In this document: one piece after another, positions 1-64,000 of the stretch
Layout of the letters: each line of letters begins with the position of its first letter
Numbering within the stretch: position 1 is the first letter of the stretch
Origin: an uncultured Bacteroidales bacterium
GTDB lineage: Bacteria > Bacteroidota > Bacteroidia > Bacteroidales > UBA932
Direction: 5' to 3'
Length of the DNA: 64,000 nucleotides
Assembly: GCA_949289565.1 (NCBI GenBank)
Contig: CASEOO010000030.1
Location: forward strand, 145,813-209,812
Translations under genes and position numbers: made by a program
Notes under the pieces: model-generated
Told to the model about the DNA's origin: nothing
Databases searched by the model: none
The model's input: only the letters and a program-made list of their open reading frames with translations

Positions 1-30
1 GGTTCGGCTGAACTTATGCTCCGCTAAGCT

Positions 31-1197
31 GTGATTTATGTCCACATCCCTTTCTGCAGGAGCTTCTGCACATATTGCGGATTCTATTCTGAGGTTTGTC
101 TCAAAGGAAGCCGGAAAGAAGCCCGGACAGAATTGTTCGCCGAAGCGCTGAAGAATGAACTATTGGCCAGGCGCGAAGAGGCATGTGGCAGTCCTGGCAC
201 GTTGTATATAGGAGGCGGCACCCCGTCGGTGCTGCCTCCTTCTGTTCTTTCCTCTATAGTGGAGGCCGTCAATGCCTCCCGGGGTACAGAAAAGGCTTAT
301 GATGAGTTTACGGTCGAAGTGAACCCGGACGACATCGTCTCCGGCGGGCCGCGATATGCCGAGTTCCTTCTTTCTCTCGGAGTGGACAGAGTCAGCATGG
401 GCATACAGTCTTTTGATGACGGCATTCTGAAATGGATGAACAGGAGACATGATGCCGGAGAAGCCTCGGAAGCGTACAGGATACTGAGACAGGCCGGGAT
501 TAAGAATGTAAGCCTGGATTTGATTTTCGGCATTCCGCGGCTTGATGACAGAATGTGGAACTGGACTCTGGACAGGATTCTGGATTTGCCGGAAGGTCTC
601 CCGGAGCATATATCGGCTTACCAGCTTTCTGTAGAGGAAGGTTCAGTTCTCGAGCGTCTTGTCATGTCCGGCAGATGCCGCGAGGCCTCGGAAGAGGAAT
701 GCTCCAGACAGTATGAGACATTGTGCTCCAGGCTGGCAGATGCCGGATATCATCATTATGAAGTGTCGAATTTTGCCTTGCCCGGCCATGAGGCAGTGCA
801 CAATTCTGCATATTGGGCCGGCAGGCCTTACCTGGGACTTGGGCCCGGGGCTCATTCTTTCAGAGTCGAAGACGGCAGTCATGTGAGGAGCTGGAATCCG
901 CCATCTGTAGATAAGTATATTGCAGTTTTCGGTTCAGTGGAGGGGCTGGAAAAACGGATGGCCGGATACAGGAGGTCTGAGATATTGACTGATGAGCAGA
1001 TTTCTCTTGAGGCAGTCATGCTTATGCTGAGAACTGACAAGGGAATGCCTGAGCATCTTCTCAGAACATCTGGAGATTCAGCGGCCATAGACAGGATGCT
1101 CCATGCAGGAAACCTTGTACGTCTTCCAGATGGGCATGTGCGGATACCTGAGTCTAAATTCTTCGTTTCTGACTCTATTATAGCCGCTATAGCCTGA
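31..1197 (+). CDS. hemW: Radical SAM heme chaperone HemW / HemN-like coproporphyrinogen III oxidase family protein
   Basis: 388-aa ORF. N-terminal CxxxCxxC radical-SAM motif (HIPFCRSFCTYCGF) and a GGGTPS motif. GTG start immediately follows an in-frame TAA. Confidence 0.85.
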   Translation: MIYVHIPFCRSFCTYCGFYSEVCLKGSRKEARTELFAEALKNELLARREEACGSPGTLYIGGGTPSVLPPSVLSSIVEAVNASRGTEKAYDEFTVEVNPDDIVSGGPRYAEFLLSLGVDRVSMGIQSFDDGILKWMNRRHDAGEASEAYRILRQAGIKNVSLDLIFGIPRLDDRMWNWTLDRILDLPEGLPEHISAYQLSVEEGSVLERLVMSGRCREASEEECSRQYETLCSRLADAGYHHYEVSNFALPGHEAVHNSAYWAGRPYLGLGPGAHSFRVEDGSHVRSWNPPSVDKYIAVFGSVEGLEKRMAGYRRSEILTDEQISLEAVMLMLRTDKGMPEHLLRTSGDSAAIDRMLHAGNLVRLPDGHVRIPESKFFVSDSIIAAIA

Positions 1198-1255
1198 AAG
1201 TTTGCATTGTCTGAGGCGGCACGCTGAAGACAGCTGAAATATAAATGTTTTTATT

Positions 1256-3049
1256 ATGAATATTTACGCAGAGAGAATTCAGAATCTTCGTGCACTTATG
1301 AGGAGCAACGGATGGGATGCGGCTGTCATCTCCGGCTCTGACCCTCACGCGAGTGAATATTCGGCCGGAAGATGGCGGCAGGTGGCATGGCTTTCCGGCT
1401 TTACGGGAGAAGCCGGGGACTTGGTCGTAACGGCTGACCATGCAGGGCTGTGGACAGATTCCAGGTTCTTCATTCAGGCAGGACTCCAGCTGGAAGGCAC
1501 AGGCGTGGAACTGCACAAGACTCGCGTGCCTGGCGCTGAAAGTATTTCGGAATGGCTTTCCGGAAGGGTTTCAACCGTAGCTGTTGATGGCTTGTGCCAG
1601 ACAGTCGATTCGGTGGCGGATCTGGAGAAAGCAGGGTTCACAGTCGTGGATGTCCCTGATATGTTGTCTCCGCTGTGGCCAGACAGGCCGGATGTACCTT
1701 CCACTCCAGTGATGACCCTGTCTGAGGAATCTGCAGGGCAGTCCAGCTACGACAAATTGACAAGGCTTCGTAAATTTCTGATGCTCAATGACTGCGACTG
1801 CATTTTTATTTCCGCTTTGGATCAGATAGCCTGGCTGCTGAATGTCCGCGGGGAAGATATAGAATATAATCCTTATGTGATTTCTTACTTGCTTGTCACC
1901 CAGTCTGATGCTATGTGGTTTGTAAAAAAGGAAGAAGGCTCGCTGGACCCTGATACCGAGGACAGTTTTCAGGAGCTGGAAGCCGATGGCATCTCCATAC
2001 TGCCATACCATGATGTGAAACCTGCTCTGGCAGAGTTTTTCAGGTCAGAGGCTCCGGCTGTCTTTCTGGATTTTTCGACTCTCAACTACTCTCTGTATCA
2101 ATATATATCAGAGTCCGCCGGCGAAGAGAATATCGTCAGGGGCGTGTCTCCCGTGACGCTGTGGAAAGCAGTGAAGAATGACGCAGAAATAGAAGGAATG
2201 AGGGAAGCATTCCTCGAAGACGGCCTGGCAATGGAAAAATTCCTCTACTGGCTGGATTCGGAAGTTCATTCCGGCAGGACTGTCACTGAGCGGGAGGCCT
2301 CGGACAAGCTTACAGCGCTGAGATCGGAAATCCCAGGCTACAGAGGCGACAGCTTCGCCAATATTTCCGCTTACGGGCCTGATGCCGCGCTTCCTCACTA
2401 TTCCACTCCTGAGTGCGGCTCCGCCGCAATACTGCCTCGCGGCCTCTATCTGACAGATTCCGGAGGCCAATACCTCTTCGGAACCACAGACATCACGCGC
2501 ACTGTCCCGATGGGGGAATGCTCGTACCTTGAAAAAGAAGATTATACCTTGGTGCTGAAAGGGATGATAGCCCTTGCCAGGGCAATATTCCCGTCCGGGA
2601 CTGCCGGATGCCAGCTGGATATCCTGGCCAGAAACCCTCTATGGCAGAATGTCAGGAACTTCGGCCATGGAACGGGGCATGGTGTAGGCTTTTATTCCGG
2701 AGTGCATGAAGGCCCGCAGGATATCAGGCAGAATTTCAATTCCCAGCCTATTCTTCCGGGCATGGTCACTTCTGACGAGCCTGGAATCTACAGGGAGGGC
2801 CAGCATGGAGTCAGGCATGAGAATATTCTTCTCTGCCGAGAACTGAATGAAAACGCTTTCGGGTCATGGCTCTGTTTCGAGACTCTCACTCTCTGCCATA
2901 TAGACACATCCGCCATCATCAGAGACCTGATGACAGCGGATGAGATAGAGTGGCTGAACGGCTATAACAGGCATGTCTTCGATGTCCTCTCGCCAAGGCT
3001 GGACGAAGATGTCACAGCATGGCTTCGTTCGAAGACTCGTCCTGTATAG
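1256..3049 (+). CDS. Xaa-Pro aminopeptidase (M24B family, creatinase-like N-terminal domain)
   Basis: 597-aa ORF. C-terminal pita-bread metal-ligand signature (HGTGHGVGFYSGVHEGP, SDEPGIY). ATG at 1256. Confidence 0.85.
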   Translation: MNIYAERIQNLRALMRSNGWDAAVISGSDPHASEYSAGRWRQVAWLSGFTGEAGDLVVTADHAGLWTDSRFFIQAGLQLEGTGVELHKTRVPGAESISEWLSGRVSTVAVDGLCQTVDSVADLEKAGFTVVDVPDMLSPLWPDRPDVPSTPVMTLSEESAGQSSYDKLTRLRKFLMLNDCDCIFISALDQIAWLLNVRGEDIEYNPYVISYLLVTQSDAMWFVKKEEGSLDPDTEDSFQELEADGISILPYHDVKPALAEFFRSEAPAVFLDFSTLNYSLYQYISESAGEENIVRGVSPVTLWKAVKNDAEIEGMREAFLEDGLAMEKFLYWLDSEVHSGRTVTEREASDKLTALRSEIPGYRGDSFANISAYGPDAALPHYSTPECGSAAILPRGLYLTDSGGQYLFGTTDITRTVPMGECSYLEKEDYTLVLKGMIALARAIFPSGTAGCQLDILARNPLWQNVRNFGHGTGHGVGFYSGVHEGPQDIRQNFNSQPILPGMVTSDEPGIYREGQHGVRHENILLCRELNENAFGSWLCFETLTLCHIDTSAIIRDLMTADEIEWLNGYNRHVFDVLSPRLDEDVTAWLRSKTRPV

Positions 3050-3051
3050 TG

Positions 3052-4398
3052 TTATTCAGCGAGGTTTTTCGCGATTTCATCGTCTGAAAGCGAATAGTCT
3101 ACAAGGTTTCCTGCGAGATACTGGTCATATGATGCCATATCTACCAGTCCATGGCCGGAAAGATTGAACAGGATGACCTTGTTTTCGCCGGTTTCCTTGC
3201 ATTTCAATGCTTCCCGTATAGTGGCCGCTATAGCATGGCAGGATTCAGGGGCAGGGATGATTCCTTCTGCTTTGGCGAACAGGCATCCTGCCTTGAATGA
3301 CTCAATCTGCTGTATGTCCACAGCTTCCATAAGCCCGTCTTTCAGCAGCTGCGACACTATCACCCCGGCGCCGTGATACCTGAGACCTCCGGCATGGATG
3401 TTTGCAGGCTTGAACTTGTGCCCTAAGGTGAACATAGGGAGAAGCGGTGTATACCCTGTTTCATCTCCGAAATCGTACTCAAACTTTCCTTTGGTGAGTT
3501 TCGGACAGGAAGCAGGCTCGGCTGCAATGAACCTGGTTTTCTTTCCGTCCAGGATATTGTGCCGCAGGAAAGGGAATGATATCCCGCCGAAATTGGAGCC
3601 TCCGCCGAAGCAGGCTATCACCATGTCCGGGTATTCTCCTGCCATTTCCATCTGCTTTTCAGCTTCAAGCCCTATCACAGTCTGGTGCAGGGTGACATGG
3701 CTCATCACAGACCCGAGGGTGTATTTGCATCCCGGAGTCATCTGTGCCAGTTCTACAGCTTCCGATATAGCTGTTCCGAGCGACCCCTGGTGGTTAGGGT
3801 CTTTCGTCAGAATATCCTTTCCGGCCCTTGTGGTCATGGACGGGGACGGTATGACCTGTGCTCCGAAAACCTGCATGATGCTGCGCCTGTATGGCTTCTG
3901 CTCATAGCTGATTTTCACTTGGTATACCGCGGCCTCGATGCCGAAGAGCTTCGCGGCATATGAAAGCGCCGCTCCCCACTGCCCGGCCCCGGTTTCAGTG
4001 GTGACATTTGTGACGCCCTCCTGTTTGCAGTAATATGCCTGGGCGAGGGCGGAATTCAGCTTGTGCGAGCCCACCGGGCTGACGCTTTCGTTCTTGAAAT
4101 ATATATGGGCAGGTGTCCCTAACGCTTCTTCAAGTCCGTATGCACGCACCAGGGGAGTGGAGCGGTAGTAGGCGTACATTTCTCTTACTTTTTCAGGAAT
4201 ATCTATCCATCGGTCTGTCTGGTTGAGTTCCTGTTTGCATAGTTCCTTGGCGAAAATAGGAAAGAGGTCTTCGGCTTTCATAGGTTGCTTTGTAGCCGGA
4301 TTCAGCAGAGGCATTGGCTTGTTGATCATGTCTGCCTGGATGTTGTACCATTGCTTTGGCAGGTCGGCCTCATTCAGAAAAAATCGTTTCTGTTTCAT
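3052..4398 (-). CDS. TrpB-like pyridoxal-phosphate-dependent enzyme (tryptophan synthase beta, TrpB2 type)
   Basis: 448-aa ORF. N-terminus (MKQKRFFLNEADLPKQWYNIQADM), the PLP-lysine region (GSHKLNSA) and the GGGSNFGG loop are typical of long TrpB2 proteins. No trpA is adjacent. Confidence 0.8.
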   Translation of the reverse strand: MKQKRFFLNEADLPKQWYNIQADMINKPMPLLNPATKQPMKAEDLFPIFAKELCKQELNQTDRWIDIPEKVREMYAYYRSTPLVRAYGLEEALGTPAHIYFKNESVSPVGSHKLNSALAQAYYCKQEGVTNVTTETGAGQWGAALSYAAKLFGIEAAVYQVKISYEQKPYRRSIMQVFGAQVIPSPSMTTRAGKDILTKDPNHQGSLGTAISEAVELAQMTPGCKYTLGSVMSHVTLHQTVIGLEAEKQMEMAGEYPDMVIACFGGGSNFGGISFPFLRHNILDGKKTRFIAAEPASCPKLTKGKFEYDFGDETGYTPLLPMFTLGHKFKPANIHAGGLRYHGAGVIVSQLLKDGLMEAVDIQQIESFKAGCLFAKAEGIIPAPESCHAIAATIREALKCKETGENKVILFNLSGHGLVDMASYDQYLAGNLVDYSLSDDEIAKNLAE

Positions 4399-4460
4399 GA
4401 CGCGATGAATTTAAGTTTGTTTTATATGTGTTGTTTTATCCTGAAAGGATCATATGAGGT

Positions 4461-4499
4461 AAAAAAGAAGCCGGTCAGATTTGTTCCGGCCGGCTTCTT
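4461..4499 (-). terminator. Intrinsic terminator downstream of the cytochrome b gene
   Basis: 10-bp stem AAGAAGCCGG (4465-4474) pairs with CCGGCTTCTT (4490-4499). The plus-strand A-run at 4461-4464 gives a U-tract on the minus-strand transcript. Confidence 0.6.
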
Positions 4500-4520
4500 A
4501 AAGTTTCTGTCTGAAATTCC

Positions 4521-5201
4521 TTATGCCATTATGTAAGCGTTGATCGCTGTGGCGGTGAATCCGAGGAAAATCAGTGTTGCAAATATGTATGCAATGACTT
4601 TAAGTCGCTTCAGCCAAATCATGTTGTTCCAGCCGATGGTCTGGAATGCGCTCCAGAAACCATGAGTCAGGTGGAACCAGAGAGCTCCGAACCAGATAAT
4701 GTAAAGCACCAGCACCCACCAGTGTCCGAATGTGGTTGTAAGCAGAAGGTATGGATCCACGGCCTCTTCGCCCATGAACTCTTTCAGCTGCATGTCAGCC
4801 CAGAAATGGGTAAGGTGGAATGCCAGGAAACCCAGCACAATGATACCCAGGACTATCATGTTTTTGGAAGCCCATGAATCTGCTTTCGCCTTGCTGGCTA
4901 CTTTGTAACGGAAATATCCTCCGCGTGTATTGAGGTTGTGCAGAGTCAGGATGATGGCGTAGATGATATGGATGATGAAGCCGAATGCAAGAACCGGCAC
5001 CATTATAGTCACGATAGGAAGAGACATGAACTCGCATCCCATGGCGAAAAGTCCGTCAGGCGCCCCGAAGTTACCTGTACATGAATCGATGATGGAGAAT
5101 GAGTTGATGGTAAGATGGAGCAAGAGGAAGATGATGAGGAACAGTCCGCTGATACTCATTATGAGTTTCTTGCCGATCGAAGATGTAAAAATGTTTGCCA
5201 T
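4521..5201 (-). CDS. Succinate dehydrogenase/fumarate reductase cytochrome b subunit (Bacteroides FrdC type)
   Basis: 226-aa polytopic membrane ORF. The N-terminus MANIFTSSIGKKLIMSISGLFLIIFLLLHL and spaced His residues are typical of b558-type subunits. It has its own promoter box and terminator. Confidence 0.8.
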   Translation of the reverse strand: MANIFTSSIGKKLIMSISGLFLIIFLLLHLTINSFSIIDSCTGNFGAPDGLFAMGCEFMSLPIVTIMVPVLAFGFIIHIIYAIILTLHNLNTRGGYFRYKVASKAKADSWASKNMIVLGIIVLGFLAFHLTHFWADMQLKEFMGEEAVDPYLLLTTTFGHWWVLVLYIIWFGALWFHLTHGFWSAFQTIGWNNMIWLKRLKVIAYIFATLIFLGFTATAINAYIMA

Positions 5202-5241
5202 ATCAGTATCCTAAAAAATTGCGTTTAAGACTTCAGTTGTG

Positions 5242-5249
5242 CAAAGATA
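5242..5249 (-). promoter_or_regulatory. Bacteroidetes-type -7 promoter box (TATCTTTG) for the cytochrome b gene
   Basis: Exact TAnnTTTG match on the minus strand, about 40 nt upstream of the ATG at 5201. Confidence 0.4.
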
Positions 5250-5281
5250 TATTCTTTCTTGCAAGTTTCATAATAAAATGA

Positions 5282-5289
5282 TATTTTTG
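5282..5289 (+). promoter_or_regulatory. Bacteroidetes-type -7 promoter box (TATTTTTG) for pyrH-frr
   Basis: Exact TAnnTTTG match 27 nt upstream of the pyrH ATG. Confidence 0.4.
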
Positions 5290-5315
5290 TTTGCCTTAAA
5301 TTTAAATATCGGATT

Positions 5316-6020
5316 ATGTACAAACGCGTATTGCTTAAGCTCAGCGGAGAAAGCCTGGGCGGGCCTTCCGGGAAGGGCATAAGCGAAGACATGCTTGCCG
5401 CTTATGCGGAGGAAATAGCCGCGGCCGTCAGGGCGGGGCTTCAGGTCTCCATCGTCATCGGCGGCGGGAATATATTCAGGGGCCTTTCAGGTGTGGGCAA
5501 GGGCTTTGACAGAGTGAACGGCGACAAGATGGGAATGCTGGCCACGGTCATAAATTCTCTGGGGCTGGCCATGGCCATCCGGTCTGCCGGAGTGGAGGCG
5601 GAAGTGTTTACAGCTACTCCGATGATGCCTGTGGCCAGATATTATATGAGGGACGATGCGGTGGCTTTCATGGAGAAAGGAGGGGTTTCGCTCATTGCCG
5701 GAGGCACAGGGAATCCATTCTTCACCACAGATTCGGGCGCCGCTCTGCGTGCTCTGGAGATAGGGGCTGACGCGCTTCTGAAAGGAACCAGGGTGGACGG
5801 GGTGTATACTGCCGACCCTGAAAAAGACCCGTCAGCTGTCAAATATGATGAACTTACATTCGACAAGGCTATTGAAGACCATCTGAAAGTGATGGACCAG
5901 ACGGCTTTCGCCCTGTGCAGGGAAGGCAATATGCCTATAATAGTCTTCGACATGAATGCCAAAGGCAATCTGACTAAACTTGTCAATGGCGAGAAAGTCG
6001 GGACGCTCGTGCATGTTTAG
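5316..6020 (+). CDS. pyrH: UMP kinase
   Basis: 234-aa ORF with N-terminus MYKRVLLKLSGESL and the GGGNIFRG motif. Confidence 0.95.
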   Translation: MYKRVLLKLSGESLGGPSGKGISEDMLAAYAEEIAAAVRAGLQVSIVIGGGNIFRGLSGVGKGFDRVNGDKMGMLATVINSLGLAMAIRSAGVEAEVFTATPMMPVARYYMRDDAVAFMEKGGVSLIAGGTGNPFFTTDSGAALRALEIGADALLKGTRVDGVYTADPEKDPSAVKYDELTFDKAIEDHLKVMDQTAFALCREGNMPIIVFDMNAKGNLTKLVNGEKVGTLVHV

Positions 6021-6044
6021 AATTGAAAAACAAATATTGACATT

Positions 6045-6608
6045 ATGATAGATAAAGCAAAAGAACTCGTGTCATCGGCCAAGACGAAGATGTCCGATGC
6101 TGTGAAATTTCTGGAAGAAGACCTTAAAACATACAGGGTGGGAAAGGCAAATCCGCTGATATTCAACAATGTGCTTGTTGATTATTATGGAACGCCGACT
6201 CCGGTGCCTCAGGTGGCATCTGTGACTGTTCCTGATGCCAAGACTATTCTGATCCAGCCTTGGGAGAAGAAAATGATACCTGTCATCGAGAAGGCTATCA
6301 TGGATGCGAACATCGGCCTCACTCCGCAGAACAACGGCGAGAGCATCAGGTGCAACGTGCCGCCTCTCACTGAGGACAGGAGGAAAGAGCTGATCAAGAA
6401 AGTGAAGGCTGCCGGCGAAAATGCGAAAGTGGTGGTCAGAAATGCACGCCGCGATGCTATCGACGCTTTGAAAAAGGCGCAGAAAGAAGGCCTTCCTGAG
6501 GATGCTGAGAAAGATTTCGAGCAGAATGTGCAGAAAGAGACTGACTCTTTCGTCAAGAAAGTGGATGAACTCGTATCTTCAAAGGAGAAAGAGATTCTCA
6601 CAGTGTAG
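6045..6608 (+). CDS. frr: Ribosome recycling factor
   Basis: 187-aa ORF with typical Frr sequence (TYRVGKANPLIFNNVLVDYYG ... PPLTEDRRKELIK). Sits immediately downstream of pyrH. Confidence 0.95.
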   Translation: MIDKAKELVSSAKTKMSDAVKFLEEDLKTYRVGKANPLIFNNVLVDYYGTPTPVPQVASVTVPDAKTILIQPWEKKMIPVIEKAIMDANIGLTPQNNGESIRCNVPPLTEDRRKELIKKVKAAGENAKVVVRNARRDAIDALKKAQKEGLPEDAEKDFEQNVQKETDSFVKKVDELVSSKEKEILTV

Positions 6609-6666
6609 TGCTGAATTTTTTAAGAAAATTTAAACGGCTTCCGGCAGAATCAAAAGAAAAATTCCT

Positions 6667-6674
6667 TATATTTG
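6667..6674 (+). promoter_or_regulatory. -7 promoter box (TATATTTG) for the aromatic amino acid operon leader
   Basis: Exact TAnnTTTG match 19 nt upstream of the leader-peptide ATG. Confidence 0.45.
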
Positions 6675-6692
6675 CCAGGAACATTTGAGAGC

Positions 6693-6749
6693 ATGAACAA
6701 ACGATTTAGCGCATACGGTTATTTTTATTTCTATTTCCAGAAAAGGTGA
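6693..6749 (+). CDS. Candidate 18-codon Phe/Tyr-rich leader peptide (MNKRFSAYGYFYFYFQKR)
   Basis: ATG-to-TGA mini-ORF read directly from the sequence. 8 of 18 codons are Phe or Tyr, including the run YFYFYF. It lies between a promoter box and an intrinsic terminator upstream of pheA. Confidence 0.6.
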   Translation: MNKRFSAYGYFYFYFQKR

Positions 6750-6796
6750 TAGCCGGGCGTTGCGTGTAGTACAATATAATAATAAGGATTTATGTT

Positions 6797-6828
6797 GGAG
6801 CTGTCCGGTATCGGATAGCTCCTTTTTT
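6797..6828 (+). terminator. Intrinsic terminator (attenuator) between the leader peptide and pheA
   Basis: 11-bp stem GGAGCTGTCCG (6797-6807) pairs with CGGATAGCTCC (6812-6822) with one G-U pair. 4-nt loop, then TTTTTT (6823-6828). Lies 48 nt before the pheA ATG. Confidence 0.65.
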
Positions 6829-6875
6829 ATGCATGGATTCCTCCGGGATGTGCAGACGAAAATTAGAAACGAAAT

Positions 6876-7727
6876 ATGAATCAGACAGAAAATTCAGCGC
6901 GAAGAGTGGCTATACAGGGCTATCATGGATGTTTCCATGAGCAGGCGGCCCGTATTTTCTACAGCAAGTACGACGGGAAAGTTCCTGAAATCGTGGAGTG
7001 CCCTACATTTGACGGCCTGTACAGCAGCATTGATGCAGGAAAAGCCGATGCGGCTGTGATGGCTATAGAGAATACTGTTTCAGGCGGGCTGCTTCCGAAT
7101 TTTGAATTGCTCAGAAAGTACAATGTGAAAATAAAGGGTGAAGTATTTCTTCGCATCCAGCAGAATCTGATGGCTCTTCCAGGTCAGAAGATTGAGGATA
7201 TTCACGAGGTGAGGACGCATTATATGGCGATTAACCAGACGCGTCAGTTCTTCCAGACATGTCCGTGGATACGGCTGGTGGAGTCAGAAGATACAGCGAA
7301 AAGCGCCGCTGACGTAGCGGAACAGAGGCTGGAGGGTGTCGGAGCTGTGGCATCCCTGCTGGCCGCGGACCTGTATGGGCTTGAAGTGCTGAAAGAAAGC
7401 ATAGAAACATACAAGCAGAATTTCACGAGATTCCTCATCCTGGATGACAGCATCATAGTGCCCAAGGAGAAAGTGAACAAAGTGTCGCTCTGCTTCACGC
7501 TTCCGCACAAGGCAGGCTCTCTGGCGCAGATACTCACAATTCTGTCATTTTACGACATGAATCTGACCAGGATACAGTCGCTGCCTATCCCTGGAAGATC
7601 GTGGCAGTATTTCTTTTATGCAGACATCAAGTTCGACAGCTATCTGCGTTACAGCCAGGCGATTTCAGCGGTGAGGCCGCTGATGGAAGACCTGAATATC
7701 CTGGGCGAATACGAGGCCGCTCTGTAA
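6876..7727 (+). CDS. pheA: Prephenate dehydratase
   Basis: 283-aa ORF with a PDT domain (IQGYHGCFHEQAA ... ENTVSGGL) and a C-terminal ACT-like domain (SLCFTLPHKAGSLAQIL). Confidence 0.9.
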   Translation: MNQTENSARRVAIQGYHGCFHEQAARIFYSKYDGKVPEIVECPTFDGLYSSIDAGKADAAVMAIENTVSGGLLPNFELLRKYNVKIKGEVFLRIQQNLMALPGQKIEDIHEVRTHYMAINQTRQFFQTCPWIRLVESEDTAKSAADVAEQRLEGVGAVASLLAADLYGLEVLKESIETYKQNFTRFLILDDSIIVPKEKVNKVSLCFTLPHKAGSLAQILTILSFYDMNLTRIQSLPIPGRSWQYFFYADIKFDSYLRYSQAISAVRPLMEDLNILGEYEAAL

Positions 7728-7803
7728 GCGTACAGTCGAGGCCTTGCCCTCATGCGCAGTGCAGGAATGAGACGATAATTGGAAATGTAAAAGATAAATC
7801 AAT

Positions 7804-9006
7804 ATGATCATCAGTGCAGCAAAAAGGACAGAATCTGTCCAGGAATATTACTTCTCCAGAAAATTGAAGGAAATAGACAGGATGAATGCCGGGCGCGCCG
7901 CATCCGGAGATGAGAAAATTATAAACCTTGGAATCGGCGCTCCCGACGGTATGCCTCCTGCCGAGGCAATAGAGGCTCTCAAAGAGTCTGCCTCACAGCC
8001 CGGGAACCATGCATATCAGAGCTATATCGGCCTTCCGCAGCTGCGTCAGGCATTTGCTGACTGGTATGCAAGATACTACGGCGTCTCGCTTGATCCTGGA
8101 AAGGAAATCCAGCCTTTGGTGGGCTCGAAAGAGGGAATTCTTCTGATTTCACTTGCGTTTCTGAATCCGGGTGACAAAGTTCTGGTGCCGGACCCTGGAT
8201 ATCCCACCTATTCTTCTGCCACGGCGCTCACTGAGGCCGAGCTGGTGCCATATGACTTGAAGGCGGAAAATGGCTGGCGTCCTGATTTCGAAGCTTTGGA
8301 GAAGATGGACCTCAGCGGGGTGAAAATCATGTGGACTAACTATCCGAACATGCCTACAGGTGCTTCAGCGAGCATGGAATTATATGCAGAGCTGGTGGAT
8401 TTCGGACGCAGGCACGGCATCCTGATCTGCAATGACAATCCGTACAGCTTCATATTGAATGACCATCCGCTTTCCATTCTGGCTGTGCCTGGAGCCAAGG
8501 ACTGCTGTCTGGAACTCAACTCCCTGAGCAAGGCCCACAACATGTCCGGATGGCGTATCGGCATGGCGGCGGCTGACGCAGAGATCATAGCGCAGATATT
8601 GAAAGTGAAGAGCCAGATGGACTCCGGCATGTTCAAGCCGCTTCAGATGGCCGCTGTTGCCGCATTGTCGCAGGGGCCTGAGTGGTTCATGGCGCTGAAT
8701 GAAGAATATCGCAGGCGCAGAGTCCTCGCCGGCAGAATTTTCGACATCATCGGCGCTGAATACGACCATGACAGCAGCGGAATGTTCCTCTGGGGCAGGA
8801 TTTCTCCGGGAAACAGATTCTTGAAGCCTGAGCAGGCAGACGCTTCGCTAGGGGAGCAGGTTTCAGATGCCATATTGTACGGATGCGGCGTATTTATCAC
8901 TCCTGGCTTCATTTTCGGCAGGAACGGACGTGACTATATCCGTATTTCTCTCTGCGCGAAGCCGGAGGTTCTCGAACGTTCCGCAGAAAAAATCTCGAAA
9001 ATGTAA
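7804..9006 (+). CDS. Class I/II pyridoxal-phosphate-dependent aminotransferase (probable aromatic/prephenate aminotransferase)
   Basis: 400-aa ORF with a PLP-lysine motif (SLSKAHNMSGWRIG). Embedded between pheA and tyrA. Confidence 0.8.
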   Translation: MIISAAKRTESVQEYYFSRKLKEIDRMNAGRAASGDEKIINLGIGAPDGMPPAEAIEALKESASQPGNHAYQSYIGLPQLRQAFADWYARYYGVSLDPGKEIQPLVGSKEGILLISLAFLNPGDKVLVPDPGYPTYSSATALTEAELVPYDLKAENGWRPDFEALEKMDLSGVKIMWTNYPNMPTGASASMELYAELVDFGRRHGILICNDNPYSFILNDHPLSILAVPGAKDCCLELNSLSKAHNMSGWRIGMAAADAEIIAQILKVKSQMDSGMFKPLQMAAVAALSQGPEWFMALNEEYRRRRVLAGRIFDIIGAEYDHDSSGMFLWGRISPGNRFLKPEQADASLGEQVSDAILYGCGVFITPGFIFGRNGRDYIRISLCAKPEVLERSAEKISKM

Positions 9007-9047
9007 AATCGGACGGCGAATACCGGATTTTTCCCGTAAATGAGGAA

Positions 9048-9956
9048 ATGAAGACAGATGACGCTGTCGCGAAAAAGGAAAAACAGAAAATGAAAGCAGG
9101 GATAATAGGATTAGGATTGATAGGCGGCTCAATGGCCATAGACCTGAAAAGAAGAGGCTTTGCAGATGAAATCATTGGTGTCGAAGCAGACAGTGTGAAT
9201 GCTTCTGCCGCAGAAAAAATCGGGCTGGCGGACAAGGTGCTTGGGATGGAAGAATGCGTGGCGGCGAGCGACTTGATCATATTGGCGGTGCCTGTCGGCT
9301 CTGCCGTGAAGATGCTGCCTGAAATTCTGGACATGTTCAAGGCGGAGGAGGCAGCGGCAGGAGTGTGCAGGAAAACAGTCATTGACGTCTGCTCTACTAA
9401 GGAGCAGCTGGCTAAAACCGTGCATTACCATCCTATGCGGACGCATTATGTAGCGACCCATCCGATGGCAGGGACTGAATATTCAGGCCCTTGGGCCGCC
9501 ATGCCTGGCCTGTTTGACGGCAGGGCCTGCATCATATGCAATCAGGAGGAATCTTCCCCTGCATCTGTCCATCTGGTGGAAAAACTGTATGACTGCCTGA
9601 ACATGAGGCCGATATATATGAATGCTTCCAGCCATGATGTACACACAGCGTATGTGTCGCACATTTCCCATATCACATCGTTTGCCCTGGCATTGACTGT
9701 CCTGGACAAGGAGAAGAATGAAAAGCATATCTTTGATCTGGCGTCCGGAGGTTTCTCTTCCACTGTCCGGCTGGCGAAGAGCAACGCAGACATGTGGGTG
9801 CCTATTTTCTCTCAGAACAGGGAAAACCTGCTGAAGGTCATAGATACATACATTGAGAAGGTCAATGCCTTCAGGCAGGCTATCGACGGGTTCGACGAAA
9901 AAGAAATCCGCACCCTGATCGAAGACGCCAACAGAATTAAGCGCATTATCCGGTAG
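9048..9956 (+). CDS. tyrA: Prephenate dehydrogenase
   Basis: 302-aa ORF with a Rossmann motif (IIGLGLIGGS) and an HPMAG motif. The true start may be the internal ATG at 9090 (MKAGIIGLG). Confidence 0.85.
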   Translation: MKTDDAVAKKEKQKMKAGIIGLGLIGGSMAIDLKRRGFADEIIGVEADSVNASAAEKIGLADKVLGMEECVAASDLIILAVPVGSAVKMLPEILDMFKAEEAAAGVCRKTVIDVCSTKEQLAKTVHYHPMRTHYVATHPMAGTEYSGPWAAMPGLFDGRACIICNQEESSPASVHLVEKLYDCLNMRPIYMNASSHDVHTAYVSHISHITSFALALTVLDKEKNEKHIFDLASGGFSSTVRLAKSNADMWVPIFSQNRENLLKVIDTYIEKVNAFRQAIDGFDEKEIRTLIEDANRIKRIIR

Positions 9957-9958
9957 AA

Positions 9959-10020
9959 AATATAATTGCACCGACGGTGCAATAAATAATGGGAAATATA
10001 ATTGCACCGGAACGGGTGCT
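9959..10020 (+). promoter_or_regulatory. Tandem 16-nt direct repeat (AAATATAATTGCACCG), each copy forming a hairpin or palindrome, between tyrA and the DAHP synthase gene
   Basis: Copies at 9959-9974 and 9995-10010. The first is part of a perfect 19-nt palindrome ATTGCACCGACGGTGCAAT (9966-9984). The second is an imperfect version. Each repeat contains TATAATTG, a near -7 box. Confidence 0.35.
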
Positions 10021-10049
10021 TGAATAGAAAACAATTAAAATCAATACTT

Positions 10050-11171
10050 ATGGAAAAGAAACTAGACATCATTCCTTTGAAAGAATGGAACTTGTTCAAT
10101 CTGTTCAATGACAAGAAGCCGCTGATGATAGCCGGCCCATGCAGCGCAGAGTCTGAAATCCAGATCATGGAGACTGCCCGCGGGCTCAAATCTCTCGGGA
10201 TAAGTGTGTTCCGTGCCGGCATATGGAAACCACGTACTCATCCTAATACATTCGAAGGTGTAGGGACTCCGGGCCTGAAGTGGATGCAGAGGGTGAAGAA
10301 CGAACTCGGGATGAAAATATGCACTGAGGTGGCAAGCGAGAAACATATCTTCGACTGCATCAAGTTCGGGGTGGATATGGTCTGGATAGGGGCCAGAACT
10401 ACGGCCAATCCTTTTCTGGTGCAGGAAATAGCTGACGCATTGAAAGATACAGACATACCTGTGCTGGTGAAGAATCCTGTGAATCCGGATATCGACCTGT
10501 GGATAGGCGCTCTGGAGAGGCTGAACCAGGCCGGAGTGAAGAAACTTGGGGTCATACACAGGGGCTTCTCGACATCAGAGAAGATTCCTTACAGGAACAG
10601 GCCTGACTGGCAGATAGCCATAGAGCTCAGGACGCGCTATCCGGAGCTGCCGTTCTTCTGCGACCCGAGCCATATGGGCGGGGCGAAACAGTATCTCCAG
10701 GATATTTCGCAGACTTCTCTTGACCTGGGGCTCGACGGCCTGATGATAGAGTCTCATTGCGACCCTACATGTGCATTGAGCGATGCGAAGCAGCAGCTCA
10801 CCCCTGCTGAACTCGGGGATCTCCTGTCGAAGCTCGTGGTGAGGGAGAGTGATTCTGACAGTCCGGAGTACAAGGAGAATATTCACCAGCTCAGGGCCAA
10901 GATAGACGTGCTGGATGACAGCCTGCTCTATCTGCTCGGCTCCAGGATGAATATCAGCCGGCAGATCGGTGAATACAAGAAGAGCAACAATATCGCTATT
11001 CTTCAGACAGGCCGCTGGGATGAACTTCTGGCAAAGGCTATAGAAAAGGGCGAGTCGCTCGGGCTTCCGGCGAAATTCGTTTCAGCAGTCTTCAATGCCA
11101 TTCACGAGGCTTCAGTGCAGGTGCAGAACGATATCCTCACAGGAGATTCTTCAGAAGAGTCCGGAAAATAG
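10050..11171 (+). CDS. Bifunctional 3-deoxy-7-phosphoheptulonate (DAHP) synthase / chorismate mutase type II
   Basis: N-terminal type I-beta DAHPS/KDO8PS-like domain (LMIAGPCSAES ... CDPSH). C-terminal AroQ chorismate mutase helix region (IDVLDDSLLYLLGSRMNISRQIGEYK). I prefer the ATG at 10050 over the upstream start at 10002. Confidence 0.9.
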   Translation: MEKKLDIIPLKEWNLFNLFNDKKPLMIAGPCSAESEIQIMETARGLKSLGISVFRAGIWKPRTHPNTFEGVGTPGLKWMQRVKNELGMKICTEVASEKHIFDCIKFGVDMVWIGARTTANPFLVQEIADALKDTDIPVLVKNPVNPDIDLWIGALERLNQAGVKKLGVIHRGFSTSEKIPYRNRPDWQIAIELRTRYPELPFFCDPSHMGGAKQYLQDISQTSLDLGLDGLMIESHCDPTCALSDAKQQLTPAELGDLLSKLVVRESDSDSPEYKENIHQLRAKIDVLDDSLLYLLGSRMNISRQIGEYKKSNNIAILQTGRWDELLAKAIEKGESLGLPAKFVSAVFNAIHEASVQVQNDILTGDSSEESGK

Positions 11172-12264
11172 CTGATTCCTGCTCGGTCAGGAAAACGGCT
11201 TCAATAGGTATCTGGAACATCCGCTTGCGGAGATTTCCGGGTACCTCTTTCATTTCGCGCAGCCTCTGTGCGTCCTTTTCAGTAGTGGCAATCAGGGCAG
11301 TGGGCTCGTTTTCTGCGGCCAAGCCTATTTTCCGGATGTCGCTCCATGTGAATTTGTGATGGTCTCCGAAGGCCAGATGCCTGGCTACCTTGTATTTCCC
11401 TGCCAGATATGATTTCAAAGGAGAGTCATTGGCGATGCCTGTGAACAGCACAGCGCGTTTTGAATAAATGTAATGGGCGTCTCCGTCAGGGAAGACAGGG
11501 GAGGCATCGCAATACTTTATAGTGGAGAACAAGACGGTCTGTTCCCTGCCCGCCTTGCTGATCCCCTGCATGGTCTCAGTGTCGAAATCAGAGATTCCCA
11601 TTGCGCTGATCCATTTGAATTTTTCCAGCTCGTCGATGAATGAAGGGCACTTGGTGACGATGAGTACATCTGCTGCCTGCATACGTTCGCGCAGGTCTCT
11701 CAGCCTTCCTATCGGAAGCAGGTGATCTGTCATGACCGGCCTGCCGTAGTCGATCAGCAGGATGGACAGGTTTGCTTTCAGAGATCTGTGCTGGAAAGCA
11801 TCGTCCAGGATTATAAGGTCTGCCGGGAGAAACTCCTTGTTCAGGCATTTGCGGCCCTTTTTGGAAGTCTTCAGCTTTTCAGGATGGCACAGGAAGCTGC
11901 ACCCTTCGACTCTGTCGGCATCCACAGCCACGGTTACAGCTGGAAACTTGGCCTTTATCTGAAGAGGCTCATCTCCGGAGAATGAAGATGTGCTGTCTGT
12001 CATCACCTGCTGGAAGCCTTTGCTGCGTCTTCCGTAGCCTCTGGAAAGGACTGCAAGATGCTTCCCTTCGGCTTCTTCCATGGAAAGCAATGTCCTTGCT
12101 GTCAGTTCAGTGTGAGGCGTCTTCCCTGTGCCTCCCACTGTGATGTTCCCTATGCAGATGGACGGTACATCCGCCCTGACGGATTTCCTGATTCCTTTGT
12201 CATACAGGAAGTGCCTGAGTTTCAGCACCAGATAATATGGAGCAAGTAATATTTTGTCTATCAT
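11137..12264 (-). CDS. lpxK: Tetraacyldisaccharide 4'-kinase
   Basis: 375-aa ORF with a P-loop (GNITVGGTGKTPH) and an LSRGYGR motif. Confidence 0.9.
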   Translation of the reverse strand: MIDKILLAPYYLVLKLRHFLYDKGIRKSVRADVPSICIGNITVGGTGKTPHTELTARTLLSMEEAEGKHLAVLSRGYGRRSKGFQQVMTDSTSSFSGDEPLQIKAKFPAVTVAVDADRVEGCSFLCHPEKLKTSKKGRKCLNKEFLPADLIILDDAFQHRSLKANLSILLIDYGRPVMTDHLLPIGRLRDLRERMQAADVLIVTKCPSFIDELEKFKWISAMGISDFDTETMQGISKAGREQTVLFSTIKYCDASPVFPDGDAHYIYSKRAVLFTGIANDSPLKSYLAGKYKVARHLAFGDHHKFTWSDIRKIGLAAENEPTALIATTEKDAQRLREMKEVPGNLRKRMFQIPIEAVFLTEQESAIFRTLLKNLL

Positions 12265-12278
12265 ACTCTGTCTTTTGT

Positions 12279-13346
12279 TCAGATAGTTTCAGGTTTAGAT
12301 TCGTTCCGTTCCGGAAAAGTCTCGCATTGGCTGGCAGGTGGCTCAGCTTCTCCCCAGCGTTCCGCCACATAGTCGAGAGTCCTGTACAGCTCATCCGGGT
12401 CATACAGAGTCACCAGCTTCAGCCTTGTCTCCTTGAAGTCCGGCAGCCCCTTGAAATAAGCTGACAGGTGGCGTCTCATTTCGAGAACGCCGACTTTTTC
12501 GCCTTTCACCTCTATGGATTTGGCCAGATGCCTTTTCGCGAGCGCCGCTCGTTCGTTTACGCTCATGGGAGGAAGGAGTTCCCCGGTGTCCAGAAAATGC
12601 CTTATTTCCCTGAACAGCCACGGATGTCCGTATGTCGCGCGGCCTATCATGATGGCGTCCACCCCGTATCTGTCGAAATATTCTTTCGCTTTCTGCGGAG
12701 AGTCTATGTCCCCGTTTCCTATGATGGGAATGTGCATCCTCGGGTTTTCTTTCACTTTCCCGATCAGAGTCCAGTCAGCCTCTCCCTTGTACATCTGGCA
12801 CCGCGTCCTGCCGTGTATGGTCAGCGCCTGTATCCCGGCATCCTGCAGCCTTTCGGCCAATTCCACTATGATCTTCGAGTCTTCGTCCCATCCGAGCCTG
12901 GTTTTCACAGTTACCGGCAGCTTTACCGCGTCCACGACCATTTTCGTGATCTGCACCATCTTGTCAGGCTCCTTCATCATTCCTGAGCCCGCCCCGCGGC
13001 GGGCAATTTTGTTGACCGGGCATCCGAAGTTGATGTCTATCAGGTCTGCCCCGTGGCCGCCTACGAGCTGCACGGCATTCTCGGCCATTTTCGCCGCGTC
13101 CACCATGGCTTCCGGAATATTCCCGTAGATCTGTATGCCTATCGGGGCTTCATAGTCATGCGTAACCATTTTTGCCAGGGACTTTTTCGCATCACGGATG
13201 AGTCCGTCGGACGATACGAATTCAGTGTACATCATATCAGCCCCGAATTCCTTGCACACGAAACGGAACGACGCATCAGTCACATCCTCCATCGGCGCCA
13301 GAAAAAGCGGCCTGTCTTTGAACTCAATATTTCCGATATTCATCAT
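12279..13346 (-). CDS. dusB: tRNA dihydrouridine synthase B
   Basis: 355-aa ORF with N-terminal LAPMEDVTDASFR and an FMN-binding TIM-barrel signature (INFGCP, TVKTRLGW, TIHGRT). Confidence 0.9.
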   Translation of the reverse strand: MMNIGNIEFKDRPLFLAPMEDVTDASFRFVCKEFGADMMYTEFVSSDGLIRDAKKSLAKMVTHDYEAPIGIQIYGNIPEAMVDAAKMAENAVQLVGGHGADLIDINFGCPVNKIARRGAGSGMMKEPDKMVQITKMVVDAVKLPVTVKTRLGWDEDSKIIVELAERLQDAGIQALTIHGRTRCQMYKGEADWTLIGKVKENPRMHIPIIGNGDIDSPQKAKEYFDRYGVDAIMIGRATYGHPWLFREIRHFLDTGELLPPMSVNERAALAKRHLAKSIEVKGEKVGVLEMRRHLSAYFKGLPDFKETRLKLVTLYDPDELYRTLDYVAERWGEAEPPASQCETFPERNESKPETI

Positions 13347-13423
13347 TGTCTGTCCTGTTTTTCAGTCTCGGTCATCTGCCTGGGGCCAAAATGGCGGAGT
13401 GTCTGCGTCCGTAGTGCAGCTTG

Positions 13424-14758
13424 CTATAAGTTGAATTCCTTTTTTATGGTGTCGACCGAATCGAGAAGCTCCCATCCGAAGAACTGCGCTATTTCCTGAG
13501 TTTTGACGCCTCCCCGGTACACTTCGACGAATTCCTGGTAAGGTTTTCTGCCGACATGGCCGTATGCTGCGGCAGGTTCGTAAATAGGTTTCTTGAGCTG
13601 GAACTTTTCGATGATCTTGGCAGGTCTCAGGTCGAAGAGCTTGCCGATGCGTTCAGCTATATAAGAGTCGCTGTACTGCTTTCCTGAAGGATCCTTCGCC
13701 GCCGTTCCGTAAGTGTTTACATAGATGCTGACAGGCTCTGCCACGCCTATGGCATATGCCAGCTGCACCAGCATTTCATGCGCAAGGCCTGCCGCCACCA
13801 TGTTTTTCGCTATGTACCTGGCTGCATAGGCTGCGGAACGGTCTACTTTCGAAGGGTCTTTCCCGGAGAAAGCCCCGCCTCCGTGTGCTCCCTTTCCTCC
13901 GTATGTATCCACTATGATTTTCCTTCCGGTCAGTCCGGTGTCCCCGTGCGGTCCGCCTATTACGAATTTCCCTGTAGGGTTGACATGGAGGATATACCCG
14001 TCTTTGAACAGGGCCGCTGTCTCTTCGGGAAGTTCAGCTATCAGTTCCGGAATCAGTATTTCCTGCACGTCCTTGCGGATTTTCGCCTGCATTGCCGCGT
14101 CCACACGCTTCTGTCCGTATTGGTCGCAGGCCTCCTTGTAGCTCATATTGCCGAGCTCTGCCGGCACGAACTCGTCATGCTGAGTGGAGATGACTATAGT
14201 ATGGACTTTTATCGGACGGTGCGTGGTGTCATCGTATTCAATGGTGAACTGCGACTTGGAATCCGGCCTCAGATATGGCATCAGTTCCGGAGTTTCTTTT
14301 CTGATTCTGGCGAGGATCATCAGAGCCTTGTGAGCCAAGGCCAGAGGCAGAGGCATGTATTCTGCCGTGTCGTCGCAGGCATAGCCGAACATCATTCCCT
14401 GGTCTCCTGCTCCCTGCTCGTCTGCATTTTCAGTCACTACTCCGCGGTTTATATCCTGAGACTGCTCGTGTATGGCGGAGATCACGCCGCAGGAGTTCCC
14501 GTCGAACATGTATTCAGCCTTGTTGTATCCTATTCTGTTGATTACTTTTCTTACTACGCTCTGGATATCCACATATGCGTCATTAGAGCTGACTTCACCT
14601 CCTACTACGACCAGCCCGGTGCTGCAGAATGTCTCGCATGCCACCTTGGCTTCCGGGTCCTGGCGGAGAAACTCATCGAGTATGGCGTCGGATATCTGGT
14701 CCGAAACCTTGTCCGGATGTCCCTCTGACACCGATTCTGAAGTAAATAAATATGCCAT
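13424..14758 (-). CDS. metK: S-adenosylmethionine synthetase
   Basis: 444-aa ORF with [28 protein letters not shown] and GGGAFSGKD motifs. Confidence 0.95.
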
Positions 14759-14839
14759 TCCTTCTCTGTTTAATAAAGTTTATATTCTTTATGCCGCTTT
14801 TCTCATGCACCGCCCTGCTGCCGGCACTCGTCCGGGCAC

Positions 14840-14867
14840 AAAAAAAGCTCCTTCAGAAATGAGGAGC
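14840..14867 (-). terminator. Terminator-like hairpin plus U7 inside the long metK upstream region
   Basis: On the minus strand, GCUCCU-(9 nt)-AGGAGC is followed by UUUUUUU (plus-strand A7 at 14840-14846). Lies about 80 nt upstream of the metK ATG. Confidence 0.5.
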
Positions 14868-14977
14868 ACAAACCATATCTAAAAATTGAGATGCACGCAT
14901 TGCGTGCAATGTCATTTTAGCATTTTTTTTGTGTGGTTGCAAGCAGCCAAATCTCTCCACATTCCTGTTTTCGGCTG

Positions 14978-14985
14978 CAAATATA
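14978..14985 (-). promoter_or_regulatory. -7 promoter box (TATATTTG) with an upstream TTTG, facing metK
   Basis: Exact TAnnTTTG on the minus strand. A TTTG element lies 18 nt upstream (15004-15007). This predicts a leader of about 210 nt. Confidence 0.4.
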
Positions 14986-15031
14986 GTCAATTTTGTGTTT
15001 TTTCAAAAGATTTTATGCGGAAAGCCATGTC

Positions 15032-15068
15032 AAAAACAAAAAAGGCCGGTCCGAAATTCCGGACCGGC
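15032..15068 (-). terminator. Intrinsic terminator of the TonB-dependent receptor gene
   Basis: 9-bp GC-rich stem GCCGGTCCG (15045-15053) pairs with CGGACCGGC (15060-15068). A U-rich tract follows on the minus strand (CTTTTTTGTTTTT). Confidence 0.7.
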
Positions 15069-15092
15069 TGACTATAGAGTATGGATAAAATC

Positions 15093-18000
15093 CTAGAAGA
15101 AGTAACGTACGCTCAGGAGCATGTTCCAAGTGTTGTAAGTGTTGGCATATTTGCTCCACTCGCGAGGGGTGTATGTGTAAGTCTGAGAAGACGCATCGTA
15201 AGTAAGAACCCTGTCTGAGTTTACTCTGTCAGTCAGACCCCAGTTCCTGTTCAGGAGGTTGGCTACGTTGTTGATGTCGAGACCTACCTGTATGGTATGG
15301 ATCTGGTCGGCAACGGAGAAGTTGAAGTCCTGAGTGAACTTGAAGTTGAAGCGGCTCTGCCATGGAGCGGCTACGGCACCTCTCTTCATATACTCGCCTC
15401 TGTGCTTGCTGAGATATTTGTCGCTTGCTATGAATTCAGCGAAAGCTTCCTTGTTCGCAGCGTCAGCGAATGTCATATTTGCCAGGTCAGCTTCAGTAGG
15501 GATGTAAATCATCTGCTGGGCACCGTAATCATCGGCAAGTGCATATCCTGACGGATTGGAAATAGTGTAGGAAAGACGTGAATATGAGTAGTTTCCTACG
15601 AAGCAGAGGTTGTATCCCTCATAGAAGAGACTGAATGTGGACCTTCCCCATCTGCCTTCATTTATGCTGTAGCTGATGTTGGCGATGAATCTGTGAGGCG
15701 GAACGAATCCTGAGTATCCGAGTTCTGCCACGTTTGAACCGTCCTTGCCGTAGTTCATGGCGCTGTAGGCTGATGATACCTGGTCTCCCCAGCCTTCTCC
15801 GAGAGTCTGAGAATCACTGTAAGTGTAGGCTGCCATGGCTGATAGTCCGAAGTGAAAGTCTTTCTGCAGCTGGGCTGTGAATGAAGCGTAGTATCCGTTT
15901 ACATCGCTGTTGGTCAGATAGTAAGGGTACATTGTACCGTCTTGGGAGTTCTTGATGCCTTCGCTGGTCCAGTGCGCTCTGGTTTCAGGCTCGCCAGGAA
16001 GCTGCATTCCGCCTTCGTCCATGGTATAGCCGAGACGGTATGTCTTGACAGAAGTCAGGTCCTTGCTGTAGATACCTTCGAGGGTAGCCTTGATGCCGCC
16101 AGGAAGCTTGGCATCGAGGGCGAGAGATGATTTCCATGATGAAGGCATCTTCAGGTTCTTGTCCATGATGGTAGGAGAAGTAGGTGCATAAAGATCCTGC
16201 TGCTGGAAAGTGCCTCCGTACAGATCATCGAGAATCTCGTTGACTGAAGTATGGAATGACGGCATAGTCATGTTAGCTCCTTTGTCAGCTATGTACTGGG
16301 CCTGGATGCAGTTGCTGTTGCCGATGGCTGAAACTATCCACACAAACGGAATACGTCCTGTGAAGATACCTGAACCTCCGCGGAGGACGAGTTTCCTGTT
16401 GCTGAGGATATCCCAGTTGAAACCTACGCGAGGCGAGAAGTTTACCTGGGCTTTAGGCATATCGGCTGTAGACAGACCCTTGAATGACTCTGAAGTGGCT
16501 GCCAGCTCGGCAAATTCCTTGTTATAGTTGTTCTTGAGAGCAGGATATACAGGGATTTCCAGACGGAGACCGGCTGTGAGCTTGAAGTTGTCGGCTATGT
16601 TCAGTTCATCCTGCAGGTACAGTGATGTCTGGTTATAGCTGAAGCTCGGATATTCCTGTGTAAGGGAATTGTTGTTCGGATGGGTGATGGCGAATGCTGC
16701 AGGAGTTTCATTATTTACGAAATCATCCCATGAGTTGTAAACGTAATATCCGTTTCCGCCCTGCATATAGCCGTTCTTGGTAAGGTCGTATTCGAACTGT
16801 ACGCCGGCAGTGATGTTGTTGATGCCTTTTACGATGTTTACTTCGTCAGTGAGGGTCACGGTGTGCACATCGCGGAGGTTGCCGTAAGTGAACGGATCCA
16901 GACCGAATGAAGTCAGGACGGTAGCAGTCTCAGGTCCGTTTTCAGCATTGCCGTCGGCATCGATGTATTCGAGAATATCCACTGTAGGGAAGAGGTCTCC
17001 GTCCCATGAACGAGGCTCATACTGATGAGACCAGGTGGCGCGGAACATATTGTTTACGGCACCGTCCAGGAATGATGAATTCAGCTCGGCTGCCAGGGAG
17101 ATGAAGTTCTGCTCCTGATAGTAGTTCGAATTCTTGAATGTCATCGAATAGTCGGAGGTACGGCTGTAGTCGTTCCTGTTATATATTTCTTTCAGCGGGC
17201 TGATGGATGTAGACGGTGATGATGCATATTTGTTCATCGTCTGGCTGTAACGGATGTTCAGTTTGTGGTTGTCGTTGATGTTCCAGTCCACGCGGGCCAT
17301 CAGTTTCCAGTCCGGAGTGCTGAGGTTGTAGCCCTGGTATGGGCCTGTCTCATATCCGTAATTGTCCTTGAGGTATTTTGAAACTTCGTTCAGGAAACCT
17401 TCGGTAGGTCTGTGGTACTGTGTGCTTCCTCCCCAGTCGGCGTTTTCGTCAGGCCTTGCGAGAGCGGAAGTTCCCGGATCCTGGTCGAGCTGGTATTCGA
17501 AGTTCAGGAAGAAGAAAAGCTTGTCCTTTATGATAGGTCCGCCTACTGTAGCGCCGATGGTGTTGTCGAGAGTCTTGTCCAGCACCAGATCGGCCTCTCC
17601 TGCTCTTGTTCCTGTCACGACATCGCTTGTATAGTAGTTATATACTGATGCATGCCACTCGTTGGTACCTCTCTTTGTCACTGCATTCACGGCACCGCCG
17701 GTGAAGCCTGACTGACGTACATCGAACGGAGTGATGCTGATGGACATCTGCTCCAGTGCATCCATGGAAATAGGGGCACCGCCTGCAGGAAGGTTCTGGC
17801 CGATACCGAATGCATTGTTGAATGCAGCACCGTCGACAGTCACGAATGATGAACGGTAGTTACCGCCGCCGATAGCCAGACCATTGGAAGTGGTGGATGA
17901 CTGAGGGGTGAGTTTCAGAATGTCGTTCAGGGCACGTGATGTCGTAGGAAGCGTGTTCATGGTCTTCTGGCTTACCGCCGTACCTGCACCGGCACCCATT

Positions 18001-18392
18001 GCGCTCATGTTTTCATCTACATTGGCAGTGAAGATGGCTGCTTCGAGTCCGAGCGCTTCAACTTCCAGAGTGTTGTTGATGGAGATGGTTTCACCCAGCG
18101 GAGCGTAAACTTCAGTATTTTCGACAGTTCTGTATCCGAGAACTTCTACTTTCACTGTGTAAGGGCCACCAGGAGTGATGTTGTTGATACGGTAGTTGCC
18201 ATTTTTGTCGGTAACGGCCGTGTACTGAGAGCCTGAAGGTGTGTGCACTGCAATGATTGCAGCTCCCTGAACAGGGCCTTCATCGTCAAGAATCTTACCG
18301 CTGATGGCGGAAGTTGTGACCTGGGCATTGACAGTAATGGCGGCAAAAAGCCCCAAAATTGCCATTGCGAATAGTTTAATTGTTTGGTTCAT
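15093..18392 (-). CDS. TonB-dependent receptor with N-terminal carboxypeptidase-regulatory-like domain (Oar-like; no adjacent SusD)
   Basis: 1099-aa ORF with a signal peptide (AITVNAQ), a CarboxypepD_reg-like segment (GKILDDEGPVQGAAIIAVH ... YTVKVEVLGY), a plug/barrel region and a C-terminal aromatic residue (VRYFF). Confidence 0.9.
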   Translation of the reverse strand: MNQTIKLFAMAILGLFAAITVNAQVTTSAISGKILDDEGPVQGAAIIAVHTPSGSQYTAVTDKNGNYRINNITPGGPYTVKVEVLGYRTVENTEVYAPLGETISINNTLEVEALGLEAAIFTANVDENMSAMGAGAGTAVSQKTMNTLPTTSRALNDILKLTPQSSTTSNGLAIGGGNYRSSFVTVDGAAFNNAFGIGQNLPAGGAPISMDALEQMSISITPFDVRQSGFTGGAVNAVTKRGTNEWHASVYNYYTSDVVTGTRAGEADLVLDKTLDNTIGATVGGPIIKDKLFFFLNFEYQLDQDPGTSALARPDENADWGGSTQYHRPTEGFLNEVSKYLKDNYGYETGPYQGYNLSTPDWKLMARVDWNINDNHKLNIRYSQTMNKYASSPSTSISPLKEIYNRNDYSRTSDYSMTFKNSNYYQEQNFISLAAELNSSFLDGAVNNMFRATWSHQYEPRSWDGDLFPTVDILEYIDADGNAENGPETATVLTSFGLDPFTYGNLRDVHTVTLTDEVNIVKGINNITAGVQFEYDLTKNGYMQGGNGYYVYNSWDDFVNNETPAAFAITHPNNNSLTQEYPSFSYNQTSLYLQDELNIADNFKLTAGLRLEIPVYPALKNNYNKEFAELAATSESFKGLSTADMPKAQVNFSPRVGFNWDILSNRKLVLRGGSGIFTGRIPFVWIVSAIGNSNCIQAQYIADKGANMTMPSFHTSVNEILDDLYGGTFQQQDLYAPTSPTIMDKNLKMPSSWKSSLALDAKLPGGIKATLEGIYSKDLTSVKTYRLGYTMDEGGMQLPGEPETRAHWTSEGIKNSQDGTMYPYYLTNSDVNGYYASFTAQLQKDFHFGLSAMAAYTYSDSQTLGEGWGDQVSSAYSAMNYGKDGSNVAELGYSGFVPPHRFIANISYSINEGRWGRSTFSLFYEGYNLCFVGNYSYSRLSYTISNPSGYALADDYGAQQMIYIPTEADLANMTFADAANKEAFAEFIASDKYLSKHRGEYMKRGAVAAPWQSRFNFKFTQDFNFSVADQIHTIQVGLDINNVANLLNRNWGLTDRVNSDRVLTYDASSQTYTYTPREWSKYANTYNTWNMLLSVRYFF

Positions 18393-18429
18393 AATAAAAT
18401 AACTATAATATGAATTTATTTCAACGCTG

Positions 18430-18437
18430 CAAAGATA
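18430..18437 (-). promoter_or_regulatory. -7 promoter box (TATCTTTG) for the TonB-dependent receptor gene
   Basis: Exact TAnnTTTG on the minus strand, 38 nt upstream of the ATG at 18392. Confidence 0.4.
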
Positions 18438-18527
18438 GTATATTTTAGAAAATTCGAAAGTTGGCTGGGCAATTTGTAATAATTAATTAGTAAAATATCA
18501 GCTATTTTATGTATTTCAGCGTTTAAC

Positions 18528-19143
18528 TGAAAATTTTGAACATAAAAAACAAAAAAACTTAATGTAGAAAAAGAAAAACTTTCAGGCGTGAAATTTTGCC
18601 TGCAGGTTTTTCTTTTTTTATGTATCGGTTCAGAATGCCTTCCATATATTCGCCCTTGTGCTGGCAATCCAGTTGTGGCTGATTGATATACGTTGCGATG
18701 CCGCCACGGCATATGGTCTGCCTGAAGATAGCAGAACTGGAGCTGGCACAATACGATGTCAAACTTTTAATTCATTTAGATATGGCAAACAGTGCAGTAG
18801 AAAGCAGACCTGCCGGCAGCAGGCAGGCTGTCGTGCAGAGGTTCTCTCCAGAGGACAGCATCGTCTCAGAATACACTTTCCGTGAAAAAACCACGATGAT
18901 GATTCCCGATGAGACTATTTTTACTATCTTCGTGGAACTGAACCGCTTCGGGAAGAAACTCGAGGAGTGCGAGACCCTGCTGGACAAGTGGTGTTTCTCG
19001 TTGACGCACATCAGCACCCTGGAGAAGCTTCCCGACGGGCTGAGGACAGTGGCTTTCGAGCGGCCGTTTCAGACATGCGAGATCGCACGGTTTGAGCCAG
19101 AAGTGAAACTTAAGTGCGAGAAGGAGATGATCACGGAACGGGA
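18528..19143. repeat. Copy A of a roughly 600-bp direct repeat
   Basis: Aligns by eye along its whole length with 20754-21355. Most positions are identical, apart from scattered substitutions and one short indel near 18700. Similarity ends abruptly after ...GATCACGGAACGGGA. Confidence 0.85.
18782..19143 (+). pseudogene. Truncated Rpn-family (PD-(D/E)XK, YhgA-like) recombination-promoting nuclease/putative transposase fragment, copy A
   Basis: The translation IFTIFVELNRFGKKLEECETLLDKWCFSLTHI...FEPEVKLK.EKEMITERD matches the central part of Bacteroidales Rpn/TIGR01784-type proteins. The N-terminal nuclease core is missing. The C-terminus is cut at the repeat boundary (19143), and the listed ORF then reads on into unrelated sequence. 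Confidence 0.6.
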
Positions 19144-19211
19144 TTGCTCCCGATATCCTGATAGGCAACTCCAATCTTTTTACCAAGTCTTGCATTGTAA
19201 TGTCTTGCCAT
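19131..19211 (-). pseudogene. Orphan 26-codon N-terminal gene fragment (MARHYNARLGKKIGVAYQDIGSN...) truncated at the repeat boundary
   Basis: Reading from the ATG at 19211 hits a stop just after crossing the repeat junction at 19143. This is consistent with a gene cut by the rearrangement. Its identity is unknown. Confidence 0.25.
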
Positions 19212-19273
19212 TTATAGATTTTCTGAACTCGTAAAACAGCTGTTCAGATTGTAAATTGACGCAAAGATGGGAT

Positions 19274-20539
19274 TTACGGCTTCAGCAGATTGACAGGTGT
19301 CACGTAAATCCCGTCATCCCTCCGGTATGAAGAACCTGAAGCAGTGAGGACCATCAGGAAATCAGGTGCATTCAGATCGCTTTTCTGAGCTATCTTGTCG
19401 CGGAGCAGTTTCAGGGATTTAGCACCGTCTTCTATAAGCTTTTCGCCTCCGAGTTTGATTTCTATCGCGCCCCATCTTCCGTTTTCAAGATGTATTACGG
19501 CATCACATTCCAGTCCGGCATTGTCTCTATAATGAGAGACAGTCCCTCCGATAGCGTTTGCGTAGATTGACAGGTCCCGGACTGCGAAGTCTTCAAAGAA
19601 CAGCCCGAAACTTTCCAGATCATTTTTCAGGTCATCCGGATTTACACCTAAAGCTCTGCATGCGATAGATGTATCTATGAAATGCCTGGTCGGCGTACTT
19701 CTGATAGAAGTTTTGGACCTTATATTGGGATTCCATGCAGGGAGGTCTTCTATTATATACAAGTCTTTCAATGCTTCCATGTAATCGTCGAATGTTTTCG
19801 GATCCATAGTCCGTTCGTTGCTTTGCCGGACATCGGCTATGATCGTCGAAATGGCTGCTTCAGTGGAAATGTGTCTGGCGTAGCTTCTGATAATCATTTT
19901 CAGAATTTCAGGCTTTTTGTTCCGGAAACGTTCGTTTTCGCAGTCCTCAAATACAAAGAGCCCGTTATAATAGTTTTTGGTGATTTCCAGGGCTATTTCG
20001 TGTGGTGCAAGCACAGATATCGGCCAGCCTCCCCGGCATATCAGGAACGCTATATCATCCAATGTCAGATCATTCTCCATGATCCATGTGAAATTCTGTC
20101 CTCCATCGAACAGATCGCTCAGCGATACTGCTCCTTTCGATTCCCTGGATTCCCACAGGCTCATCGGCCGCATTTTTATCGGAGCTATTCTCCCTGCTCC
20201 GCTATGGTGTACTTCAGTCTTGTCTGCAGGTGTAGAACTGCCGGTCAGTATATATTTCCCGAACTGATACTCGAAGTCAAGGTCATCTTTTATCTGGTTC
20301 CACACGTCAGGAGCTTTTTGCCATTCATCTATCAGCCGTGGCTTCTCTCCTTCCAGTACTGTTTTCGGATTCATCCTGGCTATTGCTATGGCCTGTTTTG
20401 TATTCAGTTTTGTAAAACTTTTCTGATACAGCATGCATGTCGTGGTTTTTCCGCAGAATTTGGGACCTGCCACAACTATTGCACCTGAGGTCTTGAGTTT
20501 CAATTCGATTTCTTTTTCAATTAGCCGGCGGTAATACAT
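19274..20539 (-). CDS. AAA-family ATPase with C-terminal DUF4143-like domain (COG1373-type)
   Basis: 421-aa ORF with Walker A (VVAGPKFCGKTT) and Walker B-like (YILTGSS) motifs. Overall layout is typical of AAA_14/DUF4143 proteins. Confidence 0.8.
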   Translation of the reverse strand: MYYRRLIEKEIELKLKTSGAIVVAGPKFCGKTTTCMLYQKSFTKLNTKQAIAIARMNPKTVLEGEKPRLIDEWQKAPDVWNQIKDDLDFEYQFGKYILTGSSTPADKTEVHHSGAGRIAPIKMRPMSLWESRESKGAVSLSDLFDGGQNFTWIMENDLTLDDIAFLICRGGWPISVLAPHEIALEITKNYYNGLFVFEDCENERFRNKKPEILKMIIRSYARHISTEAAISTIIADVRQSNERTMDPKTFDDYMEALKDLYIIEDLPAWNPNIRSKTSIRSTPTRHFIDTSIACRALGVNPDDLKNDLESFGLFFEDFAVRDLSIYANAIGGTVSHYRDNAGLECDAVIHLENGRWGAIEIKLGGEKLIEDGAKSLKLLRDKIAQKSDLNAPDFLMVLTASGSSYRRDDGIYVTPVNLLKP

Positions 20540-20560
20540 GTGCTTGGATTTTAAGATTTA

Positions 20561-20568
20561 CAAAAATA
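20561..20568 (-). promoter_or_regulatory. -7 promoter box (TATTTTTG) for the ATPase gene
   Basis: Exact TAnnTTTG on the minus strand, 21 nt upstream of the ATG at 20539. Confidence 0.4.
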
Positions 20569-20573
20569 TAAAA

Positions 20574-20613
20574 TTCCCAAGATTTTCAATATGAATTTCC
20601 CAAGATTTTCAAT
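20574..20613. repeat. Two perfect 17-nt direct repeats (TTCCCAAGATTTTCAAT) just upstream of the ATPase promoter
   Basis: Copies at 20574-20590 and 20597-20613, with a 23-nt period. Confidence 0.7.
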
Positions 20614-20753
20614 TTTCGTATCGGCCCGGACAATTGATAGCCATCACTGCCACAATTAGCATACGGGCAAGAACAGGTGTGTACAATCTAATTCCAATTC
20701 CACGAGTATCTTATAGATTTACGATACGTGAGATTTGAAGAATATTAATTCCA

Positions 20754-21355
20754 TGAAAATTGAACATAAAAAACAAAAAACTTAACGCAGAAAAAGAAAA
20801 ACTTTCAGGTGTGAAATTTTGCCTGCAGGTTTTTCTTTTTTTATCTATCGATTCAGAATGCCTTCCATATATTCGCCCTTGTGCTGGCAATCCAGTTGTG
20901 GCTGATTGATATATATTGCAACATATGGTCTGCCTGAAGATAGCAGAACTGGAGCTGGCACAATACGATGTCAAACTTTTAATTCATGTAGATATGGCAA
21001 ACAGTGCAGTAGAAAGCAGACCTGCCGGCAGCAGGCAGGCTGTCGTGCAGAGGTTCTCTCCTGAGGACAGCATTGTCTCTGAATACACTTTCCGTGAAAA
21101 ATCCACGATGATGGTTCCCGATGAGACTATTTTTACTATCTTCGTGGAACTGAACCGCTTCGGGAAGAAACTTGAGGAGTGCGAGACCCTGCTGGACAAA
21201 TGGTGTTTCTCGCTGACGCACATCAACACTCTGGACAAGCTTCCCGACGAGCTGAGGACGGAGGCTTTTGAGCGGCTGTTCAAAGCCTGTGAAATCGCGC
21301 GGTTCGAGCCTGAAGTGAAACTTAAATACGAGAAAGAGATGATCACGGAACGGGA
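20754..21355. repeat. Copy B of the roughly 600-bp direct repeat
   Basis: See copy A. Here the repeat continues in frame into the intact C-terminal part of the Rpn-like ORF. Confidence 0.85.
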
Positions 21356-21527
21356 CTACTACAACATGCTGAATACCGCTAAGGCTGACGGTTTGGCTGC
21401 AGGGTTGGCCGAAGGCGAAGCGAAAGAAAAGATCCGGATCGCCAAAGTTCTTAAGGAACAAGGCGTAGCTGCAAGTATTATTGCCGCCGCTTCAGGGTTG
21501 ACTGAATCACAGATAGCAGAGCTATAA
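20994..21527 (+). pseudogene. N-terminally truncated Rpn-family recombination-promoting nuclease/putative transposase fragment, copy B
   Basis: Same central region as copy A, plus the characteristic C-terminal tail (YYNMLNTAKADGLAAGLAEGEAKEKIRIAKVLKEQGVAASIIAAASGLTESQIAEL). No PD-(D/E)XK N-terminal half is visible upstream in any frame. Confidence 0.6.
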
Positions 21528-21735
21528 GGATTCCAAACCAGGATTTCCAATTGCATTCGAACAAGAACTGGTGCGTTTGAGCTGGTTTATGATCAGCTTT
21601 CGGGTGGATATTGGCAGAGATTCTGCCGAAGCAGAGGAAAGTTGCCATAAAAAGAACATGCCGGAGGATAAAATGAACAAAGTGACGGGATTGACTTTGA
21701 TTTACTCAAGCCAGTCCCGTTTCATTTTTTAGCAG

Positions 21736-21978
21736 TAATGTTGACAATTAGGGATACAATTCGAAGCTATGGGATGGTTAGAGTAAAGTCATTCGTGTAT
21801 AAAATATGCCGATGCATATTTCAGCAGGAAAAATGATATATGTCTGATCCTCCTGTGCTTTAATGAAATTCAAGAAAAATTAACAGAATAATTATTGTTT
21901 ATTACAGTTAAACCCAGTATATTTGAAAATCCCAAAAGTAAAGGCTTAAAAAATAACGATTATAAATTGTCAACATTA
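21736..21978. promoter_or_regulatory. Candidate invertible promoter segment bounded by 14-bp perfect inverted repeats
   Basis: IRL TAATGTTGACAATT (21736-21749) is the exact reverse complement of IRR AATTGTCAACATTA (21965-21978). The 215-bp segment between them holds the only good TAnnTTTG box upstream of the lipoprotein gene. Confidence 0.35.
21918..21925 (+). promoter_or_regulatory. -7 promoter box (TATATTTG) inside the IR-flanked segment, currently pointing at the surface-protein/nuclease locus
   Basis: Exact TAnnTTTG. An ATTG lies 20 nt upstream as a partial -33 element. Confidence 0.4.
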
Positions 21979-22165
21979 ACAATTGCAATGCTTATGGTAC
22001 AAAAATCTATTGATGGAGCCGTCATTTATGAGGCCCCAGTGATGATTTCTGCAGAAGTTTCTGTGGAAAACGGATTCGCGGCAAGCGAAGGAGTAAATTC
22101 CATGTCTCTCGATGCCCCTGACTATGGGGAGGGCGTCACACTCTAATATTATAAGGAGGAAAACC

Positions 22166-24136
22166 ATGAAGAAAATATTGTTTTTATTGGCGGCTTTCGC
22201 CTCAATGGCCGTTGCCTGCCAAGTAGAGGATGTGAATGAGGCCCAGACTCCGGCAGGAGAGACATTCACCATAGAGGCGGCTATCGTTCCATCAACCAAG
22301 ACTTCTCTTACAATAACTGAAGATGCTTACAAGGTAGAGTGGGATGCTGAAGATGAGTTGTCAGTCATAGCGCGATATGATAACGGTGCTGAAGATGCAG
22401 GATATCTTTTCACAAAAGGTGATGGAAATTCTTTCTCTGGAAGTGTGACTGATCCGGGAAATATCAGTGAAATCTATGTGGTATATCCATATGATAAGAA
22501 CCACAATTCTTTCAATGACAATTATAATAATGTTAATGGACGTGTCACGATTGGTTCGGCACATAATGCTAATCAGACACAAAATGGTATAAACAATACT
22601 GATCATATTAATGGTCCGCTTTACGGATATGCACAAGTAGTTGACGGTACGGCAGAAGTGGCTATGAAACATATTTCCACCTTGTTTGAATTGATAGTTA
22701 CAAATAATTCTGGTGACGAAATTAATGTGACTAATGTCAAGTTGGCGAATGACCATGGTAAGGATATGATTGGTACGTTTTACGTAAATCCGGTGACGGA
22801 CTATGTCAGCGCGTCTGGTGCGTCTTATGTTTCGTCAACAGCTTCCCTTGATGTGACAAATGGTACGCTTGCTTCAGGTGCAACAGCTAAATTTTACATC
22901 ACTTCAGCTCCATTTGATTTGGCAGCCGGAGATGAACTGACGGTAACTGTTACTACGAGCGATGGAGCAAGTGCTGCTATAGTGAAGTCTATTCCAAGTG
23001 ATGTGAATTTTGAGGCAGGGAAAGTAAACCATGTCAAAGTTGAAATTGCAGAAGTGAAAGAATTGGAGCCAATGTCTGTGCCAGGAACAGTTCAGTTTGC
23101 CGAAGGGGTTGATATCCCTGAGTATGTCACAATTTCAGACTATGAAACATATAGTGACGGTTCCCTGAAAGTCAATGATGTTGATGACAATGTAGTAGTT
23201 TATGTGGGGTCTGCTGTAGGAAGTGTCACTTTGACAGCAAAATATAATGGGGCAGGTTCTACTCTTGAAATTCTTGGATCGGCGGATGGAAAAGATTATG
23301 TTCACATAGAAAATGTCAATAGTGAAACTGGTCTGACCACTTCTGCCGCTGAATGGAAAACTTCGGCAATTATTAGTCCAGATTACAGGTATTTCAAGTT
23401 CAATCTTACTGAAAAAGTTACAGGAAGTAATGTCAATTTGATAGATATTACATTTAATGAGCCGATTACTGATCCAATTATCAGCTCGGCTGTTTCTTCA
23501 CTAGAATTCGCTTTTGACGATGAAACATCTGGAACTATTCAGTATAGTATTTTAAATGCAGAATATGATGATGTCACAGTGTCATGTGATGAGTCTTTGA
23601 ATGGCTGGTTTACTGCTGAAAAATCAGCTGACGGAGTGATTTCATACACAGTTAATGCAAATGAAGGTGCCGAGAGGTCCGGGAATCTTACAATTTCAGT
23701 AACAGGAGGGAATAGTATCGTTATACCTGTAAGCCAGTCAGCATTTGTCCAGACAGGAGTAGAGCAGAAGGCGATATTTGATTATTCGAATCTTTCAACT
23801 GTAAATGCAACAGTTGATTTGATTACAATAACGGCAGATGCAAATGGAGGAAATCCACCTGCTGTAAATTCAGAGCTTAGGATTTATCGCTATAATAAAT
23901 TTTCGATAGCAGGCACTCAGGAGAATGTTTCTATTAAGTCAATAGTTTTCTCCTTGTCAAGTGCTTCATATTGCGGATATAATTTTGCCTCAGATCCTGC
24001 AGGCTATTCTTTGAATGATACGATTGGAACCTGGACAGGAGATGCAAATGCTGTGATATTTAGCAATGGAGGAGATAAGGACAATAATGTGCAATTCAGG
24101 GTTAAGTCCATTGAGGTGACGTACGTATTGAATTAA
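22166..24136 (+). CDS. Surface lipoprotein with a fimbrillin-like N-terminal region, a BACON-like domain and a C-terminal beta-sandwich-like module
   Basis: Lipoprotein signal with lipobox (MKKILFLLAAFASMAVAC) at the internal ATG 22166. The N-terminal third resembles Bacteroides fimbrillin/Mfa-like lipoproteins. The segment ending ...LTISVTGGNSIVIPVSQSA has the BACON pattern. The gene is visibly more AT-rich than its neighbours. Confidence 0.7.
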   Translation: MKKILFLLAAFASMAVACQVEDVNEAQTPAGETFTIEAAIVPSTKTSLTITEDAYKVEWDAEDELSVIARYDNGAEDAGYLFTKGDGNSFSGSVTDPGNISEIYVVYPYDKNHNSFNDNYNNVNGRVTIGSAHNANQTQNGINNTDHINGPLYGYAQVVDGTAEVAMKHISTLFELIVTNNSGDEINVTNVKLANDHGKDMIGTFYVNPVTDYVSASGASYVSSTASLDVTNGTLASGATAKFYITSAPFDLAAGDELTVTVTTSDGASAAIVKSIPSDVNFEAGKVNHVKVEIAEVKELEPMSVPGTVQFAEGVDIPEYVTISDYETYSDGSLKVNDVDDNVVVYVGSAVGSVTLTAKYNGAGSTLEILGSADGKDYVHIENVNSETGLTTSAAEWKTSAIISPDYRYFKFNLTEKVTGSNVNLIDITFNEPITDPIISSAVSSLEFAFDDETSGTIQYSILNAEYDDVTVSCDESLNGWFTAEKSADGVISYTVNANEGAERSGNLTISVTGGNSIVIPVSQSAFVQTGVEQKAIFDYSNLSTVNATVDLITITADANGGNPPAVNSELRIYRYNKFSIAGTQENVSIKSIVFSLSSASYCGYNFASDPAGYSLNDTIGTWTGDANAVIFSNGGDKDNNVQFRVKSIEVTYVLN

Positions 24137-24272
24137 TAGTTAAATACATCGCAGTATAACTCAACTCATGGGGCGGAACCGGGAGGTCCTGCCCCTAAAT
24201 TAACAAAAGACGTGGCGGTTTCCGGCGGTGTTGACGGCGGAAATACGGATAGACGTAAAATTTTATAAAATT

Positions 24273-26300
24273 ATGAAAATCAGAAATTTGTTTTTTATTG
24301 GTTTCGCGGCATTGTCTCTTGCCGCGGCCTGTGATAAGAAGGAAGATGGCCTGACGGGCTCGCCTTCCATAAGCCTGAGCACCGATGCCGTCGAATTTGA
24401 ACAGACGGCAGATTCTGAAAACATTACTCTGTCTGCCAACAGGGACTGGGTGGTGCAGGTGCCGGAAAGCGCATCGGAATGGCTGTCAGTCTCTCCTGCC
24501 AGCGGAGCGGCTTCCGGTGATCCTCAGACAGTCGCCATAACAGTCAAAGAGAATACCGGGGCGAACAGGTCTGCAAAACTCGAATTCAATGCATCTCTGG
24601 TTTCTGCCACTCTCACTGTCAGCCAGGCAGGTCCTGAAGGAGATATTAGCGGAGCCAGCTTGACTGTCGCTGAATTTATAGAAAAGCCTGAAGATCCGTC
24701 TGTATATTATCAGCTGACAGGCGAGATTACTGACCTGTACAATGAGACGTTTGGAAACTTCACATTGGTCGACAAGACAGGTTCTGTCAGCGTTTACGGA
24801 CTGACTGCCACCCAGCAATCGGAAAATGACAAGAGCTTCGCTTCTCTTGGCTTGAAAGAGGGTGATTATGTGACCCTTATGGGTGTGAGGTCTTCTTTTG
24901 AAGGCAAGCCTCAGGTAGGCGGTCCTGCATACTATGTTTCGCACACTTCATTCGATGACATGGATGCCATTGAACTGGCTTCGATTGCAGAAGTTTACAC
25001 TACTGATGCCGTGAAAGTGTCTGTAAAAGGCCAGGTCGTAGCGGCAGGAAATGTAAGTTTTGTCCTGAACGATGGAGGTGACAAGAGCCTGTATGTATAC
25101 TCAAACAAGACTCCGGGTGTCACCGTCGGTGACAATGTGAAAGTGACGGGCCAGGTAGCTGTTTATCCTGGATATGTAAATCCAGGCGTTACTATCGGCA
25201 CCAAAATGACGCAGATAGCATCTCCGACAGTAGAGAAAATATCAGAAACTCTGACCCCGGCGGCTCAGACTCCTAAAGAGCTGTCAGGTGCAGAACTGGC
25301 GTCTTTCTCATCAGAGTCGACACAGCTTGTCAAAGTAAGCGCCACTGTACAGGTGTCAGAAGGCCATACGAATCTGGTCTTCGACAATAATGGCGGCACC
25401 GGGTCTGTAGTCTCTTCTTCATTTGATTCCCAGATTTCAGATGGAGACAAACTTATAATCACCGGATACTACGGAGGAAGGAACGGCAGAGGATATTTCA
25501 ATATACTTCCGACAGATATCCAGGACAATAATGGCCCGTATTTGACAGTCTCCACGAAAACTGTTAATGTCGGCGCGGCGGCAGGAACTGCAAAATTCGA
25601 TATCAAAGGAAATGTAGCCTGGACAGCGGTGTCATCTGACGATGCCAATTTCTCTTTGTCTGCCGGGCAGGGCACAGGCAGTGAGCCGATTACCGTGACA
25701 TATACGGCCAATGAGTCTGAGGATTCCCCGAGGACAGCCACTATCACAGTTTCCACTGAAGACGCATCAGTGGCAGAAGCTGACAGAACCCATACGATTA
25801 CAATAACTCAAAGTGCGAAGACAGCCCAGTCTGATGTTATAGTATTGAACGGAGAAAGTTTAGGCATAGGCTCAGGAAGCTATGCAAATAGCCCTGAAAC
25901 TGCTGATTGCGGAGGTGTTTCTTTCAGTATTAATGATATGATGCTGAATCAGAGCGATGGCACAGTAGGCATATTCAGAGAACAATTTATACAGATGAGA
26001 AAAAGTTCTGGAAAATTGTACAATACTACACCAGTAGCTCTTAAGTCTTTGAAAATTTATGTTTTGCCAGAAAAAGACGGATTCAAGATAATGACAGGAA
26101 CTGAAGCCCAGCCTGCAACTGAGGCGGAGAAGTCCATGTCAACAGAAACGGTGACAGTAACAGGGTATGTGAATAAAGAGGAAGTGCCTGGGCAGCAGGT
26201 TGAACTTAATGTTTATACCGTAGATGTATCAGACTCTCCACAATATTTTTCCATCGAAGCTACAGCTACTCTGTGGGTATATAAAATTGAAATCCAATAA
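24273..26300 (+). CDS. Surface lipoprotein with BACON - OB-fold-like - OB-fold-like - BACON architecture
   Basis: Lipobox (FAALSLAAAC) at the internal ATG 24273. BACON-like segments end ...ATLTVSQAG and ...HTITITQSA. Two segments resemble the OB-fold modules of extracellular nucleases: LTVAEFIEKPEDPSVYYQLTGEITDLYNETFGNFTLVDKTGSVSVYGL and SIAEVYTTDAVKVSVKGQVVAAGNVSFVLNDGGDKSLYVY. Confidence 0.7.
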   Translation: MKIRNLFFIGFAALSLAAACDKKEDGLTGSPSISLSTDAVEFEQTADSENITLSANRDWVVQVPESASEWLSVSPASGAASGDPQTVAITVKENTGANRSAKLEFNASLVSATLTVSQAGPEGDISGASLTVAEFIEKPEDPSVYYQLTGEITDLYNETFGNFTLVDKTGSVSVYGLTATQQSENDKSFASLGLKEGDYVTLMGVRSSFEGKPQVGGPAYYVSHTSFDDMDAIELASIAEVYTTDAVKVSVKGQVVAAGNVSFVLNDGGDKSLYVYSNKTPGVTVGDNVKVTGQVAVYPGYVNPGVTIGTKMTQIASPTVEKISETLTPAAQTPKELSGAELASFSSESTQLVKVSATVQVSEGHTNLVFDNNGGTGSVVSSSFDSQISDGDKLIITGYYGGRNGRGYFNILPTDIQDNNGPYLTVSTKTVNVGAAAGTAKFDIKGNVAWTAVSSDDANFSLSAGQGTGSEPITVTYTANESEDSPRTATITVSTEDASVAEADRTHTITITQSAKTAQSDVIVLNGESLGIGSGSYANSPETADCGGVSFSINDMMLNQSDGTVGIFREQFIQMRKSSGKLYNTTPVALKSLKIYVLPEKDGFKIMTGTEAQPATEAEKSMSTETVTVTGYVNKEEVPGQQVELNVYTVDVSDSPQYFSIEATATLWVYKIEIQ

Positions 26301-26314
26301 TTGTTTCCTTATCG

Positions 26315-26352
26315 TCAAAGGGACGTCCATGCTTGGGCATCCCTTTGATTTT
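26315..26352 (+). terminator. Terminator-like hairpin after the BACON/OB-fold lipoprotein gene
   Basis: 9-bp stem TCAAAGGGA (26315-26323) pairs with TCCCTTTGA (26340-26348). 16-nt loop, then TTTT. Confidence 0.45.
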
Positions 26353-26369
26353 CAATCAGAACAGAAAGA

Positions 26370-27542
26370 ATGCCGGAACATTTGAGAATAAGGATCATTA
26401 CATGGCTGGCGGCATGCTTCGCGGCGTTGCCGATGATTGTTTCATGTGAGCAAGATATCATTTCCACTCCGGAAGTCTCCATTGCCGAAAATTCGGCAGG
26501 GGCTGAGGCCGGGTATACTGTCGTGGACGTGTCGGCTTCCGGCGCGTGGCTGCTGTCTCTGTATTATCCTGACGGGGCGGAGCCTTGGGCCGGGCTGACT
26601 TCAACACAGGGCAGCGGAAGCAAAGACGGCATTATCCTGAGCTATGGGGAAAATCCGTCAGAGGAGAGCCGTACACTCAAGGTTATATTGTCAGCTTCAG
26701 GGTATGACCTGGCTGTGACTTTTACGCAGGAAGGGCGGACTGCAGCCGGCGATGAACCTGAACCGGAGCCAGACCCGGAGCCTGGACCTGGCCCGGTGGC
26801 AGGCCCGGGGTGGCTGGAACTTCCTGAATTGGCAGAGACTGAGGCCTGCCATTTTTACTGGCACGACATGACCCAGCAGAACGGGAAGAGAGTCAGGAAT
26901 TATTCTTTCCTGTGGGACAAGGAGAACCTGGTGGCTCATTGGGTGGCTTATCCTCTTAACAAAAGACTGATAGGCAGCGGCGACCGTTCTGAAGCCTGGG
27001 GATACGACCCGAAAGTCCCTGTGGAGGACCAGCCGGAATTGTACCGTGGCTATCGCGGCGGCTATGACAGAGGCCATCAGCTTCCGTCGGCTGACAGATA
27101 TACTGACAACGAGTCCACGTTTTATTTTACGAATATGACACCTCAGATCGGAACCGGATTCAACCAGAGTGTCTGGGCAGATTTAGAGATCCAGGTACGA
27201 GACTGGTCGTATTCGTCAGATACACTTTATGTCGTGACCGGCTGTGTCCTTGAAGGCAGTCTCGGAAAGGCTTATGACAATCTCGGCAAGGAAGTCACCA
27301 TCCCTGGCGGATATTTCAAGGCTCTTCTCTGGTACAACCATGCTTCTACCATGAGTTTCGGGCAGTGGTCGGCCGCGGGCTTTTATTTCGAGCATAAGTC
27401 GGGAGCGTCCCGCCAGACAATGTCTATCGATGACCTGGAGGAAATCACCGGAATCGACTTTTTCGTGAATCTGCCTGCGAGGATTGGCCAGGATGCGGCG
27501 GACAGAATCGAGGCGGCGGAACCTGGCGCCTTCTGGAATTGA
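26370..27542 (+). CDS. Lipoprotein DNA/RNA non-specific endonuclease (beta-beta-alpha-Me, Serratia NucA family) with N-terminal BACON-like domain
   Basis: Lipobox (PMIVSC), a BACON-like segment (...LAVTFTQEG) and a Pro/Glu-rich linker. The catalytic DRGHQ motif is at 27066-27080 (YRGGYDRGHQLPSADR), followed by FYFTNMTPQ. Confidence 0.85.
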   Translation: MPEHLRIRIITWLAACFAALPMIVSCEQDIISTPEVSIAENSAGAEAGYTVVDVSASGAWLLSLYYPDGAEPWAGLTSTQGSGSKDGIILSYGENPSEESRTLKVILSASGYDLAVTFTQEGRTAAGDEPEPEPDPEPGPGPVAGPGWLELPELAETEACHFYWHDMTQQNGKRVRNYSFLWDKENLVAHWVAYPLNKRLIGSGDRSEAWGYDPKVPVEDQPELYRGYRGGYDRGHQLPSADRYTDNESTFYFTNMTPQIGTGFNQSVWADLEIQVRDWSYSSDTLYVVTGCVLEGSLGKAYDNLGKEVTIPGGYFKALLWYNHASTMSFGQWSAAGFYFEHKSGASRQTMSIDDLEEITGIDFFVNLPARIGQDAADRIEAAEPGAFWN

Positions 27543-27649
27543 ACTTCGTGCTGATGGTGACATTGACCGGAATTTCCGGTCAATGCAGTAAAATTATTGC
27601 CCGGAAGGGCACATGAAATCTAATCTGTCTAACAGACGTTTTGCAATTT

Positions 27650-28720
27650 ATGAGAAAATTAGCTATCCTCTTGACAGTCTTTCTGGTTTCGTTGCCGGCG
27701 GTTTTCGCCCAGGACCAGAAAAGGACTTGCGTCGTAGGTTTCTACAATCTTGAAAACCTCTTCGACATATATGATGACCCGGCCAAGAATGACGAGGAAT
27801 TCCTCCCTGACGGGAAAAACCAGTGGACCGAGGTGAAATATCAGAAAAAACTTCACAATATGGCGGCTGTGATACGGTCGATGGCCGAGACTAACGGACG
27901 TTTTCACTCTGTTTTGGGTGTAAGCGAGGTAGAGAACCGTCTTGTTCTCGAGGACCTGGTCAGCCAGCCTGAGATAGCTGATGCGAATTATCAGATAGTG
28001 CACTATGACGGCCCTGACACCAGGGGTATAGATGTCGGCCTGCTTTACCGTCCAAACCAGTTCAAGCTTCTGGACAGCGAGTCCATACCGTTTGATTTCG
28101 GCAGCGCGAAGATAGAATTTGCCATGGAAGGCGAAGACAGGGTGAAGTTCAAGACCAGGGACATACTGATGGCGCATGGTCTTCTCGACGGCGAGGAGTT
28201 CGCTTTCTATGTGGCTCATCTGCCTTCACGTATTGGTGGCAAGGGCTGGGACTTGAGAAGCCGTGGAGCAGAGATTATCTATGAGCATGCTATGGAGATG
28301 ATGAAAAAGTATCCCGGCATCAAGATAGTGGTGATGGGCGACATGAACGACAATCCTGTAGACATCAGCATGACAGAATTCATGCATGGAAAAGAGAAGC
28401 CGGAGCAGGTGGGAAAAGATGATTTCTTCTCTCCGTTCATGTCCATGCTGAAAGCAGGCTACGGCTCGCTGGCGTATCAGGGCACATGGAACATCTATGA
28501 CATCATACTCGTGAACGAGTCCCTGCTGAATGCCCCGGACGGCGGTTTCAAAATCCGTCCTGTGGGCAAAAGAGGCTTCTACGGCGTGATATACAAGAAA
28601 AATTTCATGATTCAGCAGCGAGGCCAGTATAAGGGCACGCCGTTCAGGACTTTCTCGAACGGGGCGTTCATAGGCGGATACAGCGACCATCTCCCGACAT
28701 ACATTGTACTGGAAAAATGA
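27650..28720 (+). CDS. Secreted endonuclease/exonuclease/phosphatase (EEP) family protein
   Basis: Signal peptide (MRKLAILLTVFLVSLPAVFAQ). N-terminal catalytic block GFYNLENLFD and C-terminal GGYSDHLP block typical of EEP nucleases. I prefer the ATG at 27650 over the TTG at 27641. Confidence 0.85.
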   Translation: MRKLAILLTVFLVSLPAVFAQDQKRTCVVGFYNLENLFDIYDDPAKNDEEFLPDGKNQWTEVKYQKKLHNMAAVIRSMAETNGRFHSVLGVSEVENRLVLEDLVSQPEIADANYQIVHYDGPDTRGIDVGLLYRPNQFKLLDSESIPFDFGSAKIEFAMEGEDRVKFKTRDILMAHGLLDGEEFAFYVAHLPSRIGGKGWDLRSRGAEIIYEHAMEMMKKYPGIKIVVMGDMNDNPVDISMTEFMHGKEKPEQVGKDDFFSPFMSMLKAGYGSLAYQGTWNIYDIILVNESLLNAPDGGFKIRPVGKRGFYGVIYKKNFMIQQRGQYKGTPFRTFSNGAFIGGYSDHLPTYIVLEK

Positions 28721-28789
28721 CAGGGACCATATAGCTGTCCGAAATATGCAGAAATGCGATTTGCAGGATAGCAGAATAGAATTTTAACA

Positions 28790-31700
28790 ATGGAAAATAT
28801 GTACAGAAAATTATTGCCAATCTTAATGGCGGCGATATTCATCCTGCCTCAGACAGCGGCGGCGCAAGACAGGCAGAAAACCTACGGTGGCAGGATAGAG
28901 TGGTACCAGAATCCTGTTTCCGGCAGGGAAGGCGGAGTGAAGGGAACAGTGGTGAACAGGAACGGAAGGGTGCCTGTAGCAGATGCCGTAGTGGCTCTCT
29001 ACCATGGCGATGAGCTGATAGCGAGGGCGTCCCTGGATGAGAGCGCGCAGTTTCTTTTTTCAGATATAGACAATGGCGACTACCGGCTGGTGGTGGGCGC
29101 TCCAGGGTTCAACAGCACTGAAGTAAATGTGAAAGTAGAGGGGTTCGTCCGGGACCTCGTCTTCGTCTCGCTGGTGTCAGCGCAGAAGACTATGACTGAA
29201 TTCGATGAGTCCAGCTTCATGGAATTCGACATGGATGATTCTGGATACGATGACGCTCCCTCGCTGCTGTACGGGAACGATGTATACTCAAATATTGCCG
29301 GGTACGGCTTCAGCGCCATCAGGTTCAAGAACAGGGGATATGCCAGCGAGTCCCAGGAAGTGTATCTGAGCGGAGTGAAGATGAACGATGCAGTCACTGG
29401 ATACACTCCATGGTCTCTGTGGAGCGGCTTGAACGAGGCGATGAGGAGCAAGGAGACCACCATCGGCAACGAGGTATATGACTATGGCTTCGGCGGATAC
29501 AACGGTGTGACCAATATCCTCGCCACCCCTTCCAGTGTGCGGAAAGGCTGGAGGTTCAGCGCTTTGACGAACAGTGCCCTGTATCGTTTCAGGCTGATGG
29601 CCACCTATGCTTCAGGCGAGCTGGACAACGGCTGGTCCTATGCTTTCAATGTATCTGCCCGCCTTGGCGGCAATGACTGGGTGAAAGGTATCTACTACCG
29701 TTCGTTCGCCTACTATGCCGGAGTCGAGAAGAAATTCGGCGACATGCACAGGCTCAGCCTCGTGGCTTTCGCCTCACCGACGAACAGAGGTGCCCAGAAT
29801 GCGTCCACACAGGAAGTCTATGACCTGGTAGGAGACAACATGTACAACTCGAACTGGGGCTATCAGGACGGAAAGCTCCGCAATGCCCGTGTCCGCAAGA
29901 CACACGAGCCGGTCTTCATCCTGAAATATACTGCCACCCCTCTGGACAATCTCGAAGCCTCAGCCACAGTCACCTACAGAACGGGAAAGAACGGATACAC
30001 TGCTCTCGACTGGTATGACACTTACGACCCGAGACCTGACTACTACAGGAATCTCCCGAGCTATTTCTGGATGCAGGATTCAGACTACGGCAGAAACAGC
30101 TATGAAAAATATGCATGGGCGCAGGAAGCTTGGCTGACTAACTACAACAGCACCCGCCACATAAATTGGGACAGGCTTTACAATGTGAACAGCCACAATC
30201 TCGATGCAGATGGGTTAGGCCGTTCTAAATATATCATCGAAGAACGCCGGACAGACCAGAACGACATAAATCTGAACGGAAGCGTGAAATGGCAGGCTAA
30301 GGACTGGGTCACATTGACCGGAGGCCTTAACTGGAGATGGAACAAGACTGAATATTACAAGATTGCAGACGACCTGCTCGGAGGAGATTACTACATAAAT
30401 ATCGACCAGTTCGCCGAGCGTGATTTCGCTTCCGACCCGGCCATGATACAGAATGATTTGGATTATTATTTTGCAAACGGTTCTGCACAGAGGCTTTTTG
30501 CCGGGGACAAGTACGGATATGATTACTTCGCAAATGTACGTGACGCCGAGATCTGGGCGAACGCGTCTTTTGAAAAAGGACATTTCCGCGGCTATGCCGC
30601 TTTGCAGGGCGGTTATTCCAAGTTCTGGAGAGACGGAGTCTACAGAAAAGGCCTTTTTGCCGGCCTGGATGAAAACGGCAACGAAATAATAAGCCCTGCC
30701 ACGGGCAATGTCCTGACTGTCTATGACAAAGACGGGAAGGCCATCACTTCTAAGGGCCGCTCGGACGTGGCTGACTTTTTCACGTATTCCGCCAAGATAG
30801 GAGCCAGCTGGTTTTTCACCGGAGGACACCGGGTGTATGCGAATGCAGGATATTTCAACGATGCCCCTACATTCAACCAGTCATTCATATCTCCGAGAAC
30901 CAGGAACACGCTGGTGCCGAACCTGACCACTACGAAGACCGTGTCGGCCGACATCAACTATACCTACAGCAACAACGGCTACGATCTCCGCCTGACGGGA
31001 TTCTGGACTAAAATCATGGACCAGACCGACATGATGAGCTTCTATGACGATTCTCAGAATTCTTTCACGAATTTCGCGATGACCGGCATAGACCAGAGGC
31101 ATATGGGCATAGAACTCGGTTTCGAAATTCCTCTTTATCTCCAGAATGTCTTTCTCCAGGGTGTGCTGAGCTGGGGCGAGTATATCTACACTTCGACTCC
31201 GCATATGACACAGACGATAGACAACAGTGCTGAAGTCATCATCGACAACCAGCCTGTGACCTACTGGAAGAGCCATCCGATATACAGGAAGACCACAGTG
31301 GACGGCATCGTGACTTACGACAAGGACGCCGGAGGAAACTATATCCTCGAAAAGGACCAGAAGCACTATGTGCCGAGCACGCCTCAGCTGGCCGCCGACC
31401 TGGGAATCCGCTACCGCAGCAATTCATACTGGTTTGTCGAGCTGAACGGACAGTTTTTCGCCCATTCGTATCTCGACATGAACCCGCTGTACAGGACCAT
31501 GACTGCTGTCGCCGGTCCTGACAATGCGATGACTGACGCTGCTCTCGAAGAGCACAGCAGGAACTGGTTCCTGAATGAGACCATTCAGGACAATATGGGC
31601 CTGTCTCCGCAGGAAATTGAATATATGGCCGCCCAGGAGGAATTCGATCCTGTATTCTTGCTGAATGCCAGCGTGGGCAAGTCATGGTATATAGACAGAA

Positions 31701-31885
31701 AGTACAATTTCGGCTTTTCTCTTGAGGTGAAAAACATTCTGAACAACAGGAATGTGAAGACAGGAGGCTACGAGCAGACCCGTCTGATCGACAGCGAAAG
31801 CCGGACCAGGTATTATCGGTTCGACCCGAAATATTTCTACATGAGCGGAGTCAATTATATGCTGAATTTGTATTTCCGTTTCTGA
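28790..31885 (+). CDS. TonB-dependent transporter with carboxypeptidase-regulatory-like N-terminal domain
   Basis: 1031-aa ORF with a signal peptide (ILPQTAAAQ), a CarboxypepD_reg-like segment (GTVVNRNGRVPVADAVVALYHGDE ... YRLVVGAPGF), a plug-like region (YLSGVKMND) and a C-terminal LNLYFRF. Confidence 0.85.
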   Translation: MENMYRKLLPILMAAIFILPQTAAAQDRQKTYGGRIEWYQNPVSGREGGVKGTVVNRNGRVPVADAVVALYHGDELIARASLDESAQFLFSDIDNGDYRLVVGAPGFNSTEVNVKVEGFVRDLVFVSLVSAQKTMTEFDESSFMEFDMDDSGYDDAPSLLYGNDVYSNIAGYGFSAIRFKNRGYASESQEVYLSGVKMNDAVTGYTPWSLWSGLNEAMRSKETTIGNEVYDYGFGGYNGVTNILATPSSVRKGWRFSALTNSALYRFRLMATYASGELDNGWSYAFNVSARLGGNDWVKGIYYRSFAYYAGVEKKFGDMHRLSLVAFASPTNRGAQNASTQEVYDLVGDNMYNSNWGYQDGKLRNARVRKTHEPVFILKYTATPLDNLEASATVTYRTGKNGYTALDWYDTYDPRPDYYRNLPSYFWMQDSDYGRNSYEKYAWAQEAWLTNYNSTRHINWDRLYNVNSHNLDADGLGRSKYIIEERRTDQNDINLNGSVKWQAKDWVTLTGGLNWRWNKTEYYKIADDLLGGDYYINIDQFAERDFASDPAMIQNDLDYYFANGSAQRLFAGDKYGYDYFANVRDAEIWANASFEKGHFRGYAALQGGYSKFWRDGVYRKGLFAGLDENGNEIISPATGNVLTVYDKDGKAITSKGRSDVADFFTYSAKIGASWFFTGGHRVYANAGYFNDAPTFNQSFISPRTRNTLVPNLTTTKTVSADINYTYSNNGYDLRLTGFWTKIMDQTDMMSFYDDSQNSFTNFAMTGIDQRHMGIELGFEIPLYLQNVFLQGVLSWGEYIYTSTPHMTQTIDNSAEVIIDNQPVTYWKSHPIYRKTTVDGIVTYDKDAGGNYILEKDQKHYVPSTPQLAADLGIRYRSNSYWFVELNGQFFAHSYLDMNPLYRTMTAVAGPDNAMTDAALEEHSRNWFLNETIQDNMGLSPQEIEYMAAQEEFDPVFLLNASVGKSWYIDRKYNFGFSLEVKNILNNRNVKTGGYEQTRLIDSESRTRYYRFDPKYFYMSGVNYMLNLYFRF

Positions 31886-31929
31886 AATGCCTGTCAAAGT
31901 AAAATTTACATAAATAATTTCAAGTTCAG

Positions 31930-33018
31930 ATGAAAAGAATATTCAATATAAAACTGACCGCCGCGGCAATGCTTTCTTCTGCTCTGATTTTGAGTTCCTG
32001 CGAGGAATTCACGCCTGTTTTCACCGGCAAATATCCGGAGCCTGAGCAGTGGAGTCCTGTGGAGATGGTTGTTACGCATACGATAGCTGAGCTGGCGGGA
32101 ATGTACACTCCAGGGAAGGCTTTCGAAATAGAGGACGCCATAGTGATTTCCGGGAAAGTATCCACTTCGGACCAGGCCGGAAACTTCTACCGCAGCCTGT
32201 ATATCCAGGATGAGACAGGAGGTATAGAGCTCAAAATGGGCAAGACGGGGCTGTACAACGAATACAAGCCAGGGCAGACTGTATATGTGGCATGCAAGGG
32301 CCTCTGGCTTGGGATGTACGGATATGACGATGATGAAGCATACGGCGGTGCCGGCATGGTGCAGCTTGGATTTGAAGATCCGACAGGGGAATACGAGACA
32401 TCATACATTGAGGTGCAGTATCTGATAGACCAGCATATCTTCCGCGGGGAAACCGGAGAGCCGGTGGAGCCTGTGGCTGTCGCAGAGCAGGACCTGCCTG
32501 GACAGTGGGATACGCAGGCAGACAACCAGTATGTAGGAAGGCTTGTGACCCTCAGCGGGCTGACATACGGGAACGAGATTTTCACTCTGCTGTATGTGAA
32601 TCCGAATCTGGATCACAAGACATCAGGCAACAGAGTCTTCCTGTCTGACCAGACTCATGGAGTGACTACATGGGCTATGAGCGAGCAGAAAGTGAAAGAG
32701 CATCTGCAGGCAGGCGACTGGGACGCTGTCTATATCGGCAATTCAAGAGATTATACATATGGCACAGTTGGCGATGCCAAGAATAAGGAAACTCTTTTGA
32801 AATATGCCGCCCCGGCGAATGTCAGCCAGTATTTCAAGATGGGTGAAAAAGAGATACAGATCCGTACCAGCGGGTATTGCCGTTTCGCTGACCTGGAAAT
32901 CGATCCTGACGTGCTGGCCGGGAAAAAGACCATTGATGCGACGGGTGTCCTGACTATGTATCAGGGCAACATCCAGTTCGTGCTTCTTGACCAGACAGGT
33001 GTCAAAGTCAACGAGTAG
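31930..33018 (+). CDS. DUF5689-like OB-fold surface lipoprotein (sits where SusD would be)
   Basis: Lipobox (ALILSSC). The segment TIAELAGMYTPGKAFEIEDAIVISGKVSTSDQAGNFYRSLYIQDETGGIELKMGK is typical of the DUF5689/nuclease-type OB fold. Lies directly downstream of the transporter. Confidence 0.65.
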   Translation: MKRIFNIKLTAAAMLSSALILSSCEEFTPVFTGKYPEPEQWSPVEMVVTHTIAELAGMYTPGKAFEIEDAIVISGKVSTSDQAGNFYRSLYIQDETGGIELKMGKTGLYNEYKPGQTVYVACKGLWLGMYGYDDDEAYGGAGMVQLGFEDPTGEYETSYIEVQYLIDQHIFRGETGEPVEPVAVAEQDLPGQWDTQADNQYVGRLVTLSGLTYGNEIFTLLYVNPNLDHKTSGNRVFLSDQTHGVTTWAMSEQKVKEHLQAGDWDAVYIGNSRDYTYGTVGDAKNKETLLKYAAPANVSQYFKMGEKEIQIRTSGYCRFADLEIDPDVLAGKKTIDATGVLTMYQGNIQFVLLDQTGVKVNE

Positions 33019-33067
33019 TGCAGGAAGGAGGGCTTGTACACTTTCTTTGATTCCGAAGAAACTGATA

Positions 33068-33114
33068 AAATCCGGCGAAATTATTGGATATCTGACAATA
33101 ATTTCGCCGGATTT
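33068..33114 (+). terminator. Strong hairpin (19-bp perfect stem) ending the locus
   Basis: AAATCCGGCGAAATTATTG (33068-33086) pairs with CAATAATTTCGCCGGATTT (33096-33114). 9-nt loop. The stem ends in TTT. Confidence 0.6.
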
Positions 33115-33128
33115 ATGTTAATTATATA

Positions 33129-33136
33129 TACCTTTG
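33129..33136 (+). promoter_or_regulatory. -7 promoter box (TACCTTTG) for dcp
   Basis: Exact TAnnTTTG 39 nt upstream of the ATG at 33175. Confidence 0.4.
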
Positions 33137-33174
33137 TACTCTATGTGTACTGAACCTCTAAACCTACTGAGAAG

Positions 33175-35460
33175 ATGACCAGAAAATTTTTGTTTTCAGG
33201 CATAGCATTGATTATGATGTCTTGCAGCAATTTGAATCCCTTCTTCGGGGAGTGGGACACTCCATACGGGATTCCTCCTTTCGAGGAGATTTCAGAAAAA
33301 GATTACCTCCGCGCCGTAAAGTTCGGAATTCATCAGCAGTCTGCTGAAGTGGACGCCATCATTGCGCGGGACGCGGCTCCTACATTCGAAAATACGATAG
33401 CGGCATATGAATATTCAGGTGAGGTCCTCGACAGGGCGTTGCTGGTGCTTTTCAATCTGGCGGAGAGCGATGCCACGCCTGCTCTTCAGAAAGTCGTGGA
33501 CAAGGTGATTCCTCTGCTTACCGAGCATACTGACAATATTTTCATGAATCCTTATTTTTTCGAGAGGGTGAAAGCCGTGTATGACCGGAGAGATTCTTCT
33601 GGCCTGACTTCTGAGCAGATCAGGCTGACTGAGAAGATATATCGGCAGTTCCTGTCGAACGGTGTTTCTCTTGATGCCGCAGGTCAGGCCAGGATGAGGG
33701 AGATAAACAGTGAACTGGCGGCGCTGGAGCAGACATTCGGAAACAATCTCCTCGCGGAGACCAATGCCTTCACTATGCTCCTGACAGATTCTTCGGAAGT
33801 AGCCGGACTGCCGGAAGCCGTGCTGCATTCGGCCGCGTCAGAGGCTTCAGCCGCCGGCATTTCTGCCAAGGCGGCCGCCCGGCTGAAGAATATCGATGAA
33901 AGTGCGGTGGCTCCAGGCGGACCATGGCTTTTCACCCTTCAGAATGCGAGCTATGTGCCGTTCATGACATACAGCGCAAACAGGGAGCTGCGCGAAAAGA
34001 TGTTCAATGCATATTCTTCGAGAGGAAATCATGGCAACGACAGGGACAACAAGGACATCGTTGTGAAAATAATGTCTCTGCGGATAGAGAAGGCGAAGCT
34101 TCTGGGGTATGATACACCGGCGGCATTCATCCTTTCTGACAAGATGGCTGGAAATTCCGCCGCAGTGGATGTTTTTCTGGAGAGGATTTTTGATGCCGGA
34201 GTGGCCAGGGCCAAGGAAGAGGCTGCTGATTTGCAGGCAGTGATGAACGCAGACGTGGAAGCTGGACTGCTCCCGGATGACAGCACCTCAGTGATACGTC
34301 CGTGGGACTGGGCTTATTATGCTGAGAAAGTCCGTGTGGCAAAGTACGCGATAGACGAGTCTGCTGTGAAGCCTTATTTCAAAATGGAGAATGTCAGGGA
34401 GGGGGTCTTCAGCACCGCTCATAAATTGTACGGCCTGAACTTCGAGAAACTGGACAGTATTCCTGTTTATCATCCGGATATGGAGGGGTTCAAGGTGACT
34501 GATGCCGACAGTTCGCTGGTGGGCATCCTGCTGACAGACTATTATCCGCGCAGCACCAAGCGTGGCGGTGCCTGGATGACTAATTTCCGGTATCAGCAGA
34601 TTTCCGCTGACGCCGAAGATGTCCGCCCGATAGTCTGCAATGTCGCCAATTTTACGAAACCGGCGGCTGGCAAGCCATCGCTTCTTACTCAGGATGAGGC
34701 GGCAACGATGTTCCATGAATTCGGTCATGCATTGCACGGGCTTCTGAGCCAGTGCACATATAAGGATATGAGCGGGACGAATGTCACGAGGGATTTTGTG
34801 GAGCTGCCGTCGCAGCTGAATGAAAACTGGGCGTTCCAGCCTGAGGTTCTTTCCATGTATGCGCGCCATTATGAGACTGGAGAGATGATTCCGGATTCAT
34901 TGGTGTCCAAAATCAGGGATGCAGGCAAGTTCAACCAAGGGTTCATGACGTCAGAGCTGGCCGCGGCTTCGATTCTGGATATGAGATGGCATGAGCTGAC
35001 TTCCGTATATGTCCCTTCTGACTGTCAGTTTGCATCATCCGTTCCTGCTCCAGAGGGTGCTGAACCTGCGTTTTTAGTGATTGGCGGAAAGAAAATTCCT
35101 ACTGGGGAGGCTGAGGATCTGATGGTGATAGATCCTGTGAAGTTCGAGGCGGCCATGATGAAAGAGGCCGGTCTGATAGACGAGATTATCCCGCGCTACA
35201 GGACGACATATTTCAATCATATTTTCAAAGGCGGGTACAATGCCGGCTACTACAGCTATCTATGGGCAGAGGTCCTCGACAAGGATGCTTTCGAGCTTTT
35301 CCTCAGGCGCGGCATCTTCGACAGCCGTACCGCCATGTCTTATCGCCGCAATATTCTGGAGAAAGGCGACAGTGAAGATCCGATGACTCTGTACAAGAAA
35401 TTCCGTGGCGCCGAGCCGGATCCGGACGCACTTCTTCGTGCACGCGGGCTTGATAATTAA
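33175..35460 (+). CDS. dcp: M3 family peptidyl-dipeptidase (Dcp-like)
   Basis: 761-aa ORF with the zinc motif HEFGHALH and lipoprotein-like signal LIMMSC. An insertion of about 40 aa relative to what I expect for Dcp lies near SVYVPSDCQF...EAEDLMVID. Confidence 0.85.
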   Translation: MTRKFLFSGIALIMMSCSNLNPFFGEWDTPYGIPPFEEISEKDYLRAVKFGIHQQSAEVDAIIARDAAPTFENTIAAYEYSGEVLDRALLVLFNLAESDATPALQKVVDKVIPLLTEHTDNIFMNPYFFERVKAVYDRRDSSGLTSEQIRLTEKIYRQFLSNGVSLDAAGQARMREINSELAALEQTFGNNLLAETNAFTMLLTDSSEVAGLPEAVLHSAASEASAAGISAKAAARLKNIDESAVAPGGPWLFTLQNASYVPFMTYSANRELREKMFNAYSSRGNHGNDRDNKDIVVKIMSLRIEKAKLLGYDTPAAFILSDKMAGNSAAVDVFLERIFDAGVARAKEEAADLQAVMNADVEAGLLPDDSTSVIRPWDWAYYAEKVRVAKYAIDESAVKPYFKMENVREGVFSTAHKLYGLNFEKLDSIPVYHPDMEGFKVTDADSSLVGILLTDYYPRSTKRGGAWMTNFRYQQISADAEDVRPIVCNVANFTKPAAGKPSLLTQDEAATMFHEFGHALHGLLSQCTYKDMSGTNVTRDFVELPSQLNENWAFQPEVLSMYARHYETGEMIPDSLVSKIRDAGKFNQGFMTSELAAASILDMRWHELTSVYVPSDCQFASSVPAPEGAEPAFLVIGGKKIPTGEAEDLMVIDPVKFEAAMMKEAGLIDEIIPRYRTTYFNHIFKGGYNAGYYSYLWAEVLDKDAFELFLRRGIFDSRTAMSYRRNILEKGDSEDPMTLYKKFRGAEPDPDALLRARGLDN

Positions 35461-35462
35461 AA

Positions 35463-35511
35463 AACAGGGGATGGCTCAAAAATAAAAGTCATCCCCTGTT
35501 TCATTGTTTTT
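35463..35511 (+). terminator. Intrinsic terminator of dcp
   Basis: 11-bp stem AACAGGGGATG (35463-35473) pairs with CATCCCCTGTT (35490-35500), followed by TCATTGTTTTT. Confidence 0.6.
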
Positions 35512-35603
35512 CCGCGAGGCCGGTCTCGGCTTCTTTTCCGGATATCCGGCACTCAGAGAGAACAAACCTTTTTGGTTCTCTGTGATGGCATGGCCAGTTC
35601 TGC

Positions 35604-36575
35604 TTATACGAAAGAAGTGAGCACTTTCAGAGAGCCGTCAGGAATGAATCTCAGGGAAGAGGCAGAAGCCGGAATCAGTACAGTCTCGCCCTGATGTATG
35701 CTTTCGCAGTTTCCTTCACCATCCACTATCTCTCCATGGCCTGCTGTGCAGATCACTATCAGGAAAGAATCCAGCCCGGAAAGATCTTTCACATATGGCT
35801 TGTCCATTTCCAGTAGAGATGTCGTAAAATACTGGCAGCTCACCAGGACGGTTTCTTCGTTTTTCTTTTCAGTGTAGTGAGTCCGGTAGTCTTCATGCAC
35901 GCTGTAGTCTATCGCATCCTTTGCCAGCTCGGTATGCAGCTCGCGTGGCTTCCCGTCCAGGCCGAGCCTCCCGAAATCATAGATGCGGTAGGTGATGTTC
36001 GATGTCTGCTGGATTTCTGCAATGAACGAGCCTGCTCCGATGCTGTGTATGCGTCCTGCCGGCAGGAAGAACACGTCTCCGGGAGAAACCCTGTAGTCGT
36101 GGAGCACATCGGTGATGGTGTTGTTTTCCACCCGTGCTGCATATTCTTCAGGAGTGATGGCCTGTGTGAGCCCTGACATCAGGTGCGCATCCTTGTCGGC
36201 ATTCACCACATACCACATTTCTGTCTTGCCTTTCGAGCCATCGTGTCTTCTGGCGGCCAGCTCGTCATTTGGATGCACCTGTATGGACAGGTCCTGGCGG
36301 GCATCTATGAACTTGATGAGCAGAGGGAATTCTGTCCCTGTTTTTTCGTAATTCGCCTTTCCGATCAGCTCTTCCTTGTACTCTGAAATAAGCTCGGTGA
36401 TGTTTTTTCCGGCGAGCGGACCGTTCGCCACGACTGATTCGTTGCCTTTTACACCTGAGAGCTCCCAGCTTTCACCTATATTGTGCTGGTCTGTTTCAAT
36501 GCCTTTGAACGGCGCTATTTTTTCTCCGCCCCATACCAGGGTCTTGAGAATCGGTCTGAATTTAAGTGGATACAT
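35604..36575 (-). CDS. manA: Mannose-6-phosphate isomerase, class I
   Basis: 323-aa ORF (MYPLKFRPILKTLVWGGEKI ... LSIQVHPND ... GRIHSIG). Confidence 0.85.
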   Translation of the reverse strand: MYPLKFRPILKTLVWGGEKIAPFKGIETDQHNIGESWELSGVKGNESVVANGPLAGKNITELISEYKEELIGKANYEKTGTEFPLLIKFIDARQDLSIQVHPNDELAARRHDGSKGKTEMWYVVNADKDAHLMSGLTQAITPEEYAARVENNTITDVLHDYRVSPGDVFFLPAGRIHSIGAGSFIAEIQQTSNITYRIYDFGRLGLDGKPRELHTELAKDAIDYSVHEDYRTHYTEKKNEETVLVSCQYFTTSLLEMDKPYVKDLSGLDSFLIVICTAGHGEIVDGEGNCESIHQGETVLIPASASSLRFIPDGSLKVLTSFV

Positions 36576-36589
36576 ATCTTTTTCTTAAA

Positions 36590-37714
36590 TTATTTTCCGG
36601 ATGGCTGGCGCATCTTGTCCAGCTGGCTGAGCGCGAAGGTGTAAGCCCCTACAGAAATTGCCTTGCTGGCTCCGAGTTTTGATATAGCTATGCCGATGCG
36701 CTTTTGAGGGTCGTAAATCACCTCGTCATCGAATCCGTATACTTTCAGTTTCTGCTGGCTTCCTTTTGCAAAGGCCGCGAATTCTTCAGGGTCGTCCAGA
36801 TTATATACCTTGGACTGTACACGTCCTGTCTCCTCACCTTTGAAAGTGTGGATTTTTCCGCGAAGCGCCTGCAGAAGACTTGGCATGAAATATTTGTGAG
36901 AGGCAGTCACCCCGCCGCCGATGACTATCAGCCCGTCAATCAAGGTCGCGGCAGTAGCCATGGCATCTCCGGCGGCCGCTCCGATTTCAGCAAATGCTTT
37001 CTTTGCCGCATCCACATCTCCGGGAATCTTGCCTTCGGCAATGTCGAAAATGTCCTTAGGCTCGAATTTATGGTCCGGATTCCCGGACAATTCACCATAT
37101 ATCCTTTTCACTGCCTTGATGGCAATGCCGTCTTCGACGATCATGTCCCTGTTGTCTTTGTGCGGCAGGCAGAATGTTTCCACGCAGGAGTTGTCTCCAC
37201 GGTTCAGCTGGCCGTTCACGACGATGCCGACACCGAATCCTGTCCCGAATGTGTAGCCTATCAAGTTGTGATAGCGTTTGCCGCTTCCGGCCGCCTCCAG
37301 TTTCCCGTTTATTTCAGGAAGAATGCCTCCAAGGGCTTCGCCATAGGCGAAAAGGTCGCCGTCGTTGTTGATGAAAACCGGGACGCCGAAGGTCTTGCTG
37401 AGGAACGGTCCGAGAGCTACGCCGTCTCTGAATGAAGGGAAGTTCGGCAGATAGCCTCCGATGATTCCATTGGGATAGTCAGCAGGGCCAGGGAATGCGA
37501 AGCTGATGGCCGCAGGCTTTTCTCCGAGTTTTTCTATTATGGTCTTGAATCCTGTCACCATAGTGCCGAGGCACAGGTCGAGTGTGTCGGAATGTGCAGG
37601 CAGAGTCAGAGGATCGACAATGAATTCACCGCCTTTCATGGCTCCGAATACCATGTTTGTTCCTCCGGCATCAAGCGTTAGCACGATGCGCGAGTCATTT
37701 TTGAAATCGGTCAT
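36590..37714 (-). CDS. ROK family sugar kinase (glucokinase-like)
   Basis: 374-aa ORF with an N-terminal ATP-binding motif (LTLDAGGTNMVFG) and ROK-like core blocks (INNDGDLFAYGE, GTGFGVGIV). Confidence 0.8.
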   Translation of the reverse strand: MTDFKNDSRIVLTLDAGGTNMVFGAMKGGEFIVDPLTLPAHSDTLDLCLGTMVTGFKTIIEKLGEKPAAISFAFPGPADYPNGIIGGYLPNFPSFRDGVALGPFLSKTFGVPVFINNDGDLFAYGEALGGILPEINGKLEAAGSGKRYHNLIGYTFGTGFGVGIVVNGQLNRGDNSCVETFCLPHKDNRDMIVEDGIAIKAVKRIYGELSGNPDHKFEPKDIFDIAEGKIPGDVDAAKKAFAEIGAAAGDAMATAATLIDGLIVIGGGVTASHKYFMPSLLQALRGKIHTFKGEETGRVQSKVYNLDDPEEFAAFAKGSQQKLKVYGFDDEVIYDPQKRIGIAISKLGASKAISVGAYTFALSQLDKMRQPSGK

Positions 37715-37756
37715 AGTTATTGGTCTTAAATATTGTTTGAGTGGTTATTAATGAGA

Positions 37757-37975
37757 GAGGGTGACTCAAAAGGGCTTTTGGTCACCCTCAAACGTCTTTC
37801 TTGGAAAGACTGGACCCATCCTAACCCCCTCTGTTCGCTTTCGAATGTCCACCGGACATTCTCATAGAACCGCTCTCGACCCCTATTAGGGGGATCTCGC
37901 TCCTTCCAGTCGCGGTCACTTCGTGACTTTTGACCCGCCCTCTCAAACGTCTTTCTTGGAAAGACTGAACTCTTC
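37757..37975 (-). other. Densely structured intercistronic element with a 26-nt perfect direct repeat (candidate cis-regulatory RNA or ncRNA)
   Basis: CTCAAACGTCTTTCTTGGAAAGACTG occurs at 37787-37812 and 37942-37967, and each copy contains a 7-bp hairpin. A 7-bp closing helix (37808-37814 with 37905-37911) encloses perfect hairpins at 37843-37861 and 37880-37892. Further hairpins lie at 37915-37927 and 37757-37789. The strand is inferred from the flanking genes. Confidence 0.3.
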
Positions 37976-38004
37976 AATTTTTCGCAAGCCTCGTGGCTGC
38001 CGTC

Positions 38005-39522
38005 TTATATAAGCGGCTCTCCAGTCATTGCCGCAGGCTGAGGGATGCCCATCAGCTTCAGGATGGTAGGAGCGACGTCTGCGAGTTTCCCGTCTTTCAC
38101 GCTGTCTACTCCGGCGTTGATGACGATGAACTGCACAGTATTCAGCGAGTGCGCGGTGTTTGGAGATCCGTCTTCGTTGTAAGCGTGGTCTGCATTGCCG
38201 TGATCTGCAGTCAGGAGGACGACATAGTCATTGGCGACAGCCGTCTCTACGACTTCTTTCACGCATTTGTCCACTTTGGCTACCGCACGGCAGATGGCAG
38301 AGAATACGCCGGTGTGGCCTACCATGTCTCCGTTCGCGAAGTTCAGGATGACCATATCTTCCTTCCCTGTCTTCAGCACTTCGGTGAGCTTCTCAGTCAC
38401 TTCCTGTGCGCTCATTTCCGGGAGCAGGTCATATGTAGGGACTTTCGGCGAGTTCACCAGGATTCTGTCTTCATTTTCGAACTGGTCCTCGCGGCCTCCG
38501 TTGAAGAAGAAGGTTACATGTGCATATTTTTCAGTTTCGGCGATGCGGAGCTGATGCTTTCCAGCCTTGGCCACAGTCTCTCCGAGGGTGTCCTGTACGT
38601 TCTCCTTGTTGAACAAGATGTGGACTCCGTGGAATTTGTCATCGTATGGAGTGAAGCAGCAGTAGTACAGAGGCAGAGTCTTCATTCCGAAGTCCGGCAT
38701 GTCTTCCTGGGTGAGCACAGCTGTGATTTCACGGGCGCGGTCGTTCCTGAAATTGAAAAATATCACGGCGTCGCCTTCCTGGATGGTGCCCACAGGATTC
38801 CCGTCAGCGCCTGCGATGCATATAGGCTTGATGAATTCGTCTGTCACTCCTTCGTCGTATGAAGCTTGGATGCCTTCTGCGGCGGATGTGAATTTTGCGC
38901 CTTCTCCCTTGACCAGCATGTCATAGGCCAGCTTCACTCTTTCCCATCTCTTGTCGCGGTCCATGGCATAGTAACGTCCGCATATTGACGCCACTTTGCC
39001 TGTGGTCTCGGACATCTTCTTTTCCAGTTCCTCCACGAAGCCTTTCCCGCTTCTCGGGTCTGTGTCGCGCCCGTCCATGAAGCAGTGCACGAAGACTTTT
39101 TCAAGCCCGTACTGCTTCGCAACTGACAGGAATTCATATACGTGAGCCAGCGAGCTGTGCACTCCTCCCATGGATGCGAGCCCCATCAGGTGGAGCTGCT
39201 TCCCGTTCTTGGCGGCGTAGTCGTATACGGCCTTGATTTCAGGGTTGTCGAGCAGTTTGTGGTCTCTGCAGGCCATATTGATTTTCACGAGGTCCTGATA
39301 TACGACTCTGCCCGCGCCCAGGTTCAGATGGCCTACTTCGGAGTTTCCCATCTGGCCGTCAGGAAGACCCACATATTCTCCGCAAGCCTGGAGGTGGCTG
39401 AATGGATATTTGGCTCTCAGGGATTCTATATATGGAGCTCCCTGAGTGTAGATGGCGTTTGTCCAGTTGTGTTTGCCCTCGCCCCATCCGTCGAGGATCA
39501 TGAGAAGAACTTTTCTATTCAT
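38005..39522 (-). CDS. gpmI: 2,3-bisphosphoglycerate-independent phosphoglycerate mutase
   Basis: 505-aa ORF ([14 protein letters not shown] ... [12 protein letters not shown] ... TADHGNA). Confidence 0.95.
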
Positions 39523-39565
39523 ATTGCAATTTGATGAAATTTCATCGAGTTAATGTATATTTTAT

Positions 39566-39573
39566 TAAATTTG
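39566..39573 (+). promoter_or_regulatory. -7 promoter box (TAAATTTG) for rnr
   Basis: Exact TAnnTTTG 33 nt upstream of the ATG at 39606. Confidence 0.4.
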
Positions 39574-39584
39574 TGACTAATTCG

Positions 39585-39592
39585 CAAAGATA
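39585..39592 (-). promoter_or_regulatory. -7 promoter box (TATCTTTG) for gpmI
   Basis: Exact TAnnTTTG on the minus strand, 62 nt upstream of the ATG at 39522. Interleaved with the rnr promoter. Confidence 0.4.
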
Positions 39593-39605
39593 CAAATTTT
39601 TTATT

Positions 39606-41945
39606 ATGGCGGCGAGAAACAGAAGAAACAGAAGCGAGAAGAAAGAGAAAAAAGAAAAGAGGCCTGTTCTGACATTGACCGGAAGGGTCCAGATGACCAG
39701 AGAAGGGTATATTTTTGTCATCGTGGAAGGTGAAGCCGATGATGTGTTTGTGAAAGCGTCGAAGACGAAAGGCGCTCTGAACGGGGATATCGTGAAGGTG
39801 GCTGTGACGAAGGAGAAGGCCGGCGGGCAGAGGCGTGAAGGCATGGTGGTGGAGATTGTGGAGCGTTCGCGGAAGCCTTTTGTGGGAATACTGCATGTGG
39901 TCGGAGATCAGGCCTGGGTGCTTATGGAGAGCCGGGTGATGCCGTATGATATCGTGATACCAGTCATAGGGGCTGCGCCTGTGGGCTTCAAGAAGCGGAA
40001 AGAGCGGCTTGGCAGAGAAGGGAATCCCGAACAGGGCCCTGACAGGACCGGGTTTTTGAAAAAGACCGGGGATGACTCTTTTTCGGTGATAGGCGTATAT
40101 GAAACAGTGGACGGCGTCCGCAGCGAGCTGAAGGCACGTGCAGGCATGAAGGTGGCCGCTCTGGTGGACCACTGGGAGAAGAGCGAGGCCGCCCCTGTAG
40201 GACATCTGGTGGATGTGCTGGGAGAGCCTGGGGAGAATGATACCGAGATGCATGCTATATTGGCTGAATACGCCCTTCCGTACAGGTTCGAGCCTGAGGT
40301 GGAGAATGCCGCGGATGCTATTTCAGACCAGATCACGGCTGAAGACCTGAAAGGCAGAAGAGATTTCAGGGAGGTGACGACATTCACCATCGACCCTGCC
40401 GATGCGAAGGACTTTGACGATGCATTGTCTTTCAGAAAGCTGGAGAACGGGAACTTCGAGGTCGGTGTGCATATCGCCGATGTGACATATTATGTTAAGC
40501 CAGGAAGCATCGTCGATGAAGAGGCGAGGAACAGAGGCACTTCGGTCTATCTGGTGGACCGGACTGTGCCTATGCTTCCGGAAAAGCTGTCGAACAAGCT
40601 GTGCTCTCTCCGCCCGAACGAGGAGAAGCTATGTTTTTCAGCCGTTTTCGAACTGACTCCTCTTGCCCGCGTGGAATCGCAGTGGTTCGGTCGGACGGTC
40701 ATAGAGTCCGACTACAGGTTCGCTTATGAAAACGCCCAGCAGATCATCGAGGCAGGGAAAAAGGCGATGGAAACCGATTTTGTCTTCTCTGCATCCGGTC
40801 AGGAGAAGAAAGTCCCTGACGAGGTGAAAGAAGCGGTGGTGACGCTGAATGCATTGGCCTCCAAACTGAGAAAGAAAAGATTCGCGGCCGGGGCCATCAG
40901 TTTCGAGCGCCCGGAGATGAAGGTGGAAGTGGATGAAAAAGGCCGTCCTGTGAATGTCTATCAGAAGGTCTCCAAAGAAGCGAACTGGCTTATCGAGGAG
41001 TTCATGCTTCTGGCGAACCGCTGCGTGGCTGAGTTTGTGGCCACTAAATGCAAGACTCCGGCTTCGAAAGGCCGCAAGTCCGAGGCCAAGACCTTTGTCT
41101 ACCGTATCCATGACGAGCCGAATCAGGAAAAACTTGAAAATCTCCGCGGTTTTGTAGGCAATTTCGGCTACACTCTCGGCCAGATGAATTCCGGAAAAGA
41201 GATCTCCAAAGAGCTGAACCGCCTCTTCGCCGAGGCCAAGGACAAGCCCGAATTCAATGCCATCGAACTTTTGTCCTTGCGGACAATGGCCAAAGCCTGC
41301 TACAGCACAGACAATATCGGACATTATGGCCTGGCATTCAAATATTACACTCATTTCACCTCCCCTATCAGGCGTTATCCGGATATGATGGTGCACAGGC
41401 TTCTGGCCATGTATCTGGACGGAGTCCAGTCCCAGAAGAAAGAATATTACGAGGGACTGTGCAAGTATGCATCGGAAAGGGAAGTAGTGGCGGCCGATGC
41501 TGAACGCTCAAGCATCAAGTACAAGCTTGTGGAATTCATGCAGGACAAGGTGGGCTATGAGTTCGAAGGCCATATATCGGGCCTTACAGACTGGGGAATG
41601 TATGTGGAAATAGAGCCGACCAAGATAGAAGGCATGGTGGCTTTGCGGGACATAAAGTCGGATTTCTATGAATTCGACGAGGAAAGATACCGTATAGTAG
41701 GGCGCAGCTCCAAGATGGTGTACAATCTGGGCGACCCTGTGAAAATCCGTGTGAAGAAAGCTAATCTGGAGCAGAAGCTTCTGGATTACGAACTGGTGGA
41801 GACCGGTATAGAGGATCGCATTTCAGAGCAGGAGGCGGCCGCCCTGCAGGCGGAACGCGAGGCTCGCAAGGCTGCGCGCAAAGAGAAAATCCGCCGCGAT
41901 ATCAAGGCATCTAAAAAGCGTAAGGCCAGAACGAAAAAACAGTGA
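39606..41945 (+). CDS. rnr: Ribonuclease R
   Basis: RNB catalytic domain (TIDPADAKDFDDALS, HYGLAFKYYTHFTSPIRRYPD), an S1 domain and Lys/Arg-rich N- and C-terminal tails. I prefer the ATG at 39606 (MAARNRRNR) over the start at 39531. Confidence 0.9.
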   Translation: MAARNRRNRSEKKEKKEKRPVLTLTGRVQMTREGYIFVIVEGEADDVFVKASKTKGALNGDIVKVAVTKEKAGGQRREGMVVEIVERSRKPFVGILHVVGDQAWVLMESRVMPYDIVIPVIGAAPVGFKKRKERLGREGNPEQGPDRTGFLKKTGDDSFSVIGVYETVDGVRSELKARAGMKVAALVDHWEKSEAAPVGHLVDVLGEPGENDTEMHAILAEYALPYRFEPEVENAADAISDQITAEDLKGRRDFREVTTFTIDPADAKDFDDALSFRKLENGNFEVGVHIADVTYYVKPGSIVDEEARNRGTSVYLVDRTVPMLPEKLSNKLCSLRPNEEKLCFSAVFELTPLARVESQWFGRTVIESDYRFAYENAQQIIEAGKKAMETDFVFSASGQEKKVPDEVKEAVVTLNALASKLRKKRFAAGAISFERPEMKVEVDEKGRPVNVYQKVSKEANWLIEEFMLLANRCVAEFVATKCKTPASKGRKSEAKTFVYRIHDEPNQEKLENLRGFVGNFGYTLGQMNSGKEISKELNRLFAEAKDKPEFNAIELLSLRTMAKACYSTDNIGHYGLAFKYYTHFTSPIRRYPDMMVHRLLAMYLDGVQSQKKEYYEGLCKYASEREVVAADAERSSIKYKLVEFMQDKVGYEFEGHISGLTDWGMYVEIEPTKIEGMVALRDIKSDFYEFDEERYRIVGRSSKMVYNLGDPVKIRVKKANLEQKLLDYELVETGIEDRISEQEAAALQAEREARKAARKEKIRRDIKASKKRKARTKKQ

Positions 41946-42012
41946 AAATGTTATTAACCTGAGGCGGTGTTTTGCCGTCTCGTCCAATTGTTCCATTAAA
42001 TCTTTTTTATCT

Positions 42013-42804
42013 ATGAAAACAAAACTTATTTTAGTAGCGGCCGCCGCGCTGATGCTTCAGGGTCTCGCTGTGCCTGCGCTGGCGCAGATCACCACCGGCA
42101 AACCTTCATCGAAAGTCATCCGTACCGGGAACAGGGCGGAAGCTGGTGACTTCGGCCTTTATCTGGGAGCTAATCTGAACCTTTATGACGGATTCGAAGG
42201 CGAGACACAGTTCAAGGCTCTTCCGTTGCTTAACTTCAAGTATATGATGACAGACGAGGCCGAGCTGCGTCTGGGGCTGGAGCTTTACAAGGACTCTGAA
42301 AGGGCCAACGGATCTGTGGAAAACAATTCAAGCTTGATACCTGCCTCTTCACGCACATCTGATTCACGGGCTATGCTCTATCCTGGCTTCGCATGGCATT
42401 TTTCCAGCCGGAATCTTCTGGATGTGTATGTAGGAGCCGAGCTCCCTTTGGGCTGGGACAATTATACACTCGCATCGGAAAGCGGCGCTCCTGACGGTAA
42501 CGGCGTGTCTACTGCCATGGCTAAAACCACAAAACGCACCTTTATAGTGGGCCTTGGCGCATTTATCGGTATGCAGGCATATATAGCTGATCTTCCTCTG
42601 GCCCTGGGCGTGGAGCTGGGCATCAGCTCGAGGTATGACATCGGCACCAAATACAAGCACCAGTCGGAGACGAACGGCTCAGATCCGCAGATCTATTATA
42701 CCACGACTCTGGACCCTGGAGCTGTCCAGTATGACAAGCTGAGAGCCAGGACTGGCGAAATAGTGGGACAGGCCCGCATCACTCTGACTTATTACTTCAA
42801 ATGA
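42013..42804 (+). CDS. Putative outer-membrane beta-barrel protein
   Basis: 263-aa ORF with a signal peptide (LAVPALAQ), alternating amphipathic strands and a C-terminal LTYYFK. Confidence 0.55.
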   Translation: MKTKLILVAAAALMLQGLAVPALAQITTGKPSSKVIRTGNRAEAGDFGLYLGANLNLYDGFEGETQFKALPLLNFKYMMTDEAELRLGLELYKDSERANGSVENNSSLIPASSRTSDSRAMLYPGFAWHFSSRNLLDVYVGAELPLGWDNYTLASESGAPDGNGVSTAMAKTTKRTFIVGLGAFIGMQAYIADLPLALGVELGISSRYDIGTKYKHQSETNGSDPQIYYTTTLDPGAVQYDKLRARTGEIVGQARITLTYYFK

Positions 42805-43232
42805 ATGGGATTATGAAACTATATAGATTCTTGCTGCTGGCTGCAGTCGTTGCCAGTCTGTCAGCCTGCAGCGTTACAAGGCACAGGCCTTATGCCGTGG
42901 AGGACACGCGGCTGAATCTGGCGATGTCGGACCTGGAGTATCTCGGCGAATCGGAGATAAGCGTTGACTACAGGAAGTATGCAGGCTTCATTACAGTGAT
43001 CGACAGCATCAACGGAGTGCCGTATGACGGGGTGGAAATCAAGACTGCCGAGCTGGGCAATGTGCCTGGAGGCATGTATGACAAGCTTCACAGAGCGACG
43101 TATAAAGTCATCGAAGACTATCCTGAAGCCGAGTACTTCATGGTAGTGTCTCAAAACGTTTCCAGGACGCGTCTTTTCCTCGGGAGTGAAGTCAGTGTAA
43201 AAGCTAAAGTAAAAGCGTTCAAAATCAAATGA
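42801..43232 (+). CDS. Small lipoprotein of unknown function
   Basis: Lipobox (VVASLSAC). The start overlaps the upstream stop (ATGA). The alternative start MKLYRF at 42813 is equally plausible. Confidence 0.55.
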   Translation: MNGIMKLYRFLLLAAVVASLSACSVTRHRPYAVEDTRLNLAMSDLEYLGESEISVDYRKYAGFITVIDSINGVPYDGVEIKTAELGNVPGGMYDKLHRATYKVIEDYPEAEYFMVVSQNVSRTRLFLGSEVSVKAKVKAFKIK

Positions 43233-44056
43233 AAAAGTTCCTGATCCTGCTATCCTCTGTCCTGGCGATGATGCCGGGATGCATGTCTGAAAAAGATGCC
43301 TCGGATGTGATTCTGCTTGTCGATCCTTCGTATGTCAAAGCGGCCGAAGGGGATGTCGTCAGATTCAATATCGAGACATGGACTCTCCATGACCATATGG
43401 CATTGCTGGAGATATCGTCATTTGACCAGAAGACAGGGGAGGCAGGATTGGAATCCAGAACATTGGATGCCAGGAAGTATACAGGAGAATTCCTGTACAT
43501 TGTTCCAGAAACAGGGGGAGAAATCTCCAGGGTGGAAATTTCTTTTGAGTCCACAGACAATATGGGCAATACACAGTCTGTCACAGTTTATGTGGACATT
43601 TCGGGTGATGATGCAGCCATGGAAGAGTCCGCCTCTTCGGTGATGATGTATTCCCCGGCTTCAGGAAAACCGGACGGCTTTTCTTTGAAGACACTCCAGA
43701 CGCTGTATGTGTCGGCGTCAGAGAGTGCGGATGTGGATATATATGTGCGAGAGGCAGAGGAGACGGATGATCCTGACCGGATGAGCACTTCGTGGATGTC
43801 CGGGTCCGGACTTCTTTTCTGCAAGATGTCATCGGGCGTGGACTATGCCTCTATCACTCCATCACGTCTGAGGGCACTTTACGAGGCGTCCACTCTTTCT
43901 AAAACCGCAGTGGGCATCCGCCAGGGAGATGTGATATTGGTCGGCACTGACACCTCCCCTCTGGGAATCATTTTGGTGACAGGTGTATATGATGACCCAG
44001 GCACTGAGAACGACCGCTATATCTTCAATATAAAAGTTTTGCCGGACGGCCAATAG
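43229..44056 (+). CDS. Lipoprotein of unknown function
   Basis: Lipobox (LAMMPGC). The start overlaps the upstream stop (ATGA). 275 aa with no motif I recognise. Confidence 0.55.
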   Translation: MKKFLILLSSVLAMMPGCMSEKDASDVILLVDPSYVKAAEGDVVRFNIETWTLHDHMALLEISSFDQKTGEAGLESRTLDARKYTGEFLYIVPETGGEISRVEISFESTDNMGNTQSVTVYVDISGDDAAMEESASSVMMYSPASGKPDGFSLKTLQTLYVSASESADVDIYVREAEETDDPDRMSTSWMSGSGLLFCKMSSGVDYASITPSRLRALYEASTLSKTAVGIRQGDVILVGTDTSPLGIILVTGVYDDPGTENDRYIFNIKVLPDGQ

Positions 44057-44133
44057 TTCTATATGAAAAAATCTTCGTGACAGGGTTTATAGTGCTTCCA
44101 GGCCGGCGTTGTCAAGAATAGGCTTGAAACGGA

Positions 44134-47100
44134 ATGGGTGTCATAGCGTTCATAGATACGGAAATTGAAGCGAAGCATGGAAAGATTCTGGATGCTGGCG
44201 GCTTCAGGTCTGACGGACGCGAATACCACGGCCGTTCGATGACGGATTTCGCAAATTTTCTGAAAGGGGCGGATTATCTGTGCGGGCACAATGCCATCAA
44301 TCATGATTTAAAATATCTGGAGTCTGCAATCCCTTCTGTCAGCAGAATGAAGGACAGGACGATAGATACACTGTACTGGTCGCCTCTCCTTTTCCCGAGA
44401 AGACCTTATCATGCTCTCCTGAAAGATGACAAGCTTCAGGCTGACGAGCTCAACAATCCTCTTAATGATTCGAAAAAAGCATGTGACTTATTCAATGATG
44501 AAGTTGCTGCTTTTCTGAGGTTGAACGAGAATCTGAAAGAGATTTATTTCCGGTTGCTGGGCTCTGTCTCTGAATTCAAGGCTTTTTTCAGTTTTATGGA
44601 TTATCCAGAATCCGGAAAATCGAATGGCGGCTTTATTTCCAGGATGTTTCCAGGCATGTCTGCGAGAGAAACCGAGCGCCTGATTAAAGAATACCTGGGT
44701 GGCAGGATATGTGCCAATGCAAAGCTGGAGAAATATGTGTTGTCAGAGCCCGTGGCTCTTTCATATGCAGTCGCCATTGTTGATACGATGACTGCTGATC
44801 ATTCGGAACGGTCGCTGACTCCGCCATGGGTGTTGAGGAATTTTCCGGCTGTGGAGCAGATTGTTTTCAGACTCAGGTCTTCCCCGTGCCTGAAAGGATG
44901 CCAGTATTGCCGTGAGGCATCAGACATTCATGCAGGATTGAAAAGATGGTTCGGGTTCAGCTCGTTCAGGACATACGACGGCGAGCCGCTTCAGGAAAAG
45001 GCGGTGAGAGCGGCCATGGAAAACAAGTCCCTGCTGGCAGTGTTCCCTACTGGGGGAGGCAAGTCTCTTACTTTCCAGCTGCCTGCGCTTATGGCAGGGG
45101 AAAATGCATCGGCCCTGACAGTGGTTATTTCTCCGCTCCAGTCTTTGATGAAGGACCAGGTAGATAATCTGGAAACCAAAGGTGTCACTGAGGCCGTGAC
45201 AGTGAACGGTTTGCTGGACCCGATAGAACGGGCCAAGTCGTTTGAACGTGTCGAAAATGGTTCTGCTTCCATTTTGTATATTTCTCCGGAAGCATTGCGC
45301 TCGGTATCGATTGAACGGATATTGCTCAAGCGGAATATCGCCAGATTTGTGATAGATGAAGCTCACTGTTTTTCATCATGGGGGCAGGATTTCCGTGTGG
45401 ATTATCTATATATCGCAGATTTCATCAAGTCGATACAGGAGAAGAAGAATTTGCAGGAAAGCATTCCGGTGTCATGTTTCACTGCCACGGCCAAGCCTCA
45501 GGTCATCGAAGATATCATGTCTTATTTCAAAAGCCATTTATATATTGACCTGGAGCTTTTCACTGCCGCAGTGTCGCGCCCGAATCTTCATTATACCGTA
45601 TTGCCGGAGGCAGATGACACTGAGAAGTATCAGGCACTCCGGAGACTGCTGGAAGGAAATGACTGTCCGGCGATAGTTTATGTGACCAGGACGAAAAAGG
45701 CAGAAGAGATAGCGGAGTATTTGAGGCAGGATGGTTTCCAGGCATGTGCTTATCACGGTAAAATGTCATCAGAAACCAAAATCGCGAACCAGAATGCATT
45801 TATGGACGGAAGTGTCAGGATAATGGTGGCGACTTCTGCATTCGGGATGGGTGTGGACAAGAGCGATGTCGGCCTGGTGGTTCATTTTGAAATTTCAGAT
45901 TCACTGGAAAATTATGTGCAGGAGGCTGGAAGGGCGGGAAGGGATCAGAGTATTGAGGCAGACTGTTATGTGCTTTTCAATGAAGACGACCTGTCCAAGC
46001 ATTTCCTTCTTCTTAACCAGACCAAGATGACCATCAAGGAAATCCGCCAGGTCTGGAAGGCTGTCAAGGATTTGACACGCTTCCGTTCCAGAATTTCCAA
46101 TTCCGCTCTGGAAATAGCGAGGCAGGCCGGATGGGATGACGGCGTCTCGGATATTGAAACCAGGGTAAGGACTGCATTGGCGTCGCTGGAGCAGGCCGGC
46201 TACTTGAAACGTGGCCAGAATATGCCCCGGATTTTTGCTACGGGCATTCTTGCCAGGACTGCGCAGGAGGCGATAGACAAGATAGAGAGTTCTCCAAGGT
46301 TTGATGAAGGCCGGACCAGGGAGCATGCAGTCAGGATAATAAAAATGCTGGTGGCCAGCCGAAGCCGTAAAGGGTCGCCTTTAGATGAGGCAGAGTCTCG
46401 GGTGGACTATATAAGCGATCTGCTTGGGATTCCTAAGAAAGATACAGTGCATGCCATCAATCTGCTGCGCGAAGAAAGGATATTGGCGGATTCAAAGGAT
46501 GTCACTGCGTACTTCTCGAAAGACGACAGTGCCAGGAAGCCGGTGGCCGCGTTAAATTCTTTTGCCGCAGTTGAAAATTTCCTGTCAGGCCAGATAAAGG
46601 ATTGCGATGCCGTCAAGTGGGAGTATAAATGGCTCAATGAAACAGCATCATCGGCCGGAGTGAAGGGAGCGGCAGAGAAGAATGTCAAGACTATATTGAA
46701 TATCTGGGCGATAAATGGCTGGATAAAGAAAAGGTCGCATTCCGGCTCCAAAAATGTGGTAGAGGTCAAGTCTGAAATTCCGGCGGAAAAATTGAAGGAG
46801 CGGATTCAGGAGCGGCAGAAGCTGGCGCTTTTTATCGTGGAATATATTTACGGGCTTGTATCTGCAAATCCGGAAGCCTATGATACAGGATATGTGGATT
46901 TTTCCATTCTGGAATTGAAAGATGCTTATATAAATTCAGCCTTGGATTCTTCATCAGAGATTTCAGCTGATGATGTGGAGGATGCCCTCTTTTATCTTTC
47001 GAGGATCGGAGCTCTCAAGATTGAGGGAGGCTTCATGGTCATATACAATACTATGACTATCGAAAGGCTTGAAATGGACAATAAGAGACAATACAAAATC

Positions 47101-49008
47101 GCAGATTACGAGCGTCTTGAAAAATTCTATGAAAACAAGGTGCAGCAAATCCATATCGTAGGCGAGTATGCCAGGAAGATGATAGATGACTACAAGGATG
47201 CCCTGCAGTTTGTCGAGGATTATTTCCAGATGGGATATCCGTTTTTTCTGTCCAAATATTTCAAGGGCAGGCAGAAAGAAATTTCTGCCAATATCACACC
47301 GGCCAAATTCAGACAGATTTTCGGGGAGCTTTCCCCTTCCCAGCTTAAGATCATAAATGACAAGGATGCAAAATATATAGTAGTCGCAGCTGGCCCGGGA
47401 AGCGGGAAAACACGGGTGCTGGTGCATAAGCTGGCGTCGTTGATGATGCTGGAGGATGTGAAGCATGAACAGCTTCTGATGCTGACTTTTTCACGGGCCG
47501 CTGCCAATGAGTTTAAAACCAGGCTCTATGCCTTGATAGGCAATGCCGCCGCCTTTGTGGAAATCAAGACTTTTCATTCATATTGCTTTGACTTGCTGGG
47601 CAGGGTGGGGAGCGTCGAAAAGTCAGAAGATGTCGTCAGGACAGCAGTTTCGAAAATCAATGCTGGAGAGGTGGATGTCGGCAGGATTACCAAGACTGTC
47701 CTGGTGATAGATGAGGCCCAGGATATGGATTGTGATGAATTTGAGCTGGTGAAAACCTTGATAAAAAACAACGAGGACATGCGTGTCATTGCCGTAGGCG
47801 ATGATGACCAGAATATCTATGAATTCAGGGGCTCCAGTTCGGAATATATGAAGGGGCTTCTGTCGATGCCTGGAGCTGTGAAATATGAACTCGTAGAGAA
47901 TTATCGGAGCAAGAGGAATTTAGTGGAGTTTTCCGATCATTGCGTCCGTCTTGTCAGATCCCGCATGAAAAGCGGGCCGATTCTTCCTAAAAGGGATGGA
48001 AACGGGGTGCTGAAACTGGTGAGGCATTGCGGCCGGAATCTTGAAGTTCCTGTGGTTAGCGGCATTATGTCGGCGAGGCTGGCCGGCACTGTGGCTGTGT
48101 TGACAAGGACGAATGACGAGGCTCTGACAATTGCGGGCCTGCTTATGAGGAATGGCTTGCCGGCTCGTCTTATACAGTCAAATGATGGGTTCAATCTGTC
48201 AAAACTTGCGGAAATCAATTATTTCATGTATATGGCAGGATTCAGAAATGCCGGCCATGTCATAGAAGAACAAGACTGGAACAGGGCAAAGGCAAGAATG
48301 TTTGACAGATATGCCGGCAGTGACAAGCTTGATCTGTGCTGCAGACTGTTCCAGGCCTTCGAAGCTGCAAACCAGAAATCAAAGTATAAGTCGGATTTTG
48401 AAATATTTTTAGCAGAGTCCAGGCTCGAAGACTTCAGTCCTGCGGATTCATCTGCCATCCTGGTTTCCACGATACATAAGGTGAAAGGAAAAGAATTTGA
48501 CAATGTATTCCTGATGCTGGATAATTTTTCACCAGAATCTGATGAATCTTTGCGCCAGCTGTATGTGGCGATGACCAGAGCAAAGGATTGTCTGTATATT
48601 CACCTGAACGGTACATTTCTGGACAGAATTGAGGCCGACGGTATAGAGAGAATATATGACAGGAATATTTATGGGCCTCCTGAGGAAATATCTCTGAATG
48701 CTTCGATGCCTGATGTCTGGCTGAGTGACTTCAGAAGCAGGCAGCTGCCGGTATCTAATCTAAGATGCGGAGACAGGCTTGAGGTGATAGACGGGAAAAT
48801 ATGCGACAAATATGGGACTGAGGTCGTTAAACTCTCAAGTTCAATGCAGGGGAAAGTCCGGAAGGTGGAATCCCGAGGGTATGTCTTGTCTGGGGCGAAT
48901 GTGAATTTTGTTGTCTGGTGGCATGAAGAAAATCAGGAGAAGGATATTATGGTCCTTCTCCCGACTTTGCATTTCGTACTGCGTGGCGGCGGTGGAGAGC
49001 TAAGATAA
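44134..49008 (+). CDS. 1624-aa fusion protein: DEDD 3'-5' exonuclease + RecQ-family helicase + UvrD/PcrA-family helicase
   Basis: Exo I motif FIDTE (D at 44155) and Exo II motif GHNAINHDL. RecQ motifs 0-VI: FGFSSFR, PTGGGKS at about 45049, DEAH at 45355-45366, CFTATA, QEAGRAGRD. UvrD motifs: GPGSGKT at 47392-47412, VIDEAQD, GDDDQNIYEFRG, ENYRS, TIHKVKGKEFD, LYVAMTRAK. Confidence 0.85.
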   Translation: MGVIAFIDTEIEAKHGKILDAGGFRSDGREYHGRSMTDFANFLKGADYLCGHNAINHDLKYLESAIPSVSRMKDRTIDTLYWSPLLFPRRPYHALLKDDKLQADELNNPLNDSKKACDLFNDEVAAFLRLNENLKEIYFRLLGSVSEFKAFFSFMDYPESGKSNGGFISRMFPGMSARETERLIKEYLGGRICANAKLEKYVLSEPVALSYAVAIVDTMTADHSERSLTPPWVLRNFPAVEQIVFRLRSSPCLKGCQYCREASDIHAGLKRWFGFSSFRTYDGEPLQEKAVRAAMENKSLLAVFPTGGGKSLTFQLPALMAGENASALTVVISPLQSLMKDQVDNLETKGVTEAVTVNGLLDPIERAKSFERVENGSASILYISPEALRSVSIERILLKRNIARFVIDEAHCFSSWGQDFRVDYLYIADFIKSIQEKKNLQESIPVSCFTATAKPQVIEDIMSYFKSHLYIDLELFTAAVSRPNLHYTVLPEADDTEKYQALRRLLEGNDCPAIVYVTRTKKAEEIAEYLRQDGFQACAYHGKMSSETKIANQNAFMDGSVRIMVATSAFGMGVDKSDVGLVVHFEISDSLENYVQEAGRAGRDQSIEADCYVLFNEDDLSKHFLLLNQTKMTIKEIRQVWKAVKDLTRFRSRISNSALEIARQAGWDDGVSDIETRVRTALASLEQAGYLKRGQNMPRIFATGILARTAQEAIDKIESSPRFDEGRTREHAVRIIKMLVASRSRKGSPLDEAESRVDYISDLLGIPKKDTVHAINLLREERILADSKDVTAYFSKDDSARKPVAALNSFAAVENFLSGQIKDCDAVKWEYKWLNETASSAGVKGAAEKNVKTILNIWAINGWIKKRSHSGSKNVVEVKSEIPAEKLKERIQERQKLALFIVEYIYGLVSANPEAYDTGYVDFSILELKDAYINSALDSSSEISADDVEDALFYLSRIGALKIEGGFMVIYNTMTIERLEMDNKRQYKIADYERLEKFYENKVQQIHIVGEYARKMIDDYKDALQFVEDYFQMGYPFFLSKYFKGRQKEISANITPAKFRQIFGELSPSQLKIINDKDAKYIVVAAGPGSGKTRVLVHKLASLMMLEDVKHEQLLMLTFSRAAANEFKTRLYALIGNAAAFVEIKTFHSYCFDLLGRVGSVEKSEDVVRTAVSKINAGEVDVGRITKTVLVIDEAQDMDCDEFELVKTLIKNNEDMRVIAVGDDDQNIYEFRGSSSEYMKGLLSMPGAVKYELVENYRSKRNLVEFSDHCVRLVRSRMKSGPILPKRDGNGVLKLVRHCGRNLEVPVVSGIMSARLAGTVAVLTRTNDEALTIAGLLMRNGLPARLIQSNDGFNLSKLAEINYFMYMAGFRNAGHVIEEQDWNRAKARMFDRYAGSDKLDLCCRLFQAFEAANQKSKYKSDFEIFLAESRLEDFSPADSSAILVSTIHKVKGKEFDNVFLMLDNFSPESDESLRQLYVAMTRAKDCLYIHLNGTFLDRIEADGIERIYDRNIYGPPEEISLNASMPDVWLSDFRSRQLPVSNLRCGDRLEVIDGKICDKYGTEVVKLSSSMQGKVRKVESRGYVLSGANVNFVVWWHEENQEKDIMVLLPTLHFVLRGGGGELR

Positions 49009-49029
49009 ATTGTCACGGACGTGACAATT
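49008..49029. terminator. Shared hairpin between the convergent helicase and SGNH hydrolase genes
   Basis: 9-bp stem AATTGTCAC (49008-49016) pairs with GTGACAATT (49021-49029). Loop GGAC. No clear U-tract on either strand. Confidence 0.4.
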
Positions 49030-49031
49030 AC

Positions 49032-50120
49032 CTATCTGATTCCGTATTTTTTCAGAATTTTCAGTATGGGTTTCTCGATGGAGCGGGCCCATGCCATATA
49101 GCCCATATCTGACGGATGAGTGCCGTCGACAGAACTTTCCCTGGCGTCTTTTCCTGTGTCAGGAGTGATGAAATAGACATCCTTGTATTTTTTCACAGCT
49201 TCATTCATCAGTTTTTCTGCCATGTCCATCTTGGCCTGTTCGTTTCTGTCGTTGATCAGGCTGAAATTCCGGCTTTCCCTGTATATGGTCTGCATGAAGA
49301 TAAGTGGCACGCCAGGATGGGCCTCCTGTATCTTTTCTATGAACGGGAACAGCCTCTCTTTTATCATGGACGCTCCTGGATTTGAGAATGCATCGAAAAT
49401 GAATGCGTCAGCTTCCACATCTGCCAGGACGTCTGCAAAGTATGGCTGCATTTTGCAGTTCCCGCTGCATCCGAGGCTGAGAATCTGCAGCCCTGTGTGC
49501 CTCATGAACTGCATCGGATATGACATCCCCGGACGGCTGATGCTTATTCCCTGGGTGTAGCTTGAGCCGAATATGGCTATCCTGTGCCTGAAAGGCGACT
49601 CCATGCTTTCCAGCGAAGCGCCTTCCTCCACTCCTATCTTTACTGAATATAATTCGCTGTATATAGGCAGATAGAGCATGCATTCCTTTTCTGCATGGTC
49701 CATGTCGCTTATCAGCACCAGAGGCCTGTCTGATTTGGGATCGGCTGTCTTGGACGCGGCGTAGGTCCATACTCCGTCTTTCATGATATAGAGGTCATAG
49801 CCTCGGAGGGCTATACCCATCGTATTCGGAGCAGTGTTGTAATATCCGAACTCGCTTTTCACGGAAATGGTCGATGAGTTTGTCTTGAAAATCACGGCCA
49901 TTCCGGCAGGGCATCTTACCTGCTCGTTTTCTCCTTTTGTAAATCCTTTGTATTTGCAAGTGTCCACGCGATGATAAGGATTCGGGGTGTCCGGCAGAAT
50001 CTTTCCTATCAGGTTCAGTTCAGATGCTTCAGTGAATTCATACTTCACATTCTTCGGTGTCTGGGCCAGGATCGGCACGGCAAGCATCAGCATTGCGGAG
50101 AAAATCAGAATTTTTTTCAT
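49032..50120 (-). CDS. Secreted SGNH/GDSL-like hydrolase (probable carbohydrate esterase) with N-terminal beta-sandwich domain
   Basis: Signal peptide (LAVPILAQ), GDS-like block IAIFGSSYTQG, and a C-terminal DGTHPSD block consistent with the SGNH catalytic Asp/His. Confidence 0.65.
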   Translation of the reverse strand: MKKILIFSAMLMLAVPILAQTPKNVKYEFTEASELNLIGKILPDTPNPYHRVDTCKYKGFTKGENEQVRCPAGMAVIFKTNSSTISVKSEFGYYNTAPNTMGIALRGYDLYIMKDGVWTYAASKTADPKSDRPLVLISDMDHAEKECMLYLPIYSELYSVKIGVEEGASLESMESPFRHRIAIFGSSYTQGISISRPGMSYPMQFMRHTGLQILSLGCSGNCKMQPYFADVLADVEADAFIFDAFSNPGASMIKERLFPFIEKIQEAHPGVPLIFMQTIYRESRNFSLINDRNEQAKMDMAEKLMNEAVKKYKDVYFITPDTGKDARESSVDGTHPSDMGYMAWARSIEKPILKILKKYGIR

Positions 50121-50422
50121 GTTCGGATATTGTTTTAATGTTTCATTTCATAACCGGCATTCCATGACATGTTGATGGATATTGGCGGGATGTATTTGTA
50201 AATATATGAAAAATTCTGAGAACCGGGACATGTATTATAATATTGCGGGCAAAGAGTGCCCAAAGCGAGTCTTATACGTATTGTCCGGAATAATATAGTA
50301 GGCATGATAGTTCCTGTTTTGGAAAAATGACGTATATTTGCAAAAATATGAACAGATTAGACATAAGAATATGTAGGAAAGAATAACATAAGGGACATAT
50401 AAGCAGTATTTACTATTGGTTG

Positions 50423-50560
50423 TGGCGTACAGAACTTCCACTTTTATACAACAACTACAGCAATAGATAGCAAATACTCACACGATAGTGTGGGTGTTTT
50501 TGCATGTAGTTGTAGGTTGTGGAAGACCTTGTACGCAGCAAAGGTATCCACACTTTTTTT
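50423..50560 (+). promoter_or_regulatory. Long imperfect palindrome/hairpin followed by T7 in the leader of the downstream lipoprotein operon
   Basis: Nested complementary blocks: GCGTACA/TGTACGC, CTTCCAC/GTGGAAG, ACAACTAC/GTAGTTGT, and a central CACAC-GATA-GTGTG. An alternative pairing, GTGTGG (50488-50493) with CCACAC (50548-50553), is followed by TTTTTTT (50554-50560). Confidence 0.3.
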
Positions 50561-50608
50561 ATGCCCGGAACAGAGCGCAAGAAATAACACATCAAAAACA
50601 TTATAGCT

Positions 50609-51277
50609 ATGAAAACAAACATTATTCTGACAGCGGCTGCTGTCCTTCCTCTTTTGGTGTCATGCGGAGCATCAAGACAGTCGGTTCAACAGACTCAGCC
50701 GGATGTACAGAAAGCGGCAGTTTCAGGTACAGAAGCCAAAGTGAAGGAATGGCAGGCAAAAGGTTTTTCGGTGACAGGGGCGATGTCGACCTTCACCATG
50801 TATGATCTTCTGGAAATGCACAACAGGAAAATCCTGTCAGACCCGGACAATATAGTTCCGGCATTCGGTACAGGCATCGGAGCAGACAAGGCCACGGCAC
50901 AGTATGCGGCGCTTAACAATGCCGCGACCATGTACGCAACCAAGGCAGGAAGCGTGGTTTCAGGCGGAATGACAAACCAGTTCAGCACATTCGGGGAGCA
51001 GGGCAACAAGCTGATGGGGGCCTATACTCAGAAAGTGCAGGAATATATAATGCCGATAATGAGAGAAAGCCTTTCAGTCAGCAGGATAATCACGGAAAGT
51101 GTACCGCAGAAAGGCAGGTATGAGGTCGAGTCGTATTATATAATAGATGAATCCAAAGCTGCGGAAGCCAGGAGGAATGCCATGAATGAGGCCCTTGAAG
51201 AGACCGCAACGGAGCAGATATTCGGAGATGCTGTCGATGCATGGGTGAAAGAGTTTGTGAGACCGGATGTGGAGTAG
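50609..51277 (+). CDS. Lipoprotein of unknown function
   Basis: Lipobox (LPLLVSC). 222 aa with no catalytic motif I recognise. Confidence 0.55.
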   Translation: MKTNIILTAAAVLPLLVSCGASRQSVQQTQPDVQKAAVSGTEAKVKEWQAKGFSVTGAMSTFTMYDLLEMHNRKILSDPDNIVPAFGTGIGADKATAQYAALNNAATMYATKAGSVVSGGMTNQFSTFGEQGNKLMGAYTQKVQEYIMPIMRESLSVSRIITESVPQKGRYEVESYYIIDESKAAEARRNAMNEALEETATEQIFGDAVDAWVKEFVRPDVE

Positions 51278-51280
51278 GCG

Positions 51281-52186
51281 ATGAGGTTCGTTTTATCGGT
51301 TCTGGTCCTGATAGTCTTCACTACGGAGAATGTGCAGGCACAGAAGGTCATCCGTTCGTCATCCAGGATCAAACCTGTATGGATAAGGAATGTTGCATCT
51401 TTGGACAGGCAGCGTCATACCGGAACATACGAGTTCAGGATGGTGGAGAATTCCGGAGAGTCTCTACCCCAGCTTGAAAAGGACAGGATTTATGCCCTGG
51501 GAACGTATCTGGAATCCACGCATGACATTTCAGGAGTCATAGAAAGGGATTATGAAGATGTCCTGAGAGGCAACGGCTATACGGACAGGATATCGAATAG
51601 TCTTACATTCAAGACGAAAACATCGGTCCGGACATTCAATGCCGTGATGATAGACAATTATTGGGAGCAGGTAAGAGTCCCCGGGATCGGCATAAGATAC
51701 AATTATTACACGTTGTATGCGGTGACAGACCATCCCGGCGATTTCATCACAGATGATTTTGGAACGACGGAACTGTACGGGGCGAGAGGACTGTGGCGTT
51801 CGGCGATTGTGCCTGGCTGGGGACAGCTGTACAAGGGTCAGACAGTGAAAGGCAGTCTGATTCTTGGAGGATGCGCGGCACTGGCTGGCGGGATAGCTGT
51901 GACGGAAGTCCTCAGACAGGACTGTATCAGGCAGATATCACAGACGCACGAGGCATACCAGAAACAGGCGTATGCTGTCAGAGTGAATAATTACGCGACG
52001 GCGAGGAATATCTGTATCGGGGCAGCCGCCGCACTGTATGTATATGGTCTGATAGATTCGATAGTGTCTCCCGGAGCGAGACGGATAACCGTCATGGACA
52101 GGGTGGCTGGAGGCAGACGCTGGTCTGCAGTTCCTGCGGTGCTCCCGGAAGGGGCGGCCGGGATAGCGGCAGTCATGAAGTTTTAA
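51281..52186 (+). CDS. Membrane-associated protein with DUF5683-like segment
   Basis: Signal peptide (ENVQAQ). The motif WRSAIVPGWGQLYKGQ followed by hydrophobic helices is typical of the Bacteroidetes DUF5683 family. The start is 3 nt after the upstream stop. Confidence 0.5.
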   Translation: MRFVLSVLVLIVFTTENVQAQKVIRSSSRIKPVWIRNVASLDRQRHTGTYEFRMVENSGESLPQLEKDRIYALGTYLESTHDISGVIERDYEDVLRGNGYTDRISNSLTFKTKTSVRTFNAVMIDNYWEQVRVPGIGIRYNYYTLYAVTDHPGDFITDDFGTTELYGARGLWRSAIVPGWGQLYKGQTVKGSLILGGCAALAGGIAVTEVLRQDCIRQISQTHEAYQKQAYAVRVNNYATARNICIGAAAALYVYGLIDSIVSPGARRITVMDRVAGGRRWSAVPAVLPEGAAGIAAVMKF

Positions 52187-52208
52187 ACTGGAAAAAGAAA
52201 ATTAATTA

Positions 52209-53894
52209 ATGAAAAAAGTATTGTTGTTATTCAGTTCCATTGCAGCCTTTGTGTTGTCAGGCTGCAATGAGTATGAAGTGGACATGTTCGGAAGCATCAG
52301 CGGAGTCGTGTCAGATTCTGAAATGAACGAGCCGCTTTCCGGCGTGAAAGTGGCCTTGTCTCCCGGAGGTGTATCTCAGGTGACATCGAATGACGGGACT
52401 TTCGCTTTCGAAGGATTGTCCGCCCAGGAATATTCTCTGACTTTCACGAGAACAGGCTATGCCAGCCAGACACAGAAAGTGGCGGTCAAGGCCGGTGTGA
52501 CATCAAGTGTGCAGGTAACATTGGAGACCTCAGGTCCTGTGCTTTACGTATCCGAGGAGAAACTCGATTTCGAAGCGGATCTTACGATATTGTCTTTCGA
52601 TATCAGAAATGACGGAGACGGTGAACTGGAGTGGAAAATTTCCGAAAATGCAGACTGGATAGAATGCTCGGAATCAAGCGGAACGGCTGGGAATGGAACA
52701 TCATCGGTGACAGTGACGGTGTCGCGTTCGGATATAGAGCCGGGAACATACAGGGAGACGATAGTGGTGACTTCAAACGGAGGAGGGGAAACCATAGAGG
52801 TGACTATGACTGTCCAGGACAGTTTTTCCCAGTTTTATGTGACTCCTGAGAGCCTGGATTTCGGAGCGGAGGATATATCGCTGGAACTGCGGATTTACAA
52901 TGCCTGCGATTCGAAAATAAACTGGACGGCAGAGTCTGAAAACGGTTGGGTGATACTGGACAGAAAGTCAGGAAGCCTTCAGGCAGGAGACGAGGAGCGC
53001 ATTTCAGTGATAGTTTCACGGGAAGGTCTGTCTGCCGGTGATTATACATCCGGAATCAGATTCATGGCCGGGGGAAAGGCCGTGGATGTGCCAGTAAGGA
53101 TGTCCGTGGCATCGGAAGAAAAGCCCGTAGTGTCTATCGAACGTGTTTCCGGGATAACTTACAGCAGCGCATCCGTATCAGGCGCCATCATATCCGTAGG
53201 TACATCCGGCGTCAGCAGATACGGATTCTGCTGGAGTACAAGCCAGAATCCTACGCTGTCCGGCGATCATTCCGATATGGGTGATTGCATTTCTCCAAAA
53301 GCGTTTACAGGTACGATATCGAATCTCAAGTCCGAGACGAAGTATTATGTAAGGGCCTATGCGGAGAACGACGAGGGCATATCATATAGCGAGAAAACCC
53401 TGTCTTTCACGACATCGTCGTATGGCGGAGGCGGCAGTGGAGACGATGATGAACCTGTGGTGGAAGACTACAGTTCGGCGACTGTGGAGTCAGGGGACAG
53501 CAGGATTGTCCCTGAAATCGTAAGCTGCAAGAGAAGCGGTTCTACTGTCACTCTGACATATACACTGCGCAACAATGGTTTGGGAAGCATAAATGATTTC
53601 AGAATATATACTACGAACAGCAGCAGTCTGATTTCAGGCGGATACCGGACTGTGATAACGGACGACAACTACAACAATTATGTGACGTCTACCTATAAAT
53701 TCAACAATGTGACCCAAAGCCAGAATTATATCCTGAATGCGGCTTTCCCTGACAGGGTGAAGGTTACCGGGTCGGTAACTGTTCCGGATTTCGACCGTTC
53801 GGCAGAAAAATTGACGGTAATACTCGGAATATGGGCGTATGGCGAAACCCTCGCCGACCCTCGTATTTACTTTGAGGATGTCCCGATTTACTGA
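52209..53894 (+). CDS. Surface lipoprotein with a carboxypeptidase-regulatory-like domain, BACON-like repeats and an Ig/FN3-like region
   Basis: Lipobox (FVLSGC), a CarboxypepD_reg-like segment (GVVSDSEMNEPLSGVKVALSPGG ... YSLTFTRTGY), and two BACON-like segments (LDFEADLTILSF...VTVTVSR and LDFGAEDISLEL...VIVSRE). Confidence 0.6.
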   Translation: MKKVLLLFSSIAAFVLSGCNEYEVDMFGSISGVVSDSEMNEPLSGVKVALSPGGVSQVTSNDGTFAFEGLSAQEYSLTFTRTGYASQTQKVAVKAGVTSSVQVTLETSGPVLYVSEEKLDFEADLTILSFDIRNDGDGELEWKISENADWIECSESSGTAGNGTSSVTVTVSRSDIEPGTYRETIVVTSNGGGETIEVTMTVQDSFSQFYVTPESLDFGAEDISLELRIYNACDSKINWTAESENGWVILDRKSGSLQAGDEERISVIVSREGLSAGDYTSGIRFMAGGKAVDVPVRMSVASEEKPVVSIERVSGITYSSASVSGAIISVGTSGVSRYGFCWSTSQNPTLSGDHSDMGDCISPKAFTGTISNLKSETKYYVRAYAENDEGISYSEKTLSFTTSSYGGGGSGDDDEPVVEDYSSATVESGDSRIVPEIVSCKRSGSTVTLTYTLRNNGLGSINDFRIYTTNSSSLISGGYRTVITDDNYNNYVTSTYKFNNVTQSQNYILNAAFPDRVKVTGSVTVPDFDRSAEKLTVILGIWAYGETLADPRIYFEDVPIY

Positions 53895-53910
53895 TAACCT
53901 GATTTTATTT

Positions 53911-53956
53911 ATTGACCGGAAAAATCATGGATTTCATGTTTTTCCCGGTCAATTTT
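53911..53956 (+). terminator. Long hairpin terminator after the lipoprotein operon
   Basis: ATTGACCGGAAAAATCATG ... CATGTTTTTCCCGGTCAAT forms a roughly 19-bp stem with one bulge, followed by TTT. Confidence 0.5.
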
Positions 53957-53958
53957 GA

Positions 53959-53966
53959 TATCTTTG
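53959..53966 (+). promoter_or_regulatory. -7 promoter box (TATCTTTG) for bcp
   Basis: Exact TAnnTTTG 32 nt upstream of the ATG at 53998. Confidence 0.4.
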
Positions 53967-53997
53967 ACAGAATGTTGGATCAGGAAAATCAAAGTAT

Positions 53998-54450
53998 ATG
54001 CTGAAAGAAGGAGACAGGATCCCGGATTTCCAGGCTCAGGACCAGGACGGGAACACAGTGACACAAAAGGATTTCGAAGGGAAGAGAATTGTGCTTTATT
54101 TCTATCCGAAAGACAGTACTCCGGGATGTACGGCAGAGGCCTGCAATCTGAGGGACAACTACGGCGCACTTCGCGCGGCCGGGTATGAAATATACGGGGT
54201 GAGCAAGGACAGTGCCGCCTCCCATGGAAGGTTCATCGAAAAGAATTCATTGCCTTTCACTCTCTTGTCCGACCCGTCCACGGAGATGCTTCAGGCATTC
54301 GGGGCATGGGGCGAAAAGAAGCTTTACGGAAAGGTCAGCATGGGGACGCTGCGCAAGACGTTCATCATCGCCGCCGACGGCACGGTGGAACGCATTATCA
54401 GCAAGGTCGACACGAAAAACCACACGGAGCAGATTCTGGGTGTGCAATAA
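53998..54450 (+). CDS. bcp: Thioredoxin-dependent thiol peroxidase (peroxiredoxin Bcp)
   Basis: 150-aa ORF with the peroxidatic Cys motif YFYPKDSTPGCTAEAC. Confidence 0.9.
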   Translation: MLKEGDRIPDFQAQDQDGNTVTQKDFEGKRIVLYFYPKDSTPGCTAEACNLRDNYGALRAAGYEIYGVSKDSAASHGRFIEKNSLPFTLLSDPSTEMLQAFGAWGEKKLYGKVSMGTLRKTFIIAADGTVERIISKVDTKNHTEQILGVQ

Positions 54451-55630
54451 TCCTGTTTTCGAGGAACACAGCCCCGCATGACAGGATATAGTAAACTATA
54501 ATCTGCACCGTCATGGCGGCTATCTGCGTCTCTGCCATGGCCAGTCCAGCCCCGGCGGTATTCATGTTCATGAAAGCCCGGACAGCGAAAGTCGACGGGA
54601 AAATGTATGAAAACCATCTCCAGAAAGCCGGGAAGCTGCTTTCCGGCCAGGAAAACCCTGTCAGGAACAAGCAGACGACCGACATAAGCAGGAATATCAC
54701 GAACACCGTCTCCCTGTGCCGGATGAACGTGCTGAAAGTGAAACTGAACACTACGCAGGCTGTCACGAAGAACATCAGCAGCACCAGTATGTCCCCGAAA
54801 GGGCAGTTCTGGGGCAGGCCGATCATACGTGGAGCCAGGACAGCCACATAGATGCCGATACCCATGTATAAAAGCCAGTAAGCGGCGCCTCTTCCCAGCA
54901 CAGTCCTCGAAATCCCGCGGCCTTGAAGCCTGTCCGGCATGACAGCGAAACTGCGATGCTCCTCCCTCATGGTCCCGGACAGCATCGACACTCCGAAAAA
55001 CATTGTCTGCTGGATGATGACAAGCAGCACGGCCGACAGAAAGAACACGCTGTATGACATAGCCCTGTTGTAAGGCATGGTATCTACGTACCTTATGGGA
55101 TGAACCAGCCTGTCAGCCGCACTTCCCATACCTGCGGCAGAAAGCCGTGCCTCCTGTATGCCGTGCATCTCGTCCAGCATCACCATGTTCACTGCCATCG
55201 TCAGATTCTTGTAATAGATGAAGCTGCTCATGTCCGCATAGACAGACACTCCTGCCTGCCTCCCGGAGGCGAGACATTCTTCGAAGTCCCTGTGAATCAG
55301 GACGATCCCGTGCACCTCCCTTTGTTGCATCAGTCTTTCGGCTTCAGCCATGTTCAGACAAGAACGGCTCACTTTTACCTCACGCGTTGCATCCAGCTTT
55401 CTCAGAAACCGCCTGCCAGTCTGGCTTCCGGACTCGTCCACTACGGCCACCGGCATGTCATCCAGCGTCCCGTTTGAGTAAATGATCCCGTACAGCACCG
55501 GATATGCCAGCCCTGCCAGAAAAAATATGATCAGGACACCGCTGTCGCTGAAAATATGTTTTAATTCCCGGACGAAAATGGCGTGCCAGTCGGAAAGCCA
55601 TTGTCCGAAATATGTCAGAATTTTAATCAT
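54398..55630 (-). CDS. ABC-2 type transporter permease (YhhJ/YbhS-like)
   Basis: 410-aa ORF with an N-terminal TM helix, a large periplasmic loop and a C-terminal cluster of TM helices. The 3' end overlaps bcp by 53 nt in convergent orientation. Confidence 0.75.
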   Translation of the reverse strand: MIKILTYFGQWLSDWHAIFVRELKHIFSDSGVLIIFFLAGLAYPVLYGIIYSNGTLDDMPVAVVDESGSQTGRRFLRKLDATREVKVSRSCLNMAEAERLMQQREVHGIVLIHRDFEECLASGRQAGVSVYADMSSFIYYKNLTMAVNMVMLDEMHGIQEARLSAAGMGSAADRLVHPIRYVDTMPYNRAMSYSVFFLSAVLLVIIQQTMFFGVSMLSGTMREEHRSFAVMPDRLQGRGISRTVLGRGAAYWLLYMGIGIYVAVLAPRMIGLPQNCPFGDILVLLMFFVTACVVFSFTFSTFIRHRETVFVIFLLMSVVCLFLTGFSWPESSFPAFWRWFSYIFPSTFAVRAFMNMNTAGAGLAMAETQIAAMTVQIIVYYILSCGAVFLENRIIAHPESAPCGFSCRPC

Positions 55631-55669
55631 TTCATATTGTTGGCAGTGGTTTCCACTGCCAATATTTTA

Positions 55670-56839
55670 CTATTTACGTGGAAAATTCAGGTCAATATAT
55701 GCTCTCTGCAGCCGTCTGTAAACAAGCGGAGGGAGCCCCAGGAAACACAGCATGGCAATGGCCTGCGGATACCAGCCTGCAAAGCCGCTTCCGAAAATGC
55801 CTTCCTGCACATACATGAGGTAGAAATGCCGGAGCGGGAAAGCCGCGGCCAGACCTTGTATGCATGAAGGCATGGCTTCGACAGGAAGAGAGAACCCTGC
55901 CAGAGAAAACGCGAGCATGCTGTAAAGCGCCGAAATACTTATTGCCAGTCTCAAGACTGGCAATATTCCTGCGATGAAAAATGCCGCGGCCTCGCTTGCA
56001 AGCACGAGCAGGAAAGTCCCCAGGAACATGTTCCAGATGCTTCCGGCCATGGGAAACTCCATCCAGTCATAGAGTATGAGATCGCATATGATTCCCATCG
56101 TGGTGAAAAGCACTGTATAAGGCAGCAGTTTCCCCAGCATGGCGGCAGTCATCGAACCTCCGGCCTTTTCCAGCAGATGCCTGGATGTCCCGTGCTTGAG
56201 CTCCGAACCGATGGCATAGACAGTCACCAATATAATGATGGTCTCCAGTATGCCGGGAATCAGGGCGCTGCACAGGAAAGCCCTGTAGTCGGCGGCGGGA
56301 TTCCCGATATTGTGTGAGTCGATGACGATCGGCTGTATCTGTCCCATGATGGATCTGTCATCCATGCCCTTGGCCCTGAACACCTCCTGTTGGACCGCTC
56401 CGGAAGACAGGTTCACCAATGTCAGCAGTTCCTTGTACGAAAGCGCTCCTCCCACGAAGTACAATGTGTTTACATACATCGTCAGCTCAGGCTGTCTGTT
56501 CGCCAGTACATCGCTGTAGAAACCTTCCGGAATCATGCAGAATGATGTGATTTTCCCGGTCTGCAATGCCTTTTTGGCCTCCTGATAAGAACAGAAACTG
56601 ACCGTTTTTCCGATACGTGTCGCCTCCAGCTGCCTGATGAAATTTCTCGACAGCGAAGACTGGTCCATATCCACCACTCCGATGGGAAGATCCTGCGGAA
56701 TCCTGTCCCGGAGCAGAGTCAGGAAGAAAACCATGCAGAATGTCATCACTCCTATTGATGCCAGAAGGTACACTGGCCGCTGTCTCATTATCCTCAGCTC
56801 TCTCCGGCTGACAGCCATGATATGTTCCAGTATATTCAT
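55670..56839 (-). CDS. ABC-2 type transporter permease (paralog)
   Basis: 389-aa ORF with the same topology as the neighbouring permease. Confidence 0.75.
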   Translation of the reverse strand: MNILEHIMAVSRRELRIMRQRPVYLLASIGVMTFCMVFFLTLLRDRIPQDLPIGVVDMDQSSLSRNFIRQLEATRIGKTVSFCSYQEAKKALQTGKITSFCMIPEGFYSDVLANRQPELTMYVNTLYFVGGALSYKELLTLVNLSSGAVQQEVFRAKGMDDRSIMGQIQPIVIDSHNIGNPAADYRAFLCSALIPGILETIIILVTVYAIGSELKHGTSRHLLEKAGGSMTAAMLGKLLPYTVLFTTMGIICDLILYDWMEFPMAGSIWNMFLGTFLLVLASEAAAFFIAGILPVLRLAISISALYSMLAFSLAGFSLPVEAMPSCIQGLAAAFPLRHFYLMYVQEGIFGSGFAGWYPQAIAMLCFLGLPPLVYRRLQRAYIDLNFPRK

Positions 56840-56875
56840 AGATTCCTCCTATTCCAGTTGAAGACTGCCTCCGGA

Positions 56876-57865
56876 TTAATCCACGACTATTGCCGTCATC
56901 CCCGGCAGCAGTCCATCTATATGTCTGACAGGGACTGTCCGCACTTCGAAGGTCTTCGCATCGTATTTCCCTGTGTCCAATGTGGCCCTCCATGTGGCAT
57001 ATGATTCCATCACGTTCATATAGCGGACTATGGTAGTGTACACAGTGTCACCGAGAGCCGGCACTTTCACCCTGAGTTCATCTCCGATTCGAAGGCCGTG
57101 AAGCATATCCTCCCTGATGCTGAATGTGAACCATGCATCATTCAGGTCGGTTACGGCCATTACAGGGGCTCCCTGCCCTGCAAGTTCTCCAGGCTTCGGA
57201 AACCTGGCAGAGATGACACCGTCGGCAGGGGCAGTCAGATAAAGTTCCCCGAGATAAGACTCGACTTCAGCCAAAGCGGCGGCCGCCTGGTCCACAAGAG
57301 CCTCAACGGTCTCGATATCTTCTTTTCTCGCGCCTTTTACCGCCATGTCGTATTGTGCTTTTGCAGCCGCGCTTGTCGCTTTTGCCGCCTTGTATTGTGC
57401 CTGCACCTCGTCGAATTTCTGCGCGCTCACCACCTCCTGTTCATACAGCCTCGACGTCCTTTCAAACGACTTTTCCATCACCTCCTCGCCGGCCAGCGCC
57501 TTTTGCCACATCTCGTATGCAGAGGCTATCTGCTCCTGTCTGGCGCCTTTCATCGCCTTGTTTTTCTGGGCTTCCGCAGCCGATTTCACCGCCATGGCCT
57601 GGGCCAGTTTCGCCTGCACTTCCGGACTCTCTATCTTCACGAGAGTGTCACCCTTGTGCACGAAGTCGCCTTCTCCGGCATAAAACTTTTCTACGCGGCC
57701 CGGCACTTTCCCCGAGACCCTGTATTCAGCCGCTTCCGCCTGTCCTTGCAGGACAATGGGATCGGGCTTCGACACTATATACCCGGCCAGCATCACTGCG
57801 GCCACGATAGCCAGCAATGCTATGATTCCTATAAGCAGATTATAACTTTTCTTCTTTTTTTCCAT
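56876..57865 (-). CDS. HlyD-family membrane fusion (periplasmic adaptor) protein
   Basis: 329-aa ORF with an N-terminal TM anchor, a long Ala/Gln/Lys-rich coiled-coil hairpin and a beta-barrel C-terminal part. Confidence 0.85.
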   Translation of the reverse strand: MEKKKKSYNLLIGIIALLAIVAAVMLAGYIVSKPDPIVLQGQAEAAEYRVSGKVPGRVEKFYAGEGDFVHKGDTLVKIESPEVQAKLAQAMAVKSAAEAQKNKAMKGARQEQIASAYEMWQKALAGEEVMEKSFERTSRLYEQEVVSAQKFDEVQAQYKAAKATSAAAKAQYDMAVKGARKEDIETVEALVDQAAAALAEVESYLGELYLTAPADGVISARFPKPGELAGQGAPVMAVTDLNDAWFTFSIREDMLHGLRIGDELRVKVPALGDTVYTTIVRYMNVMESYATWRATLDTGKYDAKTFEVRTVPVRHIDGLLPGMTAIVVD

Positions 57866-57902
57866 ATCGATATCTCCTTAATGTTAGTTTTGGAAATTAA
57901 CG

Positions 57903-59294
57903 TCACCGGCATTCTGCCCGTGCCAGGGCATCTGTTGTCATCTGGAGTTCCACTCCTGCATCAATATATTCTGAATGAGCCTTCATCCATGCTGACTGCG
58001 CCGCCATCACTGTATTTGACGGGATCACGCCTTCACCATAGCCTATGGTTGCAGTCCTGAGGTTCTCCTCCGCACTCTCCAGGCTGTTCTCCGCCATCTC
58101 CAGCTTCTCTCTGGCCTCGGCTTCCTGTTTTCTCAGCTGGGTCACCTGCAGCATGATCTTATCCCTGGCATCCTCCAGCCTGTACTCTGCGATGGCGGCT
58201 TCCGCTTTCGCCTTGCGTACTTTCTGCCAGGATTCGCATCCGTGAATGATAGGGATCTTCACTGCGACTCCTGCATTGAACATCCCTGCGAAAGTGTTGC
58301 TGAATCCATGGTATATATTAGGATTGGTCAGCAGATAATTGGCCGTGAGGGCTATCTGCGGCATCATGCCCGCACGCTCTACAGCCACTTTTCTGTCATA
58401 GATTTCTTCTGCCAGTTCCAGACTGCGGATTTCAGGCCTTCCGGCAATGATGTCGGCATATCCTTTTTCCTGGCCTCTTGCCGGCACCGGAATCCATTCT
58501 GCCAGCTCATCTTCAAGAGTGATTTCGCTGTTCATATCCATGCCGCATAGCTGGCAGAGCAGCATCTTGCTCAGGGAAAGCCCGTTTTCTGCCTTGGTCA
58601 GAAGCATCTGGGCCTCGTTTGCCTTGACTTTGACGGACAGCAGGTCTGCCTGGGTGGCCATGCCCTCGTTCACCATGAGTTCCGTGTCGTGCAGCATCTG
58701 CTGCAGCAGATCCGAATAGTCTCTGGCGAGTTTCTCTTTCCACGAGATCGAAACTATCTGCCAGTAAGCCTTGTCCACTTCCGTGGCAAGCTGTCTGCAT
58801 CCGATGTCGTACTGCGACTGTGCCAGTTCTTCCGCAAGCGAAGCTATCCTGTTGGCCGCCACGATTTTGCCTCCGGTGAACACAGGCTGCTTTAGGGAAA
58901 CTGCGCCGATGAAAATGTTCTGCGTGTCCAGTTCCAAAGCCGAATTGATGTCGTTCCCTATGCCGTTAAGAATATCTCCTATCTTGTTCAGAATAGTTCC
59001 TTGAAGGGGAGTTCCGAGACCTGTCAGCACATCTGAGGCCTCCTGCGGAATCAGGTGGACGTCCCGGCTGTTGTACATATATGCTCCCGTAACAGATACG
59101 TCCGGAAACCAGTTAGACATGGCTATTTTTCTGTCATGCCCGGCTACGGTCACTTTCTGCCTGGCGATTTTCAGGTCATAGTTGTTTGCCATGGCTGAGT
59201 CCCGGCATTGCTGCAGGGTCAGCACTTGGGAGTAGCCTGCCGTCCACGGCAATATTGACAGCATCGCTGTCAGGATGATGTTTCTTTTTTTCAT
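57903..59294 (-). CDS. TolC-family outer membrane efflux protein
   Basis: 463-aa ORF with a signal peptide and two internally repeated OEP helical halves (LTLQQCRDSAMANNYDLKIA...). Confidence 0.85.
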   Translation of the reverse strand: MKKRNIILTAMLSILPWTAGYSQVLTLQQCRDSAMANNYDLKIARQKVTVAGHDRKIAMSNWFPDVSVTGAYMYNSRDVHLIPQEASDVLTGLGTPLQGTILNKIGDILNGIGNDINSALELDTQNIFIGAVSLKQPVFTGGKIVAANRIASLAEELAQSQYDIGCRQLATEVDKAYWQIVSISWKEKLARDYSDLLQQMLHDTELMVNEGMATQADLLSVKVKANEAQMLLTKAENGLSLSKMLLCQLCGMDMNSEITLEDELAEWIPVPARGQEKGYADIIAGRPEIRSLELAEEIYDRKVAVERAGMMPQIALTANYLLTNPNIYHGFSNTFAGMFNAGVAVKIPIIHGCESWQKVRKAKAEAAIAEYRLEDARDKIMLQVTQLRKQEAEAREKLEMAENSLESAEENLRTATIGYGEGVIPSNTVMAAQSAWMKAHSEYIDAGVELQMTTDALARAECR

Positions 59295-59332
59295 TGTATA
59301 TTATTTTCGTCTCTTTCTTTTGCTTTCAGCAG

Positions 59333-59396
59333 GATTGCATACGCGAGCACTGTTGATTCCCGTCAGGGAATTGCAGCCTGTGCGAGCGATGCAATC
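59333..59396. promoter_or_regulatory. 64-nt composite imperfect palindrome in the divergent efflux-operon/AraC intergenic region (candidate operator)
   Basis: Outer arms GATTGCATACGCGAGCAC (59333-59350) and GTGCGAGCGATGCAATC (59380-59396) match in about 15 of 17 positions with one indel. The inner hairpin is ATTCCC-GTCA-GGGAAT (59356-59371). Confidence 0.35.
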
Positions 59397-59495
59397 AGTA
59401 GTCCGGAATCTGGCAATTTATATGAAGAAAGAAGACAGTTGTTGTCAAAAGGTCGGATTTTTGCAGATGCTCGCCCTCGCTGGAGGCTTTCCAGC

Positions 59496-60458
59496 ATGAA
59501 AAGAGCGTTGAATATGGAAAAAATTGCAGATACTTTGAGCCTGCCTCAGTTCAGAAGCCTGTTCCCTGTGACATCATGCCTGAGCATGGGCGATGACGCA
59601 TGCCTGATAGCTGTCAGGTATGACGAGACGCTGTCTGTTCTGGCACATCCTTGCAGGTTTGACGGCTTCCTCGCGTTTTATTGCATCTCCGGCCATATAA
59701 AGGTGATGATAAACCTGTCGGAATTCGATGTGGAGGAGAATTCTCTGTTTGTCTATATGCCTGGAAATATCATCTGTGTCACCGATGTGGATAAAAATAC
59801 TGCTGACAGTCTGTCTTTCAGGGTGATAGCCATGACTCGGGAATACATGGAGAGCCTGGATGTGAATATGCCGGGCCTGATGGAAAAGCGCATGATTCTT
59901 CAGCGGAAGCCCTATTTCTTTATACGGGGAGTGGCGCAGTCGATAGCCAGGAGCTATGTCGCGCTGGCAGGCGAGGTCCTGTCTTCCAATCTGTCGTACA
60001 AGAGGCGGAGCGTATCCCTGCTTCTGTCATCTTTCTTTTCCATAGCAGAGGGAATTTTGGAAGACGAGATGTATGCCGGCGGACAATTGCCAGCAGTCCA
60101 GGGCCGTGGCCGCATCGTGGCTGACCGTTTCCTGGATATGCTTGCCGAGTTCCATATGACAGAGAGAAAAGTCTCGTTCTATGCCGGAAAGCTCGGCTTG
60201 ACGCCAAAATATCTTTCCAGCCTTGTCAAGGAAGTCACCGGACGGTCAGCTCCGGAATGGATAGATGATTTCATCATAATGGAGGCGAAAAACATGCTGC
60301 GGTATTCGGACATGCCTATAAAAGAGATTGTCGGCCGTCTGAATTTCGCAGACCAGCCGACATTCCATAAATTTTTCAAATATCATACAGGCATCACTCC
60401 GATGCAGTACCGCAGGGGAGATCCAGAATCATCCTCTGACCTGCGAACAACCTGTTAA
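59496..60458 (+). CDS. AraC-family transcriptional regulator
   Basis: C-terminal double HTH (FYAGKLGLTPKYLSSLVKEVTGRSAPEWI ... IKEIVGRLNFADQPTFHKFFKYHTGITPMQYR). The start is uncertain: ATG at 59496, ATG at 59514, or TTG at 59439. Confidence 0.8.
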   Translation: MKRALNMEKIADTLSLPQFRSLFPVTSCLSMGDDACLIAVRYDETLSVLAHPCRFDGFLAFYCISGHIKVMINLSEFDVEENSLFVYMPGNIICVTDVDKNTADSLSFRVIAMTREYMESLDVNMPGLMEKRMILQRKPYFFIRGVAQSIARSYVALAGEVLSSNLSYKRRSVSLLLSSFFSIAEGILEDEMYAGGQLPAVQGRGRIVADRFLDMLAEFHMTERKVSFYAGKLGLTPKYLSSLVKEVTGRSAPEWIDDFIIMEAKNMLRYSDMPIKEIVGRLNFADQPTFHKFFKYHTGITPMQYRRGDPESSSDLRTTC

Positions 60459-60478
60459 CCGGGACATTGCCCAGGCCG

Positions 60479-62668
60479 TTACCGGATGAAGAGCAGTTCG
60501 CGGTATTTTGGAAGAGTCCACATCTGGTCATCGACGATGAGTTCGAGCTGGTCGATATGCTCCCTGATTTCATCCAGGCACGGGAAGACTGTGTCGTGAT
60601 ATGCGATAGCCTTTTCCCTCTCGTCCTGAATCCTGTTGGCCACTTTCCTGGCTTCCACCATCGCATCCACATGCCCTTTGATGAAAGCCGTGTGCGTCGC
60701 GATAGCCTCGATGAGCTCCATGTTTCTGACAGTCAGAGCATCAGCCTTGTCTGCAGGGAAGATTTCATGCATCTTGTACACATTGTCGATGAGTGTGCTC
60801 TGGTATTTCGTAGCCACAGGGACTATATGGTTCAGGGCCAGGTCCCCGAGCACTCGTGCCTCGATCTGTATCTTCTTCGTGTAAGTCTCCCATTTGACTT
60901 CATTCCTGGCTTCGAGCTCCTTGCGCGTCATCACGCCTGTGCTTTCGAACATGTTTATGCTGTCTTCGGAAAGGTAGCTGTCGTAGATGAGAGGCACGCT
61001 CGTCTCGCAGTCCAGGCCACGGCGCGCTGCCTCAGCCTTCCACTCGTCGCTGTAGCCGTTGCCGTCGAAATGAATCGGTTCGCACATCCGGATATATTCC
61101 TTGATGACGCCCAATATCGCCGAGAATTTGTCTTCGCCTGCGGCAATGCGTTCGTCTACCACAGACTTAAACTCTTTCAGCTGCTCAGCCATGGCCGAGT
61201 TCAGGACAATCATTGCGCTTGCGCAATTGGCTTCCGAGCCTACGGCCCTGAATTCGAACCGGTTTCCGGTAAATGCGAACGGCGAAGTCCTGTTCCTGTC
61301 GGTGTTGTCCACGAGGATTTCCGGTATCTGCGGAATGCCGAGATTCATGCCTTTCTTCCCTCCGAGAGACTGGAGGTTTTCCGGCTCGCTTTCCTCGATG
61401 TGCTTCAGCACGGCAGAGAGCTGCGATCCGAGGAAGCTGGATATGATGGCAGGAGGAGCCTCATTGGCGCCGAGCCTGTGCGCATTGTTCGCACTGGCGA
61501 TGGATGCCTTCAGAAGTCCGTTGTGGCGGTAGACCGCCATCAGGGTGTTGACGACGAAAGTCACAAAACGGAGATTGCTCTTGAAATCCTTTCCCGGGGC
61601 CATCAGGGCGATGCCGGTGTCCGTGCCGAGAGACCAGTTGTTGTGCTTGCCGCTTCCGTTCACCCCCTTGAACGGCTTTTCATGCAGGAGCACGCGGAAG
61701 CCATGGTTGCGCGCCAGCTTGCGCATCAGCGACATGATCAGCATGTTGTGGTCGTTGGCCAGGTTGCACTCCTCGTAGATAGGGGCGAGCTCGAACTGGT
61801 TAGGGGCCACTTCGTTGTGTCTGGTCTTGACAGGAATGCCGAGCTTCAGAGCCTCTATTTCCAGATCTTTCATGAATGCCGCCACCCTGGTCGGAATGGC
61901 TCCGAAATAGTGGTCTTCCAGCTGCTGGTTCTTCGCCGAGTCGTGTCCCATTAGGGTGCGCCCTGTCAGCAGAAGGTCAGGCCGTGCAGCATACAGGCCC
62001 TCGTCCACTAAGAAATACTCCTGTTCCCAGCCCAGATAGGTGATGACTTTCTTTACATCTGAATTGAAATAGTGGCAGACATCTGTGGCTGCCTTGTCCA
62101 CAGCCCTCAGAGCCTTGAGCAACGGTGCCTTGTAGTCTAGGGATTCACCGTTGTACGCTATGAAAATGGTAGGGATGCAGAGGGTGTCATCCACGATGAA
62201 GGCTGGGGAAGAAGGGTCCCAGGCAGAGTATCCGCGGGCCTCGAAAGTGTTCCTGATGCCTCCGTTGGGGAATGAAGACGCATCCGATTCCTGCTGTACG
62301 AGAAGTTTCCCGGAAAATTCTTCGATGACCCCTCCCTTTCCGTCATGCTCTATGAAAGAATCGTGCTTTTCGGCTGTGCCCTCTGTCAGAGGGGCGAACC
62401 AGTGTGTATAGTGGGTCACGCCCATTTCCACTGCCCATTTCTTCATGCCTGCGGCGACCTCGTCAGCTATGCTCCTGTCCAGAGCCGAGCCGGAGTCTAT
62501 CACGTTGATAAGTTTCGCGTAGACATCAGCCGGAAGATATTTGAACATCTTTTCCCGGTTGAAGACATACATGGCATAGTAATCTGACGGACGGCCTTTC
62601 GGCAGCTCCACTTCATACGGCTTCTTCCCGAACGCCGTTTCGACCATTTTGAATCTCAGTGTTGACAT
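60479..62668 (-). CDS. glnN: Glutamine synthetase type III (copy 1, complete, 729 aa)
   Basis: Length and sequence are typical of the Bacteroides GSIII family (MSTLRFKMVETAFGKKPYEV ... NGSGKHNNWS ... RTSPFAFTGNRFEFRAVGS). Confidence 0.95.
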   Translation of the reverse strand: MSTLRFKMVETAFGKKPYEVELPKGRPSDYYAMYVFNREKMFKYLPADVYAKLINVIDSGSALDRSIADEVAAGMKKWAVEMGVTHYTHWFAPLTEGTAEKHDSFIEHDGKGGVIEEFSGKLLVQQESDASSFPNGGIRNTFEARGYSAWDPSSPAFIVDDTLCIPTIFIAYNGESLDYKAPLLKALRAVDKAATDVCHYFNSDVKKVITYLGWEQEYFLVDEGLYAARPDLLLTGRTLMGHDSAKNQQLEDHYFGAIPTRVAAFMKDLEIEALKLGIPVKTRHNEVAPNQFELAPIYEECNLANDHNMLIMSLMRKLARNHGFRVLLHEKPFKGVNGSGKHNNWSLGTDTGIALMAPGKDFKSNLRFVTFVVNTLMAVYRHNGLLKASIASANNAHRLGANEAPPAIISSFLGSQLSAVLKHIEESEPENLQSLGGKKGMNLGIPQIPEILVDNTDRNRTSPFAFTGNRFEFRAVGSEANCASAMIVLNSAMAEQLKEFKSVVDERIAAGEDKFSAILGVIKEYIRMCEPIHFDGNGYSDEWKAEAARRGLDCETSVPLIYDSYLSEDSINMFESTGVMTRKELEARNEVKWETYTKKIQIEARVLGDLALNHIVPVATKYQSTLIDNVYKMHEIFPADKADALTVRNMELIEAIATHTAFIKGHVDAMVEARKVANRIQDEREKAIAYHDTVFPCLDEIREHIDQLELIVDDQMWTLPKYRELLFIR

Positions 62669-62717
62669 ATTTTGCAGCTTCGTGAGAGACAGGTTGCCGT
62701 CTCTTGTAAATTCTGCT

Positions 62718-62725
62718 GCAAAAAT
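62718..62725 (-). promoter_or_regulatory. -7 promoter box (TATTTTTG) for GSIII copy 1
   Basis: Exact TAnnTTTG on the minus strand, 49 nt upstream of the ATG at 62668. It coincides with the U-tract of the upstream terminator. Confidence 0.4.
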
Positions 62726-62726
62726 A

Positions 62727-62765
62727 AGAAACTGTTTTGAAATACACTTGATTTCAAAACAGTTT
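62727..62765 (-). terminator. Intrinsic terminator of GSIII copy 2 (16-bp perfect stem)
   Basis: GAAACTGTTTTGAAAT (62727-62742) pairs with ATTTCAAAACAGTTTC (62750-62765). 7-nt loop. On the minus strand it is followed by TTATTTTT. Confidence 0.65.
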
Positions 62766-62769
62766 CTGT

Positions 62770-62795
62770 CTTTGTTGCGGCGGCCGCCGCAACAA
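62770..62795 (-). terminator. 26-nt perfect GC-rich palindrome (TTTGTTGCGGCGGCCGCCGCAACAAA) just after the GSIII copy 2 stop
   Basis: Perfect palindrome read directly from the sequence. It would form a stem of about 11 bp in RNA and sits in tandem with the terminator at 62727-62765. Confidence 0.45.
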
Positions 62796-62827
62796 ACGGC
62801 TTCAAATCTGTGCCGGATGTATGCCAG

Positions 62828-64000
62828 TTACCGGATGAACAGCAGCTCCCTGTATTTCGGGAGAGTCCACATCTGGTCATCGACGATGAGCTCCAGCTTG
62901 TCTATATGATACCTGATCTCGTCCAGGCACGGGAAGACAGTGTCGTGGTATGCAATGGCTTTCTCACGTTCGTCAGTGATCCTGTTGGCCACTTTCCGGG
63001 CTTCCACCATCGCATCCACATGCTCCTTGATGAAAGCTGTATGCGAGGCGATGGCTTCTATCAGCTCCACATTCCTGAGAGTCAGTGCATCAGCCTTTCC
63101 CGCAGGGAAGATTTCATGCATTTTGTATACATTGTCTATGAGCGAACTCTGATACTTCGTTGCCACAGGGACTATATGGTTCAGAGCCAGATCTCCGAGC
63201 ACGCGGGCCTCTATCTGTATCTTTTTCGTGTAAGTCTCCCACTTGACTTCATTCCTGGCTTCGAGCTCCTTGCGCGTCATCACGCCTGCGCTTTCGAACA
63301 TCTTTACGCTCTCGTCGGTGAGATAGTTGTCATAGATGAGAGGCGCGCTAGTCTCGCAGTCCAGCCCTCTGCGCATCGCTTCCGCCTTCCACTCGTCGCT
63401 ATAGCCGTTCCCGTCGAACCGTATCGGCTCGCAGATTTTTATGTATTCCCTGATCACTCCTAAAATCGCGGAGAACTTTTCTTCGCCTGCGGCAATGCGT
63501 TCATCCACCACAGACTTGAACTCTTTCAGCTGCTCGGCCAATGCGGAGTTGAGGACAATCATTGCGCTCGCGCAATTGGCTTCCGAGCCTACGGCCCTGA
63601 ATTCAAACCTGTTTCCGGTAAATGCGAACGGCGAAGTCCTGTTCCTGTCGGTATTGTCCACGAGGATTTCCGGTATCTGCGGGATATCCAGTTTCATCCC
63701 CTTTTTCCCTCCTATGGACTGGAGGTTTTCCGGTTCGCTTTCCCCGATATGCTTCAGCACGGCAGAGAGCTGCGATCCGAGGAAGCTGGATATGATGGCA
63801 GGGGGAGCCTCATTGGCGCCGAGCCTGTGTGCATTGCTGGCGCTTATGATAGATGCTTTCAGCAGGCCGTTGTGCTTGTAGACAGCCATCAGGGTGTTGA
63901 CCACGAATGTGATGAATCTGAGATTGCCGGAAAAATCCTTGCCAGGCGACATCAGGGCAAGCCCTGTGTCCGTGCCGAGAGACCAGTTGTTGTGCTTGCC
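62828..64000 (-). CDS. glnN: Glutamine synthetase type III (copy 2, partial; the 5' part lies beyond the window end)
   Basis: The reading frame is open to position 64000. The Met at 63952 listed in the ORF track aligns with an internal residue of copy 1 (ALMAPGKDF). The C-terminal 374 aa align colinearly with copy 1. Confidence 0.9.
   Translation of the reverse strand, partial: GKHNNWSLGTDTGLALMSPGKDFSGNLRFITFVVNTLMAVYKHNGLLKASIISASNAHRLGANEAPPAIISSFLGSQLSAVLKHIGESEPENLQSIGGKKGMKLDIPQIPEILVDNTDRNRTSPFAFTGNRFEFRAVGSEANCASAMIVLNSALAEQLKEFKSVVDERIAAGEEKFSAILGVIREYIKICEPIRFDGNGYSDEWKAEAMRRGLDCETSAPLIYDNYLTDESVKMFESAGVMTRKELEARNEVKWETYTKKIQIEARVLGDLALNHIVPVATKYQSSLIDNVYKMHEIFPAGKADALTLRNVELIEAIASHTAFIKEHVDAMVEARKVANRITDEREKAIAYHDTVFPCLDEIRYHIDKLELIVDDQMWTLPKYRELLFIR

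Follow-up and report, generated by a model that had tools for sequence, protein, structure and literature searches.

Which substrate is handled by a locus that is arranged like a polysaccharide utilisation locus (PUL), but encodes nucleases in place of glycan-related proteins? The question was raised by six genes in a stretch of 64,000 nt (the window) from a Candidatus Cryptobacteroides-like bacterium that is known from metagenomes. A sequence-only reading of the window had proposed a PUL-like machine without SusD that binds nucleic acid, cuts it, and imports the fragments. Domain, fold, and synteny evidence agreed with this proposal, which corresponds in essence to the published model for the ddbABCDEF genes (PMC12478041). 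The region 24273-33018 is very probably a ddb-type DNA-utilisation locus of this uncultured gut Bacteroidales bacterium.

Gene content and export signals

Six open reading frames on the + strand (g1 to g6) were confirmed with the boundaries that had been read from the sequence. The genes, the signal types and folds of their products, and the conserved synteny were established as described below. Lipoboxes are present in g1 (Cys18), g2 (LAAAC, Cys20), g3 (MIVSC, Cys26), and g6 (ILSSC, Cys24, followed by EE), and the leaders of g4 and g5 are of the SPI type. As had been read from the sequence, Pfam searches with the six products yielded no match to a SusD, glycoside hydrolase, or regulator family. 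A SusD or glycoside hydrolase family was also not found in the scanned neighbours of the six genes, and thus the region is not a canonical PUL. It counts against the assignment to the ddb type that the motif C(x/xx)(D/E)(D/E), which is used in its strict form for lipoprotein export in PMC12478041, was matched by g1 only and not by g2, g3, and g6. Hairpins are located in the gaps between g1 and g2, g2 and g3, and g3 and g4, and the genes may or may not be co-transcribed.

The gene g1 (22166..24136, +) encodes a lipoprotein in which an N-terminal half that was not assigned to a family is followed by a BACON domain and a module at the C-terminus. The protein had been described as a fimbrillin-like/BACON lipoprotein. 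The lipoprotein signal was verified and the BACON match was borderline (23.6-25.5 bits), but residues 1-345 did not match a fimbrillin HMM at E<=10, no match was found in the PDB by sequence, and there was none among 74 relatives. Relatives of the N-terminal half are located in unrelated contexts. A C-terminal module common to g1 and g2, which had also been proposed, could not be detected (BLAST E=9.4, hhalign probability 1.3%). The gene has a GC content of 0.40 and a GC3 of 0.31, compared to about 0.6, and it lies within an insertion (18490-24270) that is missing from the related locus L013. A divergent allele is found in L001, whose remaining sequence matches the window at 98-99% identity. 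Taken together, g1 is probably a neighbouring accessory gene in a recent insertion, outside the core system.

Two secreted nucleases

As in ddb loci, secreted nucleases are encoded, i.e. by the genes g3 and g4, as judged from their signals and Pfam matches. The g3 product (26370..27542, +) is predicted to be a DNA/RNA non-specific lipoprotein endonuclease of the beta-beta-alpha-Me type, in which a BACON domain and the Pro/Glu linker DEPEPEPDPEPGPGP precede an Endonuclease_NS domain (2.7e-38; the BACON match was weak). The best relatives in the PDB were Anabaena NucA (1zm8/2o3b, 5e-18), followed by EndoG. The DRGHQ motif (nt 27066-27080, residues 233-237) and the segment TNMTPQ at position 254, with its Asn, could be aligned with NucA. 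The motif, the BACON tether, and the linker had thus been read correctly. The catalytic DRGH motif and the Asn that serves as metal ligand are shared with the family of Anabaena NucA, Serratia nuclease, and EndoG (PF01223), but g3 differs from these enzymes by its lipid anchor, the N-terminal BACON domain, and the linker. It is a candidate surface nuclease.

The g4 product (27650..28720, +) is a nuclease/phosphatase of the EEP superfamily, as had been proposed, and matches Exo_endo_phos_3 across its full length (1.6e-92). It has no lipobox, but an SPI signal peptide with the leader ...PAVFA/QD. The protein is probably periplasmic and probably has the role of DdbB. It is found in all related loci with identities of 63-97%.

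A divergent transporter and its DUF5689 partner

The g5 product (28790..31885, +; 1031 aa) had been described as a TonB-dependent transporter. Pfam did not bear this out, as only CarboxypepD_reg (PF13620) was detected and the HMMs for Plug (PF07715) and TonB_dep_Rec (PF00593) gave no match even at E<=10. A profile of 50 family members reached OprC only at E=0.012, and precomputed PF00593 matches exist on some close homologues. The predicted fold, in contrast, upheld the description. In the AF2 model (pLDDT 86.7, pTM 0.81) a disordered linker connects the CarboxypepD_reg domain to a plug and a beta-barrel, and nearly all of the best 50 Foldseek matches of the model in the PDB were TonB-dependent transporters (PqqU at 3e-25, Fiu, YncD, FhuA, FecA, OprC, and BtuB). 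The E-values ranged from 1e-25 to 1e-20, the alignments covered 856-1021 columns (about 880-915 for most), and the target TM-scores were about 0.6-0.7 for most. By the fold of the model alone, with its plug inside a barrel, g5 is thus assigned to the TonB-dependent transporters, and its plug and barrel have diverged beyond the reach of the Pfam models. The N-terminal domain resembles the N-terminal extension of a SusC homologue (9hfj). The linker (residues 132-162, pLDDT <50) contains the acidic motif F-x-E-F-D-M-x-D-S-G, which is kept within the clade but not throughout the family, and no canonical TonB box was recognised between the N-terminal extension and the plug. With 809 representatives at E<=1e-30, the family is large, and it is spread across Bacteroidota. 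In terms of 50%-identity clusters, the representative of its own cluster shares 59% identity with g5, and none of the other full-length representatives exceeds 43%.

The g6 gene (31930..33018, +) starts 44 nt past g5 and encodes a DUF5689 lipoprotein (1.5e-39) at the position of SusD, in accordance with the earlier description. It is DdbD-like and may serve the transporter as a DNA-binding lid or partner. In all related and distant loci that were examined, the DUF5689 gene is located immediately 3' of the transporter gene.

A tandem OB-fold lipoprotein as candidate DNA-capturing protein

The g2 gene (24273..26300, +) encodes a predicted surface lipoprotein with the order BACON, three OB modules, BACON, and a C-terminal beta-sandwich. 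Two OB modules between two BACON modules had been proposed. The OB topology was confirmed by the AF2 model (pLDDT 82.7), but the number was three instead of two, at about residues 145-225, 248-322, and 350-418. According to DSSP, each module of the model is a five-stranded barrel with the order beta1-3, helix, beta4-5. In g2 itself BACON was detected with Pfam (2.7e-14) and the OB matches (PF01336, RMI2) were sub-threshold, whereas 28 of the 33 family members match PF01336 (best value 6.6e-14) and six match DUF5689. The three modules are homologous to one another (hhalign 96-99.7%), and the first is also homologous to the N-terminal module of g6 (residues 49-129, hhalign 94.4%). By analogy with SusE/F, binding of the substrate was proposed for DdbE (PMC12478041), and g2 is the candidate for this DNA-capturing role.

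Conservation of the core and exchange of the exposed parts

Synteny was analyzed in 80 species-level loci of related genomes. Nearly all of the 80 best genome matches (62-95% identity) were MAGs of uncultured Bacteroidales, Cryptobacteroides, Muribaculaceae, or Rikenellaceae (three bins were labelled otherwise), and no genome labelled Bacteroides or Phocaeicola was among them. The genes g3-g4-g5-g6 were co-linear in 69 of the 80 loci and the remaining 11 end at contig ends, so this arrangement is far beyond chance. A BACON lipoprotein gene is located directly upstream of the nuclease gene in 60 of 61 related loci, and OB modules were detectable in 46 of the 61. The expectation that all six genes would be conserved together thus held for the core, but not for g1, which is present in just two related loci.

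Comparable parts were also found in distant loci with transporter identities of 34-39%. They occur in identical order in an Alistipes locus (L092) and are rearranged, with a divergent EEP gene, in L089. A set in Tenuifilaceae (L093) has a different order and is devoid of the endonuclease. The EEP gene adjoins the transporter gene in all three. Ddb-type loci with a fixed five-gene core thus extend through a large uncultured gut lineage and into Alistipes. The lineage comprises Cryptobacteroides and relatives, and the samples were from chicken, ruminant, and human.

Between genomes whose remaining sequence is 98-99% identical, g1 and the C-terminal module of g2 (25826-26314) have been exchanged. 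Furthermore, g2 is 99% identical in the locus L003, although its neighbouring genes are 73-95% identical. These patterns suggest a cassette-like recombination of exposed parts, in which lipoproteins are exchanged between strains and individual modules are the units. Perhaps phage or antibody pressure, or differing specificities for nucleic acids or partners, drive this exchange. A further idea, which is less likely than not, is that capture of DNA at the cell surface is the dedicated task of the g2-type tandem-OB/BACON lipoproteins in the ddb systems of this clade, comparable to that of the surface glycan-binding proteins in PULs, and that diversifying exchange at the strain level acts on these lipoproteins instead of the transporter.

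Proposed mechanism and alternative roles

In the proposed mechanism, the OB-fold lipoprotein g2 and the DUF5689 lipoprotein g6 would bind extracellular DNA, and possibly RNA. The BACON-tethered endonuclease g3 would cleave the DNA to oligonucleotides at the surface of cells or vesicles. The fragments would be taken in by g5, capped by g6 as SusC is capped by SusD, and would be broken down further by g4 in the periplasm. In this scheme, the binding of DNA by g2 and g6 is inferred, as are the topology of the individual proteins, the dependence on TonB, and the fate of the products. The system may also import RNA, because enzymes like g3 are non-specific for DNA and RNA. In homologous loci, the locus is required for DNA depletion, and DNase activity was reported for DdbA, DdbB, and DdbF (PMC12478041). 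DNA is a poor sole source of C, N, or P in B. thetaiotaomicron, and therefore the locus may serve a physiological purpose other than the acquisition of nutrients (PMC12478041).

Three other roles have to be weighed against degradation coupled to import. The proteins could form an outer-membrane apparatus that takes up long DNA for natural transformation and passes it to ComEC and DprA, as in Riemerella anatipestifer, instead of serving catabolism. Homologues of the g5/g6 pair, RA0C_RS04915 (PF13620 only) and RA0C_RS04920 (DUF5689), were reported in 2021 to be essential for transformation of this species (PMC8459023). They are homologous to DdbC/D and are also adjoined by a ddbB-like nuclease gene (PMC12478041), and the wide distribution of the g5 family across Bacteroidota would fit such a role as well. 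However, a surface-tethered non-specific endonuclease and a second nuclease of the SPI type are fixed in all related genomes, which favours degradation, and genes for ComEC, DprA, or ComEA-like proteins were not found among the scanned ORFs of the window. We regard transformation as an unlikely role of this locus. Slightly less likely still is that the surface nuclease mainly remodels extracellular DNA in a biofilm or matrix, or enables evasion of DNA traps, with the transporter being secondary. The pair of OB lipoprotein and BACON-Endonuclease_NS protein does occur alone, without a transporter nearby, in another species. Against this, the genes for the nuclease, the EEP enzyme, the transporter, and the DUF5689 protein are strictly linked in the 80 genomes and in distant lineages, which argues for coupled degradation and import; remodelling and import would also be compatible with each other.

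The idea that the region is a glycan-utilisation locus, in which BACON and beta-sandwich modules bind carbohydrate and the nucleases are incidental, can be regarded as highly improbable. BACON was originally named as a putative carbohydrate-binding domain, CBM_4_9 is carried by 3 of 33 g2 relatives, and sialidase and CBM entries were listed in the whole-chain Foldseek search with g2. However, the TM-scores of about 0.12 make these matches uninformative, and RPA70 (4gop_C) was listed as well. The central modules of g2 are OB folds, as supported by PF01336 and DUF5689 in its relatives and by the RPA70 match, the nucleases are invariant partners in the related loci, and the locus contains no glycoside hydrolase, SusD, or sugar-related gene.

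Comparison with known systems

With classical PULs (SusC/SusD, SusE/F, SusG) the locus shares its overall logic, with lipoproteins that bind the substrate at the surface, a hydrolase that acts there, a TonB-dependent transporter that is paired with a lipoprotein, and periplasmic hydrolases. BACON domains as spacers and a CarboxypepD_reg N-terminal extension in g5 as in SusC are further common features. In contrast to PULs, it lacks SusD (TPR), glycoside hydrolases, and regulators of the hybrid two-component or ECF type, and the predicted substrate is nucleic acid. The Riemerella locus likewise combines an outer-membrane protein, in which CarboxypepD_reg alone is recognised, with an adjoining DUF5689 protein and a neighbouring ddbB-like nuclease. 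Its DUF5689 protein additionally bears DUF5017 (choice-of-anchor J), a surface Endonuclease_NS or OB/BACON lipoprotein was not reported for the locus in the Riemerella papers that were consulted, and the function demonstrated there is transformation, not degradation.

The closest counterpart is ddbABCDEF of Bacteroides thetaiotaomicron, which was characterised by genetics and enzymology (Sharan et al., PNAS 2025, PMC12478041). BT3560-3563 of strain VPI-5482 had been described, and a BACON protein was noted in variant strains (PMC8851478). The claim of the sequence-only reading that such a system had not been characterised was wrong as of 2025, since the DdbC/DdbD pair, the lipoprotein nucleases, the SPI nuclease, and the analogy to PULs are all contained in PMC12478041. 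That a system established experimentally only in 2025 was reached from the raw sequence speaks for the reading, but removes its novelty. Both loci are PUL-like and SusD-less and combine a divergent TonB-dependent-type transporter, a DUF5689 lipoprotein immediately 3' of it, lipoprotein nuclease(s) of the SPII type, a nuclease of the SPI type, and another SPII protein, which is proposed to bind the substrate. The steps of the published model are the same, i.e. binding, cutting outside, import, and cutting in the periplasm. The g5 protein has the characteristics of DdbC-type outer-membrane transporters (about 900-1030 aa, N-terminal CarboxypepD_reg, TonB-dependent-transporter fold), and its putative homology to DdbC is drawn from a Pfam signature in common, from the neighbouring DUF5689 gene, and from the search of the family instead of a direct alignment. 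Subtypes are defined by >50% identity and >75% coverage to a reference DdbC (PMC12478041), namely Bt1 (WP_008762511.1), Bt2 (WP_055220680.1), Pv1 (WP_005843284.1), and Pv2 (WP_117829583.1). The locus is probably outside these four, judging from the identity of g5 to proteins outside its own clade and not from alignment to the references.

The systems differ in that the host is an uncultured Cryptobacteroides-like bacterium and the locus is known from sequence alone, that the binding protein and the nucleases are encoded upstream of the transporter, and that two nucleases are present instead of three. The candidate binding protein is a BACON/triple-OB/BACON lipoprotein. DdbD, a DUF5689 protein, resembles the DNA-binding HIN domain of p202 (PMC12478041). 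In this clade, the protein of ddb loci that had been left without a function has tandem OB folds that are homologous to the N-terminal module of DdbD, and it is therefore a concrete candidate for the DNA-binding step. These findings could steer biochemical studies of the capture of DNA and its transfer to the transporter in ddb systems.

Gene content of the locus

All six co-directional open reading frames that had been proposed from the sequence as a SusD-less, PUL-like system for extracellular nucleic acid were found as described on the + strand between 22166 and 33018; their coordinates are given with the most plausible starts. The product of g1 (22166–24136) is a lipoprotein (lipobox Cys18) with a borderline Pfam match to BACON. 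The lipoprotein encoded by g2 (24273–26300; lipobox Cys20) contains two BACON domains (2.7e-14) and gave sub-threshold matches to two OB families, RMI2 (5.8e-5) and tRNA_anti-codon (3.2e-4). In g3 (26370–27542; lipobox Cys26), an Endonuclease_NS domain (2.7e-38) is accompanied by a weak BACON match. The DRGHQ motif of this protein is located exactly at nt 27066–27080, the Pro/Glu linker was also found, and the closest relatives in the PDB are Anabaena NucA and EndoG. Ordinary signal peptides are present on g4 (27650–28720), an EEP-type protein (Exo_endo_phos_3, 1.6e-92), and on g5 (28790–31885), for which CarboxypepD_reg was the sole Pfam match. The last gene, g6 (31930–33018), encodes a lipoprotein (lipobox Cys24) of the DUF5689 family (1.5e-39).

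Fold of the transporter g5

The Pfam families Plug and TonB_dep_Rec were absent from g5 even at E ≤ 10, and comparison of family profiles (13 or 50 relatives) with the PDB yielded matches to the N-terminal domain only, plus a marginal match to OprC. An AlphaFold2 model calculated with 50 diverse relatives as input was confident (pLDDT 86.7, pTM 0.81). Its top PDB matches were nearly all TonB-dependent transporters, i.e., PqqU, Fiu, YncD, FhuA, FecA, OprC, and BtuB, with E values of 1e-25 to 1e-20 and mostly about 900 aligned columns and a target TM of 0.6–0.7. Because the model matches these proteins, the earlier label of g5 as a TonB-dependent transporter is valid at the level of the predicted fold, but the protein is not recognisable as such from its sequence. 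A TonB box was not identified in the linker 132–162, its expected site, which is disordered.

The g5 family comprises 809 representatives at 50% clustering (E ≤ 1e-30). When it was compared by hhalign with the other outer-membrane protein of the window (15093–18392), the N-terminal domain alone was aligned. The latter protein, of 1099 aa, is encoded on the − strand, divergently from the locus, and contains OMP_b-brl_4, CarboxypepD_reg, and a weak TonB_dep_Rec match.

OB modules of g2

In the model of g2 (pLDDT 82.7), the two BACON domains enclose three modules of OB topology, and a beta-sandwich forms the C-terminus. The OB character of the segment had thus been read properly from the sequence, but the number of modules in the model is three and not two. 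The modules are mutually homologous (hhalign 96–99.7%), and the first of them is also homologous to residues 49–129 of g6 (hhalign 94.4%, E 8.9e-8). Among the 33 members of the g2 family, PF01336, a nucleic-acid-binding OB family, was detected in 28 (best 6.6e-14), RMI2 in 24, and DUF5689 in six (2e-63). A Foldseek search with the whole chain of this multi-domain protein, which needs a domain-wise search, was uninformative (TM about 0.12).

In another species (loci L083–L088, fetched via the g2 relatives P0173 and P0164), an OB-fold protein of 643–660 aa with faint PF01336/RMI2 matches precedes a BACON-Endonuclease_NS protein. This two-gene module has no transporter close by, and its 10-kb flanks contained no pair resembling DdbC and DdbD, products of the DNA-utilisation locus ddbABCDEF of B. 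thetaiotaomicron.

Conservation of the locus in uncultured Bacteroidales

The exact g6 protein was found on metagenome contigs only. The best 80 genome matches to g5 (62–95% identity) were MAGs of uncultured Bacteroidales that came from samples of chicken, ruminant, horse, and human origin; many of them bear the name Candidatus Cryptobacteroides. The order g3-g4-g5-g6 was co-linear in 69 of the 80 species-level loci, and the remaining 11 were cut by contig ends. Upstream sequence of 2.3 kb or more was available for 61 loci; in 60 of them, a BACON lipoprotein gene lay immediately 5′ of the nuclease gene, and in 46 of the 61, OB-like modules were detected even with single-sequence phmmer. Some of the lipoproteins contain a DUF5689 N-terminal module between the BACON domains, and two genes of this kind are present in many loci.

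The gene order of the window was also found in a distant Alistipes locus (transporter 39% identical), i.e., BACON-DUF5689 lipoprotein, Endonuclease_NS, EEP, transporter, DUF5689. In a very abundant lineage (locus L089; transporter 34% identical; cluster of 2571 members), the EEP gene is oriented divergently, and next come transporter, DUF5689, BACON-DUF5689-LTD, and BACON-Endonuclease_NS. A Tenuifilaceae locus contains EEP, transporter, and two DUF5689 proteins.

A variable insertion and a probable exchange of lipoprotein modules

The assignment of g1 as fimbrillin-like received no support from HMMs, PDB sequences, or relatives. A C-terminal module common to g1 and g2, which had also been proposed, was not detectable (BLAST E = 9.4; profile-profile probability 1.3%). 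The gene has a GC content of 0.40 and a GC3 of 0.31, versus about 0.6 in g3–g7. It is part of a region (18490–24270; GC 0.42) that also contains a DUF4143/AAA_14 ATPase gene (19274–20539, − strand) and a PDDEXK_2 transposase-like fragment (20916–21527). This region is wholly missing from the related locus L013, where the homologue of g2 is located right next to the gene of the upstream outer-membrane protein, and it looks like a recent insertion. Another related locus, L001, is 98–99% identical to the window across about 17 kb and carries another g1 allele, which can be aligned at 70% over the first 0.9 kb only. Relatives of the N-terminal half of g1 were found in unrelated neighbourhoods. Because of the low GC, the absence of the insertion from L013, the allele of L001, and these neighbourhoods, g1 is regarded as an accessory gene for a surface lipoprotein, located in an insertion that varies between genomes, and not, as first proposed, as a member of the system.

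Variation was also observed in g2. Its C-terminal module (25826–26314, the last approximately 160 codons) could not be aligned at all between L001 and the window. In a third related locus, L003, g2 is 99% identical, yet g3 and g6 are only 73–74% identical. Together with the g1 mismatch in L001, these results point to a module-by-module exchange of exposed lipoproteins between near-identical genomes.

Intergenic features, downstream neighbour, and other genes of the window

An Rfam search of the interval 18–36 kb did not reveal any regulatory RNA. A sigma-70 promoter scan is unsuited to Bacteroidota; the Bacteroidota −7 motif TAnnTTTG was found 5′ of g1, within the g1 gene some 290 nt ahead of g2, and 5′ of the M3 peptidase gene downstream of the locus. 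One G+C-rich hairpin each is present in the intergenic regions g1/g2 (24137–24272), g2/g3 (26301–26369), and g3/g4 (27543–27649). The hairpin after g2 has the sequence AAAGGGA...TCCCTTTG and is followed by ATTTTC. If the genes form an operon, as presumed, the three hairpins may serve as attenuators or as sites of processing.

The M3 peptidase gene (33175–35460), directly downstream of g6, encodes a Dcp-like lipoprotein (PF01432, 1.8e-119) and adjoins the locus in most genomes of the Cryptobacteroides clade. It was not accepted as a possible seventh member of the system, as a separate TAnnTTTG motif is present for it at 33129 and both the Alistipes locus and the distant locus L089 lack it. Its adjacency probably reflects synteny rather than function.

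Elsewhere in the window, a single ORF of 1624 aa (44134–49008) encodes two fused helicase modules, one of DEAD/Helicase_C (SF2) and one of UvrD (SF1) type; the two preceding ORFs (42013–42804 and 43229–44056) had no Pfam match. A 561-aa protein (52209–53894) has BACON_2 domains (4.9e-21) in addition to CarboxypepD_reg at the N-terminus but lacks a barrel, which is an unusual pairing.

Proposed mechanism and alternatives

In the proposed mechanism, g2 and g6 would capture DNA via their OB folds. Cleavage at the cell surface would be performed by g3, as suggested by its catalytic motifs and the DNase activity described for ddb lipoprotein nucleases. The transporter-like fold of g5 and the adjacency of g6 are consistent with TonB-dependent import through g5, capped by g6. 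Trimming in the periplasm would then be catalysed by g4, in agreement with its ordinary signal peptide.

The main alternative is DNA uptake for natural transformation. The R. anatipestifer proteins RA0C_RS04915 and RA0C_RS04920, which are essential to natural transformation, are homologues of DdbC and DdbD, respectively (PMC12478041), but two nucleases are fixed in the locus, and this role is therefore less likely than DNA utilisation. Remodelling of extracellular DNA in a biofilm is compatible with utilisation, and the two do not exclude one another. A glycan as substrate, as in a conventional PUL, is very unlikely: the OB-like segments of g2, whose identification as carbohydrate-binding modules would have refuted the sequence-only reading, match OB families, and no Pfam family of SusD proteins, glycoside hydrolases, or regulators was found among the six products, as the sequence-only reading had stated.

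Comparison with known DNA-utilisation systems

In B. thetaiotaomicron, DdbA and DdbF are lipoprotein nucleases, and DdbB is a nuclease with an ordinary signal peptide (Sharan et al., PNAS 2025, PMC12478041). DdbC is a predicted TonB-dependent transporter, DdbD a DUF5689 protein, and DdbE a protein with a lipoprotein signal peptide and unknown function. The locus is needed for the depletion of exogenous DNA and the production of uracil and xanthine, both in vitro and in mice. The same study drew an explicit analogy to PULs, surveyed ddb-like loci across Bacteroidota, and set four subtypes (PMC12478041). BT3560–3563 had been described earlier, and a BACON-domain protein was noted in variant strains (PMC8851478). 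The Riemerella pair consists of an outer-membrane protein with PF13620 only and a neighbour with DUF5689 (PMC8459023), which is exactly the Pfam signature of g5 and g6. Because the published ddb parts list and this signature match its genes, the window carries a ddb-type locus. From position, signal type, and domains, we infer that g5 corresponds to DdbC and g6 to DdbD, that g4 takes the role of the DdbB nuclease and g3 that of a lipoprotein nuclease (DdbF or DdbA), and that g2 takes the putative binding-protein role of DdbE.

Taken together, the system itself is already known, and the locus is a further member in an uncultured lineage. The identity of g5 to other 50% clusters does not exceed 43%; by this comparison of clusters, its clade is distinct and probably outside the four named subtypes. 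Modestly new are this transporter clade, the apparent module-level exchange of exposed lipoproteins between near-identical genomes, and the finding that tandem OB folds related to DdbD make up the protein whose function had been unknown.

Follow-up and report, generated by a model that had tools for sequence, protein, structure and literature searches.

Among the repair helicases of bacteria, RecQ and UvrD have received the most study, and exonucleases of the DnaQ type are the classic proofreaders. In eukaryotes, the Werner syndrome protein WRN and WRN-like exonuclease-RecQ proteins have a DEDD 3′-5′ exonuclease fold, a RecQ-family helicase core and one or more winged-helix domains, in that order; the WRN exonuclease is of the DEDDy kind, with a catalytic tyrosine, and WRN has the RecQ zinc-binding subdomain as well as RQC and HRDC domains and is without a second helicase. 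In Staphylococcus aureus, the protein DinG joins an N-terminal DnaQ-like exonuclease to an SF2 helicase, which is of the XPD/DinG type rather than RecQ, and has neither an SF1 motor nor a winged-helix array. RecBCD, AddAB and AdnAB bring two motors and a nuclease together in one machine, which processes DNA ends and destroys foreign linear DNA. These machines are multi-subunit, with an SF1A UvrD-like motor and a nuclease of the PD-(D/E)XK type; the RecB and RecD motors have opposite polarity, and AddB is inactive. The Gabija, Dpd and PsyrT/RqlH systems are stand-alone or island-borne and include partner proteins (GajA; DpdA-K; PsyrA/RqlI). In Bacillus subtilis, the mitomycin repair helicase MrfA and the DnaQ-like (DEDD-family) exonuclease MrfB form an accessory excision pathway. 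They are two separate proteins, MrfA being a DUF1998 DEXH helicase and not a RecQ, and there is no UvrD-like motor.

The window analysed here, a 64,000-nucleotide stretch of a contig from an uncultured Bacteroidales bacterium, carries a gene in which an exonuclease fold, a RecQ-family core and a UvrD-type motor are encoded on one chain. From the N to the C terminus, the product comprises a DEDD-fold exonuclease domain, a helical domain with four cysteines, a RecQ-family SF2 core, tandem winged helices, a UvrD-type SF1A motor and a small C-terminal domain. The features and the evidence for each are as follows.

44134..49008, + strand: whole gene, exonuclease-RecQ-UvrD fusion, stop codon included (ORF list, translation, domain matches)
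44134..44523, + strand: modelled DnaQ/PolB-type DEDD 3′-5′ exonuclease fold, aa 1-130 (AF2, Foldseek, invariant residues)
44524..44928, + strand: all-helical domain with four invariant Cys, aa 131-265 (AF2 secondary structure, invariant Cys)
44929..46053, + strand: RecQ-family SF2 helicase core, aa 266-640 (Pfam, TIGR00614, motifs)
46054..47328, + strand: linker, aa 641-1065 (AF2, Foldseek)
46246-47028, + strand: about three predicted tandem winged-helix domains within the linker, about aa 705-965 (confident central part of the AF2 model)
47329..48603, + strand: compact UvrD/PcrA-type SF1A helicase motor, aa 1066-1490 (Pfam, invariant motifs)
48604..49005, + strand: C-terminal domain, aa 1491-1624 (alignment)

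The N-terminal half of this protein is thus laid out like WRN. It differs in having an asparagine where WRN has its catalytic tyrosine, in the lack of any detectable zinc-binding, RQC or HRDC domain and in the presence of the UvrD-type motor. Since no exonuclease sequence similarity to WRN was detected, the shared domain order is probably convergent. Structurally, the N-terminal domain is closest to the exonuclease of S. aureus DinG (PDB 9ii8, 8zef; E = 2e-3, 14% identity). Compared with RecBCD, AddAB and AdnAB, the fusion is a single chain, its two motors are both predicted to run 3′-to-5′ and one of them is an SF2 enzyme, and its nuclease fold is DEDD; a PD-(D/E)XK (RecB-family) nuclease domain gave no Pfam match, and the recB and addA models matched the SF1 motor only. 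In PADLOC-DB v2 the protein produced matches to single modules, with DpdF and PsyrT models matching the RecQ core (333 and 268 bits) and GajB models matching the UvrD module (up to 153 bits). No PADLOC model matched over the full length, and the window lacks the partner genes of these known systems, which do not recur as neighbours of the fusion elsewhere either, although many of its relatives share their stand-alone or island-borne lifestyle.

The gene encodes one intact polypeptide. The ORF starts with ATG, runs for 1624 codons with no internal stop and contains every motif quoted in the first-pass annotation, which had described a single uninterrupted ORF with three enzyme modules; two of these are borne out by Pfam and NCBIfam matches and the exonuclease by its fold. 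That annotation had also called for a check on frameshifts. Adjacent exonuclease, recQ and uvrD genes might in principle have been merged through sequencing or annotation error, a reading with nothing in its favour which we regard as vanishingly improbable. Contigs from three independent metagenome assemblies, each from a separate run, contain no indel within the ORF, and homologs of the same length are found by the hundreds in isolates and metagenome-assembled genomes of different phyla. The whole gene has a dN/dS of 0.116 against a 96%-identical relative, indicating purifying selection, and every module has a value of 0.06-0.26; selection is purifying across the junctions between modules too.

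It had also been suggested that the gene is more AT-rich than its flanks. Its GC content of 0.474 does lie ∼3-4 GC points below the 10-kb flanks (0.514 and 0.502), but the dip is marginal and inside the range of its neighbours, the adjacent GDSL gene having a GC content of 0.481. We therefore did not use AT-richness as evidence of transfer for the window.

The N-terminal exonuclease was recognized by structure rather than by sequence models. Residues 1-270 gave no significant match in Pfam, NCBIfam, PADLOC or PDB sequences; searches for RNase_T, DNA_pol_A_exo1 and other Pfam exonuclease families returned nothing at E ≤ 10, the only NCBIfam match was DnaQ at E = 0.1 and a PDB profile search was empty. 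The AF2 model of the domain has a pLDDT of 83.7 and a pTM of 0.83, with residues 1-90 mostly above 90, and its top Foldseek matches are all DEDD 3′-5′ exonuclease domains. Against the PDB these were the exonucleases of S. aureus DinG and of PolB and T7 polymerases, and RNase AS (E from 2e-3, probability up to 1.0, TM 0.54 for RNase AS); against BFVD they were phage polymerase exonucleases and RNase H-like proteins (E from 1.6e-4). Judged by the AF2 model and Foldseek together, the domain is a genuine RNase H-like alpha/beta fold of the DnaQ/PolB-exo type. Thus, the proposal of a DnaQ-like exonuclease holds at the level of the fold and of its four acidic residues, but not by HMM.

Those acids are D8 and E10 of Exo I, D58 of Exo II (H52-N53...D58) and D112 of Exo III (N107-N108-P-L-N-D112). 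All four are retained without exception in 16 Bacteroidota sequences and in homologs from Clostridia, Campylobacterota and Proteobacteria, even where relatives from other phyla are only 32-34% identical. The absence of an obvious histidine or tyrosine from Exo III, remarked on in the first-pass annotation, is real. The motif reads N-[ND]-P-x-x-D in all lineages, with N107 invariant and position 108 Asn or Asp, so the domain is a variant of the DEDD fold and not a standard DEDDh or DEDDy member. The invariant asparagine occupies the position of the histidine in DEDDh (H-x4-D) or the tyrosine in DEDDy (Y-x3-D) enzymes.

With asparagine at the general-base position, exonuclease activity may be weak or absent. 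It is conceivable, though unlikely in our estimation, that the fold is catalytically dead or serves as a sensor of 3′ ends or nucleotides. The protein would then be a pure dual translocase, which might displace proteins or might be a DNA-end sensor whose output is ATP or dNTP hydrolysis, as proposed for GajB; this bears on the mechanism and not on the role. Asparagine is incapable of acting as a general base, the exonuclease HMMs all miss the domain and AF2 confidence is poor around residues 99-110, just ahead of Exo III, all of which would fit such a loss. Against it, the four metal-binding acids are invariant across phyla in a module with a dN/dS of 0.17, which is hard to account for without metal-dependent chemistry. 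In addition, H52, H57 and H93 vary little or not at all, and the catalytic base could come from one of these.

The all-helical domain that follows contains four cysteines, C193 and C252-x3-C256-x2-C259, which are invariant in the alignment and missing only from the homolog on an Aliarcobacter plasmid. The cluster is presumed to be a Zn or Fe-S site.

In the RecQ core, Pfam places DEAD at residues 285-460 and Helicase_C at 497-604. The Walker A motif TGGGKS (K310), the DEAH box (408-411) and QEAGRAGRD (596-604) are invariant across phyla. The core belongs to the RecQ family, scoring 277.5 bits with NCBIfam TIGR00614 (recQ_fam; cut-off 219.8), but it is not an ortholog of bacterial RecQ: TIGR01389 gave 310 bits against a cut-off of 640 and NF008279 gave 235 against 1015, and the RecQ equivalog alignment covers only model positions 5-352 of 591. 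The RecQ_Zn_bind, RQC and HRDC domains had no Pfam match, even at E ≤ 10 on residues 605-1082, and the translation has no cluster of cysteines downstream of the core. The earlier description of a complete RecQ motor that lacks recognizable RQC and HRDC domains was therefore accurate, and can be extended to the zinc-binding domain.

The region between the two motors had been described as a linker of about 440 residues without recognizable motifs. As far as sequence models are concerned this stands, since residues 605-1082 gave no significant match in Pfam, NCBIfam, PADLOC or PDB sequences and only a weak match to DUF4423. The AF2 model of residues 606-1066, however, shows a tandem winged-helix array. 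The model is moderately confident, with a mean pLDDT of 62.5 and values of 70-92 over the central 260 residues; the ends of the linker are helical and modelled poorly in isolation. Foldseek returned weak winged-helix matches only (such as MarR, PadR, BlaI and RPC62, E ≥ 0.08). The linker is also conserved at the sequence level.

The second motor is a complete UvrD/PcrA-type SF1 helicase, as first proposed. Pfam assigns UvrD-helicase/AAA_19 to residues 1067-1232 and UvrD_C/UvrD_C_2 to 1395-1491, with 120 bits for PF00580 and 82 bits for PF13361, both above threshold. SF1A motifs I, Ia and II-VI are all present and invariant across phyla; they include GPGSGKT (1087-1093), DEAQD (1193-1197), GDDDQN (1222-1227), NYRS (1256-1259), TIHKVKGKEFD (1446-1456) and YVAMTRAK (1477-1484). 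The motor is nevertheless not an ortholog of UvrD, PcrA, Rep or helicase IV, for which it scored 78-115 bits against equivalog cut-offs of 543-1168. The motif spacing is short at the positions of the 1B and 2B domains, which we infer to be small. For both motors, 3′-to-5′ polarity can be inferred from family membership and, for the second, from the SF1A motif pattern. The C-terminal domain is the least conserved module, with a dN/dS of 0.22 and with W1596 and L1609-P1610 invariant within Bacteroidota; the tail (1483-1624) gave no significant match in Pfam, NCBIfam, PADLOC or PDB sequences. A check for degenerate catalytic residues thus found the DEDD acids and the RecQ and UvrD motifs all retained across phyla.

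Over 100 homologs of full length (1599-1672 aa) share this architecture, and the family is present in at least 594 genomes. A profile of the N-terminal domain retrieved 1440 representative clusters and, among the best 150 of these 1440, the complete proteins were almost all 1580-1750 aa long. The architecture, which had been called unusual, is therefore not rare in databases; it is fixed throughout a large and uncharacterized family, annotated only as ‘RecQ family helicase’. The literature searched for the fusion contained no phenotype, biochemistry or description of any member.

The family is found in Bacteroidota and Clostridia, and relatives of 28-34% identity occur on plasmids of other phyla (Proteobacteria, Campylobacterota and Cyanobacteria). 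Identity is at least 50% across two phyla, with conservation of the linker too. The family tree is at odds with taxonomy: members from different classes reach 78-93% identity, whereas Bacteroidales members fall into clades only 50-60% identical to each other. For example, an Arenibacter protein (Flavobacteriia) has 78% identity to one from Desertivirga (Sphingobacteriia) and 86% to a Saprospiraceae protein, and Pedobacter and Terrimonas (Chitinophagia) proteins are 81% identical. The Clostridia clade is coherent and the gene there has the GC content of its flanks; elsewhere, gene and flanks differ by 5-14 points. The gene has therefore moved horizontally between classes of Bacteroidota and into Clostridia, and distant relatives have moved onto plasmids. 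A universally conserved housekeeping ortholog, which the first-pass annotation had named as an outcome to look for, is rejected, because the tree conflicts with taxonomy and neighbourhoods vary; the GC discordance and the carriage by plasmids and prophage-like contigs point the same way.

Twelve full- or near-full-length copies were found in IMG/VR viral contigs. Complete phage genomes were rejected as carriers, as INPHARED held no full-length copy and only partial matches the size of the RecQ core. Recent mobility could not be read from identical proteins in differing contexts: the two proteins P0026 (22 contigs) and P0073 (20 contigs) were each always in a single context.

In the window, the neighbours of the gene are housekeeping or envelope genes. 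Three ORFs upstream, an OMP-like protein and two lipoproteins, are absent from relatives and were for this reason rejected as partners. The gene itself keeps a syntenic position in relatives as distant as 72% identity, and in 22 contigs other members have a stable place flanked by ispF and a GH20 gene. Close to the fusion gene, a peroxiredoxin gene is seen repeatedly in the window's clade and also at one further locus (L001). To seek partners, the flanking ORFs of 84 loci were clustered all-against-all. No conserved neighbour family emerged, the most frequent being present at 9 of the 84 loci and in varying positions, and no link to an SOS or repair operon was seen. Large ORFs that adjoin the gene at three loci (L105, L113 and L136), considered as a hidden partner, showed no relation to one another or to the query. 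The fusion is thus a stand-alone gene without a conserved partner.

The 137 nearest neighbours included ResIII (five), AAA_21 (three) and SLFN helicase, Fic, HSDR_N and Toprim (two each). Only about one tenth of these neighbours were defence-like, most being ordinary. They matched 281 PADLOC families, compared with 88 for 137 ORFs lying 6-10 kb away, a control that is local rather than genome-wide and that also has defence matches. Strong PADLOC matches were to PDC-S41 (2e-285), HEC-01A, SoFic, PbeA and HNH. The genes that recur beside relatives are restriction-modification, toxin-antitoxin and OLD/ABC-ATPase genes, serine recombinases and plasmid backbones. The copy of Desertivirga brevis has a pair of AAA_15/21 ATPases on one side and a type I restriction-modification operon on the other; on an Allochromatium plasmid the gene adjoins a type I restriction-modification system and an HNH endonuclease, and on a Cereibacter plasmid it lies amid RES and BrnT toxins. 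The copy on Aliarcobacter plasmid pACIB directly adjoins ParA/ParB and a Rep/DnaB-like replication module, that on a B. finegoldii replicon borders an SSB/ParA/ParG block, and some chromosomal loci have toxin-antitoxin, reverse-transcriptase or transposase neighbours. Across ten IMG/VR contigs, the neighbouring ORFs include five large serine recombinases, along with methyltransferases or restriction-modification genes, and a capsid, a DUF2800 protein and a family A polymerase lie nearby. The initial hint at a defence function thus has only circumstantial support, from the neighbourhoods of relatives and not from that of the window gene.

Large, mobile and often found beside anti-phage genes, the family makes a good candidate for a DNA-defence or repair machine that consists of one protein. 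The reading we prefer, which we consider about evenly poised between right and wrong, is of a nuclease-helicase that is mobile, stands alone and acts on foreign or aberrant DNA. Such an accessory, self-contained enzyme would probably load through its winged helices at DNA ends, nicks, gaps or branched replication intermediates, and its two ATP-driven motors, both predicted to run 3′-to-5′, would probably open the duplex. Motors on antiparallel strands would move apart, widening the gap in both directions, and a freed 3′ end would be passed to the N-terminal exonuclease. Its role would most likely lie in conflict with mobile DNA (restriction of phages, plasmids or integrative elements) rather than in core chromosome repair and, in the lineage of the window, the gene would have settled as a stably inherited chromosomal gene. 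More specifically, and only tentatively, the protein may be an unrecognized single-gene immune or anti-plasmid system that senses DNA which is invading or replicating aberrantly, opens it both ways with motors of two superfamilies and destroys it with its non-canonical DEDD(N) exonuclease. Its targets would include nicked, gapped, rolling-circle or transfer intermediates. It would amount to a bacterial counterpart, in function, of a WRN-plus-UvrD machine, put to use in defence and carried across several phyla by plasmids, prophages and defence islands. The placement of the window gene among housekeeping and envelope genes, syntenic as far as the 72%-identical relatives, argues against a defence function, as does a degree of conservation unusually high for an immune gene. 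The stable ispF-GH20 setting of other members, the small share of defence-like neighbours, the defence matches in the 6-10 kb control and the lack of a full-length match in PADLOC or of a copy in complete phage genomes also count against it.

Synteny and conservation favour the main alternative, an accessory genome-maintenance enzyme with a WRN-like N-terminal half and a UvrD-like stripper or unwinder, for which MrfA and MrfB offer a precedent. This enzyme would act on stalled forks, gaps, crosslinks and recombination intermediates of the host and would be inherited mainly vertically, with occasional transfer. We think it rather unlikely. It would explain the stable, syntenic chromosomal positions amid housekeeping genes (the window's clade, P0026 and P0073), the strong purifying selection on every module and the very high conservation, which extends to the linker; all parts of the protein come from repair families, and the recurrent peroxiredoxin gene would be in keeping with it. 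It does not sit well with a tree incongruent with taxonomy and cross-class identities of 78-93%, with GC discordance between gene and flanks at many loci, with carriage on plasmids and prophage-like contigs next to recombinases, or with the lack of any SOS or repair operon link in 84 loci. Defence and toxin-antitoxin genes also seem over-represented next to the gene relative to the 6-10 kb control, even if most neighbours are ordinary. The gene might otherwise serve the mobile elements themselves (plasmids, prophages or integrative elements), helping them to become established, to replicate, to recombine or to evade host nucleases and restriction, with the chromosomal copies being remnants or domesticated cargo. 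The replication and partition genes beside the pACIB and B. finegoldii copies and the recombinases and phage-like genes of the ten IMG/VR contigs are what such a factor would lead one to expect. We nonetheless hold this to be improbable: most of the 84 loci have no mobile-element backbone within 10 kb, complete phage genomes in INPHARED are without a full-length copy, the copies on viral contigs lie in a cargo zone with restriction-modification genes and outside replication modules, and synteny in the window's clade is long-term and chromosomal.

The label ‘RecQ family ATP-dependent DNA helicase’ conceals two-thirds of the protein, and gives no hint at all of the exonuclease fold, since none of the sequence models recognizes it. 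The fixed, strongly conserved joining of three repair activities on one chain amounts to a natural experiment in coupling two motors of the same predicted polarity to a nuclease. If its function is repair, the protein would give bacteria a counterpart of the WRN architecture. Defence in Bacteroidota and Clostridia is far less explored than in E. coli and, if it is true that the fusion restricts mobile DNA, it would be a compact single-gene system common in gut and environmental members of these groups.

The product of the fusion gene, a single chain joining an exonuclease fold to a RecQ core and a UvrD-type motor, is encoded by one reading frame, whose position in the first-pass annotation proved exact when compared with the ORF list and the translation. 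All of the motifs quoted there were also found in the translated protein. The gene, its motors and its surroundings are as follows.

Upstream of the fusion gene: RNase R, then three envelope ORFs
42013–44056 (+): the three envelope ORFs, tightly packed, between RNase R and the fusion gene
44134–49008 (+): exonuclease–RecQ–UvrD fusion gene; ATG start, 1624 codons, no internal stops
Residues 285–460 (DEAD) and 497–604 (Helicase_C) (+): first motor, by Pfam
Residues 1067–1232 (UvrD-helicase/AAA_19) and 1395–1491 (UvrD_C/UvrD_C_2) (+): second motor, by Pfam
Downstream, opposite strand: GDSL esterase

A frameshift separating the modules had been raised as a possibility. An artefact was ruled out on three grounds: contigs from three independent metagenome runs (one identical, two at about 96% identity) contain no indel inside the ORF, a 96%-identical relative is of equal length, and dN/dS against this relative is 0.116 (0.06–0.26 per module). 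When the region 43900–49200 was compared with public runs (matches X1–X20), it was complete in one 2023 metagenome run, and several chicken-gut metagenomes matched it at about 96% identity; the source is therefore probably a Bacteroidales bacterium living in the chicken gut. In the relative X5, one base is deleted at 44049, in the final codons of the upstream lipoprotein ORF, and another at 44065, in the intergenic spacer just beyond. Small metatranscriptome contigs match the gene and weakly suggest that it is transcribed. The gene had also been described as AT-rich; there is a small dip in GC (0.474, against 0.50–0.51 in the flanks), but it stays inside the range seen in nearby genes. An 81-aa antisense ORF (44059–44304, −) overlaps the start of the gene and several others of 90–170 aa lie inside it; in 4.9 kb of coding sequence at about 47% GC, chance alone would be expected to produce such ORFs.

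Judged by its motor cores, the product belongs to the RecQ family and to SF1A, and the catalytic motifs of both ATPases are intact. The first motor passed the curated RecQ-family threshold (TIGR00614, 277.5 bits with a cut-off of 219.8). It scored below threshold with the RecQ ortholog models, matching only model positions 5–352 of 591, and it therefore has no RecQ C-terminal region. The UvrD-type motor was far below the ortholog thresholds for UvrD, PcrA, Rep and helicase IV. Translocation is 3′ to 5′ in RecQ-family cores as well as in UvrD/PcrA/Rep-type SF1A motors, and by analogy the two motors of the fusion product would have this polarity.

The N-terminal region was resolved by structure, as residues 1–270 gave nothing significant in Pfam, NCBIfam, PADLOC or PDB sequences, family profiles included. 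An AlphaFold2 model of residues 1–265, built from 11 family sequences, was confident (pLDDT 83.7, pTM 0.83) and showed a β1-β2-β3-α-β4-α-β5-α core followed by an all-helical domain. Foldseek matches in the PDB were exclusively DEDD-type 3′–5′ exonuclease domains (Staphylococcus aureus DinG, archaeal PolB, T7 DNA polymerase, Escherichia coli Pol II and RNase AS), with a best E-value of 2e-3, probabilities up to 1.0 and, for small targets, TM scores up to 0.54. Among predicted viral structures, the matches were polymerase proofreading domains and proteins named 3′–5′ exonuclease or RNase H-like (best E-value 1.6e-4). D8 and E10 of Exo I, H52-N53...D58 of Exo II (an ε-like HNxxxD pattern) and D112 of Exo III are invariant across 16 Bacteroidota sequences and the Clostridia, Campylobacterota and Proteobacteria homologs (overall identity 32–34%). 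The first-pass annotation had seen no obvious histidine or tyrosine in Exo III. This was correct and holds across the family: the motif reads N-[ND]-P-x-x-D, with an invariant asparagine where DEDDh enzymes have histidine and DEDDy enzymes tyrosine. The domain thus has the DEDD fold and its metal-binding site but not the canonical general base, making it a variant rather than a standard member of the DEDD exonucleases. Exonuclease activity is predicted only, because of this missing base, and a catalytically silent fold is an unlikely but real alternative, independent of the role of the protein.

The helical domain carries four invariant cysteines just upstream of the RecQ core, a CX3CX2C cluster (C252, C256 and C259; 44887–44910) and the distant C193 (44710–44712). 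The spacing varies to CX4CX2C in Proteobacteria homologs, and the Aliarcobacter plasmid homolog alone has lost the cluster. We infer a putative Zn or Fe-S site, which, speculatively, might replace the absent RecQ zinc subdomain. The four sequence collections searched with the N-terminal region, again with family profiles included, gave no significant match to the linker (residues 605–1082) or the C-terminal region (1483–1624) either. The linker model (residues 606–1066) was of moderate confidence (mean pLDDT 62.5) and poor at both ends, probably because packing on the motors was omitted. Its centre, about 260 residues (705–965), reached pLDDT 70–92 and contained three helix-strand patterns typical of winged helices; the Foldseek matches were weak (E ≥ 0.08) and consistently of this type (MarR, PadR, BlaI, RPC62 and Cdc6/ORC). 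Because the linker is conserved like the motors (mean column identity 71%, dN/dS 0.095), it appears to be a functional DNA- or protein-binding array rather than a spacer. The tail (1491–1624) is the least conserved region of the product.

In the 96% and 72% relatives, the gene occupies the same chromosomal interval (PepM3-PMI-iPGM-RNase R ... AhpC-ABC2-ABC2) with immediate neighbours that differ from those in the window. Here, then, the gene is inherited stably at a site that varies locally. Compared with loci L084 and L087, which carry homologs, the variable stretch runs from RNase R to the AhpC/ABC2/ABC2/HlyD-like cluster (about 39500–58000). The envelope ORFs, an OMP-like 263-aa protein with a signal peptide and lipoproteins of 143 and 275 aa with a lipobox cysteine, have no Pfam match and are missing at this spot in both relatives; they therefore look like a local insertion rather than partners. 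Genes specific to the window at 50609–53894 encode a 222-aa protein, a DUF5683 protein and a BACON/CarboxypepD_reg protein. The GDSL esterase is upstream of the gene in one relative, and other window neighbours are replaced by glutamine synthetase, a TadA-like deaminase or an AAA_14/DUF4143 ATPase.

The matches listed include more than 100 homologs of full length (1599–1672 aa, 57–96% identity, 99–100% coverage); those that have a name are usually called 'RecQ family ATP-dependent DNA helicase'. With one genome scanned per species, at least 594 loci were found. All Bacteroidota classes are represented, and so are Lachnospiraceae and Oscillospiraceae, by large contigs of metagenome-assembled genomes. 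The N-domain profile matched 1440 representative clusters; in the best 150, nearly all complete proteins have 1580–1750 aa and the remainder are fragment-like, so the architecture is fixed. Full-length copies were found by tblastn on plasmid-labelled replicons of Bacteroides finegoldii and Phocaeicola massiliensis (50%) and on Aliarcobacter cibarius pACIB (34%), with further matches (28–32% identity, about 80–88% coverage) on plasmids or chromids of Allochromatium, Cereibacter, Paracoccus, Sulfitobacter, Rhizobium and Nostoc. Copies of full or near-full length are also present on twelve IMG/VR viral contigs; complete phage genomes gave no full-length copy.

The fusion might have been a universal housekeeping ortholog. 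This was ruled out, at the scale of the phylum, by a family tree discordant with taxonomy, by identities across classes and by differences in GC between gene and flanks. The Arenibacter (Flavobacteriia) homolog shares 78% identity with that of Desertivirga (Sphingobacteriia), 86% with one from Saprospiraceae and 81% with one from an uncultured Bacteroides. Pedobacter and Terrimonas (Chitinophagia) homologs share 81%, and Bacteroidales homologs form several clades with mutual identities of only 50–60%. At many loci, the GC of the gene is 5–14 points away from that of its flanks; members of the Clostridia clade have adapted to the composition of their hosts. On short contigs, the taxonomic labels given to metagenome-assembled genomes may be wrong. 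Together, the tree and GC patterns are those of horizontal transfer.

Clustering of all flanking ORFs of 84 loci gave no conserved partner gene; the commonest neighbour family occurs at 9 of the 84, in no constant position. By Pfam, the 137 nearest neighbours include ResIII (five), AAA_21 (three), SLFN-type helicases, SWI2/SNF2, HSDR_N, Fic and Toprim (two each), nucleotidyltransferases and HTH proteins, and by our count these together make up roughly a tenth. These 137 matched 281 PADLOC families, most strongly PDC-S41 (2e-285), HEC-01A, SoFic, PbeA and HNH, against 88 for a control set 6–10 kb away, a semi-quantitative comparison with one control set that itself contains Wadjet, Lamassu and type I RM genes. 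In Desertivirga brevis, the homolog follows an AAA_15/21 ATPase pair and precedes a type I RM operon. Plasmid homologs adjoin type I RM and an HNH endonuclease (Allochromatium), RES and BrnT toxins and H-NS (Cereibacter), or ParAB and Rep (Aliarcobacter), and other chromosomal homologs adjoin toxin-antitoxin pairs, a reverse transcriptase, OLD-like ATPases and transposases. On ten viral contigs, five adjoining ORFs are large serine recombinases; other neighbours are several methyltransferases, an AlwI endonuclease, a type IIG-like enzyme, AbiEi and RhuM. Large, mutually unrelated ORFs adjoin homologs at L136 (19080–23279), L105 (8220–12134) and L113 (3186–7205): one encodes 1400 aa matching only NOV_C within the D. 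brevis type I RM operon, another a 1305-aa type IIG-like enzyme (ResIII and Eco57I-methylase) and the third a 1340-aa SMEK-domain protein. The B. finegoldii 'plasmid 6' (L098, NZ_OY725908.1; 105 kb, typed as non-mobilizable) carries chromosome-like genes (nfo, TonB receptor, sigma factor) adjoining an SSB/ParA/ParG/SLOG block, with the homolog at the junction; the replicon assignment may be questionable.

The N-terminal half shares with WRN the order exonuclease, RecQ, winged helix, but lacks the catalytic tyrosine, the zinc, RQC and HRDC domains and any detectable sequence relation; we therefore regard the resemblance as probably convergent. The nearest solved exonuclease-helicase fusion is S. 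aureus DinG, whose helicase is XPD-like. The nearest dual-motor nucleases, RecBCD, AddAB and AdnAB, differ in being multi-subunit, with a PD-(D/E)XK nuclease and motors of opposite polarity. PADLOC models for DpdF, PsyrT and GajB each covered just one module; the partner genes of these systems do not occur in the window and are not conserved neighbours across the 84 loci. The product belongs to no described defence system. No description or test of the fusion was found in the literature, within the incomplete coverage of exact-word matching; homolog sequences are already public under the generic name.

With the predicted 3′ to 5′ polarity, two motors on one chain could not jointly pursue one DNA end as RecB and RecD do. 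Loaded on the antiparallel strands of a nick, gap or branch, they would travel away from each other, and the opening would grow on both sides; alternatively, each might act on a different fork arm. The exonuclease could digest the freed 3′ end, and the winged-helix array may grip the duplex or recognise the branch.

The family has a stand-alone, mobile lifestyle. We put at about even a role in conflict with mobile DNA, a reading that rests on the horizontal spread, the absence of partners, the occurrence on plasmids and as prophage cargo, and an apparent enrichment of defence genes nearby. The chief competing reading, an accessory repair enzyme of WRN-like/UvrD-like kind, is possible but clearly less probable; the housekeeping context and synteny in the window's clade and the unusually high conservation speak for it. 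That the gene instead serves the plasmids or prophages that carry it seems improbable. New here is the recognition of an exonuclease fold with an asparagine variant, a Cys4 domain and a winged-helix array, in an architecture fixed across phyla and with a mobile, defence-adjacent lifestyle.
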